Assembly (NCBI GenBank): GCA_964187785.1
Contig: OZ076409.1
Location: 806,001-870,000, forward strand
Source of the DNA: Amphiscolops sp. MND2022
Lineage: Eukaryota
Direction of reading: 5' to 3'
DNA length: 64,000 nucleotides
The position numbers and the translations under genes were made by a program. Shown here one piece after another: positions 1 through 64,000 of the stretch. The notes beneath the pieces are model-generated. The model saw nothing but the letters and a program-made list of their open reading frames with translations. It ran no database searches and had not been told where the DNA came from. The stretch's first letter is position 1. Every line of letters begins with the position of its first letter.

Positions 1-242
1 TGACGTCACAGTCCAATGCTACTTCCGCTTACTCGACGGTAAACCTATAACTGCTTACAGTCAACGACGACTACCAACCGCAGTCGTTACATGACGAAAA
101 GTTTCATTGAATACACACGACAGCTACCTGCCCCCCTGCTATCCAAACCTTCCAGCCACCGAGCTAACCAACCATCCTCAATCACGAATCCCAATCAGCA
201 TTAACTCAGAGCTCCCGCCAACTTTCTTTCAAAGAGGCGGAG

Positions 243-1452
243 TGTCATACCGGTTGGTATGAATTATAACGACTGAAGAATGAAGTCTCCACCAACCGAC
301 TGAAACATTTAAAACACAAACATTTTAAACACATGTAGACGCATACAATGGACGATTGTACTATGCAGTCGTCAACCCAATTTCACCAATGTCACAAATT
401 ACCAGTGTGCTTCGACACTTTTTACAAGAACATATTTTCCTTTCACCTGTTTAGCAATAACGACTAAAACAGATAGTCGAATTCAGCAACCTTTATGTGC
501 AATATATGAAACTTTTACACAAACGACTGGCATATCCGGTTGTACCTTTACTTAAACATACATGCAGTTTTTTATATCTAAATCATCAATAGTCCAATTA
601 CTAGAGCATCGCTTAGTTCACCAATAGTCATTTAGCATCGTTTAGTTCATAAATACTCATTCAGTCAAAACTTTGCGAAATTACCAGCAACGACTTCGAT
701 CAATAGTCGTCCATTTGTACTTAGTGCTAATTAGAGCAATATTACGACGATCAAAGTGCAGTAATTACATTCATCAATTCAATCATTAGTACGCGCTGTG
801 ATGTTACAAGGTAAATGATGCATACTGGTGTGATAATAGAGTGAAAGTACCGAAGTGGTAAATAACAACGACTGAAGTGACCAGTCGTACCAAATGTACC
901 ATGAGGTGCTAACAGCAGGTTAACCAAAATAACCAATTGAAAAGAGACTCAAATAATCAAGTGCAATTAACGAGTAATTACGAGATTGAAGGTGCTACTA
1001 CAATTTGAAAATCCAGTCACAAGAACTTTACTACTGTGAAATCCAGTCGTACCTTAACAAGCACTTTACAAAAATCTGATTCTTAAATTTACCATTCATA
1101 ATTTAAACCGTTTCAAACTATAACTTTTCAATCATGGTAAATACTCGATCGAGGTTTAACAGAGAAAATAGGATTGAGCAATCTGGAACTAGTAGGTATT
1201 CTGACGACGAAGACAACATGAGTGTTGCTGACCATTTCGGTGAAAATATCTTGGAAAATGAGACGGAAAATGACATGAGAGAGATAGAGAGGGACCACGA
1301 AAATCATAGATTTGAACAACGTTTCTTGGAAATGAATCGCCAAATTGGAGAACTTACCAGCATTGTGAGAGCCCTTACTGATAGATTATCGAATAGTAGG
1401 GAAGAGAACAACAGAGACGTACTTAACTCGGAGACTTCCGCCCGTTCTGACA
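243..1452 (+). mobile_element. 3' LTR (~1.2 kb) of a Ty3/gypsy element related to element A; element body extends left of the window
   Basis: Purine tract AAAGAGGCGGAG at 231-242 then TGTCAT...; ends CGTTCTGACA (A ends CGTTCCGACA); contains Gag N-terminal ORF from 1134 (MVNTRSR...FEQRFLEMNRQIGELTSIV) similar to the A LTR ORF. Confidence 0.8.
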
Positions 1453-3223
1453 CACATGAAGCAATATGTATGATTCATGTTTATGAAACGCTGGTAGTTT
1501 GAGAATTAAATCTAAACGATGCACTGTGAATGTTTTTGTATTTTAGTTTTATGATGCAGTTTGTTTAACTGCATTCTTCACTTTCGTATGCAATTATTTT
1601 CATGCGTTAGGCATGACAGTTTGCCATATTGACTTCGTTTTGACGGATGAAATTTGCCATGTGACAACCTTCTGGGTTGGTGAAGGCGTTGATAGAGTGC
1701 TGTGGTGTAATATTTCGGGAATATGGCTTGCTGGAGTGGTTTTAGTAATTGCTGGAAACTCGGAATACGTTATAGTAATTTATTGGTATGGTTAATTTTC
1801 AACAAATCCTGGAATATCTGCAAGGATCTGTACAGATCTGTACAGATTCGCAGGGAGCGCTCAACATGGGGTGTGTTTTGGAAGTTTCGTGAATTGAAAG
1901 ATTCTATCACAAATCCAAAAATTTATTCCCAAAGCGAGTGATGTCTGAATTGAATGGAGTGCTCGATTGGTTACCATTCAGAAAACTCTTTTTCTACAAG
2001 TGGAGGAGAGATAAACGCAAAATTAAAACTGCGAGAGTTCAAGTCACAAGACGTCACAAGACTAAACAACAATGTCTTGGACGGAAGTTTGAAGATTAAA
2101 AGATCAACATTTTCAAAAATTATTGAACCGTACCATCTCCATTGATGAATTTTCTACACAGAGCAATATCGGATCAATGTTGCGCATGTGCGACAAAAGC
2201 TGTTGAAATAGAAATTACAAAAGACTGTTAGTCCAAATTCCAGTTTCAAAGATTATCTTGTAAGCCTTGACCGAAAATGATTGTTGTTGGTTAGCTTATG
2301 GACGCCAAAACTCAACAATTACCAATTGTGTTTCGGAACTGAAAGACTTCAAAAACTATTTCATCACTGCTGTGATTTTTCGAAATCGTCTTTATTTTGG
2401 ATGGAACAATGACCGTTTTTTAAAAATTGAAAATAACTGACTTTTTACATACTTTTGTTTTTTTCTCATTGATCATCGACACCTAATTGTAATAATCAAC
2501 AACAACTCAACTAATTTTTGTTCTACACAATCTACGTAGATTCATCTTTTAGTTGTAAAAAGCATTGCTGAGAAAAATTTAAAAAAGGGGGCAATGAAAT
2601 GATGAAGAACAAAACTTTATAGCTTTGGAAAATGAAAAGGTAACAATTATTCTCTCCATTTTCCCTCTTTTTGTTCCCCGTGAATGGTGAAAAAGATAAA
2701 ATAGCAGAGAGTTCGTTCCTTTTCGCAGCGCCGCTTGCGATTCGAGGAAAATTGAGGAAATTTTCACAACAGTGGAACAATACTCTGAGCGTGTGTGGCG
2801 GCGGCGGCGACGCTAATTCGTTCACTTTCTCATCAATTTGTCGTTTCTCTTTTTCTCTGACACTGCGGGCGGACCATCCGTAAAAATTATAGAAAAAGTT
2901 TCTCTTCAATTTCGTTCGAATTCGCTCTCTTACAATTTGGCGCTTGCGTTTATTGTTTAAACTTCATTACTTAGCGTAGCTCCTTTGTTATAGCCCTGTT
3001 TGTAGCTAGTATAAGATATTCCACACCTCTCAAGATATTGGAAAAGGTCAGAAGAAATAGTTTTTGTGTACAAGTTTTTTTTTCAAAATTTATTTCAAAA
3101 CGATAATTGTTTATAAAGTTATTTGTTGCAATGTGAGTCAAATAATTTCTGATTTAAAGAAAATTCAATACAAATCAACATTGTTTGAAGAAATTCGACT
3201 GGATCTAACATACCAGTTTCTTG

Positions 3224-3622
3224 TTTTTTGTCGGCGCTTTTTCCTTTTAAGGAAAAATTCCCGACTCTTACAGTGATTTTTTTCTTCAGACTCACACTGA
3301 TCGGTCCACTTTTTAGACAAACTCCTGAAACCACTAAGGCCAAGTCCGGCCAATGCAAGCTTAGTGCAAAGGGTCCCTCCTTACATTTTTAAGGTTACCT
3401 GCAAAACCGGACGAGACTAAAGGGTCCCTTTTGATTTTTTTCGGCACTGTGCGACTTTTTTTTCGAAAATTTTTCAATGTCTCCAAAAGGTCCCCCATTC
3501 AATTTTTTTGCTGTTTTGCAACACTGGTTTTTCAAAAACCCAAGAGCCCCTCTTACAATTTTAAAAACTTAAGCTTTTTGAGCCTTGGATATAGCGCCGA
3601 CTTTAGACGTTCTCGTCTTGTT
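3224..3622 (+). mobile_element. Non-autonomous Helentron-like (HINE/DINE-1-type) element
   Basis: 5' T-run, GTCGGCGC sub-terminal repeat with adjacent hairpin; 3' GCGCCGAC followed by AGACG-TTCT-CGTCT hairpin and TT; same family as 28265-30454 in the opposite orientation. Confidence 0.6.
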
Positions 3623-4021
3623 ACTAATCTCAGAATTGTCTTTGTACTGCCATTTTGTTTGAAGCGAGAGCGGGGAATGAGATCTAAAGATGATCAAAAA
3701 TTTTGACATGCTCAGTTTCGAAATAAGGAATAAGATTTAAATTTAGATCTTATTCACTTTAGATCTTACTCTTTAGAGTTGAAATAAGATCTGAAATTTA
3801 TTGATTTTAGATCTTATTCCCTTTTTGGCTTTAGATCTTGTTGTTTAGATCTTATTCCCCTCCACTAAAATTAACTTGAACAATATCTGAAATTCCGAAA
3901 TTGGTGAAAACTTGATCCGTAAAAAAAGCATTTTCAAAATCTAAAGTTGAAGGTTATTTTGGTGTTTTATTTTGGTATAGTCGGACCCCGGTTTACCGCA
4001 CCTCTTCGGGAGTATCTCATT

Positions 4022-4194
4022 GAGCCACGGCGCTCTAATTTGAGGAGTCTCCTTAGACATATGAAAAAGTCCCTTAGGAGACCTTTAGGGACTAAAAACT
4101 AGTGTTTAGGTTGGCTGTAAGACTATGGTCTCCTGTCTAGGCAACCTGAACATTGTCCCAGTTCTGGTATGGGCGTCACTAGCTTGACGTTACA
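4022..4194 (+). repeat. Diverged fragment of the LTR-like repeat at 30743-31460 (3' end)
   Basis: Inverted similarity to 30743-30912; ends GACGTTACA. Confidence 0.55.
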
Positions 4195-4478
4195 TACGTT
4201 GAAAAGAGTTTACCGTGTTTCGTATACTTCTGTGTGTAAATGTTTTCCAGTGGTTTAGTAATCAAATTGCCGTATTATGAGAGTTACGTTGTAGCGATGG
4301 TCCGTTATACTGAGGTCCGACTGTAAAAAGACACTTTGCCTAATGCAATATTGCTGAAAATCATTTGGCCTACTTTTCTTGATTTTCGAAAGAATAAAAC
4401 GGTTGAAGCCACCAAGGAGCGCTCTTCACATATTCACCCAGACATCCATCTCTCTTCAGCAGGTGTTGTTGGGAAGCG

Positions 4479-4779
4479 ATGAGAAACTGGTCTTCGTCCT
4501 TCTCGGCTGACAGCTCCTCGGGGGCCCATGACCTGTTGGCGACTGCAGTTGATGACGTCACAGCTGGTGTGGGGGGAGCGGGTTGCGACAACTCCTCCAT
4601 CGCCCCCCAGTCGCTGCTGCTAGAAGTGCAGTTTCAGAGCTACGTCTCCCATTCGTCTCTGTACAACCTCTGCATCTCCGGTCTTTTCGTGTTGGTCTCC
4701 TTGCTGACCATAATCGGCAACGCGTCCGTCATCTGGTGTCTTGCCAGGTCCAGCGAGGAACTGCTCACTGGCAACACAG
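4479..4779 (+). CDS. Class A (rhodopsin-like) GPCR, coding exon 1 (N-terminus and TM1)
   Basis: ATG at 4479; N-glycosylation sequons (NWS, NSS); hydrophobic TM1 with GN motif (GLFVLVSLLTIIGNASVIWCL); phase-1 donor CAG|GTAAAC at 4780; GC-rich against AT-rich flanks. Confidence 0.85.
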
Positions 4780-6629
4780 GTAAACACTTTTTTAAACAAA
4801 AACATGCAACTCCTGCCAAGAACCTGGAAGAATCCTTCAAGATCTTGAAGGACTTCGAAGGAAAATACATTTATTGCAAGCAAACGTTTTGTAAGGAATA
4901 CGTATATATGGTATATACCATCAAGATCTTTCAAGGAATTACTTTTGGAGATTTTGTCTGAGATCGAGAATGCGATCACTTTTGACATCATTTGCTTCAA
5001 TTGTTTCAAAGTTGTTCATCAGATTTTGTCTGAATCATGTTTTATGATTTACTCTGGAAATTTGTGAGCAGAAGTCGTTTTATCCGGAGTTATATACCTT
5101 TCAACTTTGTTCCAATTCGAATTGTTCAACAGAAAGCGCAGTGGAACTGCCATAGTTTTGGTATAATCCCAACAAATTATCTTTTTAGTTTAACATTTTC
5201 ATGTTCCATTTTCATTCAAGGAGGTTCTTCACATTTTACCGAAAATGGGTAATAATATAGTTCGTGTTGAAAAGATACAAAAATTTAACAGAGGTTAGCA
5301 TCAATCTTCTGCTATTTTTCTGGAAAGACTCAAAGACTTAAGTCAGATACAGCGCTTTTTCGCTATATATCAGAAAATGGTAGAAAATTTCGGCCACGAG
5401 CGGATTTTTAGGTGAATTTGATGAACTTTGCAAACTAAAAAATTGCACAATACCAAACAATTCGGAACCGGCCCAAGTCGGCGCCCGCTCAAGTTTCTTG
5501 AATGTTCAAAGGACACTGTTTCATAAACGTTTCCCACCTTTTCAGTCCCGACAAATACCCCAAAAGGTACGCATAAGCCTTGGAAACCGCATTTTCCCAA
5601 CTGGAAACAAAAAATCCATTTTTCGGAAAAAAATACTTTAATTGTTTCGGACGAGTAACATAGTGCCGAAAAAGGAACTTTCAGCTCGAAAAACTACCTA
5701 TTCTCAAGCCGAAATTTATCATGAAAGCGTGCGAGAGGGTTTAGTGAACCGTTTAACCAAATGAAAGGTTAGAAAAATACGCAGAGCCAAAAATAGCTTT
5801 AACAAAGTATGAAAACGTATCAAGATCAAAACAGCTAATCGGTTAAGTTGAAAACGGATAAGGTCTCACGAGACCAAAAAAATCCCAAAAATTGAAAGGT
5901 GGACCTTTTTGTAACATTGAAAAATTCTCCAAGAAGCGTTATATCCGGTATACGTTATATCCGGAATTCGTTATTCCGGTGTGCGTTAAATCCGGTATGT
6001 GTTGTGCTGTTCAAAGGTAGTATGCAGATTGTCAAAAATGAAGGGTAGATTTTTTGGTAGAACTATTTTGGACAGTTCAGGTGAATCAAAAAAAGCCATG
6101 ACTAAAGTCGATAGTCGACTCTTTTCTTACGAAACGAACGGAATAAGAAACAGAACCCTGTTGGAGGGACATTTTGGACCCTGTATAGTTTTCCCAACAA
6201 AAAGTCCTCCGCGGGATTTGAACTCAAGAACGTATCCTGCCAAGTCATGGCCATAACTTCTACTCCACTTCGCGGGCCAAAATTACTTTTTGATCAGTAG
6301 TTCAGCAGTCAATAGCAAAAATCGTTGCAACGCTCTCGAAAAAGAAGAAACTTCGCTGAGAAACACTTTTCAAGTTTTTGAGAATCTTGCAGAATTTTGT
6401 TCACTTCACATGTAACTCCTGATTTTGCAAAAACGTTTTTAGTTACCTAGGACATAACAGTATTTCTGTAGAAATTTTAGATAGCGAGGGCTGGAGAGGT
6501 TTCCCAAGGATCTACTCTATCAGAAAAGGTTTTTTATATGATGATTTCTTGCCTCTGCTCATAGGACTAGCTTGACACTAGTTTCTCTCCACCTTGCTCT
6601 ATCGGCTCTATATTCGCAATGGGACTGTG

Positions 6630-8640
6630 TGTTAGAATAATTGAGTTAAGAAATCAATATAAAATCACAGAACACGCTACAGACAATCTTCCACTTGATT
6701 ACTCGGCGAATATTTTTCACGATCCAGCCAACTGAATCAAACAATCGTCAAGTTCCGGACTTGTACGATTGCTTTCACCATCTCACGGAGTAAACGACGA
6801 CCATCTACTCCAGCTAGTTCGGATCTCTTGCCCCCGTCCCGAGGCACAACTGAATTCTAGCTCTCTAACTCGAGAAGATCGAGTGTTAATCCGAACAAGT
6901 ATCTTGTCTCCACAAGACTCAACTTGCTCCCAGCTTTCTAACTCGCTTCTGTTTAATCAGCAAATTTCATCCGCTTCAATTATATTTGTTCATCACGGGC
7001 ATTTTTGTCATTCGGCATCGGTGTCGCACAGTTGCATGCTTTTACCTTCATGTTTACCTATTCCTTATATGGCATAGCGAGCGCTTCTAATTATACTTCA
7101 ACTAAACATTCTTTGCCGCCAACGATAAATAAGTCAACAACAGTTGTACAAAAGCCACAACTCAAAATTATTTCGAGTCACCGAAGATATTTCTAATATC
7201 AGGTCAATTATCCAATGACCTTCCATTACATGGTTTACATGCTTTCTACACGCAAGGAACACGTTTCCTATCATCCTAGGTGAGGTGCATCGCGAATCTT
7301 CCCACCTGACTGAATTGCATAATTTATCGTTCAAACAGCGCTGATTTACATGTTTCATCGTAAGTTTCTCTATACATTCCGGGGTTGCATCTAAAATAAC
7401 TTTGGGGTCCGTACATGACCTCGAAGTTATTCGTTATCATCTAATGTCGCTATATGCCAAGTTATTCAGTCCTAGGGCCACGTATCTTAAACAAACATTA
7501 CTTCGCGCGTAGTGGGCCAATTATTGTGTCTTTCATGTATATTACTTAGGGTTGCTAGATGAATATCGTTGGCAAGTTTCATGATCCTCGGGTCAACTGG
7601 TGGCTATTTACATAACTTTCGCGATTTAATTGTTTGGGGTCAGTGCTCCTCCTACGCGCGTCGTAGGGTTCTGAAAATATACGCAAACGGTGTTATATCC
7701 TATGAACTACCAATTCCATATATTATCTGACTTAATCCGTGCTTGGTCGACGAGTTCGCAGGGGGTCGACCTAGGTCACTTCCGGTGCTAATAGCCCGGA
7801 ACTGGGGGAGGTACGAGGTCGGGTACCGCGAGGCGAAAGTTGAGTTAACACCTCTAATTTATACATGCCAAATTTCAGCTCCATCGGACTAGTCCTTCCC
7901 AAAAAGGGGGATGGTGTTTTTCCTTCAGGTTTCTTTTCCGCATAGTATAAAAACGTAGTAAATTCGCTCAAAGCGATCGATTCTATCTTAGCCGATTCGA
8001 ATCATTTCATCGTTGACGTCAATTCGACTATGCATTCGAGTGGCGAGAAGTATCGTCTAATCAAGTAAACTCCGAGTTTGCCGATTGAGCCGTAACAAAA
8101 CATACTCTAGTCAGCCTTTTCAGCTGTTTTCACTATTCCGACGGTCTAAAAACGTAATTAACCTAGTTCTGTCTATCGTATGTGTTTCGCACAAAAGCAA
8201 TGGACTTTTGTAGACGCCAAAAGCTAAAATTTCCACAATTTCGTTGTGAGTCATATAACTAACTTCAAATTGCAAATTAAGTGAAATCACTTTAAATTTT
8301 AATTCAAACTTTGGAGAGCGGATCACTTTGCAGACAGACGGTTTATTGAGCCATCGAAATTAAAAATTTGTTCGCGGATGTTCAAGAGATATAAATTGAA
8401 AGTGAAATTAAAGATTAAATAGGTTGAAGTTGTGTGGTACACAGCGACGAACTAATTAGGATAATGTATTCATCGTGGTGCCACTTCTGATCGCGCGACT
8501 GGTTTTGACCAAGGCCGACCTGCAGTGGCTCGAAGCGCCGCCTAAGCAGGAAGGCCGTCATACCACAAATATGAAATTGATCACTTCACTGATATGGCAT
8601 TTAATTATGTTTGTCAAATATCGGCATTGCATTGTGGACA
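6630..8640. mobile_element. Probable solo LTR (~2.0 kb)
   Basis: TGTTAG...GGACA termini flanked by 5-bp direct repeat CTGTG (6625-6629, 8641-8645); no second copy in the window to confirm. Confidence 0.5.
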
Positions 8641-8899
8641 CTGTGAACCGCCCCTAAGCATTTGTACTTGACATTACATTACTATACGGTCATTTGCAAT
8701 GATTTAGCGTAGTGTAACAACTCTTCGGGTAAACTCTTCGTAGTGTAAAGTGTTATAGGTTTGACTTGCGGGTTGTCATCTCAGTGCAAAAACTACTGTT
8801 TCTGGTTTATTTGTTTTAAAATTATACTAACTATTTTGCAAGGTAGTGGTCCTAATCAGGCCTGAATTGCAGTGAATTTTTGTAACGGCAAGCTCTGGT

Positions 8900-9230
8900 A
8901 CAGCAATATCAACCGATTTTGCAACTTTGACATGTTCAGAAATTTTGTCAAAAATTCTAATCCGATGTGTGACGTGGCACTGAGCATGTGATTGCTCTTT
9001 TCGCTGTTTCCACGAAATTGGCAGGTACTTCGACAACAAAGAGCAAGAACGAGCAAAAACACGGGCGCGCCGCCATGACAGAAGCCAGAGACGGCAAGAA
9101 CATCCGAAAATGGACTCTTTTTGAGGTGCTAACACCGGTTTTATCGATTTTCAGCATTATGCTACCCTATGTAGCAGAAACCGGTAAAATGAGTCTTTTT
9201 GCTTAATTGTCCTTGTTTGGTGCTTGGAGC
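8900..9230. repeat. Dispersed repeat with an inverted diverged copy at ~35800-36050
   Basis: Shared AAACAGCGAAAAGAGCAATCACATGCTCAG...AAATTTCTGAACATG; explains the look-alike small ORFs 8856-9062 and 35823-36035. Confidence 0.6.
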
Positions 9231-11052
9231 CCCTGCGCCCCAGCTTTTTAGCTGTGTGGTTTGCCATATTCGTGCCTGTTTTCATGTATTTTCAGTGATT
9301 TTGGCTGTATTCAGTAGCGCTAGCGCTAGTTTAGATCTTATTCCCCAATTTTAGATCTTATTCACATCTCACCCTGGAACTGGAAATTTACCTTATTCTT
9401 GGCATTGTTTTTATATGCTAGTTAAGCGGTGGTCTTTAGAGAGCCAGAAAGATGCCCGTTACTATCAGCAATCAAAGACTAGGACCGGTTGGACAGTATT
9501 CGTCGAAGCACCCGCGGCCCCGGGACGTATTCCACCCCTGGAGGCAAAATAAATCTGTGGCGATGGGCGCCTGTCCCGAGCGATTCACCCATTCCTGCAG
9601 GTTCCTCCACCTCTGTTAACGTGTTAAGCGACCGATAACAGCTTGCCGTTACATTTTATGCAGTTGCCAGTTGCTGGCGGGCGTAGCCTACACTGTCTAT
9701 GAACTGTATCAAACGTTTCTTAGTACGATGTGTGAGCCATCATTTCCGATTTAGGCGTGATCGAACCGCAAACGTATTTCGACATGTGTGGAAGATCAAA
9801 GCGTCGAAGAATTAAGGAAACATCATTTATTGCGAAAACTAAAAGCTCCGGTTTTTTCTTTTTAAGTAACTATTAAAAGCGTTTCTTGAGCAAAATTTTC
9901 ATATTTTTCATACCTTAAAAACGAGTTTTTAGACCGAATTTTGTTGATGGCCTTTACATATAAGAAATCACGTCGGGAAAATTTTTTGTGAACAGTGAAG
10001 TCAACAACATAACAATATTCATCTTTGAAGGCATTGTTTAACTCTTCTAACGACCTGAAAAACAACGATACAAGGGAAAAACATTTAAAAGATATACTGG
10101 GCATAGTATGGTCCGTTTATGGACTAAATGTTTTCCTATACATGACTAATTAGCATGACGTAGTCAATTAACGCTCAGGGTTATAAATTTGTTGACTTCT
10201 CCGTAACCATGAACCAATTTTCATCAGTAACATATCATCACAATCATTGACGTTGATTGATGCTTGACGTTGATTGTTTCATGATTGATATCGTTTGAAG
10301 CAAAAATCCCCATAAAAAGTGGCTGGCTGTATCGAAAGAGATAATGCTCTTACAGAAAGAAGTCGAACAATTTTGTAACATCTTTAGAGTTTGTGTATGT
10401 CAAAATCTTTAATGTATCTTTTCGAAAGTAGAAGTAAAATCGAAGCCCAATACTATTCGAAAGGTTTCACTATAACTTTTTATGGAAAACATTTAGTTCA
10501 AAGAAGGACCATATAGAAACATTTAGTTCATTCAACGACTATCTATGAAAATATTTCAGTTAAAGCATGATCATTAAATTTTTGTTTGGAATCTAGTTTC
10601 CATAGATGGAAACATTGTTTGGAGGGAATAAATATTATGTCTACCAGGCTACGCAATCAAGTGTTAAAAAAGTGATCATTTTCCTTTTTTTCCGAGTCAA
10701 TTAGTCTTTAGTTAATACTAAAGAAATAGGGGTGGACTTAGTTTGGTTGCCTGCGTATGCAATTTATTGGACTCACAATACTTTTAAGATCTCAAACAAG
10801 TAATGAGTTTATCAAAAGTTCCTGTAATTGGTACGAAAATGAGCATTTCACTATGCAATGGGTGCGAAAATGAACTTTTTAAAATTTTAATGGCAACTCT
10901 CGCATTCTATCAACACAACAGCGTGTTCGAAAAAACAGCTTCGACGCTTCAATCTCAACACGTACCTAGGTCAAAAGAACTGATGACACCTTTGAACGGA
11001 ATACACATCCATGAATCAAAGCAAGAAACATCACCAAAAAAATGATACTTCT

Positions 11053-12627
11053 TGTAATGAGTATCCCCCACATCCTCATCTCCAGTCAGATTACGGGGGA
11101 ACTCGTCTCTCGAACTGCTTCTAGCTTTGCAGTTGAGATTTCCTTCGGATCTATTTTCCGGTCTCTCAGTTGGAACATTCCATCCCTTTTGGGGCATTTG
11201 TCCGGAACATTTGTCCAAGTGAGGCTCGAATTTGTTGCAACACTTGTTCATTAATTGTTCCACTTATAGCCCTTTGAACTTCAGAACTCACGTTTATTAC
11301 TCAAGAAAATCAGATCATTCATTTCGTGAGTAATTCTTTGATTAAGTTCTCCTGACAGCCTGTTTATCTCGCTACTAGAGTCAAATTCTATTAAATTATG
11401 GGCTTTCCAGCAAACCTCCTGATCTCATTCTCACCAGAATTAGAGTGAGAATTGGTATTGTGGTCTACTAATGCATCGCAACTAGGACTTTCAAACCTTC
11501 TAGCCGAATTTCAAAACTCGCTATATTTTTTTACAAGTGGTTGCTACCAAGCATTATATCCATATCTTATAAGTCAGATAGCATCTCAGCGTCTCTGGAT
11601 TTCCTAGCTTCACTTTCTGCTTTCTCGTAGTAGGCATGTTTGAAAATGAACGATTTGAAATACTTGAATTTCGATCGAAAATCGTTTATCTATTGAGGGT
11701 TGAACGCTAATGTAGTTCGGATTGATTTTGTCAACCAAAGAGGGATAAGAGTTTATATACCCACTTCGGCATGACGCTCACATTTTTTGTATTACAAGGT
11801 CATCAAGATTAACATATTTTCAGTACTAGAATTCCGCAAACGGCCCATGTCCAAATTTATCATTCTACATCAAGGTGTCGGAGGAAGTTAAAAATTACAT
11901 CAAGCTGAACATTCCACATGAGCATGTGCCTACGCGCGTATCTCAAAGGTCATGTGAGTAGTGTTTTACTTTACAAACCTTGCGTAAAGAGATGATTATC
12001 ACAGTTCTCTAATCGGACTATCTGATTAATAGGATGCATGAGTCTCATAGCCTGAACTTGGTCTTTCATGGTAATAAGTATCAATCAACTTATAGAGCAA
12101 CAGCAAACTTGTAGGGGTAAAAATAAGCACTTCTATTTTTAACACAAGTGAAAGGAAAGGTATCATTAACACGCTGGTACTATTTAGTGTTTGATCGCAA
12201 TTTGGCCTCAACGGCATATTGCCTGACTTCAATATGATACCAGCGTAGTTTAGTCAAATGGCCTTTTCCGGCTATTATACCACAGTACAATAACAGCACA
12301 ATGAAAGATTAGCTCTGATTGGCTAATTGCCTAATTTCAAGCGAGGACGTAGAGAGAGTAGTTTAGCACACTTGAACTCGTTTCCTTCACGTCATTGAGT
12401 TTGCATACACAGCACCTTTCTATTCATAATTTGAGAAACTCAATCAACACTGTTAACAGACTAATCTAAGTATTTAACTCAACAGTATTACATATCAAAA
12501 CAAGTTGTATTAGCTCCGGAAATTAAATCAGTTCTTACTAACATAAAAAAAGTTCTAATAAGTAGAAAGCGTTTCTGGGGCAATTTACGGTCCCATTGCT
12601 GTTGTAGAATACTGTGTGCCATCGACA
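11053..12627 (-). mobile_element. Solo LTR (~1.6 kb) with a decayed Gag N-terminal frame
   Basis: TG...CA termini with TSD CTTCT (11048-11052, 12628-12632); minus strand from 11637 reads MPTTRKQK..RKSRDAEMLSD, later SSSEINRLSGELNQRITHEMND..VQRAISGTINEQVLQQIRASL, with stops and frameshifts. Confidence 0.7.
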
Positions 12628-14089
12628 CTTCTCAATTTTGAAACTTTTCAATGCTTACCAGGCAGGAATGTAGGAACGACATTTGAAGAACATTTTCAGA
12701 ATAAAGAAATGAATACTTTTTAAACCTGACCGACGATGAATATTTTCAAAATATTGTCCCATATCGAATGAGGGAAATATACATTGTTGGAACGAAGAGC
12801 GTATTTGTACCTTTCTTGGATTGTATTTACAACACATTGGTTTTGTTCACAAACAAGAATGCCGAAGTGATCTCTACCTGTAGCGGACATCCAAATACGA
12901 ATTCTTTTCACAAACAATAGCTTACTGTGATATACTATTCTGAATCATAGATGATTTTTGCTGATTCTGATCGGTAACTTAAGACAACTATTTTAAACCT
13001 ATCTAAGACAACTACTGTCGAACTTCACTTTCATGTACGTTCATTATAAGGTAACATTCGTAATTATTAATCAATCTGAATCCCCGTCTTCCCAAGTTCT
13101 ATATATAACCGTCCTCCTATATAACGTAAACTTCGAATTAACGTATAGGTATACGGGTATGAATTTCCCGTATAGGTATAGAATAAAGAAGCTCGACTGT
13201 ATCGGAAAAAATGATCATACTGTATTCCAAAAAACCGAGAAAAGAAATCTTTTAATTTTTTATTGTCAATATACTTGAATACAACATTTTTCTCAAATCC
13301 GTTGTCCTCTGGGTATAATGAAAAATGAAACAAAATGCGGTAAAGTGAGATTTTTGCTCTATTTTGTTTTCGTTTTATCGGTATCGGTCCTCGGAAGTGA
13401 CAGCTTGTTTTTCGAATTGAATCTATTTTTACCCAGATTAAATGCGAATTAAATGACAGGCACTTACAACAGCAGAGATTATCAGAGTTGCTCTGAGAGG
13501 CTTTAGAGAGAGTTCGTTCTATACAGTTATAAATAGAGAGTTATAACCATTGATTTTTGACCCTGTGTTCACTCAACGTGGGGGGATACATATCGAGTGA
13601 AAGACAGACAGGAAATCGCAGCAACTCGGTTGTTTGCTTACCAATGAAGAAACCTTGAAATTTGAAATGTTGGTATGCACTCAAAACGAGAACCTCATCA
13701 AAACAGACAAAGCGTGTTGACATGTTTATCGCGGCTTAAAACCAAGGTTGTGACTGTTTCCCAAGAATTACGAAGGTAGTCAGTCAGTGCTTCACCAATT
13801 AACTCAAATGACAGGCGCTTCACGCAATGAAACACTTTCATCACATTAAACTGACAGGCGTTCGAAAAACAAAGTTCAAAGCAAACAATTTTATTCAACA
13901 TTTTGCCGAAAAATAGAAAACAGTTGAGATACATAAAAAGATGACCAAGGAACTTAGTTTTTTTAAGCTCTAATAGCTAGAAAAGGGCGCTGAAGACTTT
14001 TCTAAGAAGGTTTTTCCGTCAATGAAAATCAGTGTTTCTTTGTATTGGACCAAAATCCGGTACGAACACTATTTAATAATTTAACCTGC

Positions 14090-15172
14090 TGTCGGAACGA
14101 CCGTCAGTACTTGTAGTTGCTGGATTCAGTCTGTTCCCTTCTCCATTAACGGAGGCAAACTGATTGGTCAGTGTAAGGACTATATTGGTAAGGTCTCCGA
14201 TTTGTCTATTAATCTCATTAAATCGCTGGTCAATGCTATAACTGTTACTGTTTTGACGTCTAGTTAAAACGTCGTCAGAGTCAAGGTCTACCATTTGGTC
14301 TCTGGATAAAAGTTCAGGGAAACTGGCTTCACTTTCGTTATCGCTTGATCTATCCATATTTTCAGTTTCTACTTGTCTATTTTGACTACTCTGAGATCTG
14401 GTAATTACCATGAAAAGTCTGGAAGTTTTAAGTTGAATTGAAATGTTTTAATGTTAAAATAAGGATTGATAACTCGTAAGCAAGGTAGTAGGCAACTGGT
14501 TATATCACTGGTTACAACTCGTGAGTGAGTTCGGTTTTACCCGGTTGTGTAACTATAAATGTGTGTTAGCACCTTTCCTTTTAGCCAATGACATTCGATT
14601 TACTAATTGCTGTTTAATTGCACTTGACGACTGGCGGCTACAGTCGTGACGGGTGATAATCGGCGTTTAATTATTCATGTTTGATCCAGTATGACCGCAA
14701 GCACCAGTCATTTTAGCACGCAATTGTCTCAATTGCCTCTTAAACTGAGGCTTTACTACCGCGTGTTCTTATCATCATGGTGACTGATTCAATTATCGTT
14801 TGGAGGATAATTACTAAAAGGCATTGTACAAATTGCTAATATGAATGAACGAAATGTAGTTGTTATGAATGATTGAATATTCTGGTAAAACTTTACATGT
14901 AATATAAAAAATGGATGAAGAATGATTAAATCACAAACTATCACGATAGCTGATGACTGATTGTTTCAGTCTTGGTTTCTAAACGATGCACAATAATATG
15001 AATGAATTTAGTATTGATGACTGTTAGTTCCAGTCGTTATACTCTCAACTGTATTGTTAGGGGAATAAATTACTGCAATGTATTTTCATGATGATCTGTA
15101 TTTTAGGGAGTTTGATGTATAAATTAATGTTTTAGAGTTCGTTTAATTCCTTCATGCTTGGCGGGCATGACA
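14090..15172 (-). repeat. Element A 3' LTR
   Basis: Direct repeat of 24873-25954; preceded on the minus strand by PPT AAAAAGGGGGGGAA (15173-15186). Confidence 0.95.
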
Positions 15173-15993
15173 TTCCCCCCCTTTTTGAGAGAGAGCAGGC
15201 TGTAGGGGTAATGGGTAAGGTGAACGGTCGAGTTGAGAGGTAACAGATATCTGAGTGGAGTATTGAACAGCGGCTGAAGTGGCATGCAAGGTATAGAGAA
15301 ACGCGTGGGTGGCAATGTAGCTTCTGGAAACATTCGGAAGCGTGAATGGACAAGGTGAGGCAGGCAAATAGTAGGTAGTCGGAAGTTGAAGTCTATTTAT
15401 AGAAACGGTTTGACAGCCACGTCATCCGTGTAGTGCGCATTGAGTGTGATGTTTGTTTAAGCAACTTTTCATCGATCATCGGCAGTTGATTGATTTGTTG
15501 TGTTGCCATAGTGAAAGTCAGTTGAGTCAATTACTGTTTGAATTGAAATTTGATCCTGCTTTAATTTGAGAGTATTCACCTTCGTTTGTCAACCGTTGGC
15601 TTTGCTCATTCTTCCACAATGATGAAAATATGTCCATGTATTGTTTTTGGCACTGTTAGTCCTGTATTTTTCGGGTATCGATTGTACTGATAAGATTGTT
15701 CGGGGAATTAGTCTTTTTTGGCTGGGAAATACGACTGCTTTCTTTCTGCTTCTTGTAATGAGCATTTGATGTCTGGTGGAAGTAGGTCCAAAAATATGGT
15801 TCTTTGAATTTCCAGTATTACTAGAGTAAAACTGTTTGATGAGGAGGTCAGGTATCCATTGTATATTGGAATAGGTGATCAGTCTATAACAACAATAAAT
15901 GGAAGAATGAGCTTTTGCAGTCGTGTCTTCGTCGCCGATTATTATTTCCCCGGAGAGTTTCAGTTATTTCCTTTTCTCCCAGCGTTATCCAAT

Positions 15994-18900
15994 ATGTCTG
16001 ATGATGAGGCAGGTCAGTCCTTTGGTCCCGGATTAGCTGAGTTAGTCGCTGAAGTGGAGAATCAGATGGCCGGAGAGGGGGCTCAGCTAGGTGGAAGTGG
16101 AGGCGATCTGGAGTTATCAGGATTATTGCTGGAGACTAGTTACTGCTGTCAGTTTGCGGCTCGGGTATCTTCTGCTAATATCGCTGGTTTAAGCGATTTA
16201 TTGGATGTCGTTCTCTCCCAGGAATTTGGTAAGTGCTCACTTCGTATATTGTACTACTATCAGTGGTATGTCTAAAGCGTAAGGGAGAGTTAAGTCTTTC
16301 CTTCAAGTTTGCATACTTTCAAGTTTGAGTCCCGTAATGTTAGGGAGTGTCAGGCGTAGCATTTTAAATAGGGTGTTCTCGTGTTTGTAGCTGATGTCAA
16401 CATGTCCGACGTAGTCAGTTATTTACGTCGCTTTCGTGCTTCGATAGCCACTGGAACTGCTAAGGGTTCTGAGACGGTAGCGGCGCCCATCCTTCGTCGA
16501 CTGGATGCCTTCTGACATCGCAACTTGGTAGGTGAATTCACGGTTACTGTGGAGTTAAGTTATCTGCTGTGGGGGTCTTTTGGTTCTTTTGTTGTTCAAT
16601 ACCAATGCATGCAGTATACGGTTGCTGTTCTCTAACCAGGCGGTGATAGATGCCTTCAGTCGTTGAGTCCAAAGTAGGTGCTATGAACTAAGGGTTACTT
16701 TGCAGATGCCAACGTTCGAGCTGATGTCATTGTGGGGCAGTTCACTGAATTGTTTCAACGTGTAGAACGGGAAATTCAGCAGTGGGTGAAGGCTGCAATC
16801 GAGTCTAGTTTGGGCCGGCTAGGGACAGTGGGTGCTCTCGCTGTCGAGGAATTCCTGGACAAAATGAAGGAAGCGTTGCGAGAACTGGGTCAAGCTCCTC
16901 TCGTTCCCCGTGGTGGTGAGACTTCTTCTCTACCACGCTCCGTAGCTGGGAGCATCTCTGGTGTGGACGATCGTCGTGCGGCAGTGGAATCTGATGTGCC
17001 GTCTGAGTTTGGAGAAAAGAGCGTCGTTCCTTCTGGGGGGACTTCGTCCGCTGTTGCCTCCACATCAAAGCCTGGTGATAACCCTCAAAGATCACGTGAG
17101 GGGTTTTAGTTTTAAGTGGTAAAAAAAGGGATGTATATAAGGTACTACTACTGCTTAAGGACAAACACGTTTTTTTTGAAAGGTTTTGACTGGACAGTGG
17201 TGCTATGTGATTTATGTTGTGTGTTAGCAGGACGGAAGCGTGCTATCAGAACGTTGAAACCATCATTTTTCGTTTCTGGGGTCGTGGGGACCTTCGTTGG
17301 TGACTTTGTTGAACTGAGGGACTTTTCAAGCGTTGTGCGGTCCATGGAAGTGTGGCCCAGTAGCATGCGGGGCGAGCTGGTTTTCAGTGAGAGGGTGCTA
17401 TCATACCCGAAATGTCAGGTAATACATGTTTTGTTCGTCTCTTTTTCTTGTGTTGTGTTCGTGAAAGTTGGTTCTTGTCTGCTAGTTCGTGTTTGCAGTT
17501 GCTGACTGTTTTCATTGGCAGTACTTGCTGAGAAGTGTCACCGTTGTATATTTGTTGTAGAGTCTTGTGTTATACGGCCTGTATCCATTTGTCATGGAGA
17601 AGCTGAGCGATCTACTTTCTGCTGGGGCGCGGTTTGGTCTGCACGTCCGCACTGATGGGTCGTTGAAGCGAGTGGATTGCCACATTTTTGACGCTCTGAC
17701 AGTCAAGATGGTTGTGCTAGCTGCTATTCCTGGGGGTGGTGAGTGGGAACGCTCACTACTCAAGATCGTTGTCTCTGTTATGGCCTGTGTGGAGTCTCAT
17801 GCGGGTCTGTCTGCTGTTAGCGTGGGAGAGAATCTGCGTCTTGGGCGTGCGTTAGCTAGCATCGCGCACCCAGCCATACCTTTGGTTACTCGTCGTCTCG
17901 ATGTGGACTGGCTGAAGGATTTGCTGCGACGCACGTTTCTGCGAGAGTTGAGTGGACTGGAACCTTTCTGCGTGTTGGAGTATTTCCGGTTCCGCTTAGC
18001 CGCCGTCATCGGTGGTTCGTCGTTTGACAATATGCCAAGGCTTCGAGAGGTAATTGATTTTAAGTTTGTTAGCGCGTTTTTTTTCTCTTCGGGGACTGGT
18101 GTGAGTATGTGTGGTAATGTGTGGTCGTGGTCTGCTTTGTTCTAACTCGGTGCTAATTTTGTTTTAGTTCGTCCGTGGTGGTGCTGCGCGCTTCCAGGAG
18201 TTGTCGGCACTGTGCACCGAACTTGTGGAGCGATGGGACGACCTCGGTGCCTACTTCGGTGTTCACCGGTCAAATACTGTGTCCGAAACGCGGAGTATAG
18301 CCAGTATGGAGACTCAAGTCTTCAGCGATGCTTTGTCGAGGCTGCGATTTGCAGTTTTGAAAGTTCTGGCAGAGACAGGTCAGTATAAGAGTTTTGAGTG
18401 TTACTTGTGTACGGGTGTGTCGGTACTAGTTTTGTTGTAATTGTTGGTTTGGGTGTTAGCGACGACTGAGTTGTTAGGGTGTGTAGTTTCTCGACATTCT
18501 GTTTGTGATTCGCCTGTGTGTTTCAGTTGTTGCAAAGTGTCCTCGCTTGTGTTCTGCTGGGCGAGATCGGAACTTGTGGTTCGAGCGGGAGCTGGCTGCT
18601 TTCCTTCGGGAGTTATTGTCTCTGGTCGTCGAACCCTCATCGCTACCACCTGCTTTTGAAGTCCTCGCCGTGTTGAAGTTGCGACTGGGCGAGAGTAAGC
18701 CTGTTGACAAGGCCCGATTTCAAGTGCTGTTCGGCCAGTACTTCCGCTTCGACGTGGTCAGCCAGAAGCCTTTCTTTTATAAAGAAGTGCAGAATTTCCT
18801 CAGGACTGTGTGCGAGTCGTGCATTGGCGATTATGACCAAGGGTGGGTTAAGCACCTCAGCTTGTTGCCGCTGGATTCTTGTGCTATACAGTCGGTGTCA

Positions 18901-19806
18901 ATGGATCGGCTGACAGACATCCTTGTGGGTACACTTTCTGTCCTCAGCTTTGGAGATCTATGCAGAGGAGATCAAGGTGCCATCATCTTGCAGCAGTATC
19001 GCGAGGTAGTCAACTACTTCAAGCATCGATGGGAGTCCAATGCTTCGGTGGTGCCAGTTATTGACGATGCCATGTCTTTGTGGCTGTCATATCCTTCGTG
19101 GGACCGGTGCCAAGAATTCCGGGGCATTGTGGAGATTCTTTTTGTGGGAATGCTCCATGATTCGTATGCTGCTGATTTTCAGGATGTAGGAGACACAGCC
19201 CTCGATGACGGTATCATGCTATCAAGTTTGAACATTATTCGAAGCTGGATGTCGAGTGGTTTCGGCGGGCATTCTCGACGCTCGATGATTGGATTTGTTA
19301 GACACTGCAGCACTACAGACATGCAGGTTTCGCGGTTAACCGATGAAGGCAGAGCTATCCCCTGGGACCAATTGGTTAAGAGGGGGGTTGATGAATCGCT
19401 TGGGCGCTGTGTCACAGTACTGGAGACGACTGGTGGACTACCTACTCGCCCTGTCATTGACGATTATGTGTCTGCTGTTTGTAATCAGTTGCGGACAATG
19501 GAGTCGAGTCCAACTGCTCCCCGTCGGAGTCCTGTCAAATCAAGGCGTTCAGCAGCTCAAGCGCCGAAATTGCAATCCGAGGTCGTAGTGTCGTCAGCAG
19601 GTCCGAGTGAGTCAGCTCCGAAGCGCAAAGCAGTCAGTAGGACGTCAGGGGGCAATCACGGACAGAGGACCGGTGGGAAGCCGGACAAGAAAGGGAAGCG
19701 CACTCTGGCTACCTTTGAGACTGAAATTGTACAAGCCAGCAGGCGGGCTTTTTCACTCGAAGAAAGCAGTAACGAGTTCGGCTCCAGCCGTTCTACAGAG
19801 TATTAG
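15994..19806 (+). pseudogene. Element A antisense 7-exon cargo gene (~998 codons), apparently an inactive hAT-transposase-like protein; this copy is damaged
   Basis: Exons 15994-16228, 16391-16527, 16640-17095, 17231-17418, 17561-18049, 18168-18378, 18527-19806; GT-AG introns of 112-162 nt with matching phases; TGA at 16513 and 16664 and a 1-nt frameshift near 16693; aligns with the element B cargo. Confidence 0.75.
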
Positions 19807-21609
19807 TTGGCAGAAGGACTTGTATTAGTAATCAGACTTTCCATATTTCTTTGTGTATTCAGCTTTTTGTTTATATATTGAGTCTTGATATTGTGATTTG
19901 CTTTGTATGCTGCATTTTATTTTGGCCTGAGTAGGTCTTGCACTTTCTAGTAATTTAAATAGATGGTTTCAACCATCATAGTACTCTTCTTTGTTTTTCC
20001 TTAGGACTGGACAGTTCGGACGTCACAAGAGGTTTTTCGCTTGTTTTGCTTGTGACAACTCCATTTTTTGTTGTGTAGGACGTGAAACCTAAAGTTGCAT
20101 GGCTCTTATGCTTGCTTTTCTTTTTGTTTGTGTGTACGTTTATGCATGATGCTGGACTGGCTTTGTCTTTCTTAAGTGAGTGTATGGGGTAACCCATACT
20201 TCGCTATGGTTTCGAGTGGACTTACGCTCTAATTGTTACGGCGTCTACAGAGAATTTTTTGAGGAAGTTCATGTTGGTTATGGTTGTCACTGCGGTAACC
20301 ATTAACATAAACATTTGTTCACGCGTCAAACTGTGCTGTGCATGGTACTCGAAAGCCAGGTTTTCATGTAAGTTGTTAGTGAAGGCTCGAGAATGGTAGC
20401 GAGATATTCAGACCATGGCCTTCCAGTCCTTAGCGCCGCACTGTAAGGTACGTGACTGAGCAGCTTGTTCATTTCGGTGACGGAAGGCTCAAGGAGTGTA
20501 TCCTTGGTTCGATGCATGACTATTTTTTTTGTGTGCATGTAATATTCATGTTATAAGTCTTAGGGACTATTTTGCATGTATTTTAGTGTGTTTCAATATA
20601 TTACATGTAGCGATCTGTGTACGCGACGTCATCATCGTTGATGTGTGTCCTGGGACGTCGTCATACGTGATGTGTGTCGTCAAGATCGCAAGTTCTTACA
20701 TTATGTTAACTTCGGTGGTAGGAAGTTGTTAGACTGAGAACTATGGGTGTGTGTAGATTTTAATACTAAGCAGAGGTTGGGGCCGCGCACTCCTGAATCT
20801 TTTCCCAAGCGCATATCTGGTTACTTTTAAGGGTCGGGTATTCATTGTTTTCTGAATTTGGCAAGCTCTTGTTCTTTACCGGCGTTGTGTTATCGTCTAT
20901 GGTTGGTTTGTTATTTTTGATGTTCAGTTCATTGGAAAAGGTGAATTCCCGTCGGAACCACGTATACAAAACTAACACTGAATCCAGTTGCTAAAGAGCA
21001 ACCTTCATCTGTATGGTGACGACCAACCACACAAGCGCGCTTTTCGACGACGCACCCACACAGCCAGCACTATGGGTTTAAGTCGAAATGGGTGGAGTAT
21101 TGGTTGTGTTGTCCTAACGTTTGCCAGGCAGCAGATCGTCACTGTTAGTTTGTTGCGCTTGTAGGGAACGTTGTTTACGTTCACGTTTTGTTAGTTGTGT
21201 TTCGACGGTTTTCTAAGCGAAGTGTTTCGTTTCGATTGTTGACGTGGTAGTTTTGGTGCGAATTGAATAAATTATCGTTCACACTTTTGCGCGCTACGTG
21301 TGCTTCCGGGCCGCAAGTGTTGGGATGATTGGCGTTTGCAGTCGTTGCGTTACCGTTTGTTTGCTTCTTACGTAGTAGTTGACGCTAAGTATTTAGACAG
21401 CTCAAACAGTGACGACGGAAGTGGATGGTCATTTAATCGTATTAATTGGATTGTGTGCTAGGTTGTCCGGAATTTTCAATACTGCTTGTTGAGTACTGGT
21501 ATACAGGGTCGTAATGGTAAAACAATTACTTTTACGGTCAAGGAGCGAGACTGTTTATGACTGCTGTTGGCAGTCGTTGGTTTTAGAAATGCAATGAGGG
21601 ATGGGTGTT

Positions 21610-24186
21610 TTACAGGTTTCTGTTTTTCAGAAGTAACTGTTGCAGTGAAGGCGTACCGTGTAATTCGTGCATTAAGAAATCAGGGTACGTGGTAGGTTTT
21701 GGGTTGTGTCTGAGCCCGTATCGAGACATGGTGTGTCGTGATGGCGCTGGAGGGCGGTCGTTTGTTTGGTGTTCAGAATTGTTCATGCTAACATTATCCG
21801 GTTGTGGTTCTTGTGTTTCAGCTTGGCTTTCAGGTATGGATATGTTTTGATCAGATTCTATGTTTTGCCGTTCGTAGTAGATCATTCCATGGTCTGCGTG
21901 TAACTCTTCGAAGTTTGATTGTTCAGGTATTACTTGTTGTGGCTGTTCATGGACATGATCGGGTAGGTTATTGTCAAATAACTCCTGTTCGTTGAGGGCG
22001 TCAGGATCTTCGAAATATTGTGATGCATTGTCTTGAATGTCTTCCATTGGTGCGTTTGGCGTGAATGGGCGAAGCCTCATTCTGTGAACGCATTGGGTGC
22101 GAAGAGTGCCAATCTTACGTATGATGTAATTTGAATTTGACAAGACTTTGACCACTTTGTATGGGCCTTCCCACTTGAATTCCTTGAATGGAATTTTTCA
22201 GATTGCTGAGACAGTCTTTTGTTTAGCAGAAAGGTGAAATCATTTACTTTCAGAGGTGAAGCTTGCGCTTTTCGGTCGTAGTAACTCTTGTATTTGTGAA
22301 AGGCTTCGATTATGTTGTCATGTGTTTGTTGGAATTTTTTGTTCATGTTATCTAGTATTCCAGTGACGTCAGTGGTGTTACGTTGTTCGGTTAATGGATG
22401 GCTAATATTGACGTCAAGGGCATTGAACGGAACACGTCCGTGGAAAACTTCAGTGGGTGTGTATCGGATAGCCTGGTGGTAGGTCGTGTTATGGGCCATT
22501 ACGGCCATGTTGACGTATTTGTGCCATTGCGGTGAATCAGCTGAGATGTTGATTTTGAGAATTTGTTTCAGTTTTTGATGGAAACGTTCAACCATCCCAA
22601 TCGTTTGTGCGTGTTTTACAGAGGCATGTTCGATTTTTATACCGGCAGACTCCATCAGGGAGTTGAGCAGTTGAGATGTGAATGTCGTTCCCTTATCAGT
22701 TAAGATTGTCTTGGGTACATACGAGTGTTGCCTAAAGATTTGCATGAGTGCTTCCACGACCGACTTTGTGTCTGGTTTACGGATTGGTATTGCGAAGAGG
22801 TACCTAGAAAAGTAGTCGCATGCAGTGAGGATGTGTGTGAATCCGTTGGAAGGTGGGAGTTCACCGACTAAATCAATTTCTAGTATGTCTTCTGGTCCGT
22901 TGCAGGGGTCGTATATTTGTTGAAGTGGTGGTGTGATTTCAGCTTTTCGGATTGGTTTTGAGCGGATGCAGTCCTGGCAGTTCGAGACGTATTGCAGTAC
23001 CAGTTCAGAGAGGTTTGGTGAGTAGTACCTTTTACGCAGTTCATGGAGCATTTTGTTACAACCAGGGTGACCTTGCAGAGGGTCATCGTGCAGTGATTGA
23101 ATGATTTTTCGAATGGTTTCAGGGGGAGTGACAACTTGTTTACACTTGATTTTACCTGTACCATCAAAAAAATTCCTGTATAAAACGTTGTTCACAACTT
23201 CAAGTCTTTTCTTGCTTTTAACTAGTTTTTGGAAAAACTGACTTTCAAAGTTCACATGATTAGGAAGGGTTTCCTTTTGGTTCAAAACTCTAATCATGCG
23301 TTGGATGTCAAGGTTTACGACTTGATCCTGGATGATTTGAAACCCCCCATTGGGGCATACCTGGTTTACCACGTTGTCATGAAGCTTTCGTCTGAATCTG
23401 GTGAACGTCATCTCGTCATGTTGCCCTGTGATGATGGGTGTGATTTGATGACGGATGGTTTCTATCCTCTCGAGAAACTGTCCACTCGATTCGTTGCTGC
23501 ACATGGGGACCTGGTCCAGGATGGCGTTGATGGCTTCATTTTGTTTGGTGGTGGTAGCGTGTTGGTCATCAGGTATGTATTCTTCTTCTTCTTCGTCCTG
23601 CTTGGGTGTTCTTGATGCCAGGTCGATCTCGACGTGGAAGACTGGTATCTCGTCGTTGAGTTTGAGGTGTATTCTTTCCTCTAGTCGTATGTCAAGACGA
23701 GACAGGTAGTCTGCAGCAGGGTTCTCAGTTCCAGGAACGTGGGCAAGTACGAATTCGAATTGGAGCGTCTGATCGCAGTAATTCCATAGCTTCGGGGGAA
23801 TCCGTTTAGACTAAAAAAAATCGGGTCAGTGCTTTATTGTCCGTCATTACTAGTGTTGGTTTCTTGACACCCCAGAGTATGTGTGCGAATTCATCGAATG
23901 CGAAATGCATCGCCAGGAATTCCTTTGCGTACATTGTTAGGGACATTTGGCCCTCCGTGAATCGTTGGGATCCAAATGATACTGGGGCGTACGTTTTCAG
24001 TGGTCCATCGTTTGTTTCGGTATAGTCTTCTATCAGGAGGACATATCCTGCCGCATGCTCGCTGGCGTCGCATATTATAACAAGCTGTTTATCGGGTAAC
24101 GGCAGACGCAGCGAAAGTTTCGCAGCTTTGGCAAGATTTTCATTAATCTCGAAGATGATGTCCTTGTGCTGCTGGGTCAACTGGAA
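21610..24186 (-). pseudogene. pol: Element A pol remnant: RNase H and integrase, frameshifted
   Basis: IICDASEHAAGYVL, AKEFLA, VMTDNKAL, NPAADYLSR (RNase H); LHDDPLQGHPG...CQDC, EIDLVG, LTDKG, MVER (HHCC and DDE integrase); frameshifts near 23815 and 22190. Confidence 0.93.
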
Positions 24187-24486
24187 TTTGACGTCTAGTT
24201 AAAACGTCGTCAGAGTCAAGGTCTACCATTTGGTCTCTGGATAAAAGTTCAGGGAAACTGGCTTCACTTCCGTTATCGCTTGATCTATCCATATTTTCAG
24301 TTTCTACTTGTCTATTTTGACTACTTTGAGATCTGGTAATTACCATGAAAAGTCTGGAAGTTTTAAGTTGAATTGAAATGTTTTAATGTTAAAATAAGGA
24401 TTGATAACTCGTAAGCAAGGTAGTAGGCAACTGGTTATATCACTGGTTACAACTCGTGAGTGAGTTCGGTTTTACCCGGTTGTGTA
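24187..24486 (-). repeat. Third, internal partial copy (~300 bp) of the element A LTR replacing 3' gag, protease and RT
   Basis: Near-identical to ~25036-25334 and ~14253-14551; fused to gag on one side and to the pol connection region on the other. Confidence 0.9.
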
Positions 24487-25194
24487 TTCTTTTTTGAATG
24501 CCGTCAGTATATCTCTCAGTGTCGTTTCTGTCGTGATTGTTAGGGTTTGCCAAAACTCAAATGCGTCATCTCTGAGAAGACTCTGAAAGTAGTTGAGTTT
24601 TTGTTCTTCGGTTAGTTTGTGGGCATGTGGTCGTAAGTGGTTGAGCAATAAATGCTCGAATTCATTGTATTTGTCACGATTTCCCTTGAATAGAGGTACT
24701 TGGGTCTGCAGGATTTTTGGATGGGTCAAGGTTTCCCCCATTGTACTGCGGAGATGGTGGATTTCCGTCATCACATCTGCTATCTGCGGAATACTTTCGT
24801 CACTCCTTGGTGTCCCGTTGGGTGGTGTTGTTCGAGATCCTGATGGTCGTGGGTTCGAGACTCCTGTCACCATGTCGGAACGACCGTCAGTACTTGTAGT
24901 TGCTGGATTCAGTCTGTTCCCTTCTCCATTAACGGAGGCAAACTGATTGGTCAGTGTAAGGACTATATTGGTAAGGTCTCCGATTTGTCTATTTATCTCA
25001 TTAAATCGCTGGTCAATGCTATAACTGTTACTGTTTTGACGTCTAGTTAAAACGTCGTCAGAGTCAAGGTCTACCGTTTGGTCTCTGGATAAAAGTTCAG
25101 GGAAACTGGCTTCACTTTCGTTATCGCTTGATCTATCCATATTTTCAGTTTCTACTTGTCTATTTTGACTACTTTGAGATCTGGTAATTACCAT
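24486..25194 (-). pseudogene. gag: Element A gag, 3'-truncated
   Basis: MVITRSQ...VPLFKGNRDKYNEFEHLLLNHL...EEQKLNYFQSLLRDDA, similar to element B Gag; broken at ~24486 by an LTR fragment. Confidence 0.85.
24860..24872 (-). other. Element A primer-binding site TGGTGACAGGAGT (probably tRNA-Leu)
   Basis: Starts TGG directly after the LTR terminal CA; resembles the complement of tRNA-Leu 3' ends as recalled. Confidence 0.7.
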
Positions 25195-25954
25195 GAAAAG
25201 TCTGGAAGTTTTAAGTTGAATTGAAATGTTTTAATGTTAAAATAAGGATTGATAACTCGTAAGCAAGGTAGTAGGCAACTGGTTATATCACTGGTTACAA
25301 CTCGTGAGTGAGTTCGGTTTTACCCGGTTGTGTAACTATAAAGGTGTGTTAGCATCTTTCCTTTTAGCCAATGACATTCGATTTACTAATTGCTGTTTAA
25401 TTGCACTTGACGACTGGCGGCTACAGTCGTGACGGGTGATAATCCGCGTTTAATTATTCATGTTTGATCCAGTATGACCGCAAGCACCAGTCATTTTAGC
25501 ACGCAATTGTCTCAATTGCCTCTTAAACTGAGGCTTTACTACCGCGTGTTCTTATCATCATGGTGACTGATTCAATTATCGTTTGGAGGATAATTACTAA
25601 AAGGCATTGTACAAATTGCTAATATGAATGAACGAAATGTAGTTGTTATGAATGATTGAATATTCTGGTAATACGTTACATGTAATATAAAAAATGGATG
25701 AAGAATGATTAAATCACAAACTATCACGATAGCTGATGACTGATTGTTTCAGTCTTGGTTTCTAAACGATGCACAATAATATGAATGAATTTAGTATTGA
25801 TGACTGTTAGTTCCAGTCGTATACTCTCAACTGTATTGTTCGGGGAATAAATTACTGCAATGTATTTTCATGATGATCTGTATTTTAGGGAGTTTGATGT
25901 ATAAATTAATGTTTTAGAGTTCGTTTAATTCCTTCATGCTTGGCGGGCATGACA
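24873..25954 (-). repeat. Element A 5' LTR (contains the gag ATG at 25194)
   Basis: Direct repeat of 14090-15172; directly followed by the PBS. Confidence 0.95.
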
Positions 25955-28014
25955 CCTGCGCATAAGCAGGCATGAAAAGAAGAAGAAAGAAGTAGTTGCA
26001 TAAGATGTCATCTGAACAGGGAACTATTTCAGCAGAATTGAATTGAATTGAATTGAGTTGAAATGACTGACCGTCCTTCTTGTGTTAATTTGTGTCTGGT
26101 GCCATGTTCAATGAGCTTCCACTGGATCAATCTTTTGTGTGTCACAATCACGTTAATTGTCAAATCAAATCTCAGCGTCCACTGCTTCAATGAAATTGAA
26201 TCAAATTTTATGATATAAAAATGAGAAAAATAAATTGAAGAACTTTCCCGCGTTTCCCGACCCGGTCGATGATACTATGGTCATATATGGCGCCATACAA
26301 ACAATACCTTTTTTCCATGATCTTACCATGGTCAATCGGGAATCATTTATGATTCAGAGAATAGTCAGCCTGGAACCATAAAGTTCTACGGTTCAAAGTA
26401 GAAATCAAAGTGAAATCATGAAATTTTGTTGCCAACGCGGGTTGCCGTGACATGCAATTTAGTGAAAAAGTTTCAAATATTGAGAACCGCCAGTTTTAAA
26501 GGCTGAATGAACCGACAGTAGAGCCAGTTTTTACCATTTGTATCTCAGAACGATACATTTCAGATCTCAACACAATGAAACACTTAGCGGAGTTAACGAC
26601 AAATATATACACACAATTTGTTTTCAGTCACTCCTTAGTGTTTGTTAACTTTTGTTACAATAGTCCCCTTTTTTCAGGGTGATTTCTGATACAGCAATTT
26701 CCAATAATTCAGCAAAAGCGGTAAAAAAATTGATGATAACGACTTTGTTTTCAGTTTTGTGATTGCATTGACACTTTGTTTGAGGAATATCTAGTAATTT
26801 TATCAGTGTACGCGGTTATTGACTACGTTATCGTAATTTTCTTTTCACGGCTCCATGCTAACCATACTATGGTGAGCCTGTAATGTTCAATGAAATCATG
26901 TTGATCACAATATGAGCCACCTTGGTTGAAACTGCTTGAACTTTTTACAAGTTTTCGTATGTTACCAATTTTTCATGACTTTATGAAATTCTCAAAGAAA
27001 TGCCCATGCATTAGAACTTTATTGATTCGATTTAAATACATCAAGCTGCCTATGAAGTGTATCTTAAATTTGGCGGCAATTCCGAGCCGCAAAGTTTTGT
27101 TGAATTTATTCAGACGCAGTTCGAATTTTGAAAGCAGCTGAGACCTTCATCAATTCTACTGCGATTTCAATTCAAATAATTTTTAGTCACCTTATAAGTT
27201 TCAGAGTAGCGTCAAATTCAGCGTGCTATTTGACTAACTATGATTTTATAAGGTACAAAAGGTACTTAGTTGAGAAACGTGGCGTGAAAACAGAATGATC
27301 GAGACGGTGAAGTAGTGGAAATATTTTCAGTTTTAATTCAAATAGTGGAAGCTGCATTGTAATGCTACAGAATGTTTCCATGCAGGCTACCTGAATTTTG
27401 GGAAAAAATTAGCCAGCATGTTTCCATGCAGCATGTGAAAATTTATGAAAATTTATGCAATCTCGACTGGAGCATATATAAAAAGGTGTTAATCATAGAC
27501 TGAAACTTACATGGTGCAGAGTATGGCCAGGTCTGCAACCATAAATCATTATGATCTAGTTTATGATCAGCCTGGAATCAACCTTTCTTTTTTATAGCAG
27601 AGCATGACCAACCTATTTTTGCATGTCAGGGAAACCCGGGTTTTCATAGTTTGCTAATCAGTTGAAAAACTTAGAACGCAGTGGTGAGCAGTGTCGCGGA
27701 CTTCAGCCACAGAAAAACGGTGTTTTTAAATTTGGAATTAAAAGAAACTTGTTAAAGCTCCATACCTTGCTTTGAGGATTTTCCAAACGACTAGTCATAG
27801 AAGAAGGTTGCATCGAGTAGTGATGCTCAAAGTTCGAGGTTCAATGTTCTAAGTTTCGTTTTGGTCACTTTTTTAGAACCCTTCTAGGGGGTTAGCTGCT
27901 GTTATTCTATCAAAACGGCAATTGAATTGCGAGAAGTGACCTGTGCAAGTTTCACGCAAACCGTTGAGACTGTAGTGCCAATTCTCCCAACAGCGAGTGT
28001 TTGTTTGTGCTTAG

Positions 28015-28168
28015 GAAAGTACCTCATCAACCTGTCTGTGGCCGACTTAGTCACTGGCTGCTTCTCGGTGCCGTTCCGCTTCCAGATGCTGCTGTTCCAG
28101 CACTGGCCCTACGGCGCCCTCTTCTGCTACGTCTCCTGCTTCATCGACTACTGGAGTCTCTTCTGCAG
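28015..28168 (+). CDS. Class A GPCR, coding exon 2 (TM2, ECL1, start of TM3)
   Basis: Acceptor TTAG| in phase 1 matches exon 1; KYLINLSVADLVTGCFSVPF (TM2 NLxxAD), WPYGALFC (ECL1), FIDYWSLFC; phase-2 donor AG|GTTAGA at 28169. Confidence 0.92.
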
Positions 28169-28264
28169 GTTAGAACCAGCAGAGTTACCACGCTACCTAC
28201 TCACTCACTCACTCACTCACTTACCACTTGAAGACACTTAGAATGATGATCACAATATAGTGTG

Positions 28265-29317
28265 AACAAGACGGGAACGTCTAAAGTCGGCGCCATATCC
28301 AAGGCTCAAAAAGCTCAAAGTTTTTGAAATTGTAGAAGGGGGACTCTTTGGGCTTTTTGAAAATCCAGTTTGTTGCAAAATATCAAAAAAAAATGAAGGA
28401 GCGACCCTTCGGAGACATTGAAAAATTTCGAAAAATTTTTGAAATTTTCAAAAAAAAACAAAAAATGAGAACTTTTAACAGTCTCATAGCGCCAAAAAAT
28501 GTAAAAGAGGGCCCTTTAGGCTTTTTCAACATCCATTCAGCTGCAAAACCCAAAAAAATAGAAGGGGGCCCTTTGAAGACTTTAAAAAACGAAAAAAAGT
28601 CTCACAAAGCTGAAAAAGGGACCCTTCTGGGTTTTGCATTTCAAGGTAGAGGCCTTTGGATGCGTTCAAAATCAAGTACTGAGTACTTTTGGTAAAAGAG
28701 CATCTTTCACAAAAAGTGGTACATACGCAATGAGTGAAAAGTCTGACGAAAAAAAAGAAAAACAAGACGGGATCGTCTCAAGTCGGCGCCATATCTAAGG
28801 CTCAAAAATATTCAAAGAACAACTATTGGAAACATTCGGAAATTTTTTTTCGAAAAAAGTATTTTTTTAAAAAGACGCACAATGCCGAAAAACTCAAAAA
28901 GAGGCCATTCAGGCTCATTAAACGTTTTTACAAACCGAAAACTTCAAAAAAATGCAAGGGGTTACCCTTTGATAGAATCCGAAAATTTTCGAAAAAAAGT
29001 CGCATAGTGCCGAAAAAAACGAAAAAAATCAAACGAAAGAAAACCTTTGGTGTCGCATCTACTTTGGGAAGCATAAAAAATTTGTGGTTCAGTGCGAGAA
29101 TCGAACCCACGATCTCCGGCTTCTCAGAAAATTAGTTGAACAAATGAACAAAGATTGTAAGAAAAGTGGACCATTCAGAGTGAGATTGTAGGCTGAAAAA
29201 GAAAAAAAACTACCCACTGTAATAGTCGGGCTTTTTTCCTTAAGGGAAAAGGCGCCGACTAAAAACTAGCCACTGTAATAGTCGGGCTCTTTTCACTAGA
29301 AAAGCGCCGACTAAAAA
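28265..29317 (-). mobile_element. Two nested Helentron-like non-autonomous elements (inner copy 28761-29264)
   Basis: Two AACAAGACGGG...AAGTCGGCGCC ends and two AGTCGGGC...GCGCCGACTAAAA hairpin ends; removing the inner copy restores GTCTGACG(A)n-CTAG-CACTGTAATAGTCGGG as seen at ~34330-34380. Confidence 0.7.
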
Positions 29318-29952
29318 CAGATCTGTTTGCATGGCCTCATTAATTTACTCTTACTACGGCATAACAGGAACTAGAATCATCTTTATCTCAATCCCGTTCT
29401 TCTCAAACTTTACTGAATTGCTTTCAAAACCTCTTGTCAAAATCAAAGCCTCATCTCTTATAATGAAAACTTTTTGTGAAATGCAGGAAGGGACAATTAG
29501 TGAAACATCAAATGGAAGTCTTACCATAAAATCATCTCTCTCTTAAAAATGCGATTCTCCTGAATTCCAGATTTCTTTATTCCCCCTTTATATTCTTTCT
29601 TCGATAACTGGAGTTAATTTGATTCTTTCGCTCATTAAGTTCCGAAGGGGACAAATAACGAACGCCTCCCTTCCTGTTATTTCTACTTGAGCCCAAATTA
29701 CTTCGGGAAGCAACAGTTTTTGAAGCCGCATTGATCACAAACAAATCACAACAATGCTAAATCAGAGCCCAATCAACCAGAAAATGAAACTACTTACTTT
29801 CTATAGATTCTTTTAAATTTCTTTTTCCGCTGAATCAAAAGCCTTCTTTTTCGGTCATGCGTTTTCGTTGCTACCCAAATCTCGTGCACTAATTGACTTG
29901 ATCTTGGAAGTCATTCAATAGTCACTTAATAAGCCCACAAAGTTGAAAAAAA

Positions 29953-30454
29953 AACAAGATGAGAACGTCTAAAGTCGGCACCATGTCTCTAAGGCTCAAA
30001 AAGTGCAAAACATTTTTTTTGGAAAAAAACTCGAAATTTTTGAAAATTTTTTTCTTTCGAAAAATGTCGCATAGTGCCGAAAAAGGTAAAGGAGGGCCCT
30101 TTTGGATTTATTAACATACATTCTGTTGCACAATATCAAAAAACTCGAAAAGGGGACCCTTTGGGGACATTAAAAAATTTTCGAAAAAAAGTCGCACAGT
30201 GCCGAAAAAAATCCAAAGGGGGACCTTTAGGCACGTCCGGTTTTGTAGGTTTCCTTGAAAAAAGTAAAAAATGAAAGGGGGACCCTTTGGACTAAGTTTG
30301 CAGTTTGCCTTGGCCGGACTTGGCCTTAGGTAATTTCAGGATTGTTTCTAAAAAGTGGACCGATCAATGTGCGGATTGTAGTCTAAAGAAAAAAAAGGTC
30401 ACTGCTATAGTCGGACATTTTTCCTTAAAAGGAAAAGGTGCCGTTTTCTAAAAA
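29953..30454 (-). mobile_element. Helentron-like non-autonomous element, same family
   Basis: Same termini and internal GTCGCACAGTGCCGAAAAA and GGGGACCCTTT motifs. Confidence 0.6.
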
Positions 30455-30742
30455 CAATACATCATTAAGTTTAAGTGGTAGAGCCGAGATTTATGATGTA
30501 GATAATTCAAGTATTTTCTAACGGAGTTTGCCTTGCAGTATTGTGATTAATAATCACCTCTGGCCTGTTTTAGGCCGATCTTCTGAAAGATAGGCCCAAA
30601 ACATATCATTATACAGCAGGGGCCCCCAAGTGGCACCTACTGAACAGTATGCTTGGGGGGGGTTGGGTGGTTTGGTTGCGACTGTTTAATTTAATTTCAG
30701 ATAGTTTTACATTGGAGTTTTTTTTAAAATTCTGTGAAAATG

Positions 30743-31460
30743 TGTAACGTCCGGCACGCGGCGCGCATCTAGGAAGTGGGACAATGCCTAGGGTGCTTAA
30801 ACAGGAGACCGTTGTCTTACTACAGCCCCTGACATTAGTTTTTCTCCCAAAATGGTCTCCTATGGGGACTTTTCATACGTCTAAGGAGACTCCTCAGATT
30901 AGAGCTCCGAGGCGACGCGCCGGCACTCTCAAAGTCCGGAAACGCCCCACAAACCTTTAAAAACGATTCACAGGTTCCTAACGTACTCCTGCGACTTCCT
31001 ACATACTTCCGAGGTCCAAAAACGGTGTTCCGCAAAAGTACATTATATTTGCAGAATTAGATCAAAAATCAGCAAAATTGGGATCTGCTAGATCCAATTT
31101 CATCACAAACCTGCCAAAAACACTAAATACAACAAAATTAAATATTAAGAGTTCCTCGGGCATCTTAAACAAGGTTCCGGAGTTCTTGCAAAGATCCACT
31201 GACAGGTTGCACTTTGATTCTGGAGGGTCTCTTCCGACATTTTCCTGGATGATATGGCACCACACTGGGTTTCGCACTCTTTTCAGCCTTTTCCGGGTGC
31301 CTTCGGGTGTCGGGGACTACGGGGTGGTCTGTTTGTACGTTTTTTGGTTCTTCTAAGATTTTCGTACCTGATGTGTGGGCCATCTTGAATGTGTTTATTT
31401 GATATCTCACATTTCGAATTTTTCATCGAAATTTTGTAACATCGACTGCCTGACGTTACA
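30743..31460 (-). mobile_element. Possible LTR (~720 bp) of an unidentified element
   Basis: TGTAACGTC...GACGTTACA 9-bp inverted termini; GGGGAGGA purine tract adjacent on the minus strand; its end is homologous to 4022-4194; no TSD or partner LTR found. Confidence 0.5.
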
Positions 31461-31602
31461 TCCTCCCCGGGCCGTAGTTTGTCGTCCTGGACAAACAAGA
31501 GTGGGCGTTCACGTCTCGGTTGTCATCATCCAGGGGTACTGTTTCAGCAATATGCCATTTCAGGAAGCCGAACAAAAGTTAATGCCCAAAAAGAAGTTAC
31601 GG

Positions 31603-31684
31603 CCCAAAAACATGTTACTGTCCAAAAACATGTTACTGCCCAAAAACATGTTACTGCCCAAAAACATGTTACTGTCCAAAAACA
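31603..31684. repeat. 18-bp minisatellite (CCAAAAACATGTTACTGY), ~4.5 copies
   Basis: Direct tandem copies visible. Confidence 0.9.
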
Positions 31685-34121
31685 ATAGTTTTTGCCAGCC
31701 TAGCAGATTTTCTTGGATTCCACACCAACAATGGGTTCCTGCACTGGAAAAGGATTAGCAACTTTAGACACTTAGCATTGTATTTACTAGCACTTTGTGT
31801 GACCGCATCTGTACAAGTATAAAAAGCACTCATTACAACAAGTTTGGCACTGGCCGGGGCCCACCTGATTAGTATGGTTTTACAAAATGCACGATAGCAC
31901 TTGAAAAGCGAAAAATAAAAGTAACAGCTGTGGTCTTGCAAAAGTGTCGTAGTTCATGGCCAACAGAAACTGCACAATAAATAGCACCAATGGGAAAACA
32001 GAGCTCAAAAACTAAAAATATCATCAAAAGTGAGGACCCGTTCTGTCTTTTGTGTTAGCAGTGTACGCTCAGATAACGGTATCGTCTAGGTAGTACAAGC
32101 ACCAGTGTATATGTGAGATGGAAATAAACTGCTTGGGCATTATAACCAACTTCCAGAGCAATCATTTGAGTTCTAAAAGCACTGCCGCTGGCCAAGCAGT
32201 TCTCAGAGCTCCCAAGCTGCAAGTGTTTTATCATGCTTGGTGTTGATTTCACTCGGGAGAGTACAGGTACTCCCCGGGCCAATCTCTTGTCCGTTGTTTT
32301 CACATCGGCATAGTTCACACAACTGTAGTACTGAGAACCGAGGTACACCTTTGGTATGATTCGAGCAACGAGCACTGATTTTTGAGAAGCCTGCTTGGCT
32401 ACAGATGCTATATTGTGTGAAAAGTCCGTTTGTCACTCATGCTGCCCTGTTTCTGGGCAGCACAAGTGAGGACGTAAATGAGATCAGGGACTGGGAATAC
32501 GCCTTGGGGGTGAGTAAGAGGAAGGACAATGAGTTTGAAGTGATTTCTTGCCTTACGATTGTAGTACGATCAGAAAAGGAGAGATTTCGACTTGTCCAAA
32601 AAAAGTGGTTGCTGAATTCCCAAAATGTCGCAAAAATAGCCCGTTTTTGACTATATCTCGGCAACCACTGATCGGAATTACTCGCGGTTTTCTGCGTTTG
32701 CAACGTTACACTCCTTATTAACAGAAATTAGGCAAGCGAAACCTGGTATGTTCCAAATAAAGTCTTTCTAAAAATGTTCCGATTCCTTTTTTTACACTCT
32801 CGCAACAGTACTGAAAATACGTATTTTCGCAAGGAACTTTCTGTTTCTCTGTTCTCAGACGTTTCGGATAGTTTTAATAGTAGCGTAGGAAGGTGCAATA
32901 ATTTTATTCAGGGGACTGGGGTTCTTTTAATTATCAATTTCGTTTTAATACAGCTCAGGTCTATGGAGGTCCTCCACTCAGGTCTATTTGTAACAAAAAA
33001 AGCACTTATAGTCTCAATTTATATGGGGGATCGCTTAAAACCGTTTGTGGAAGTAGTGTTTTGTACAGCCAAGCTCAACAACAAAACTTTTGGGCTGTTC
33101 AAAAAGCTTGGGAACGGACGCCCAAGGCTTCGCCCTTGCCAAATTTGGTCAATCTTTTTCGCAATTTTCACAATTTAGCCCAACAAAAGGTTTTGTTCCT
33201 GACCCAGTAGGTCTGTTGGAACGTTCTTTTAGTATTCCCACTGGCCGTATTTTTTTCTACAAAAATTTGGCTTTCAAAATCGGTAAAGTCGAATTTTGAG
33301 CTATATATGGTGTTATTTTCAAAATTTTTGCGCTCAAATTATTTAACAACCGGTCCGAACACCCACAGGGTACTTTTCCCAGTTGGGGGATGTAACCCGG
33401 TTGACGTGGGGATACGGCAATCACAGGGGTGTGGGAGGTGTGGTTGCGTAGGACGTCACGTCTTCGTGTGAGCTAGCGGGAACCTTCACTGCACGTCCTG
33501 TCGGTCCCCATACATTGCAAAATTGCTGAAATGAGGCTACAGAACTCTTTAAAACCAATTCCGGATAAGCCGGGTTAACGTTTTCAACAGGTATAGTAAA
33601 GGCAAAAGGGGTACACTGTTTGAAACCGTCTATTTCTTGTTCCAGACCTCGAAAACATGCAGGAAACGCAGGAATTCTGTCAGAAGAAAGCCTAGTAGGA
33701 TCAAAAAAAAACAATAAAAATAATCTAGGACCCTCCCATAGGTTTTCCTAGATCTGAAACCTCCAGGGCCGGAAAGCAGGACAACCTCCTAGATGGATGC
33801 AAAAGTGAAAAATATCCCTGTGTTCAGCAAAAGTACATTATATTTGCGGAATTAGTTGTAAAATCAGCAAAATTGGGATCTGCTAGATCCAATTTCATCA
33901 CAAAAACAAATAAACAACTTTAAGTGTCTGGTGACGATGCTCAGCATTTATGGAGACGCTTTCTTTATCACAGCGCTGCACATAATATTTCCCAGAATAT
34001 TAGCGAGAAAGAAACTAAAATTGAGAATATAAATAACCAAAATTTACCTAAAAATGGTGTATCGTAACTTCCACATAATTGATCGCAAATGTTCAAACAT
34101 ACATATATACATACATACATA

Positions 34122-34413
34122 CATTAAAAATTTTCGAAAAAATAATTCGCACAGTGCCGAAAAAAAATTGAAAGGGGGGACCCTTTGGATTCTTCCGGTT
34201 TTGTAGGTTACGTAAAAAAGGTAAAAAATGAAAGGGGTACCCTTTGCACTAAGTTTCCATTGGTAAGACTTGGCCTGAGTAGTCTTATCAGTTTCTGTAA
34301 AAAGTGGTACATACGCGATGAGCTCTGTGGTCTGACGAAAAAAAAAAAGAAAAAAAACTAGTCACTGTAATAGTCGGGCTTTTTTCCTTAAAGGAAAAGG
34401 CGCCGACTAAAAA
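34122..34413 (-). mobile_element. Partial Helentron-like element next to an (ACAT)n microsatellite
   Basis: Same family motifs and terminal hairpin AGTCGGGCTTTTTTCCTTAAAGGAAAAGGCGCCGACT. Confidence 0.6.
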
Positions 34414-34890
34414 CGAGAACTGTTTTAAAACACCCCTGGAGAATGGCATGGTTTTAAAACACCCGGTTTGAAAACATGCCAACTCTTGTTTTTGGTTCCA
34501 AGTTTTTCAAGAGGTTTGCTGATAGGGCGCCGTGTCCCTGAAAGCCATTTTTCCTGAATAGTCGGTCTGTATTTTGTACGTTGTGTATCCAACGCTATCC
34601 ATTACAATACTCCACCCCCAACAAGAAGTTGATTTCCCCAATTCCGCGGGGTGGACGCCGAAGAAGCAGTTCTGCTTTTCTAAATCGGCACCCTTTCGGA
34701 TACTATCTGCCCATAGCAGCTATGGTACCATATTTGAAGCCAATTGGTCAAACAATGGTGTTCTTGAAGCTGTCGTTTCAAAGTGACTGCTCACCTATGC
34801 CTGTTTTGCTTTTCTCCGCCAAAGGCGTTATTTTTCGGCATTGAATATACCCATTAAGCTAGGGATGAAAGACTTGCTCAAGCCCAACAA

Positions 34891-34966
34891 TGGTGAGTCG
34901 AGAGAGATTCGAACCTGATGCCGCTCCAGTACAGGACGAATGCTCTAACCACTACGCCATGCTCCC
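34891..34966 (-). repeat. tRNA-derived sequence (SINE head or tRNA pseudogene)
   Basis: A box TGGCGTAGTGG, B box GGTTCGAATC, ends ...CACCA; stems do not pair, so not a functional tRNA. Confidence 0.6.
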
Positions 34967-37437
34967 TCTGTTGATTAGTCACAGCACCGAGATTACGAGT
35001 CAGTTGTTCTTTCTAAAATTTCTGTGTCTGAGTTTTTTGCTGCAGGTGCTTCCAGTGGTTCACTATCGGCGATTAACATTTGCAGGTGGATTGTTTGGAT
35101 ATGCAACGATGTGGTACGGTTTTCACTTACGAAGCGGCCTCAGTCGAATTCACTTCCCGTTAATTGGGAGAGTCAACTGTTCATAAAGCAAAACGATTGT
35201 TTTCGGGACGAGTCATACGATTGACTCTTTGAAAAGCCATCGCGTCGTTCAAAACAACTATTGACTCAATTTTGTGCAATTAAATGCAGCTTCCCAATTA
35301 ATTGATTGTTCTGCTGTGTAAAACTCAATTAATGTTTTGAGGACTCTGAAAATATGTAACAGCAAGCAGTCGCCGTCGCTTCTGTTTTTTTTTGACATGG
35401 GTATTTGCCCGACACAGGCGCCCATAACCATAGGCCCAGTTTGGCTCCTGAGGTAAAGCGTGTCCCGCCAGGAGGAAGTCTCGCTTCTAAGGAGCTCTTG
35501 CCGACCTATTTCAGTCTGTAATTGCTGTCAGTAACGTGAATTATGCTTTTTTTCTAAAATTATCGCTAAGACAGCCTTTAAAAACGTTCCAAGAAGAAAT
35601 AATGTAAATCGTCAATCAGGGTGACTTGCAGAATAACGTCTGAAAAATGTAAAATAATCTCGTCGAAAACAATAATTTGGCGATATCCACATTCAGCTCG
35701 TAAGCTGGGGCACCACAGGCACAGATTCGTTAAAAAGACAAAAAGACTCCTTTTGCGGTTTTTGCTACTTAAGGAAGCATACTGCTGGAATCAAGAAAAA
35801 CCGGGTATTACCACCTGTAAAAATGTCTTTTCAGACGTTTTTACGGTCTCTGGGTTTCTGGGTCTCTGTCTGTGGTGGGGGCTTTTTTGTGATCTCGCTT
35901 GGTCATGCTTTTTGTTTTCCAAGTACCTGCCGCTTTCGTAGAAACAGCGAAAAGAGCAATCACATGCTCAGTTCCACGTCAAATATCGAAATCGACTTTT
36001 TCACCAAATTTCTGAACATGTTCCAATTCCAATAGCGATTGATTTTGGGTGTACCAGAGGATGCCATTTCATTAATTGACCGTGTCCCCAATTTCTTTTT
36101 GAACAGCCTGCATATTTGTGAAACACAGAAAAATCAAAGAATTTTTATTTTCATCATTTTTCGAAAATTACCGGCACTTTTGAAATATCCGATTTTGATA
36201 TTTGCCTCATGTTGCTTTTTCTAGAATCGCTACTGCGGTCTTCCCGAATTAATGAACATGGCGGCGCGCGCAAACAAATCTGAATATTCTATTCCTCAGT
36301 GCATTGTTCAGTGGTTTTGGCAAGAAACTGACTGCAGCAGCCCATTCTAGAAGGAATGGCCATGCATCAGTGGATGCAACTGTTTCAACTGTCCTTGCAC
36401 GTTCTTTTTCTATCTCACCATCAAAACAGTTTCTTCCTAAACTTCAGAAAGGACGTCGTCCAGTTTTGCGAAGGTGAACTTAGGAAGTGATCAAAGTGCC
36501 TTAAAATAAGTCATCTTCAACCATTCAGCTATGTAAATTGTTAATTCTCCTTTTCTGAAGACTAATGTCTTTCTTTTGTCTTTCATCATATCGGCATCTT
36601 TTTATTTTCCGCCCACATAAATGGGTGAGGAAAATCATGATCTGTGACGCGTTTTTTTACAAATTCTGCCAAAACTCCACTTTATCTCCACTCCATGGAG
36701 TGAAGTACACTTCAGTTATTGCTTTCGCAGCCAGTAGGTCGTGGGTTCGAACCCGGGCTGGTGCTTGAATTTTTTTCGTGTTTCCCAGCCAGTAGGATCC
36801 TCTCCTTCGTCATACTTTTTTTCCGTGTCGCGGAAAATATCCGGGTGCTTAGCTGGCGTCTTTTCAGTTTCATGCAACTTGTTTGTAATTGTTGAGCTTG
36901 GATCGCTCGTATTTCACGTTCCTCTGCAAGAGTAGTTCACAATCCAATGGCTGCAGCTTTAAATCAACACAATATACATGTAGTAAATGATGTTTGTGAA
37001 AGATAAATTTCCACTGCGCAAAATGAATTAAGTAAGTCTCTTTGACACTGCCATATTTTTCATTCACTCGGAATGTGAAGCAAAAATGTCAGCTGACAAG
37101 AAAATAAATTATTCACACTCTAGGCGCGTTTCGAACTCGTATCACTGGTCTAGAAAATACGTCATAGCTTTTCAGTTCTGCGAAGATCTTTTCTGCCTTG
37201 ATTCTGTTTCATTTTTGTACATGTGATGAAAATGTTTTTTTTTGGATTACTATGATTTAATAGCGATTTGCAACCGATTGAGACTGAAAAAATGTACAAA
37301 CTGGAATGAAATTCAACTGGGTTGGAACTCTAAAATACGTCTTGTTCCGACTGCCCAATATTCCGCTAACGATGTTTTTTCCGTAAGTGCTAAATCGTTC
37401 TATCATTAAAGTCCTTACTAAATAAAACATAGATAGT

Positions 37438-37982
37438 ACTATTCTGGGAACACTTGTGATAACCATTTACGTCAACCATATGCAGCTTAAAAATGAAAAA
37501 CCATCTAAGCTATTTCAGTATGCTGATGATACTACTGTATTTGGTGTTTCAAAAACACTAGATAGTGGAAAAGATATACTCGAGAGAAATGTTGAAAACG
37601 TGTTATCTTTATTTTTCAAAATCATCAACTGAATCTCAATGCCGATAAAGCTGATTTCATCATGGCTTGCCTGTCTAAAAATAATTCTACTGAACAGTTG
37701 AAATTAGGTGTTGAAACTTGAAACAAAATAAACAAAATGTGTTAAGTATTCGGAATGTGTATATTTAGAATCTATCTTTTCAGTTGAAACTGAAAAACAG
37801 AAAAATAGCCCGCGAAATTAAAACCATACAAAACAAAAGAATTTTATCGTTGAAATCATTGGTTTGAGTCATCTTCAATATTCGTCTGTTCTTTTGAACG
37901 TGTCACCCAAATCTTGAAAACAACCTCAACAGAGAAGCAGATGAACTAAGGAACAAATATTTTATAAACATAAATTGGACAG
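37438..37982 (+). pseudogene. Non-LTR retrotransposon (CR1/L2-like) RT fossil, interrupted by element B and probably resuming at ~54150-54380
   Basis: ILGTLVITIYVN...LFQYADDTTVF...NHQLNLNADK resembles LINE RT motifs (GPLLFxIYIND, YADD, LxLNxxK); frameshifted. Confidence 0.75.
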
Positions 37983-40273
37983 TGTCACAGTCCGCTCCCG
38001 GACTGGATTGCGGATGCAGGAGAGTTGGCTTTGGGCGTGGACATGGGTGCACCGCAAGACTCACGAAAAGGTATTTTGGCTATTAACTCGAACTCTAACT
38101 AAATTTAAATAAACTGTGACTTGAAATGCAATAATACTTTTGCCTAGCAAAAATTCCAAATAAAACTAGTGAACGCGTTCTAGATTTTTCATGCTCTCGC
38201 AAAATTGAATAAAATAGTACCGGAAATGTAAAATACACGTGTACCGCGCGCAAATTTGAGCGGAAATGAAATAAGGAAGCAAAATAATCCAAAAATGATT
38301 TCACGCATGTTTGGCTGGACGAGCCAACCACGACAAATGAAACATTCACAACCTGAAAATTAGAATAAAACTATCCCAGGAATAAAGAGACCATAAGCTA
38401 ATCTAAATGAAAATACATTTCATTCGGACCTAAAACAGGAAATTACAGTGAGACAACACACCGTGGTAATTAAGCCTTTTCTTAGAAAGACAGCTTAATT
38501 ACTCTTTTGAACAGCAATTAAAGTGATTTAGGACGTCGTCAATACTGCGCTGAGTAAACAAAGCGGCGAAAGAAACAAGAATACATGTATATTTGTCGTC
38601 AATAGGACGCAGACAAGTTTGAAGGCATACCAATTGACGTCACAGCCTCGCATAAGCGTACCAGGAAATCATTCCAATTATCCGCCTATACTAATAGCAT
38701 AGGTAGAAATCATTCCAATTTACCGCCACTGTGACGTCACTGCTCCGGTAGCTAGCGAGAGACTCATTTCTAAAATACTCGTCAACATGACGTTGACAAG
38801 TTCATGAAATTCAACTCTGCCAAGAAAACTCGTCAACATGACGTTGACAAGTTTATGAAATTGAATAAAGTGAATGAATTTGCTGAATTTAGTCAAGTTT
38901 TCATCGCGTAAAAGCCGTTATTTCTTAAGGAAAGAAAATTGCAGGCTGTTGCAAATTGTATAACGAACGTATTGTTGATTTTTCCATGGTTTAAGGTCTC
39001 AATTTAGAATGCGTTTTGACACGAGCAGGATAATTTTAACCTCATGTTAAGTAACTATCGTGCGCTCTTAACAATAAGGGAATTCCCGTGCATAAACCAT
39101 CTTATTACAAGATTCCACAGTAGATTAATTAGGAAGTCACAGTTTATTCTCTCCAACTAGAAGCTTATTATGTACCAGAAATGTATTTTTCATATATTTT
39201 GCATTTTTGTATTCTACAACATTGAGCGCTGTATTTGTGGCTGTGATCATGTTTTCTATATTAATCCATCCGTTGCTGTCCAGTTATTTACGTTGTGTTG
39301 GTGTTGTCATTTAACGAACGTTGCTGTTAATTTTATAAACCTTGTCGCATTTGACGCGACATGACAAAGTTGCTAACAAAGTATTATTTTCATATCGTGA
39401 TTTCATTCTCATCTCTATCAAAGGATTGAGTCCAAATTCATAAAATATCGTCCTAGCATCGTTTAAATATTCCTATTTTGGAATTAGTCATAGCATTTTT
39501 ATCAAAGCGAAGTTCAAAATCAGGTATTTGTTGTTCACGTCAGCGTCATCTCAGCGTCAATTTCCCGCGAACCAAAGCAGTAAAACAGGGAATCATTTCC
39601 GGTTTGACAGACTGAAGTAATATCTACTTCCTGCTTGGGAGGAAGCAAAAGGACGCCGAGATGAAACGATATGATCAAATTTGATGACTAATACTAAATG
39701 AAGATCATCGTGTCTCAAAAATTGACGAAATGTCGACGTAAAATTGGGAACAAAATGATTTTTTCATCGAGAATACAGGAAATGACTAATTGTTCGAGGA
39801 AAATTAGGGCTTTGTTCGTGATCAAATGATGCTGGGAGGGTATAAATATGTTAGGAGTTGATGACAAAGGGACTCAGTCTTTTGCAATTGTACAATTCAG
39901 TTGAATTTTCAATTTCACTCTTGCCTTGTTCTACTTTGTCAGAAAAATCTTTGAAAGAAATTCAATTCTTCAAGATCAAACTTTTCTACAAAATGTCGAC
40001 AACAAGAAGCCAAAAAAGGAAGGAACGATCAGCAAAGCACCAGTGAGAACGTAAGTGAAGGCTTGATTTCACCCATAGTAGTAGGAAATCCTTGTTCTTT
40101 GAATCAGGACGATGAAGTAGCGGGGCCTTCTAGACCTAAATCCCCCCGGATTGAGAATAGTCTCTTTGAAAGCTTGAGAACTTCATTAAAGGAAGAAATA
40201 ACGTCAGAGATTAAGAATCTTCTTATTGAATCTCAGAAGGAGATGTTGAAACTCCTTAAACCTGAAACAAGAG
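37983..40273 (+). repeat. Element B 5' LTR (last 117 bp and PBS deleted)
   Basis: Matches 51740-54027, then jumps into gag after GAAACAAGAG. Confidence 0.93.
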
Positions 40274-41297
40274 CACACACAAAAACCAGCCCAAAAGAAC
40301 AAAAGCCAGGTCTCAGAGCCAGCCGCCGTCAAAAGAACGTCCAGTAGCGGCAAGGACTTTATTTGCAACAGATAAAAACGATAGCACTACTCTGCCCATG
40401 CCAAAAGCACTAACGGCGTCACTCCCGACCTTCGACGGGAAGTCGGAAAAATTTGAACTATTCGAAGACCTTTTCCGGAATAACATAAAATTGTACCCGC
40501 ACCTTACTGAAATCCAAAAAATAAACTACTTCCACTCCCTCCTCAGGGGAGATGCCTTACAAGCATTTTGTAATATCGAAGATACGAAAAAGGATTCCCT
40601 TGATGAGATCATGACGATTTTCAAGCGACGTTTTGGAGACTATTTGTCTATGGCCAAGGCAAGATGCGAATGGGACGCGCTCAAATTCGACCCCTCGAAC
40701 CAGAAACTCCACGAATTTCTGGACATACTTCAAAAAACTGCCAAGGAAGCTTTTGGCTCTGAAGCCCAACAATTTATTGATAAGGCGATCTATGCAAAGA
40801 TGCCAGACCACGTCAAGAAAATACTAAACAGGGCATACCTCGAGGATAAACCCTATAATGATATAGTACTCCACCTAGAACGCGAAATGAGACTTAACGG
40901 CTTAGGAGCGCCGGATGAGGTAACCTTAGTACCGCTAAACAAGGTAGAACCAGCCCCAGCAAAAACTGAGCCCAAACAAGTCGACAACACAACGCAAAAT
41001 GTCAAAAAAGGATATTGCTTCTACTGCAACAAATTTGGACACTATAATGCAGAATGCAGAAAAATGAAGAGAGATAAATGGATGCAAACCAGAAAAAACA
41101 ATAGTCAAACTAACTCTAGTGCAGGCAAACCGCTCAAATGCGAACCATGTGGCAAACCCCACAAAACGGAAGATTGTTGGAACGGAGCCAACTCTGCCAA
41201 TGATCCACGACCTAAGCGTCACAACAATCCAGAATCAAAAAAGGACGTTCCCGTCCAACAAACGAAGGCCAACGCTGTCACTGATTCAAAAAACTAA
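39993..41297 (+). pseudogene. gag: Element B gag (+1 insertion near 40019, deletion at 40273)
   Basis: LPTFDGKSEKFELFEDLF...QKINYFHSLLRGDA; zinc knuckles CFYCNKFGHYNAEC and CEPCGKPHKTEDC. Confidence 0.9.
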
Positions 41298-41341
41298 TTA
41301 CGCCGCGCCTGCGCTTCGGGGAAACAGTAGACGCGAGGGCG
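41288..41341 (+). promoter_or_regulatory. Putative -1 programmed ribosomal frameshift signal (gag to pol)
   Basis: Slippery A_AAA_AAC immediately before the gag TAA; the -1 frame is the pol frame and is open through to the protease; GC-rich CGCC-GCG...CGCG-GGCG stem starts 6 nt downstream. Confidence 0.8.
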
Positions 41342-44300
41342 TATTTAACGAACGATCCCCCTACGACTTACACAAAAGATACAACAATAGAATGCGATGG
41401 AACTCCAACAGAGGACTGGCTGAGACGTCAGGCACTCGCCTCCATACGAAGACCCCTCATACAAACCGAAAAAGAGCAAACACCAGATGAGGACCATGGA
41501 GACGACCATAAACAACACCCAAATCTCATTCAGCCATCCCCGACCAACACAACACAATCCACCGCAACCCAAATAGAACAAACTGAAAACGCCCATGAAG
41601 ACCAACCACCGTCACCACTAACAAAGGAAGATACTCACGGCTCCACCCAAGTACCTATCTTCCCAGAAGATTTCCCCGCATCTCTCAACTCTATTAAAGA
41701 GTATGTTACTGAAAAGGACGGAGAGACGTACTTACCTCTCCACTCGACTATAGTCCTCAAGAGCAGGAGGAGAATGCTGTACTTGCCACTAGAATTTGGC
41801 GGAATAACAATGGATGGACTTGTCGACTCAGGTGCGTTCATCAATGCCATGTCCTGGTCGGACTACAATGCAATCAAAATGAACAGTGACAACTGTGTCA
41901 TAAAAGAGTATCCACAACCTCCTTTCAAAATCGAATGCGCAAATGCTCAACTGGAGCAACCAATAGCAACAGCCGATATACAATTCAACATAGGAACGTA
42001 TACCTTCACGGACACCTTCGTGATACTCTCAAAAACGTCCTTCCCAATAATAGGACTGAACTTCATGAGGAATCACCAAGCAGTGATAGATACAGCCAAT
42101 GGGACCATCACCTTCCCCCATGTCGAAATGACATTAGCCATGACAGATGAAAAGAAAAACTGTAACCCCAAACCACTCCAAATCATGACTGAAGGGAACC
42201 AGACACTGCCTCCACAACAAACAACAACCGTAAACGCAATAGTCATAACTACAAATGCAATTGACATCACAGGAGCAGTACAACCGCTACCACAGTTTGA
42301 CGAAACAGCAACCATCATCGTCGCACCAGCACTAGCCACAGCTCACAACAAACGAATCAATTTACGAATAGCCAACTTGACAGATTTCCCTCACACCATA
42401 AAAAATCACACCAAATTGGCAGAATTGCAAATCCTGCGGCCAGAAGACACCAAACAGATACGACCCATAGACGTCGCAACGCTAACCACTCTACAAGATC
42501 CAGATGACACACATATGTATGTGAATGAACTCATGAAATCCAGCGAAAATGAACAAAACGGTGAAAATTTCTGGTTCCCCACACCCGAGAACCCAGGAAA
42601 CGAAGAAGAACATACACCAATTCAACGAAGGATACTGAAAGAAATCCGTGAACTCATTCAAAAAGAAAAACTAGACCCAACCAAAGATCCAGAATCACGA
42701 AAACATTTCCTGGACATGTTCCAGTGGGAAGGTTCTCAAATCGAAGGCAATGACAGGAAGCAACTCGAGCAAACAATAGTCGAATACAACGATATCTTTG
42801 CCCGACATCGCCTTGACATCGGAATCAATAATAGCTTCAAAGTCAAATTAACTCCGAAAGACGAGCGTCCAATTTACACACAAAGCTTGCCAGTACCAAT
42901 TAACCTGAAAGAGGATCTAACAGTCGAATTAGCACTAATGCATAGGTACGGCATAATAACGACCCTACCATTCTCGAAATATGCAAGTCCAATTTTCGCA
43001 CAAAGGAAGCCAAATGGCAAACTGCGTCTACTCGTCGACCTACGAAAAATAAACGCACTAATTTCAGACGATTACATCAACAACAACCACCCAGTCAGCA
43101 CCCTGTCGGACGCAGCCCAACACTTAGCTGGGAAAAAGTTGTTCTGCAAATTAGATTGCTCCCAAGCATACCACTGTCTACAAATGGCAGACCAACGATC
43201 CATCGAGATGCTAGCATTCAACTTTGCAAGCAGAACCTTCGCATACAAACGGCTGGCACAAGGACTAAGCAGAGCATTATCGGCATTTTCAAGTTTCATG
43301 AGGGAATATTTGGATAAAGTAATCAAAGCTGACTAATGTGCGCAATATGAGGACGACATCGGCATAGCCGCCAACTCCGTGACGCAGCTGATACGAAACA
43401 TCCGAGCCGTCTTCGAATGCATCAGACAAGCAGGACTCAAACTATCCATTGACAAATGCCATTTTGGGGTGACCGAAGTCGAATTCCTTGGAAGGACGAT
43501 CACCCCACAAGGGATCGCCCCCAAGACCACAAGATACAGAAATTTTTAGCCAATGTGAGATTTCCAAAATCAAAGAAGCAAGTACAGAGGTACATTGGTT
43601 TTGTCAACTATTATCGCAACTACATCCCGCGATTGTCCGAAAAACTGCTCGGATTTTACGAACTATTGAAAGCACACAAGCAAATCAAGGTCACAGAAGA
43701 ACTACTCGATCACTACAAAGCGATCAACGCAGCATTGGCGCAAGCCTGTGGATTGGCTCTCAAACAACCAATCACAGGACGACAATACATCCTAATGACG
43801 GACGCCAGTTTCCGAGCCTCGGGCTATGCGTTGATGATCGAAGAAGACAACGACAAAAAACTCAATTCAAAAAAGAAGACATTTGCGCCAGTCGCATTCG
43901 GATCGAAAGTATTCTCCCCAGCACAGCTAAAAATGTCAATTTATTGCAAGGAATTTTTAGCAATATACCACGCCTTCCTAGAATACAGCCATATCCTGTG
44001 GGAAACAACTCTACCGACCTTAGTGATGACAGACAACAGATCAGTAACGCGGTTTTTCCAAACAAAAGCCATACCGCCTACCTTGTGGAACGCGTGCGAT
44101 TATGTACTACAATTCAATTTCCACATAATGCACGTGGCTGGTACACAGAATACAGCAGCTGATTTCCTATCGAGAATTGATCTCAACCCCAAGGAGAGAG
44201 TCGAATTAAAAATCAGAGAGGACATCACAATTCGCCCAATCCAAGTAAATCTACAGTCTACTGACGTCGCAGATGAAGAACAACTTTTCTTTCTTCCAGA

Positions 44301-46208
44301 TGAAACGATTGAAACCGAAGAAGATACACTCCTGCAGAAAGAACAAGCAAGACAAAATGCGCGCGACGAAGAGACGACAAAACTTAAACTAGCTATCAAA
44401 GAAACTAACCCAATCCCAATAAACAAAGCTTCCTACACCTTCGGGGCAATAAAAGAAGACGCGCGCATCAGAGCCGAACAAGATTCAAACCTAGTTTTCA
44501 AAGCAATCAAAAAGAAATTGATTTGTGAAGAATATGACAAACATCTCTTACAAACTGATCCGACAGCAAAACGTCTCCTCATCCACGAAAACAGACTAAT
44601 AGTCAAAGATGGCATCCTAATGCGTAAATATTACGGTGAATGTGGCCAAGTTACGCACCACCAAATACTAATCCCTGAACACTTGGTTCAGAACTTCTGA
44701 AAACAATACATGGACAAATGGGAAAACACCCAGGAATTACAAAAATGATTCAAGAATGCCGATCAAAGTACTATTACCCCGGTCTAGCAAAAAGAATCAG
44801 ACAATGGGTAATGCAATGTGAAGACTGTATCAAATACAAACGGATTAACAATAGCCAAATCAGACCAAAAATGATCAACAATACGGAACACGTCCTCGGC
44901 CCGGAGGACATTCTTGAAATTGACATATTACCAAATTTGCCAAACTCTGCGGGATACCAGAACATCGTTACGATGATCGACGTATTTTCACGTTACCTAT
45001 TTGCATACCCAACGCAGAATGTCACAGCGAAAACAATCGGACGATGTATTGTCGACGTCATGACAAGACACGCATACTTGCCAACATTAATCTTATCAGA
45101 CAAAGGCTCACAATTTCGATCAGAAGTCGTTACAGAAATAGCCCAGATACTCGAGATCCAAATCAGCCACGCGTCCACGAAACATGCACAAACGATCGGA
45201 CTTTTGGAAAGAACACATGCGTCAATCAAAACTGCACTAAAAATTTCCACGGGCGAAAGACGTTCGATGTGGCACAAATACGTCCAAATAGCCGTAATGA
45301 ACTACCATACAACATACCATGAGACTCTGGGCTGCGAACCATCTACAGTATTCCACGGACGAATACCCTACAATGTCCTTGACCTAAAACTGGGAATCAA
45401 ACCAAAATGGAAAACAACACCCAACTCGGACATAGCGGAGCAAATCCAAAAACAAATAGACGAGGTACGAGCGACAGCAAAGGACAACATCATGCTATCC
45501 TACCTCAAATACAAAAAATACTATGATCGCAAGGCATCAGCCGCCCCACTAAAAATCAACGACTATTGCTATATACTCAATCCGAAAGCCGACAATCAAT
45601 CGACAAAGTTTGCGTTTCAAGATTGCATTTGGACAGGACCGTACATAGTGATCAAAGTGCTTTCCAATAATAACTACACAATACGAAAGATTGGCACGAG
45701 ATATAAACAAACACTGCATCGAATCAGAATACGACCTTATGTGCCAGATCAACGCATACCCGTCGTCACAGTACGGTCAAACGAATACCTACCGGATCCA
45801 GACGTTAAAGTATCACACAATGAATGGTATGCAGTCTCGTGGGAAATGGATTTCGGAAAACAAATCGACGAACTCGACACATCAAAAAATACGGAGACTG
45901 AACAAAGAACAGAAATACAAGAGGTGACAAGTACAGACGACAACACGATGCCACAAAAATTAACTGACAATACAGACGAAATGATACCGCCGTCACCGGA
46001 CTTTTCGAATCTCACTACAGACGTAGGGGATAACCCATATATACGTCGCCCCCCACCCATTCAAAGTCCACCTATTCCCCCAAAATCTCCGCCTACAGTC
46101 GTTGGATATAATCCGAGAAAAACAGCGAAATATAATCTACGACCTAATCCTAAACCTAATGCTGACCCTGACTTTAGACGACTTGACGCAATGACTACGA
46201 CTCACTAA
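41294..46208 (+). pseudogene. pol: Element B pol (PR-RT-RH-IN), disrupted
   Basis: LVDSGA protease; LRLLVDLRKIN, LDCSQAYH, YEDD (probably mutated YVDD) RT; TDAS, KEFLA, TDN, ADFLSR RNase H; HHCC and DDE integrase; TAA at 43334, frameshifts near 43520 and 44690. Confidence 0.95.
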
Positions 46209-46422
46209 AAAATGAAAAGATAAATTCAGGAGTCCAGGCCGAACCGACCTGACAATTTTCAATTTACAGGCATACTACGACCTGAATAAATGTATTTTTC
46301 CTTTTATCACTCAAAATGTCATACTTCAGTTTGTATTCAATAATATATCGCAAAGGATAACAACAAAGAAATAAAACAACAACTACAATTCATACTACAG
46401 CGTACACAAAGATAAAGAAAAT

Positions 46423-49400
46423 TCATTTTCTCTCTGAACCCCCAGCAATTCCCTTACTCGAAGACTGCCCCGACTTCTTCTTACTCTTCTTTGATGCAGG
46501 TTCTCCAGTCCCCTCAACACTCTTCTTACGACCAAGCAATGAGGCAATACTTCCGTACACCTTCGTCTTACTAGGGCGAAAAGAACTAGATCCCCCCGAC
46601 GAAGAGCATGGGGGTGCGGAAACAGATGAAGCTGCCGGACTTTCCGATTGTGAAGAACATCCACCTTCACCACCACTTTCCACACTGTGACCAAGATCAC
46701 CCACACCACAGGGTGATTCACAACTGTTGCTCCTTTTGCGACTGATACGGTCATTTAATAGACGACGATAACGACCAACAAACGCAGACTGACCACCACT
46801 ACACAAGCCGTCCCAAGGGTCAAAATCAGAGCATAACATAAAGGAACTAGCACTGGCAATTGACTTCCGAACTTCACCAATTGTAAACTTTGTAAAAAAT
46901 GACCCCAGCTTGAACTCCGAAGACACAACACAACTCTGAACGCCCTGAATACACGTCGCGACAACAAGTTCAGGAACTGCGCAACCACTGCGATCTAAGT
47001 CTACTGCTGGAAATGTCATCCGAGGCTTTGAGACAACCAAACAGCACAGTTTGAACACTCGACATAATGACTTGCGAGCCAAAAAACTGTAATCGGATAG
47101 CAGATGATGGCGAACATCTTGGATAGCCTCAGCAATCCCTCCACTACTGACGTGTCGCGCTCGAGCATCAACAACAAACGTCGAATATTCTTCGGTAGCT
47201 GACTTTGACTCCAATGCAGAGATGACCCCACTCCGCTCTAACACACGGATCAACTTGCGAAACAACAATAACATATGATGGTCATCTCCCTCCAGTAGCA
47301 ACTCCGGACAGAATGAGTAAATACCTTGCGGAAGATCTCCAGTAACAGACTGCTGCGACAAAATGACAGTGACAAGACGATCCATGAATTTGCCACAGAG
47401 GCTCCGAAAAACTCGAGATTCTCCACTTTTATGACGACGAAGAACAGCGCCAAACTCATGGTTACACAGAAAATCGGCAGCAGCAACACTCTCATAGTCT
47501 TTCAGATTTGACGGGTCCATATACTCCTCCCATGCATCCAGACTGGGAAGAGAACCGAGCTTGCGACTGCGCGACAACAAACAGTAGACAAATTGGCAAA
47601 CTTCCATATAACCATGAAACCCGTAGTCAGGGCGACAAGCCAACTGTTTCTTGAACGAACACGAGTCTGAAACACAATATACCGACCAATAACCAACAAG
47701 AAAAAAAACAGTGTTTCCCCCACCCACTCCGTGCACAAAGAAAATAACACATAACAAACACGCTACATGAAAACCCAAGAAAACTAGACACCAGAATCAT
47801 ACTCACGGAGTTCGAGGATATGCAAGAGCAGGCCCAGACGCAATTCGCCAGTAGACTCAGAGTAGACATGCCAATCAGTGCCACGCATCTGCAACATACA
47901 GCCAACACTACTAAAGACCCGTTCACAATCACATGAACAATGAAGCCTACATGGAAAATCCCGACTATGAGAAAAAAAAGAAAAGAAAGACAAAGAATTT
48001 CTTACCCGGCCAGCTCCAGTCTTGAAATGTCGAGGACCAGTGTGTCTGACAAAATCCTGCACCGAGGACCACACGGCAATCAAGTCAGTAACGACAGCTC
48101 GCAAATCTACGAAGTCGACACGGCCAGCAACGATGCAGCGACGAAAGTTAGGCACACTCTCACACCAGGACTCCTGCAGAGCACCTCGCAACCGAAGCAC
48201 GAGATAATCGACCATCATCGTAGTCTCTAGGCTACCGAACACTTCCTGATGAGCAAGTCGGAAGCAATACAAAAATACTTCAGCGTCGAACTCCCGATAC
48301 ATGAGGAACTCACGTCCATCCACTCGAGTATCGCTGAAAACCCGCAACAAGGTCGGACTACCACCATGACATGACAACGGCATCTGACATGAGGCAGTAC
48401 TATCAATAACGCGAGATAGTCCAGCTAACTCAGCTTCAGGAACACGTTGCCCAACTGACTCCACCCTCACACAGACGCTCATCAACGTGTGGTCATCAAA
48501 AGTTTGAACAAAGCACTTGTGCAAACCATCCACCTCCGCAAAGAAGACACTGTTTTCCCGAAAGGCACTAATCCGAGCAACGAGAGCGCGCAACACACGA
48601 GGGAAGAGGGCTCCACAGATCAACGACTAAAACATAACGACGAATGCCCACTATATTTAAACAAAAAAGGGGAAAAGAAAAGAAAAAACAGCAAAAGAAA
48701 AAAAAGGAACAAACCCCTATCTGAATCAAAACCAAAACAAAAATACCAACCAATGACTCCGGTCGGCTCCACTGTATGCTGTACAGAGGGTTCTCGGGTC
48801 CAAGAGTTGCACGGAAACATCCCCACAACTTCCGCAAAAGGGTATGACTACCACCAAATCGCAACAGTTCGATCAAGCAATTAACCATCGACATGAGGGG
48901 CACGCTCGAATCTGGCTGGACACAAGCAGGAAGCAAATCTTCGGGGAAACTGAATCCCTCATCTTTTCCTTTACTAGGACGATTGCGGTACTCTTCCAAC
49001 TGTGCATCACTTAGAACCATGGGATCCATGAGGCGATTGTATACCGGCAAACCATTCTGCACACGATAAGTGACATCGAGTTGCCAGTGACGTTTCCCAA
49101 AAAAGTGCCGACTAAACTCGGCAGCACCCCGCGACTCCATGGAGACGTCCCGCTGACAAATCATGCAGTGAAACAGCTTGTTGGAGCCAGTACTCGAGCC
49201 GCTAACGAAAAGCTCATAGATGGGATTTCCAACGACCATATCCCGTCGAAGATGATTTCGTGGGCTATACACACGTTTCCGACTGCGATCAGCACTTTCC
49301 AAGGTCGTCTTCATCCGATTGATCAATTCTTCAAAACCTGCAATAAACCAACTATCACATAACTAAGCACCACGAGACAAAACTGTGGAAACAAACAGAA

Positions 49401-50449
49401 AAGACGAATCGCTCCAATTAGTTGATACACCAAATACAAGAATATACTCACGAGCAACGAAAGGGTCCAACGTGTGATTCTCTGCATCTGAAATGCCAGC
49501 CCTCAACACCTCACCAGATTGCACAGACATGCCAGGCAACGTAGTAACCACCTCACACGTCTCGTCTGCGTCCAACAAACTGAATCGCACAGTCGGTACG
49601 GCAATCCCCGTCCTATCCTCCAAAGAAGACTTCGAAGCCGACTGGTCATCAGTCCCACCATCCTCAGGGACAATAAGCTGTACTAAAACAGAAAGAAACT
49701 TCCTCGCATCAGCTGAGACAACCACAACGATACACTTCCCCTCATTTTTCCTTTCTCTCTCACTCTCACGTATACACATAAAAATTTAAAAGTCATCAAC
49801 AGACCAACTCACCACGTTTATTCTTCGACGATACAGCTTCAGCTCCGCCGGATGCTACTTCTTGTCGCAAGAATGACGCAAACCGCGGAGAAACAGTAGT
49901 CTGGCTACTCCCTGCTCCCTCTTTGAGAGGGGGGGAGCCCCCTCACCTTCGTGAGCGACCGCAACAACAGTGGGAGCAGCAACCTTGATGATGTCAGCCA
50001 AGGTAACGTCAGAATCACTAGAGCCATGCAAATCGGGAGCGGCAGGAGCAGGAACATCAACTGGAGAATCAGTAGCATGGTGCGTCGAATCAGCAAGAGG
50101 CACAAGAGAAACTCCAGAGAGATCACCAGGAAGAGAAGCTTTGAGCGCAGTGTTGGAAGCCCCAGCCAAAGGAGAAGAAAACCTCGGTTCTGGCAACAAA
50201 TAAACATCCCATAACGACGCGTCAGAAAATCTAAGCTGTGAAAGATGCAAACAGAAAAAGGCCAATCTGTAAAGAGCATTAATTCACGGAAAGCTTAAAG
50301 GAATGGGGAACAACAAACTCACCTGTTGCAGGCCGACGAACAACGTCCGCATCACTCGGATAAAAGTCTCCCTCAGAAAAGACAAATTGGGTCTCATTGC
50401 CGCTCTGAGCGCCGGTGTCAAGACGAAACCGAGGAGTTTCTTGATTCAT
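46423..50449 (-). CDS. Element B antisense 7-exon cargo gene (1087 codons): C2H2-type zinc finger plus inactive hAT-transposase-like region; one in-frame TAG in this copy
   Basis: Exons 50449-50323, 50189-49813, 49677-49452, 49337-48751, 48626-48006, 47888-47807, 47666-46423 (3264 nt, all phases match); GT-AG introns of 114-140 nt; finger FHCMICQRDVSMESRGAAEFSRHFFGKRH; basic C-terminus SKKSKKK; TAG at 49855-49857. Confidence 0.8.
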
Positions 50450-50480
50450 CACAAATAGCAGGAATCTGAAAACAACAACC

Positions 50481-50900
50481 AAATTGACGTCATCATAACG
50501 GTGACAAAATCAAAAGTTAGCTAAGCTAGCGAAATTGACGTTGGCATAACGTCGGCAAAAAGGTTATCTGGGTTAAGAAATTAATCCGATATCCTAAAAT
50601 GACGTCATCATAACGGTGACAAAATCAAAAGTTAGCTAAGCTAGCGAAATTGACGTCGGCATAACGTCGGCAAAAAGGTTATCTGGGTTAAGAAATTAAT
50701 CCGATATCCTAAAATGACGTCATCATAACGGTGACAAAATCAAAAGTTAGCTAAGCTAGCGAAATTGACGTCGGCATAACGTCGGCAAAAAGGTTATCTG
50801 GGTTAAGAAATTAATCCGTTATCCTAAAATGACGTCATCAAAACGGTGACAAAAATCAAAGTTAGCTAAGCTAGCGCAATGACGTCAGCATAACGTTGAC
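50481..50900. repeat. 115-bp tandem repeat, ~3.6 copies, rich in TGACGT motifs
   Basis: TGACGTCA recurs at 50485, 50600, 50715, 50830. Confidence 0.95.
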
Positions 50901-51115
50901 AAGCTCAGCCGAGCAAATTAATTTAACCAACAACCAATAAAACTCGATGTCGACATATCGCCCACACCTGAAGATTAAAAAAGATTAAAATGGTTGAACA
51001 GCCAATCAAAATGAAGGGATTTTTTCCCAATAATTTCCCTAATCCTAATCAACCCTGAAATTCATTGTGAAACAATCAAACTCGAAAAACAGCAGCCAAG
51101 AAATTTCGCCGCAGA

Positions 51116-51843
51116 ATGAACAACTTGTTAGATATCTACGAACTAATCGACATCTCGTCATCAAGCGAGGAGGAGGGCGAAATAACAAGATCGTCCACCC
51201 CAATACCTAGTGACAGCAGGGCCTATCCGGGGTTGGTCATCGAAATTCTGAACTCATCAGCAGAGGCGAACGCAGACGAGGAAGAATGCCTCGACCTATC
51301 GGTAAATTCACTAGAAACAGAATGCAAGAAAATGAAGCTGAGTGAGTCGTTCTCTAGTTTTGAAACTGTAGAATCGGGACAATGCCCCCACACTGAGTCG
51401 ACCGAAGAAGTTATTGCTGACTCCCCGGAAAGCCCTGATGAAAGTCTTCGGACATATTCATAGTAGAAGCCCCAGCTGTACAAACCGAATCAGTAACAAG
51501 TAGCAAAGTAGCCGAATATCTGGAGAAGGTGCAGCAAGAAGACGCCTCTTCATACTTTGTCACGCCCCCTGGTCCACTGAGAAGAATAAATCTGCTGACA
51601 ACTAGTCCTCTAAACGATCTGGAGGAGCCGAAATTAGCGCTAGACGAAGCCAAGGAAAACTACACTCGCGAAAATCACCTGCGACAGGCGTTCGACTCCT
51701 ATCAACCCGGTAAAGCCGTTCGCCCCATGACAGTGGCCCTGTCACAGTCCGCTCCCGGACTGGATTGCGGATGCAGGAGAGTTGGCTTTGGGCGTGGACA
51801 AGGGTGCACCGCAAGACTCACGAAAAGGTATTTTGGCTATTAA
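51116..51843 (+). pseudogene. Element B extra sense ORF (~240 aa, acidic/Ser-rich) running into the 3' LTR; 1-nt frameshift near 51445
   Basis: ORF 51116-51463 and a frame open 51442-51843 overlap and join with one added base (SPDESSSDIFIVEAP). Confidence 0.5.
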
Positions 51844-54144
51844 CTCGAACTCTAACTAAATTTAAATAAACTGTGACTTGAAATGCAATAATACTTTTGC
51901 CTAGCAAAAATTCCAAATAAAACTAGTGAACGCGTTCTAGATTTTTCATGCTCTCGCAAAATTGAATAAAATAGTACCGGAAATGTAAAATACACGTTTA
52001 CCGCGCGCAAATTTGAGCGGAAATGAAATAAGGAAGCAAAATAATCCAAAAATGATTTCACGCATGTTTGGCTGGACGAGCCAACCACGACAAATGAAAC
52101 ATTCACAACCTGAAAATTAGAATAAAACTATCCCAGGAATAAAGAGACCATAAGCTAATCTAAATGAAAATACATTTCATTCGGACCTAAAACAGGAAAT
52201 TACAGTGAGACAACACACCGTGGTAATTAAGCCTTTTCGTAGAAAGACAGCTTAATTACTCTTTTGAACAGCAATTAAAGTGATTTAGGACGTCAATACT
52301 GCGCTGAAAAAAACAAAGCGGCGAAAGAAACAAGATTACATGTATATTTGTCGTCAATAGGACGCAGACAAGTTTGAAGGCATACCAATTGACGTCACAG
52401 CCTCGCATAAGCGTACCAGGAAATCATTCCAATTATCCGCCTATACTAATAGCATAGGTAGAAATCATTCCAATTTACCGCCACTGTGACGTCACTGCTC
52501 CGGTAGCTAGCGAGAGACTCATTTCTAAAATACTCGTCAACATGACGTTGACAAGTTCATGAAATTCAACTCTGCCAAGAAAACTCGTCAACATGACGTT
52601 GACAAGTTTATGAAATTGAATAAAGTGAATGAATTTGCTGAATTTAGTCAAGTTTTCATCGCGTAAAAGCCGTTATTTCTTAAGGAAAGAAAATTGCAGG
52701 CTGTTGCAAATTGTATAACGAACGTATTGTTGATTTTTCCATGGTTTAAGGTCTCAATTTAGAATGCGTTTTGACACGAGCAGGATAATTTTAACCTCAT
52801 GTTAAGTAACTATCGTGCGCTCTTAACAATAAGGGAATTCCCGTGCATAAACCATCTTATTACAAGATTCCACAGTAGATTAATTAGGAAGTCACAGTTT
52901 ATTCTCTCCAACTAGAAGCTTATTATGTACCAGAAATGTATTTTTCATATATTTTGCATTTTTGTATTCTACAACATTGAGCGCTGTATTTGTGGCTGTG
53001 ATCATGTTTTCTATATTAATCCATCCGTTGCTGTCCAGTTATTTACGTTGTGTTGGTGTTGTCATTTAACGAACGTTGCTGTTAATTTTATAAACCTTGT
53101 CGCATTTGACGCGACATGACAAAGTTGCTAACAAAGTATTATTTTCATATCGTGATTTCATTCTCATCTCTATCAAAGGATTGAGTCCAAATTCATAAAA
53201 TATCGTCCTAGCATCGTTTAAATATTCCTATTTTGGAATTAGTCATAGCATTTTTATCAAAGCGAAGTTCAAAATCAGGTATTTGTTGTTCACGTCAGCG
53301 TCATCTCAGCGTCAATTTCCCGCGAACCAAAGCAGTAAAACAGGGAATCATTTCCGGTTTGACAGACTGAAGTAATATCTACTTCCTGCTTGGGAGGAAG
53401 CAAAAGGACGCCGAGATGAAACGATATGATCAAATTTGATGACTAATACTAAATGAAGATCATCGTGTCTCAAAAATTGACGAAATGTCGACGTAAAATT
53501 GGGAACAAAATGATTTTTTCATCGAGAATACAGGAAATGACTAATTGTTCGAGGAAAATTAGGGCTTTGTTCGTGATCAAATGATGCTGGGAGGGTATAA
53601 ATATGTTAGGAGTTGATGACAAAGGGACTCAGTCTTTTGCAATTGTACAATTCAGTTGAATTTTCAATTTCACTCTTGCCTTGTTCTACTTTGTCAGAAA
53701 AATCTTTGAAAGAAATTCAATTCTTCAAGATCAAACTTTTCTACAAAATGTCGACAACAAGAAGCCAAAAAAGAAGGAACGATCAGCAAAGCACCAGTGA
53801 GAACGTAAGTGAAGGCTTGATTTCACCCATAGTAGTAGGAAATCCTTGTTCTTTGAATCAGGACGATGAAGTAGCGGGGCCTTCTAGACCTAAATCCCCC
53901 CGGATTGAGAATAGTCTCTTTGAAAGCTTGAGAACTTCATTAAAGGAAGAAATAACGTCAGAGATTAAGAATCTTCTTATTGAATCTCAGAAGGAGATGT
54001 TGAAACTCCTTAAACCTGAAACAAGAGGGGTTATTAGAGAAAATACCGAAGAAGAGGTAGAGGAGGAAACTAGAAGTTTCTATACTCCTACAAAATCAGT
54101 GAGAATAAGTTCTACTCAAAACGACCCGATAGCATGTCGTAACA
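51740..54144 (+). repeat. Element B 3' LTR (2405 bp), contains an intact Gag N-terminal ORF from 53748
   Basis: Direct repeat of the 5' LTR; MSTTRSQKRRND... open to the terminal AACA. Confidence 0.93.
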
Positions 54145-54394
54145 GACAGAGCTAAATACCTACGAATGAGGAACAATATATTATCAATTAGAACTTTCCT
54201 TGATGTGAAAGCTTTTGGAAAATGATGAAAAGTTTCATTGCTCCCAGTTTTCATCGAAACATTGTGAATCTTTTCCAAAATCAACACCAACCCAAGACAG
54301 AACGAACCAGCTCGTGTACAACAGCTCTGCTAACACAAGTTTCATGCCGGAGCCGGATTGTTTTCAAAACGAATAAGTACCTATAAGGAATTCT

Positions 54395-54847
54395 GGACCA
54401 TGTGTTCAATCCCCCCCCCCCCCCCAAAAAAAAACTGCGACGGGGGGCGGGGGGGGGGGGGGGGGGGTGGGGGTTTGGGGTTTGTAAATAAGACAGAGGG
54501 TTCAAGTACCATTATGTCGACATCGTTTGCGTTGAAATTTTGGTCCAATAAAATAATTGATGTCGACATAATCCTATCCATTACATTGACTGTCAGTTAA
54601 AAGTTGCTCATTAGATTTCATAGCGGACAAAATTTGAACTGAAATAGGGGCCAATTTAGCTTGTTCCAAACGTGAATTTCTGCTATTTTGGACAATAATA
54701 TCAAAAAAATTATGGCAATTTTTTGCCTGAAGTGTCCAAACAGTTGTAGAGACAATCCCCTAAGTGTATACATTCATATAATATTCTCGTATTAGTGAAA
54801 TATTTTTATTCAAGAACAAAACGTGCTTTCGTGTTGGGAGGGGGGGT
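54395..54847. mobile_element. Partial inverted copy of the MITE at 62672-63133
   Basis: Reverse-complement similarity over ~400 bp; one GGACCATG terminus retained. Confidence 0.75.
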
Positions 54848-56011
54848 TACGAATTATCGCTTTACGGAAAGAAACAAAACTGAAGGAAGATATGCCACTG
54901 TTAATATTGAATCAAAAACATTTTTCATTGAGGAATCATTTTCTCAATCTACTATAGTTGTAGTGAATATCGTTTCAGACAGTAACCCACTGTATATTAG
55001 CTAGCATTGATGGTATTCGTACAAATTGCTGAATCTTACTTGTTACTTTATTTCTTAAAAGTTATATTTTTTCAGGTACAAAGTCAGAATGTTTAAAACC
55101 TTGCTTTTTCTAAATACTAAAAGAATTTGGTGTTTTTTCTTTTCTTTTTTTTTTTAAAAAACATGGCTCATACATTTTTTTGCACAGAATCTAACATCTT
55201 TTAGACTGCTTGAATTGAATGAGAATGTTTAATGGAACAGTTTTGACAAGAAAGACATCCTCACTTCATTTATACAGCTGCTCATGAAATAAACAACAGA
55301 AATTGAATGATTGAGAAGCATGCCGGCTTGCTTGTGTCCGTTTGGTTTCATCGAGAGCTCCCCCCCCCCCAGACGCTCAACTAATTACCAACGCATGGTA
55401 CCGTGATAATTTCCTGAACTTGTTGAAATGCTGTACTAGTTTGGGCAGCATAAATGCTGCAATTGTATAGATTGTTTTGAGGAAAAGAGGTTCACGCCTA
55501 ATTAGAACCTTTCTGGCTTCTTGCGTCTTTTCCATATCCAATTGTTGAAGCAACTGAGAAGCTTTAAAAATCACAGATCTCATTAGATGAGCTTATTATT
55601 CACGAAATTTTCTAAATGTAGCAGCAAATTAGCCTTTTTGAAAGTGCAATAAGCTCTAATTGAGCCTAGATGTGATTCTTCGAGCAGTGGTAGTAATATA
55701 AAACAGCTTCTACTCTTAGCTGTTTCAAGCTGAATGAAACCTGATTGAACAGCATTTGCATTTTCAACAAGTTACACAACCTCAAACGCTTTCCCAATTC
55801 CAAAATCCAAATTGACCCTAAATACCAAAGCGGTGCTTAAAAGGAGCATAAATTGATTGTTTCAACCTCTGTTCCGTTTTGCCAGAAACGCATCTTTTTA
55901 GCACTGTTTTTATTTAACAAAGTATTGTACCGTGTTTGTTACGGTATGAACGGCATAACCATTAGCAAAAGTGAAGTTTTCTCCAACGTTGAGAAAAAAA
56001 TGGGTTTGTAT

Positions 56012-56395
56012 TAATCTTAATTGACCCGGGCGTTTTTGCAAATTTTCAAAAAATTTGATTAAAAAATATAAGTCATCAATATCTCCACAACTACGCATAC
56101 CAGAGAAACGAACTATAGCGCGTTTGAAAGGTCTGGTATTGGGCTTTCATTTTGATCAGATGAGCCCCTGTCGCCGCGCGGCCCTTCTAATTTTAGTTTC
56201 GTTTTCCGGTACCGCCGCTTCGCGGCCGTTACGCACTTCTCAAAAGTCCTTGACCAAAAAACGTATCAGACACTGTATCACACCTTTCAAACGGGATATA
56301 TTTTATTTCTCTGGGATGCGTAGTTGGGGAGATATTAACGATTGAAAAGAATCCGAATTTCCCCAATGCTAATTAGAGTTAACCTTCAATTAAGA
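56012..56395. repeat. Foldback/MITE-like element with long imperfect inverted arms
   Basis: AATATCTCCACAACTACGCATACCAGAGAAA...GTTTGAAAGGT mirrored at ~56281-56336; CTTAATTGA and TCAATTAAG ends. Confidence 0.55.
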
Positions 56396-56809
56396 AATCT
56401 CCATTTTCAACAGAATACATCACGAAAGTTGAACGTAACGGAGCCCAGATCCTTGTGTGAAGTTTCAGCAGACCATGAGAAAGACCGGAAAGAGACATTT
56501 TTAAAAAACTCAGAAAAATTAAAAACTCGAAACAAAGATTTTGAAATGATAATAGAGAAGCAAATCAGCTGAGAAACGTGCCAAAAACTGACACTTTGCA
56601 AGGAATTGCACTTCAAAAATACAAAACCAACACGAGGGTTTTTCTAATGAAGTAAAACCAAACATATTATTTGATTGCATGAAACGAGTTGATCCAAAAA
56701 CCGAAAACTGAGTTAAATGTTATCCACAATTCATTTTCACCAAATCAGACTATTCAGAAGCAGCTTACAATTCCATACAAAGGTGTTCCACTAATGAGTC
56801 ATACCACTT

Positions 56810-57090
56810 GGGTATTATTCCCAAAAAAGTGATTTTAGACTTAATCCTAAAAAATAGTGATTTCAGACGTTATTCTACCAAAATACGCTGATTTTAGACG
56901 TTATTCCAGTAAAATACGATGTTTTTAGATCTTATTCTACCAAATCAGGGTGATTTTAGACGTTCTTCCATAAATATGGTCATTTCAGAAGTTATTTTCA
57001 AAAAAGTGATTTGAGATGTTATTCTACCGTAATACAGTGATTTTATGCCTTATTCCAGTGAAATAGTGATTTTTGATTTTATTCCAACAA
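56810..57090. repeat. Degenerate ~30-bp minisatellite (GTGATTTTAGACGTTATTC core)
   Basis: About nine diverged tandem units visible. Confidence 0.75.
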
Positions 57091-57616
57091 AGCCTCCAAG
57101 TATGGGCCATTTTCATCAAGAAATTATGACAATCTAACCAAAAATTCAAAAATTCTGCCTATCAATCGGCTTCAGGAAACACGGTGCCGAAACCGTCCTT
57201 AATGCTACCCGGGTCATTAAGGTAACCCTGTAGGAGAAGATTTGTTTACAGTTCTAATGTCGTATAATGTGACACGCGCAAAGTTCATGCTCCAAAGATA
57301 AATTCGAATTTTTCACCTCTTGAATTACTTGATACGAATCTTGACATGGATCTTGTCAAGAATTTCAAAATTTTTTAACGGTCCAAGAATATTTCAAGAC
57401 CTTATCAAGGGTTTCAAGAGCTAACTGAAATTTGCTGGAAAGCCCAAGATCTTGGCAAGAGTTTCAAGATAGTTTACACTGGGAAGTTTTTTCTTGTTAC
57501 ACTTTAAAAGGTACTCCGAAATGGCGATACCTTTCTCAAACTACATGTATTGACGGGGAATGAAATTATAGTTGACTTGACATTAAGGACAGAAACATGG
57601 GTTAACCAAATCTGAC

Positions 57617-60600
57617 TGTAATCGCGTGGTCTAAGCTTTGTTGAAAAGAGTATTCAGTGGTAACTATCTTGTGTATTGTTTCAGACCATATGGTGATGTT
57701 GAATCTTTTGGTTGAACAAATTGTTCAACGGAGCAGGTATTTTGTCAACACAATGGTTGCTCTTTTATGATCGCTACCACATTCCCCCGCCGGCAATTGA
57801 CGGTTGGGAATTTCGTTCACACTACAAGTAACAAGAACATAATGTACAAGGTTAATGAAGTAAGTAGTTTAATAAAATGTCACAACTAAGAAGTTTCAAA
57901 GAGAGAGTTTATTTTGGTTTTGACACTGCGCATATGTACACAGACGGCCGTGTCGATCTGGCGCCTTCCTGGACCTTCGGGCCCGTTCCTCTACCGTTGG
58001 GGTATCGTTGGCAGTGTCTTGGTTGCAGTTTCTTTCGTTTTCTTCTAAGTCTGCGAAGACCTGGGCTGTTTGCTGTTTCTTCTCATTTTCGATCTCTTCC
58101 ATCACATAGTTTTTGGCTTTCTTGGGTTTTGGTTGTTTTCTCGTCTTCTTTTCGCCTCTGGCCACTTCTCTTTTGGATAAGACGATCTCATTGGTCCTTT
58201 CGGCTGGCACAAATTTGATGGTGTGGCTAGTTTCTCCAGTGATTTCCCCCTTCGTTTTTTGAAAAGTCCTGCCAGTTTTCTTTTTCTTTGGCGGTTTCGT
58301 ACGAATATGGTGCTGTCATCATCTCTTGGAAATTCTTTCAGTTTTTCCAAGTCCACAGTTCTGTCGAATTCTAAATCATTCAATTCTTTGTACAGTTTTA
58401 CAATTATCGATGTTACAGTGTTTGGTTTTCTACCTGTATGTCGCTCGTAGGAAGATTTTCCGTCTTTTCCCTTGTTGGTCCTTAGCGCACTTATTAGTTC
58501 GTAGAACAATTTGTTTTGTTTCTCAGTTAGTACTTCAGGGTTCGCTCTTAGCCTCTCATTTATTGTCCTCACCAGTCTTTCGACTTTTCCATTTCCCCGG
58601 TGATCATATAGGGGACAGACTACGTGTCGCATCCTAGTTCTTTTTGGAACTGTCTAAACTCATTTCCCATAAATACCGTAGCCTGATCCCTTCTTAATTT
58701 TTGCGGAATTCCATTGTCACTAATATATTTCCGTAGGAATTCTGTTACTTCTTTGATTGCAGTGTTTTTGACAAATTTTAAGGTCGGATATGCGGAAAAT
58801 TGATCTATGGCTACGAGTAAATATTTTTTATTTTCAGGTGCGCCAGCGAATGGTCCCATAAAATCGAGTGCTACTTCTTCATTTACTTGTTTTGCCTTTT
58901 GAACAGTTCCAAATTCGCTTTGTCTTTTAAGAACTTTAATATTCTTACCTGCGTTTTGGCAACTTTTGCAGGTCTTTGCGGACGCCACAATTTGTCTGTG
59001 GATCTGAGGCCACCAAACTTCGTCTACGGATCCTAACATTGCATCACGACCTGGGTGTCCACTGTGGATGCTATTTAGGACTACCTGCCGCATGTCACGG
59101 GGAATAACTAGCCTGTTCTCGAAGAAAACTAGTTCTCGATCCACTCTTAGATCTTTGAATACTGGCTTGAACAATTTGTTTTCCTTTCTTAGGAAATTTA
59201 CATCTCGGCGTAATACTGCCTCTCTGACATTTTGTAATCCAGAATCAGATTGGTAATATGCCATTAAGATAATGTCGTTTATTTCTTTGAATGTTTTTAC
59301 TTTTAGAAATTTAACTTCAGGTAAATGCTCGGTAGATGTAGAAGGGTTGTTTTCTTCAATTGATGATACTATTGATTGAATAGGTGAGGTTTTCAAATTT
59401 TGCGACTGAACAATTTGTTTATTCGGAACGCTCTTTGAAGTTTTACTTAAATTACGTAGAGCGTTCTTTTCGCGGCTTGCTTGAAGGCGACTCATTTTGG
59501 AGTGTTTGCTAATCCGATTAGTGCTAGCGACGTTCTCGCTTTCCGTTCTTTCGCTCGCACTTTGCTCAATTCCTATTGGTTGATTGAACAAGTTGTTCAA
59601 TCTGTGATTGGTGTATAGCTGCCTATAGTAGTCTTTATTTATTTCTTCTACTGAATTCACTACAAACCAACTCTCCCATAGTTCCGTCGCATTTTTAGAC
59701 CATTCTTTTTCGTTATATTCGTTAGGGCGGCGGGACAAATAGTCCGCTAATCCCAGAGTTCTACCCGGTTGATGTATAACTTCCATGTCGAAGGGTAAAA
59801 GGCGGTCTATCCATCTAGTGAGTCTGCTGGAATACGTTTTATTTCCGTGGTGACTTTTTAAGGCTGTTTCAAAGGCTTTATGATCCGAAACTACTTCAAA
59901 TTTTGTACCGTATATGTAATTTCGGAAATGTTCTACGGTCCAGACGATGGCAAGGAGTTCTAATTCATTCGTAGAGTATTTCATTTCGTAGTTACTCAAG
60001 TATCTTGAAGCGCAAGATATGAGTTCCCACTCCTTTTCGCCCTTTTCCTGTAGCAGTAGTGCGCCCAATCCTTGGTGGCTGGCGTCGCAAATTATTCGCA
60101 ATTTGTTTTCTCTATTAAAATGTGACAATTTTATAATATTTTGGAGGCTTTTTTGTACTTGATCAAAAGCGATGTCATGTTTCTCTTTCCACTCCCAATT
60201 TCCGTCCGTTTTTAACAAATCTCTAATCGGTTCCGTCAGCTGGGCTAGTCCGGGTATAAATTTTATCAACTGATTCACTGCCCGAGGTACGATCTTAGAT
60301 CTTTCAAGTTTTTCGGTTTCATTTTTCCGGATATACCCTGTATTTTCTCATTATGTGGTTTCACTCCCTTTTCTGATATGTCAAATCCGAGCCATTCAAT
60401 CTCGTTCTTTGCAATTTTGCATTTATCTTCTTTTAGTTGTAATTTTCTACTATCTAATTTTTTAAAAGCTTCTCTAACCTTTTCTTCATGTTCTTCTTTT
60501 GTTCCCTTTGTTACTATTAAAATGTCATCTATAAAAACATAGACATTTGCATTATTAAAGAAAATTTCTTCCATTATTCTTTGAAATTCGGCGGGCATTA

Positions 60601-62603
60601 CTGTCAACACGTAAAATCCTGTTAAAATTGGTAAATACCGCTAGCCTTACCGCCTACAATTGCGAAATTACAATGTTTTGCTAAACTAGGGTTTAAAAGA
60701 ACTTGTCCAAACGCGTATTTCAAATCTACTGATGTGAACCAGACTTTTCAAGGTCCGTCGCCTGTGATTGTTTCGGCTAATGAGCAAATTAAATCGTCTA
60801 AGTTGGGCATTTGATATTTGTCTTTCTTTATGTTTTCATTCATGACTCTTGCGTCCAATGCGATTTTTATGCTTTTGTCTTTTTCAACTGTAATAACTGT
60901 GGGTTGTATAAAAACGTTGTTTCTTCATTTATCTCGTTGACTTTCTCAATATGTCTCATTTTGATCAATTTTTTGATTTCAATTTCAACCGAATTTTGTA
61001 GTTGGAGCGGTATCCTACGTCCATTTTGTTGTTTCGGTACGCAGTTTTCTTTAAATTGCGCGTTTATTTCGTGACCTTCTAATCGTCCTTTTTGTGAAAA
61101 TACTCCTTCAAATTCTTTAAACAATTTGTTCGTCGGTTCGCTTATGCAATTAATTTCACACTTACCACCTTCCGTCTTTAATTAGATTCCGAGGCCTCTT
61201 AGCCAATCTCTCCCTACCACTGTCCTCGTCCCATTTTCCGCAACTAATGCGCGCACTTTCTCCAGTTTCTTCGCCCCGGATTCGACTTGGCCAATAATTG
61301 CACCCAAGAATTCGATCTTGTTGCTGCTATAGTCGACATACTTCTCATTCTTATTGAGCGGTTTCATCGTAAAGTGCTTTCCAAAAATCTTTTCTGCGTG
61401 GGCCCTGGTGAAAATCGTGATTGGCGACCCGGTGTCGATAAGCGCATGGAACGGTTTTCTGTTGAATTTGCCTTTCAACACGAACGGCTTGTTCTTTGGG
61501 GTCTCTCCATCTATATGTAGAATTTCTACTTCCTCGGCAGATTCTTCTTCTGAACTGCTCCAAGGGCTTTTTGTGCGAATCGCATTTACCTTCCGGTTTG
61601 CTGTGTTATTCTTCTTTGTCTCTGAGGTCTTTAGTCTACACATTCTGGCGTAGTGGCCGGTTTTTCCGCAATTTCTGCATTCTACGCCTTTTGCTTTGCA
61701 GACTCTTCGTATGTCCCATTACAAAGGGTTTTTCGCCGCATTTATAGCATTCATTGTTCTTCTCCACCCCGAACACGGCTTCTGCTTTGATATTTGCAGT
61801 TTCCACACAAATTGTTTTTTTCTGCTGCGCACCCTGTTCAAAGGCAATGGCAAATATTAATGTCTCCTCGGGGTTATCCTTAGGCTCAGTAAATAGCCTC
61901 TCTTGGACCACCACCTTCTTCATGTTGGAGACAAAAATGTCGTAAACTAAGCTGATTGTTTGGGTTCCAAAGTCACAATTTGAAGCCAGCCCGTTTAGTG
62001 CATGCCAAAATTGCTCTAGGGTCTCTCCTTCTAATTGTTTGCGGTTGAAGAATTTGTGTCTATCCATAAGTCTGTTTCGCTTCTTGTGGAAGGCATCTTG
62101 GCATTCTTTTAGCAGTTCGTCTAAGTTCATGGTTTCTATATCCATGTTGGGTTTTCTGTCCAAAAGCGTTTTCCTTGCCGCCTCCTCGAGCGCAGTGTAA
62201 AGGAAACTAACTGCCTTTTTCTGAGCTATTTGTTCTTCTGACCCGCCCATCAGCTCTTTTCTTCTGGCATTTGTTGAGGCATCTCTGGTCAGTTCGTCCG
62301 GGGAGATTGAGGACTTTGCCATTAATGTGGCCTCGAAAAGCTCGATCCATCGGCTCCACTCATAAACTCTCTCTGCTGATGCATCTTGCCAAAATACGGG
62401 TATGCCCGAAACAGGCTGATTTTCGGCTCGCAGCGCCATGTAATCGCGTGGTCTAAGCTTTGTTAAAAAGAGTATTCAGTGGTAACTATCTTGTGTATTG
62501 TTTCAGACCATATGGTGATGTTGAATCTTTTGGTTGAACAAATTGTTCAACGGAGCAGGTATTTTGTCAACACAATGGTTGCTCTTTTATGATCGCTACC
62601 ACA
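57617..62603 (-). mobile_element. Ty3/gypsy LTR retrotransposon C (5.0 kb, Mag-like, no cargo)
   Basis: 165-bp LTRs 57617-57781 and 62439-62603 (one mismatch seen); TSD CTGAC; PBS TGGCGCTGCGAGC (tRNA-Ser-like); purine tract GCGGGGGAA. Confidence 0.95.
57896..62439 (-). pseudogene. Element C gag-pol, multiply frameshifted
   Basis: CYKCG knuckle; LIDTGS protease; VFIDDILI RT; ICDAS, NELELLA, ADYLSR RNase H; IHSGHPG...CKSC, LDFMGP, NGKVER integrase. Confidence 0.93.
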
Positions 62604-62671
62604 CTGACGGTGCTTCGTTTGGGCAACACTGACTGCACGTTTCAGTATCCAATCGATGCCAAATCAAGACT

Positions 62672-63133
62672 GGGACCATGTCATCTTCCCCCCCCCCCAG
62701 GTACACCTTGTTGGGAATCCCCCCAACACGAAAGCACATTTTGTTCTTGATTAAAAATATTTAACTAATAAGAGAATATTATATGAATGTATACACTTAG
62801 AGGATTGTCTCTGCAACTGTTTGGACACTTCAGGTAAACAATTATCATAATTTTTGGCTATTACTGTCCAAAATAGCAGAAATTCACGTTTGGAACAAGC
62901 TAAAATCGTATAAAAAGGCCCTTATTTCAGCGCAAATTTTAACCGCTATAAAATCTAATGAGCATCTTTTAACTGACAGTCAATGTAATGGATAGGATTA
63001 TGTCGACATCAATTATTTTATTGGACCAAAATTTCAACGCAAACTATGTCGACATAATGGTATTTGAACCTTCTGTCTTATTCCCCACCCACCGCAGTTT
63101 TTTCTGTGGGGGGGGCATAGATGACATGGTCCC
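62672..63133. mobile_element. MITE (462 bp) with TIR GGGACCATGTCATC and 6-bp TSD AAGACT
   Basis: Perfect 14-bp TIRs; AAGACT at 62666-62671 and 63134-63139. Confidence 0.88.
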
Positions 63134-63392
63134 AAGACTGCTATAGAACGGCCAAAGTGTGGATTTGGTGAACAAGTTTAGCCTTCCCGTAAAAAATGCT
63201 TCAAGTTCAATTGAGTGAAACTTTTTGCGATGTATGCGACGGCAGTTAATCTAGATCCTCATCGTGTTAAAACGGGTACAGGGAATTATATTTCTGTCAT
63301 TTGTAATGCGCTGCAACAGTAGCATGCAGGGGTGCTGTGTTTAGTGTGTAAACGCTGATGTTATATATTTTTACGTACATTTTTTACGTAAC

Positions 63393-63455
63393 CTACGGGG
63401 AATCGAACCCACGACCTAACAATCGGAAAGCTAGCGCGTATCCTACTTGGCCAAA
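63393..63455 (-). repeat. tRNA-derived SINE-like head
   Basis: A box TGGCCAAGTAGG and B box GGTTCGATTCC; related GGTCGTGGGTTCGA motif at ~36738-36751. Confidence 0.5.
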
Positions 63456-63536
63456 CTTTCTTGAGAACTGTCAAATTTTGTTTGTTTTTAATCTTCTCGT
63501 TTAACAGTGGCAGGCAGGAGTGTTTAGTGTGTTTAG

Positions 63537-63704
63537 TGTGTACACGCTGCTGTTGATCACGGTGGACAGATTCGTGAGTGTGAAGTGGCCCTTCGAGCGG
63601 AGGGTGAGGCAGCTGCCGGTGTGGGTGTGGAGTGGCACCATCTTCACCCTCGCCTCCCTCTCCGCCACGCCCTACACCGCCATCACCAAACTGGAGCCCC
63701 TCAT
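63537..63704 (+). CDS. Class A GPCR, coding exon 3 (end of TM3 with DRF, ICL2, TM4); gene continues past the window
   Basis: Phase-2 acceptor gives SVYTLLLITVDRFVSVKWP, with exactly 25 residues from Cys3.25 to Arg3.50; donor AT|GTGAGT at 63705. An in-frame alternative AG lies 9 nt upstream. Confidence 0.9.
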
Positions 63705-64000
63705 GTGAGTAGCAGTACAATATACACTATGCACTATACACTATACACTGCACATTTTTCGGCCCCCCCATACACTATACCCCCATACACTATAACCCCT
63801 ACCCGGGTTGACCCTCTTACCAGCATCTTGGCTGTCTTGGCAAGATCTTGCCAAATTCTTACTACATTTTGGCAACCATGGAACCCATGGCAAGATTCTT
63901 ATCAAGATCTTACTAAGATTATACATTATTCCAAGATCGTATCTTATCACGATGGACAAAATTCTAAGATTATTAAAAACCCCTTACCTTCGGTACAAGC

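Follow-up and report, generated by a model that had tools for sequence, protein, structure and literature searches.

The LTRs of retrotransposons are usually taken as non-coding, and annotation tools seek gag between the PBS and the polypurine tract. Several retroviral genes nevertheless share nucleotides with an LTR or leader, or extend Gag at its N-terminus, and in this they resemble the layout described here. With HIV nef and MMTV sag the overlap is with U3, at the 3′ end, and neither gene encodes Gag, while MLV glyco-Gag is an N-terminal extension from an upstream CUG, a start that lies downstream of the PBS. To our knowledge, none of the three reads through the end of U5 and the PBS. A nearer parallel is Ty1 of Saccharomyces cerevisiae, in whose LTR lie about a dozen GAG codons.

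In Ty1, a Ty1/copia-type element, the PBS lies within the GAG ORF (PMC4974528). GAG thus begins in the LTR and crosses the LTR end, and transcription starts within the LTR, which is the likeness to the families described below. Ty1 is primed by tRNA-iMet and encodes integrase before RT, whereas the present families carry a PBS fitting tRNA-Leu(CAG), encode integrase last, and hold 106–195 codons of Gag inside the LTR. Tca5 of Candida albicans is described as having a first in-frame ATG unusually deep in the left LTR, with the true start unclear (PMC4139406). It is a single low-copy Ty1/copia-type element, whereas in the present case selection is seen in many copies and in several families that belong to another superfamily. 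An earlier note on this DNA had set the layout against the rule that gag normally begins downstream of the PBS; taken as a claim to be without precedent, this does not hold, as Ty1 (PMC4974528) and Tca5 (PMC4139406) are earlier examples. A full-text literature search, outside subscription journals and Repbase, found no animal Ty3/gypsy-type element with this layout. We regard it as an extreme version of a rare known design, and as new in a Ty3/gypsy-type clade.

We analysed a stretch of 64,000 nucleotides from Amphiscolops sp. MND2022 (assembly GCA_964187785.1, contig OZ076409.1, positions 806,001 to 870,000), hereafter the window, together with other copies of its elements in the same genome. 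Four of its families, A to D, very probably belong to a single clade of Ty3/gypsy-type LTR retrotransposons whose gag is crossed by the LTR/PBS boundary 106–195 codons from its start (Table 1). The layout is conserved in many copies and in relatives. As in Ty1, the gag ATG lies upstream of the LTR end and the PBS lies inside the ORF. We refer to the LTR-encoded part of Gag as the head, and to the ATG formed across the LTR/PBS boundary as the junction ATG.

Table 1. Features of the window, with positions counted from its first nucleotide.
Feature	Position	Strand	Details
Family C 3′ LTR	243..1452	plus	1210 nt; head ATG 1134; 106 codons in LTR
Family D solo LTR	11053..12627	minus	1575 nt; target duplication AGAAG; head ATG 11637; ~195 codons
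Head ORF in element A 3′ LTR	14073..14411	minus	112 aa (107 codons + 5 in flank)
Element A 3′ LTR	14090..15172	minus	after polypurine tract AAAAAGGGGGGGAA
Internal LTR fragment in element A	24187..24486	minus	300 nt; LTR positions 621–920
gag ORF, window copy of A	24472..25194	minus	240 aa; rearrangement at 24486/24487 ends ORF early
PBS of element A	24860..24872	minus	TGGTGACAGGAGT, 13 nt; translated (M)VTG(V); adjoins 5′ LTR
LTR-encoded Gag head, family A	24873..25194	minus	ATG 25194; 107 codons + first base of junction ATG
Element A 5′ LTR	24873..25954	minus	1082 nt; TGTCATG...CCGACA
Family B 5′ LTR	37983..40273	plus	without last ~118 nt and PBS; ATG 39993
Family B gag (capsid, zinc knuckles) and pol (protease, RT, RNase H, integrase)	40398..46208	plus	four ORFs
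Family B 3′ LTR	51740..54144	plus	2405 nt; complete; true end 54144
Family B head ORF (MSTTRSQ...)	53748..54155	plus	132 codons in LTR + 3 in flank
Element E	57617-62603	minus	Ty3/gypsy-type; 165-nt LTRs; target duplication GTCAG; polypurine tract

The classification follows from pol. Its order is protease-RT-RNase H-integrase, with a gypsy-type RNase H and an H2C2 integrase among the Pfam domains, and by this order and these domains the families are assigned to the Ty3/gypsy (Metaviridae) type. TG...CA repeats, a target duplication and a PBS after the 5′ LTR mark them as LTR retrotransposons. The pol ORFs of family B contain, in order, Asp_protease (weak) with RVT_1, RT_RNaseH with RT_RNaseH_2, and Integrase_H2C2 with rve, the integrase domains lying at 44718-46208, after RNase H; the integrase of family A (Integrase_H2C2 and rve) is at the 3′ end of pol. 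Assignment to the Ty1/copia (Pseudoviridae) type was rejected, since integrase comes after RNase H instead of before RT. BEL/Pao pol is recognised in Pfam by Peptidase_A17, DUF1758 and DUF5641, none of which was found at E≤0.01 in the pol ORFs of B; the only BEL/Pao-shared domain found was the gag domain DUF1759. Antisense ORFs are also present 3′ of pol in A and B; they belong to no Pfam family and share no similarity with each other.

In element A, the head ATG is LTR position 761, 322 nt inside the 5′ LTR end at 24873. From there the frame reads MVITRSQ...GRSD|MVTGVSNPRP, passing through the terminal CA of the LTR and the PBS, beyond which tRNA-like sequence extends to ~24845. This agrees with the earlier description of an ATG 322 nt inside the 5′ LTR whose frame enters capsid sequence through CA and PBS, with the element lying on the minus strand. 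The LTR pair is 99.1% identical (self-BLAST of the window) and flanked by the 5-bp target duplication GCAGG. The gag ORF of the window copy is cut short and has a Pfam DUF1759 match at residues 169–237. Of 30 family A copies in the genome, 25 are in frame across the junction, and 12 of the 30 encode a 511-aa Gag ORF, with three more at 476–527 aa.

Family B shows the same arrangement in other genome copies, the only place where its read-through is visible because the 5′ LTR in the window is damaged. That LTR has a 1-nt insertion after head codon 8, and a deletion of ~136 nt (other copies are ~136 nt longer there) has taken its end together with the PBS. Measured to its true end, the 3′ LTR holds 132.3 head codons. 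The target duplication is GACAG and the LTRs are 99.5% identical over their shared part; no polypurine tract is evident before the 3′ LTR in the window copy. Among the 29 copies outside the window, 28 cross the junction, reading ...CRN|MVTGV..., and 21 carry an ORF of exactly 479 aa.

The family C element whose 3′ LTR opens the window starts ~13.5 kb upstream, outside the window, and has the polypurine tract AAAGAGGCGGAG before that LTR. Nine stretches at 5′ LTRs of the family, placed by LTR pairing where a partner was listed, were compared; in six of them the frame passes the junction as MVNTRSR...SARSD|MVTGV..., and two encode a Gag of 517 aa. Family D is old, with copies 72–88% alike, and all eight copies examined are broken somewhere. 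Two of its three 5′-LTR copies read through, as ...DTYY|MATGD... or ...THN|IVTGD..., over a decayed form of the PBS. The head ORF of the solo LTR in the window is frameshifted after eight codons, one A having been lost from the A-run after MPTTRKQ. A conserved early stop in D, suggested by a regular-expression scan, was rejected when alignment revealed a difference in A-run length. Thus the earlier proposal that B, C and D share the layout of A stands for all three on the strength of the genome copies, whereas within the window the 5′ LTR of B is damaged and the solo LTR of D is frameshifted.

These imperfections raise the question of whether the repeats have been delimited correctly. If they had not, the head would lie in unique internal sequence and its overlap with the LTR would be an artefact of duplication or assembly. 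The odd 300-nt internal LTR fragment of element A and the damaged 5′ LTR end of B might be read in this way. However, the complete head is present in both LTRs of A, which are 99% identical, and in the 3′ LTRs of B and C. Its end is precisely ...ACA, after which comes the target duplication at the 3′ side or the PBS at the 5′ side, and dozens of copies on different chromosomes have these boundaries too. Further, the head is found in a solo LTR that has a target duplication of its own. Mis-delimitation is consequently so improbable that it can be given almost no weight, and we proceed with the head as a genuine part of the LTR.

The boundary itself has a constant form. All LTRs of A to D run TGT...ACA, with 5-bp target duplications in A, B and D, and the PBS seen in element A adjoins the LTR in A, B and C and persists as a decayed form in D. 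The LTRs of A, B and C stop one base into a codon, so that their last A and the TG of the PBS supply the methionine of MVTG; the junction phase of D is the same once the lost base of the window copy is allowed for. The genome contains many loci that end in GGTTCGAATCCCACTCCTGTCA, as a pattern search showed. ARAGORN identified one such locus as a tRNA-Leu(CAG) gene, while a second stretch checked gave no gene. The PBS is exactly complementary to the final 13 nt, counting CCA, of this genome's tRNA-Leu(CAG) gene, a match that identifies tRNA-Leu(CAG) as the primer of these families.

The residues encoded across the boundary are strikingly constant. MVTG is invariant in all 22 full-length Gags that were aligned, comprising three from this genome and 19 hand-picked from the longer hits, although the surrounding residues vary. 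Three dissimilar head types precede it: MVxTRSQ..., MNPDQGTELRSGR... and MSIESAKILRNGK.... At the nucleotide level, ~30 nt over the LTR end and PBS of family B are nearly invariant at all three codon positions, whereas neighbouring third positions vary freely. Since MVTG is fixed while its flanks and the head types vary, a constraint at the nucleotide level, for pairing with the tRNA, probably explains this island and fits better than constraint on the protein.

Whether the LTR segment is translated at all is a separate matter. One could suppose that its frame is untranslated and open by chance or composition, and that translation of Gag begins at the junction ATG. Such an ATG arises wherever an LTR ends in CA and a TGG primer site follows, and here its context is good (G at −3, G at +4), so that a head-less isoform is possible. 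Element E, discussed below, does start its Gag at an ATG of this kind, and 3 of 115 database relatives of the family A Gag are called from the junction ATG. Across these 115 relatives, M[VA]TG is present in 83, at a median residue of 108, and most of the others start downstream of it.

Openness by chance is not what the copies display. Stops per copy in the head frame average 0.2 (A), 0.03 (B) and 1.4 (C), against 5.8–17.7 in the other two frames. In family A, the head frame is free of stops in 23 of 25 other copies, compared with 7.9 and 17.7 stops in the remaining frames. A frame that is almost stop-free beside frames with 6–18 stops argues against an untranslated head, and the layout is more than chance.

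Substitution patterns in family B speak to selection directly. Over the 131 LTR codons of 21 intact copies (210 pairs, pairwise Nei-Gojobori), the head has a pN/pS of 0.164, close to the 0.117 of gag downstream of the PBS, whereas the off frames of the head give 1.55 and 1.30. Mock frames upstream of the ATG give 0.80–0.87, although these 396 nt were cut by position and left unaligned, and indels may inflate the distances. Across all 29 copies, parsimony-informative sites of the head fall 13/16/65 at codon positions 1/2/3 (chi-square p=1.5e-12), those of gag 25/21/118, and those of the 44 in-frame open codons upstream of the ATG 7/10/8. In 60-nt windows, the excess at third positions is 2.7–16-fold from the ATG on and ~0.5–1.8 upstream, with one outlier of 3.0. 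The sole indel in the B head is 3 nt long. A start at the junction ATG would account for neither this pN/pS, nor the skew of sites, nor a periodicity that begins at the head ATG.

In family A, the copies are 95–99% alike and diversity at the three head codon positions is 0.021/0.017/0.034, a weak third-position excess. As this family is too young for a strong signal, the test of selection rests on B and on the comparison of A with C. Between the LTRs of A and C, the only tblastx match begins at both ATGs, in the frames of the ORFs (E=1e-14), and the heads are 32% identical by BLASTP (E=7e-13). Outside the head the two LTRs are unalignable except for one 37-nt block, so likeness at the protein level appears only from the ATG on, again contrary to a junction start. 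Synonymous sites between A and C are saturated (pS 0.83), and pN is 0.48 in the head against 0.27 in the rest of Gag. The dN/dS ratios for A against C and for A against B were set aside as uninformative because of synonymous saturation. The heads of B and D have no detectable similarity to A, to C or to one another.

Judged by these substitution patterns, purifying selection acts on the codons inside the LTR. The earlier note had named codon-level conservation as a test of its proposal; such conservation is present, in the low pN/pS of the B head and its periodicity from the ATG, and sequence comparison gives good support for the LTR segment being coding.

The leader upstream of the head points the same way. 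In all four families the 132–233 nt that precede the head ATG are free of ATGs (rough Poisson product 1.3e-5). Families A, B and C each have two out-of-frame ATGs between that start and the junction ATG. Ribosomes would therefore meet two out-of-frame AUGs before the junction AUG, which disfavours leaky scanning to it. With selection, open frame and leader all opposing it, initiation at the junction alone with an untranslated LTR frame is very unlikely. Selection on the head implies its translation, and therefore an RNA start that is upstream of the head ATG and within the LTR. Candidate promoter motifs are found there in some families: TATAAA of B at −152 from the head ATG, and TATATAAA of D at −122. 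The A leader contains only TATA-like motifs (CTAAAAG, TTTATAG), and none of the scanned TATA motifs was found in the leader of C.

We next consider the protein that the frame would encode. In an AlphaFold model of Gag, residues 1–55 and 90–136 have pLDDT below 50, while 47–89 form one long helix with a core pLDDT of ~81–84. The head is thus predicted to be a disordered acidic N-terminus plus one long helix. The LTR end and PBS residues fall in the low-confidence 90–136 stretch. The capsid domain at 160–325 is modelled at pLDDT ~87–91 and is followed by two zinc knuckles, seen as two CX2CX4HX4C motifs in the aligned Gags. The best fold matches, dArc1, PNMA2 and Arc capsids, are weak (E=2e-3), with none at E≤0.001, and neighbours in the protein atlas are generic retrotransposon Gag and PNMA only. 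Pfam recognises DUF1759 and Retrotrans_gag. With a confidently modelled helical capsid domain and CCHC knuckles, the protein fits the retroelement capsid Gags, which are defined by a two-lobed helical fold followed by such knuckles.

We propose that transcription starts in the LTR roughly 100–140 nt upstream of the head ATG, which would be the first AUG of the RNA and the main start codon. Translation would run through the remainder of the LTR (U5, and possibly part of R), its terminal ...ACA, and then the PBS as MVTG, before entering the capsid and zinc-knuckle parts of Gag. The same nucleotides would then serve integrase end recognition, tRNA priming and coding. This triple use would be tolerated, at little cost to the protein, because both the LTR end and the PBS fall in the predicted disordered linker. 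As in Ty1, scanning by ribosomes and occupancy by the primer tRNA must be alternatives for this stretch of RNA. The head in the 3′ LTR would be a passive by-product, because reverse transcription copies U5 to both ends.

Two routes to this arrangement can be envisaged. A primer site for tRNA-Leu might have arisen within gag, redefining the end of the LTR. Alternatively, an ORF that once started at the CA|TGG junction ATG could have been extended upstream. Element E suggests the second as one route, since its Gag starts at the ATG made of the LTR terminal A and the TG of its PBS, and its PBS is translated (MALRAE). It differs from families A to D in having no codons inside the LTR, with an in-frame stop 13 codons upstream of the junction ATG, a PBS that fits a different primer, and a capsid motif within ~13 residues.

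A further possibility is that the head is made both within Gag and alone, so that cassettes in 3′ and solo LTRs yield free heads or fusions with flanking sequence. The earlier note had gone as far as to suggest that every 3′ or solo LTR carries a promoter, an ATG and an open head, and so can make fusion peptides or a truncated, dominant-negative Gag. As to the ATG and open head, in the window this is true of the 3′ LTRs of A (107 codons plus 5 in the flank), B (132 plus 3) and C (106 plus 16), and untrue of the solo LTR of D, which is frameshifted; in three of four such LTRs the head ORF is still open and runs out of the LTR before any stop. The modelled long helix could pair with the same helix in full-length Gag. 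Yet read-out into the flank is just 3–16 codons in the window. By comparison, the Ty1 inhibitor p22 is a C-terminal and not an N-terminal part of Gag (PMC4551931).

Polyadenylation bears on both sides of this possibility. In family A, 25 of 26 copies conserve an ATTAAA 41 nt upstream of the head ATG. Should this hexamer act as the polyA signal, transcripts of 3′ and solo LTRs would stop short of the ATG, and with cleavage there such LTRs would make no head. Promoter-proximal polyA signals are often bypassed, and read-out transcripts would then open with a long ORF. In families B, C and D, no canonical polyA hexamer is conserved from the putative start to the end of the LTR: a canonical hexamer lies within the head in 12 of 30 B copies, none is common to a third or more of the scanned copies of C and D, and the window copy of D has one AATAAA at +339. 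On balance, separate production of the head from 3′ or solo LTRs is improbable. We hold it equally doubtful that its products would interfere with Gag assembly or feed new host proteins.

In its broadest form, the idea is that this clade has turned U5 into coding sequence, making thousands of 3′ and solo LTRs into cassettes of promoter, AUG and open ORF without a stop. That broad form is unlikely, though its implications would be considerable. If it were true and polyadenylation were bypassed, a helix-bearing head of 100–200 residues would be fused to downstream sequence, or free heads would poison capsids, and the clade would possess its own inbuilt supply of chimeric host proteins and its own control of copy number. 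LTR copies expressed alone would amount to a large store of read-out transcripts whose translation begins at an AUG. The primer site, which 3′ tRNA fragments are known to target, would also have come to lie inside a translated ORF. For annotation, a quarter or more of Gag would be missed or mis-started in the preferred reading, of a head translated as part of Gag, when LTRs are taken as non-coding.

The internal LTR fragment of element A links the N-terminal part of gag to the RNase H region of pol. Its junction is private to the window copy (one full-length match among 40 places scored), and its use as a subfamily marker was rejected because the junction was seen only there. The first nucleotide of the fragment, LTR position 621 (25334), precedes the ATG by 140 nt, and a 3-nt microhomology to gag is present. 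Reverse transcriptase that reached the capped 5′ end of an RNA and was forced to switch template would leave exactly such a boundary, which, as a single event, gives a hint of where transcription may begin.

Among the LTR retrotransposons of the window, a translated primer-binding site (PBS) is present in its minimal form in element E, the fifth of them and of Ty3/gypsy type. Its ORFs encode domains of an aspartyl protease, an RNase H and an integrase. The two LTRs are 165 nt each (TGTGG...TTACA, 99.4% identical), its target duplication is GTCAG and its polypurine tract is GGCGGGGGAA. The start codon of the 267-aa E Gag is an ATG made exactly of the last A of the LTR and the TG of the PBS; 13 codons before it, the frame is closed by a stop. 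This PBS (TGGCGCTGCGAGCC) differs from that of family A, a family in which Gag begins within the LTR. E and its surroundings are flanked by an inverted repeat of ~360 nt (54487-54842 and 62719-63082; 90%).

In family A, the similarity to tRNA-Leu(CAG) extends past the 13-nt PBS: a further 11 nt match its T-arm, and the spacing of the two matches is 4 nt shorter than in the tRNA itself. On the basis of this match and shortened spacing, the ~28 nt concerned resemble the 3′ end of the tRNA with a small deletion. The whole stretch is translated.

Upstream of the LTR-encoded Gag head, a 37-nt block, which includes AAGTGCAATTAA, is the sole nucleotide-level match outside the head between the LTRs of A and those of family C, represented by a 3′ LTR. 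It lies 180-216 nt upstream of the head ATG in A and 141-177 nt upstream in C, and it may be a promoter element common to both.

Locations of features in and around the elements
Feature	Position	Strand	Details
300-nt copy of LTR positions 621-920	24187-24486		Inside element A
PBS (13 nt) and further tRNA-Leu(CAG)-like sequence	24845-24872		Family A
37-nt block common to A and C LTRs	25374-25410 (A), 957-993 (C)		Identity 78%
Damaged part of B 5′ LTR	40017-40280		1-nt insertion, ~136-nt deletion
Opposite-strand long ORFs, A	15907-19806	+	Up to 301 aa
Opposite-strand long ORFs, B	46395-50279	-	Up to 394 aa
Tandem array, 115-nt units	50481-50896		Inside 3′ region of B
Element E (LTR element, 4987 bp)	57617-62603	-	LTR pair, target duplication, polypurine tract, ORF domains

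In the window copy of A, a 300-nt LTR fragment takes the place of the gag C-terminus, protease and RT: it joins gag at codon ~233 to the RNase H region of pol, with 2-3 nt of microhomology at each joint. Of the 40 places scored in the genome, only this one has the gag-side junction. The 5′ edge of the fragment lies 140 nt before the head ATG and may correspond to the cap site of an RNA, reached in a template switch. In the plus-strand element B, 1 nt has been inserted after head codon 8 of the 5′ LTR, and the LTR end and PBS have been lost through the deletion. This damage postdates insertion, since the element still has an entire 3′ LTR and an intact target duplication. No purine-rich tract is visible directly 5′ of the B 3′ LTR (51680-51739), whereas A, C and E have one.

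The interval between integrase and 3′ LTR measures 5-6 kb in both A and B. Its opposite-strand ORFs match no Pfam family and show no similarity between A and B; these regions may be parts of the elements or nested insertions. The tandem array in B comprises three overlapping 170-nt copies of 95-99% identity.

Follow-up and report, generated by a model that had tools for sequence, protein, structure and literature searches.

A predicted hAT-like fold in the antisense gene of a Ty3/gypsy-type LTR retrotransposon family

The window, the whole stretch of 64,000 nucleotides analyzed here, contains an LTR retrotransposon, element B, with an antisense gene. This gene encodes, with a probability that we put at about 0.6, a hAT-fold, probably non-cutting, nuclear DNA-binding accessory factor of its retrotransposon. 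The product predicted from the exons comprises about 1090 aa in four parts: an N-terminal extension, a finger, a hAT-like core, and a Ser-rich/Lys-rich tail.

The carrier element

Element B represents a single insertion from a family of Ty3/gypsy-type LTR retrotransposons, the class being assigned from the domain order. This identification follows from the LTR pair, its TG..CA ends, the GACAG duplication, and the PR-RT-RH-IN order. In members of the family, two extra genes separate pol from the 3′ LTR. The window copy has the following parts:

37978..37982, strand not applicable: left copy of the target-site duplication GACAG (identical five bases follow the 3′ LTR at 54145-54149)
37983..40273, plus strand: 5′ LTR, starting TGTCAC (2292-bp direct repeat, 99.5% identity to 51740-54027)
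39955..46208, plus strand: gag-pol, Ty3/gypsy-type (Pfam matches and ORFs)
51740..54144, plus strand: 3′ LTR, 2405 bp, TG...CA (direct repeat and comparison with sibling copies)

Two sibling copies are flanked by 5-bp duplications of their own (CCGTG and ACGAC). The LTRs of sibling copies are 2385-2455 bp long and end in ...GTAACA, which is followed by TGGTGACAGG; the primer-binding site (TGG...) is seen in two of these copies. In the window copy, a deletion of approximately 137 bp removed the primer-binding site and the 3′ end of the 5′ LTR. The gag reading frame begins within the LTR, about 400 nt upstream of the LTR end (ORF 53610-54155).

Pfam matches in the window gag-pol are ordered DUF1759/Retrotrans_gag, Asp_protease, RVT_1, RT_RNaseH, Integrase_H2C2, and rve. 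The window pol is interrupted by one in-frame stop and changes frame twice. The pol frames of other copies are open over 1261-1469 aa, and a related element has an open 1828-aa pol with the same Pfam order of protease, RT, RNase H, and integrase. The window copy is defective: exon 2 of the antisense gene has a frame break, pol is broken, and the 5′ LTR end and primer-binding site are missing.

Exon-intron structure of the antisense gene

The predicted antisense gene runs along the minus strand from 50449 to 46423, from an ATG at 50449-50447 to a TGA at 46425-46423. A conserved TTTTCAG precedes the ATG and may be the acceptor of a further, upstream exon. The six predicted introns, all GT..AG, measure 133, 130, 114, 124, 117, and 140 nt and have phases 1, 1, 1, 0, 0, and 1. 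The exons are as follows (P0151 is an intronless homolog of 849 aa):

50323..50449, minus strand: exon 1, ATG at 50449 (ATG in 5/5 aligned copies; donor GTGAGT; dN/dS 0.11-0.19)
49813..50189, minus strand: exon 2, low-complexity, Pro/Ser/Ala-rich, frame break in the window copy (copy comparison)
49452..49682, minus strand: exon 3, weak constraint (dN/dS 0.23-0.38)
48751..49337, minus strand: exon 4, putative CxxC-x15-H-x5-H zinc finger and helical region (36% identity to P0151 residues 1-203, E 7e-34)
48006..48626, minus strand: exon 5, predicted N-terminal half (β1-β5) of the RNase H-like core and start of the helical insertion (29% identity to P0151 residues 205-401, E 5e-18)
47807..47888, minus strand: exon 6, 27 codons plus 1 nt (conserved amid diverged introns; aligns with LLHVLV of intronless proteins)
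46423..47666, minus strand: exon 7, predicted helical insertion, C-terminal portion of the core (motif AVDLDRSG), Ser-rich region, Lys-rich tail, TGA (homology; 26% identity to P0151 residues 452-723, E 2e-21)

Exons 4, 5, and 7 match P0151 in order and end to end, with the matches stopping at exon borders. Exons 4-7 are collinear with intronless homologs of 800-890 aa in the same genome and with intronless ORFs of 870-910 aa, and exon 5 matches 239 library proteins at E ≤ 0.001. Exons 1-3 constitute a poorly constrained N-terminal extension (245 aa) in the intron-bearing lineage.

When the window copy is aligned with four copies from subfamilies diverged by about 22%, GT..AG is retained in 28 of 30 intron-by-copy cells, and intron length ranges from 96 to 180 nt across diverged copies. 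Introns 2-6 are 51-67% identical between the diverged subfamilies, and the changes in exons 4-7 are mainly synonymous (in exon 4, pN 0.05-0.06 versus pS 0.64-0.80). Retention of the splice dinucleotides, divergence of the introns, and the match of exons 4, 5, and 7 to an intronless protein place the gene model beyond chance. The first-pass annotation had proposed these seven minus-strand exons and six GT-AG introns, and both the coordinates and the conservation of exons relative to introns bear it out. The model departs on one point from its description of the product as 1087 codons with one internal stop: the exons total 3269 nt, which is not divisible by three, exon 2 contains a frame break, and the stop at 49365-49363 falls in intron 3 of the model.

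The exon-2 frame break lies at a homopolymer run that differs in length between copies; among eight near-identical copies, six have the window length, one is open, and one has a third length. A tiny intron of 26-35 nt was considered as the cause of the break and set aside, being too short beside introns of 114-140 nt and given that one copy reads through. An ERVFS-like string in a 280-aa open frame was likewise rejected as a hAT C-terminal motif on account of its location within intron 5 and its lack of conservation. The 530 nt past the antisense-gene stop contain no canonical AATAAA or ATTAAA.

Predicted fold and relation to hAT transposases

The antisense-gene protein family appears to have a hAT-like fold. 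The prediction was made on the homolog P0151 in place of the spliced product of the window copy, whose exons share only 26-36% identity with it. The model (pLDDT 78.8, pTM 0.68) displays a β-β-β-α-β-α succession at residues 227-305 and the Hermes-type architecture, in which an RNase H-like core is split by a large all-α insertion. A Foldseek comparison with Hermes had been suggested at first pass; carried out on P0151, it yielded Hermes only at E ≤ 0.001, with 11 of 11 matches being Hermes chains at probability 1.0. The next-best match has an E of 0.02 and a probability of 0.14. Hermes exceeds any other chain of the 48,161 compared by more than 6 Z units, and the alignment covers both the β-sheet core and the insertion domain. 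The language-model neighbors of P0151 are hAT-derived families (scores 0.82-0.87), a lead only.

The hAT identity proposed at first pass is thus matched in structure, with Hermes the sole strong hit for the P0151 model, and not in sequence, where neither Pfam, nor hhalign, nor a PDB profile search provides a link. Pfam gave no family at E ≤ 0.1 for five long minus-strand window ORFs; for 14 members of the family alignment, hAT families were absent at E ≤ 1, and only three single-member chance matches were seen (E 0.03-0.15). PF05699 (Dimer_Tnp_hAT) was undetected in the antisense gene, the control being 150 matches elsewhere in the same genome. Against the PDB, a sequence-profile search returned three noise matches (E 0.56-0.96) and no transposase. 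With hhalign, a 37-sequence alignment of the family matched a small reference set of five full-length hAT transposases of the same genome at a probability of 0.1% (E 0.58), covering the CxxC only; the reference transposases themselves match Hermes at E 8.5e-65. A genome search for DUF4371 (Buster-type hAT) found no match at E ≤ 1e-15, and control genomes were likewise unmatched. The motif-by-motif assignment to hAT made at first pass is not upheld by any sequence method, Pfam returning nothing and hhalign 0.1%.

A word-index search with the exon-4 ORF, covering longer proteins only, scored 0 of 890 candidates; relatives were recovered when a contiguous homolog served as the query. ESM Atlas gave no usable match to exon 5. 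A cluster look-up with 10 family proteins found 0 of 62 members with a name or accession. None of the 130 family matches listed has a name or a precomputed Pfam family. Genome annotations probably mask or miss this protein family.

The protein might alternatively not be hAT-descended, and be an independent or older RNase H-like protein, for example from an unsolved DDE superfamily with a helical insertion, to which Hermes is merely the nearest structure. We consider such an origin unlikely. Against it stand the Z-score lead of Hermes over the other chains across both core and insertion, the Foldseek probability for the 11 Hermes chains, the N-terminal CxxC..H..H finger, placed as in hAT proteins, and, weakly, the hAT-derived language-model neighbors.

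Catalytic positions

Catalytic positions were assigned via fold topology and motif resemblance, and not by residue-level superposition. The region of the first Asp, from the end of β1 through the next loop (residues 227-236), has no conserved acidic column, and the first position is mostly Q/R/K/S/E across the family. The second position, following β4, is mostly Gly (G27/D4/N3/S1 of 35 sequences; G in the window). The family lacks a conserved DDE triad, and the earlier statement that the catalytic Asp is absent agrees with the lack of a conserved acid at either Asp position as placed by topology. As these two positions are not kept, the antisense protein most likely no longer cuts DNA.

The third position probably corresponds to the acidic column of AVDLDRSG, in which an acid is present in 27 of 27 sequences (D18/E9). 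AVDLDRSG is the likely equivalent of ERxFS, and LCRVFKLCCL more likely represents the preceding helix than this motif. In claiming the Glu to be absent, the first-pass annotation is therefore probably mistaken.

Further conserved acidic columns are found in the core at residues 258, 268, 301, and 338, several of them at least 80% conserved. These columns, the acid at the likely catalytic Glu position, and the Asp at the second position in 4 of 35 sequences would suit a protein still active as a nuclease or recombinase through a non-canonical active site, providing a second route to cut or join DNA. We find this quite improbable, given that family-wide conservation is lacking at the first two catalytic positions, that the element has its own integrase and ordinary 5-bp duplications, and that TIR-like ends are absent.

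Zinc finger and tail

Exon 4 encodes a putative C2H2/BED-like zinc finger, whose location matches that of the N-terminal finger of hAT proteins. In 25 sequences, C57 and H83 of the CxxC-x15-H-x5-H motif are invariant, and C60 and H77 are at least 90% conserved. There is no zf-BED Pfam match. The exon-4 model (pLDDT 66) has nothing at E ≤ 0.001 in Foldseek; the best E is 0.96, and the weak matches are small zinc-finger and spliceosome chains. The finger noted at first pass is present, as is the basic tail, in the form of a Ser-rich, Lys-rich C-terminus.

Conservation and selection

The antisense gene is an integral component of the element, and not a nested transposon. It adjoins pol in all nine copies examined of the intron-bearing lineage, and in the subfamily diverged by about 22%, six of six loci align unbroken from the antisense gene into pol. 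The three elements examined with the intronless version share one arrangement: LTR, gag, pol, antisense ORF, sense ORF3, LTR. First-look candidates for copies number 582 and 10,906.

The antisense gene is under purifying selection equal in strength to that on pol. For exons 4-7, pN is 0.09-0.14 and pS 0.60-0.74, with dN/dS of 0.05-0.08 in four of four pairs; the values for pol are pN 0.088, pS 0.61, and dN/dS 0.074. Both ratios are far from 1 in this comparison, which had been suggested at first pass. The reading of the gene as a stable accessory of the retroelement is accordingly sustained by its presence in every copy and subfamily examined, the lack of TIRs, and the low dN/dS.

The antisense transcript itself might be functional, as a source of dsRNA or small RNA tuning the element, with the reading frame incidental; antisense transcription with regulatory roles has been discussed for several retroelements (PMC7264820). 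This is very improbable here. The low dN/dS is measured at near-saturated synonymous change, the splice sites are conserved, and frames of 870-910 aa are open in many copies, all of which point to selection on the protein.

It is hardly credible that the segment is unique to the window copy, whether as a nested DNA transposon or as a piece of a host gene captured there: the same gene occupies the same position in 14 near-identical places (the window included) and in diverged subfamilies, and its intronless form occurs in other families. No credible inverted repeats surround it; in the flanks of 46200-51100, the strongest pair measures 14 nt at 86% and places one arm within pol. What moves is the LTR element, flanked by its 5-bp duplication, and there is no 8-bp duplication around the gene.

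Repeat region and ORF3

Two further features lie between the antisense gene and the end of the element:

50481..50896, strand not applicable: 115-bp tandem repeat, 3.6 copies, each with TGACGTCA (Tandem Repeats Finder)
51071..51843, plus strand: sense ORF3, acidic, Ser-rich (ORFs 51071-51463 and 51442-51843)

The 115-bp repeat is situated between the antisense gene and sense ORF3, and its units are kept in diverged copies. It holds 5 of the 14 TGACGTCA sites in the window, and we infer it to be a candidate internal promoter, possibly bidirectional. ORF3 extends about 100 nt into the 3′ LTR. A frame break splits it in the window copy, and it is open at 257-258 aa in five of nine copies examined. 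Pfam identified no family in either ORF3 type, exon 1, or exon 3.

Proposed function

As a hAT-fold accessory factor, the antisense gene would be transcribed from its own promoter, either in the CRE-bearing 115-bp repeats upstream or further upstream. Its introns would outlast retrotransposition, because on the sense genomic RNA they are not introns. The protein would enter the nucleus and bind DNA as a trans-acting accessory factor, DNA binding being favored by the conserved finger residues. Its most likely role would be control of element transcription, as with domesticated hAT/ZBED and retroviral antisense proteins; integration guidance would be a less likely one.

A wider and distinctly more tentative reading is that an animal Ty3/gypsy clade domesticated a hAT-like protein as an essential, DNA-recognizing trans-acting factor, and that one lineage gained introns and an N-terminal region inside the element, shielded by the antisense orientation. 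So domesticated, the factor may drive transcription from the LTR or internal CRE repeats, or steer the pre-integration complex.

Relation to known systems

The antisense protein differs from the Hermes/hAT superfamily in several respects. Sequence homology is not detectable, and the two Asp positions are not conserved. The gene lies inside an LTR retrotransposon, with neither TIRs nor 8-bp duplications, and the protein adds about 70 structured residues and a long disordered tail. The intron-bearing lineage has, in addition, six introns and the 245-aa N-terminal extension.

Domesticated hAT proteins of the ZBED, DAYSLEEPER, and GTF2IRD2/FAM200 type no longer transpose and work as DNA-binding or regulatory factors. 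The likeness to them is that the language-model neighbors of P0151 (0.82-0.87) are clusters of these families. However, domesticated hAT proteins are single-copy host genes, whereas the antisense gene multiplies with its retrotransposon, and their Pfam domains are absent here.

In the HTLV-1 HBZ type of system, a minus-strand coding gene near the 3′ end of a retroelement has its own promoter and acts on transcription. HBZ is a small bZIP protein, structurally unrelated to the antisense-gene protein. PMC7264820 mentions that the 3′ LTR of HTLV has an antisense promoter.

In the plant elements Retand, Grande, and RIRE2, the stretch separating pol from the 3′ LTR holds an antisense ORF termed aORF-3R, which most copies conserve; tandem repeats are found there too, and the ORF is suspected of having its own promoter and of acting in the nucleus or binding DNA (PMC11963269, PMC7264820). 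The element B family likewise has a conserved antisense ORF between pol and the 3′ LTR, an extra gene in the same position and orientation, conserved in most copies and with tandem repeats nearby. The plant ORFs belong to flowering plants and mostly encode TRP28 or other domains, TRP28 (PF04195) being found in 97% of Retand clusters (PMC11963269), whereas the antisense gene of the animal element is without TRP28 by Pfam. The element B family further differs from the plant elements in its hAT-like predicted fold, its occurrence in both spliced (predicted) and unspliced versions, and its host, recognizable as an animal by its Wnt genes. The word "intron" is absent from the main text of PMC11963269 and PMC7264820, the latter of which urges a search for antisense and spliced transcripts. 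Among the papers listed by full-text literature searches, which included the plant antisense aORFs, we found none describing an accessory gene of hAT-like or RNase H fold within an LTR retrotransposon.

Little is understood about the accessory genes that LTR retrotransposons carry, and the antisense cases found in print come from plants, their fold being unknown. The animal example offers a recognizable fold, loss of two Asp positions, and very strong purifying selection, together with first-look candidate matches in the thousands and several diverged lineages, some spliced (predicted) and others unspliced. If hAT descent is true, the case shows that a class II transposase scaffold can be taken up by a class I element to serve in regulation or targeting. 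The family would then provide a natural system for the origin and persistence of introns in transposon genes, and for retrovirus-like regulatory complexity of retroelements.

The antisense gene of element B

The first-pass annotation described, between pol and the 3' LTR of the LTR retrotransposon element B, a minus-strand gene of seven exons joined by six GT-AG introns. Translated on the minus strand, 46300-50700 contains five long open reading frames, which between them occupy two phases. Alignment with four copies from the same genome, belonging to subfamilies approximately 22% diverged, resolves the region into highly conserved blocks split by short, barely alignable stretches that start with GT and end with AG. 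The precise borders delimit seven exons, with ATG and TGA at the positions originally assigned.

Features of element B and its antisense gene (window positions; all exon borders exact)
37983-40273 and 51740-54027: direct repeats, 99.5% identity
51740-54144, plus: 3' LTR, starts TGTCAC, ends GTAACA; extent from two sibling copies
50449-50323, minus: exon 1, ATG end
50189-49813, minus: exon 2, frame break in window copy
49682-49452, minus: exon 3
49337-48751, minus: exon 4
48626-48006, minus: exon 5
47888-47807, minus: exon 6
47666-46423, minus: exon 7, TGA end
Introns 1-6: 133, 130, 114, 124, 117 and 140 nt; phases 1, 1, 1, 0, 0 and 1
50481-50896: 115-bp tandem repeat, 3.6 copies, upstream of the antisense ATG
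51071-51843, plus: ORF3, between antisense gene and 3' LTR, ending approximately 100 nt inside the LTR

Splice dinucleotides are retained in 28/30 intron-by-copy cells (the exceptions are one acceptor each in the aligned copies L013 and L012). The introns themselves vary from 96 to 180 nt. The exons total 3269 nt in the window copy, where the gene is open everywhere outside a frame break at a homopolymer run within exon 2. Among eight near-identical copies, exon 2 has the window's length in six, is open in one, and has a third length in one. The original observation is confirmed, and the finding of an antisense gene is robust. Intron 1 (50190-50322) is 78-83% identical between subfamilies, versus 51-67% for the other five introns, and may contain a regulatory element.

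The carrier encodes gag (DUF1759/Retrotrans_gag), protease, RT, RNase H and integrase on the plus strand, in Ty3/gypsy order, and is flanked by a 5-bp duplication, GACAG. Comparison with two sibling copies, each with a 5-bp duplication of its own and with a primer-binding site (TGG...) following the 5' LTR, gives a full-length LTR of approximately 2.4 kb. In the window copy, approximately 137 bp spanning the end of the 5' LTR and the primer-binding site are missing, and pol contains one stop and two frame changes. The gag frame opens inside the LTR, approximately 400 nt upstream of its 3' end, and runs across the LTR end and primer-binding site (window 53610-54155 and 39855-40347; 2624-4198 in copy C4, L017+L018), so that both LTRs hold the first ~130 gag codons.

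A DNA search of the genome with exon 4 (582 first-look candidates, 40 scored) located 14 places at ≥94% identity, including the window's own, and many more at 77-79%. The gene might have been a DNA transposon nested in element B, as the annotation had allowed. A search for terminal inverted repeats around the gene found none flanking it, and in all six loci retrieved from the diverged set the alignment runs unbroken from the antisense gene into pol. Nested insertion is ruled out, and the gene is an integral part of the LTR retrotransposon.

Between the window and the four diverged copies, exons 4-7 have pN of 0.086-0.136 and pS of 0.60-0.74, giving Jukes-Cantor corrected dN/dS of 0.048-0.084; these ratios are rough, since synonymous sites are near saturation, and pN/pS is 0.13-0.18 at worst. 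The corresponding values for pol in the same subfamilies are pN 0.088, pS 0.61 and dN/dS 0.074. The comparison proposed in the annotation yields values far below 1 for both, and constraint on the antisense gene therefore equals that on pol. Exons 1 and 3 are less constrained (dN/dS 0.11-0.38).

Intronless relatives

Compared with a set of 1.8 billion representative proteins, exon 5 has 239 matches at E≤0.001, 126 of them at E≤1e-10. Among the 150 matches listed, the majority are fragments of 70-260 aa, and two longer ones are contiguous, intronless versions of the protein. One of these, used as query, retrieved proteins of 815-887 aa, and a profile search for the family returned 171 proteins. 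Neither a name nor a precomputed Pfam domain is attached to any of the 10 intronless-query matches or the 120 profile matches listed, all from ENA assemblies, and no name was present among 62 cluster members examined.

The 849-aa intronless homologue P0151 is encoded with 100% identity in the window's own genome (10,906 first-look candidates, 53 scored). Three P0151-type loci share the layout LTR, gag, pol, antisense ORF (870-910 aa, without introns), sense ORF (260-265 aa), LTR. Exons 4, 5 and 7 match P0151 residues 1-203 (E 7e-34), 205-401 (E 5e-18) and 452-723 (E 2e-21), and exon 6 accounts for part of the stretch between the last two. This collinear agreement independently validates the exon junctions. 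Nothing in the intronless proteins corresponds to exons 1-3.

Predicted fold and catalytic positions

The product had been interpreted as a catalytically dead hAT transposase. Sequence methods do not bear this out: Pfam searches of the ORFs and family alignment members found no family, a PDB sequence-profile search with the family found nothing, and hhalign of the family profile against five full-length hAT transposases that the genome encodes gave a probability of 0.1%, these five matching Hermes at E 8.5e-65 as a positive control. The AlphaFold2 model of P0151 (37-sequence alignment; mean pLDDT 78.8, pTM 0.68) begins its core at residues 227-305 with three strands, then helix, strand and helix, which is the element order of the RNase H-like fold, and continues into a long helical region. 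Foldseek against the PDB returned 11 matches at E≤0.001, all Hermes hAT transposase chains (E 1.6e-5 to 9.4e-4, probability 1.0); the best non-Hermes match has E 0.02 and probability 0.14. Mostly helical models can reach similar Z scores by chance, but the Hermes match is unique, spans sheet and helices, and is agreed by two aligners. Language-model neighbors of P0151 are clusters of hAT-derived DUF4371, ZBED5/FAM200, ZBED1 and DUF659, and count as a lead only, given that their scores (0.82-0.87) fall below the 0.9 line. The modeled protein has a hAT-like fold and probably descends from hAT; by sequence and by its catalytic residues it lies outside the hAT superfamily.

Catalytic positions were placed by fold topology, with the first Asp at the end of β1, the second directly after β4, and the Glu in the C-terminal block. 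Residues 227-236 (β1 and the next loop) contain no conserved acidic column in the 37-sequence alignment, and among 35 sequences the position after β4 is G27/D4/N3/S1. Within the motif P-x-V-[DE]-[IM]-S-x-S-G lies an acidic column (D18/E9 of 27), and the window protein has A-E-V, G and D at the three positions. By this topological placement, the family has therefore lost at least both catalytic Asp residues and retained an acid at the hAT Glu site. The gist of the earlier interpretation is largely right, and some of its details are wrong; the Glu was probably wrongly called absent, its ERxFS assignment having been placed one helix too early. The CxxC..H..H finger also described there is conserved in the family alignment, and the protein has a basic tail. 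The zinc-finger (exon 4) model has a pLDDT of 66, and its structure search gave no significant match.

Flanking modules and other elements

The 115-bp repeat region carries 5/14 of the window's TGACGTCA palindromes and is conserved in diverged copies. Each element B LTR likewise has two such palindromes (38635, 38732, 52390, 52487). Because the repeat sits between the antisense ATG and the ORF3 start, its region may be a bidirectional internal promoter. Directly before the ATG, TTTTCAG is kept in 5/5 aligned copies (50452-50475, minus strand) and could serve as acceptor for a non-coding exon lying upstream; the promoter would then be more distant still, perhaps within the 3' LTR.

ORF3 (257-258 aa) is split in the window copy and open in 5/9 copies (C4, L010, L011, L012 and L014). 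It is acidic and Ser-rich, has no Pfam family, and contains the stretch ELIDISSSSEEE, which resembles a SUMO-interaction motif. The ORF at its place in intronless-type elements (260-265 aa) is only 24% identical.

A second, different LTR element, element A (14090-25954; 1083-bp LTRs, 99.1% identical), has gag-pol on the minus strand and, in the interval from pol to the 3' LTR, three antisense ORFs.

Antisense ORFs of element A (window positions)
15808-16275, plus
17561-18145, plus
18487-19806, plus

The second matches the RNase H-like region of the antisense-gene protein family (hhalign probability 84%, E 7.8e-6, 162 columns); the third does not match the family significantly (E 0.28). From the former match, the accessory gene seems to extend over several element families. 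At 58100-62500 (minus strand) lies a further retroelement with gag, protease, RT and integrase-like ORFs, whose DNA sequence shows no relation to that of element A or element B.

Two other elements, L036+L037 and L040+L041, have pol proteins 96% identical (pS 0.08) and antisense-gene products just 74% identical (pS 0.74). When the diverged subfamily (L010) is compared with the window type (window, C4), identity is 91-96% in ORF3 and the repeat region and ~78% in the antisense gene and pol. Such alignments indicate that modules of these elements recombine.

Proposed function and comparison with known elements

In the sense genomic RNA, antisense-strand introns are ordinary sequence, and so pass reverse transcription intact. 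The protein would be made from its own spliced mRNA, enter the nucleus, bind DNA without cutting it, and serve the element in trans, since within-family selection preserves whatever helps copies multiply. If it does act in trans, control of the element's transcription is the leading candidate role (roughly 45%); integration targeting is a less likely one, and the remaining chance falls to others, for example countering host silencing.

The closest known kind, described in PMC11963269 and PMC7264820, is that of the plant LTR retrotransposons Retand, Grande and RIRE2, in which the interval from pol to the 3' LTR holds tandem repeats and an additional ORF in antisense; the products, some of them nuclear, are of unknown function, and at least one is served by a promoter of its own. 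In contrast, the host of element B is an animal, as the Wnt genes in its genome show, its antisense protein is predicted to be hAT transposase-like in fold, the gene has putative spliceosomal introns, and spliced and unspliced lineages appear to coexist. No description of such a gene was found in the full-text literature, a scope outside which lie Repbase-type reports and subscription journals. The antisense gene is of high interest for transposon biology.
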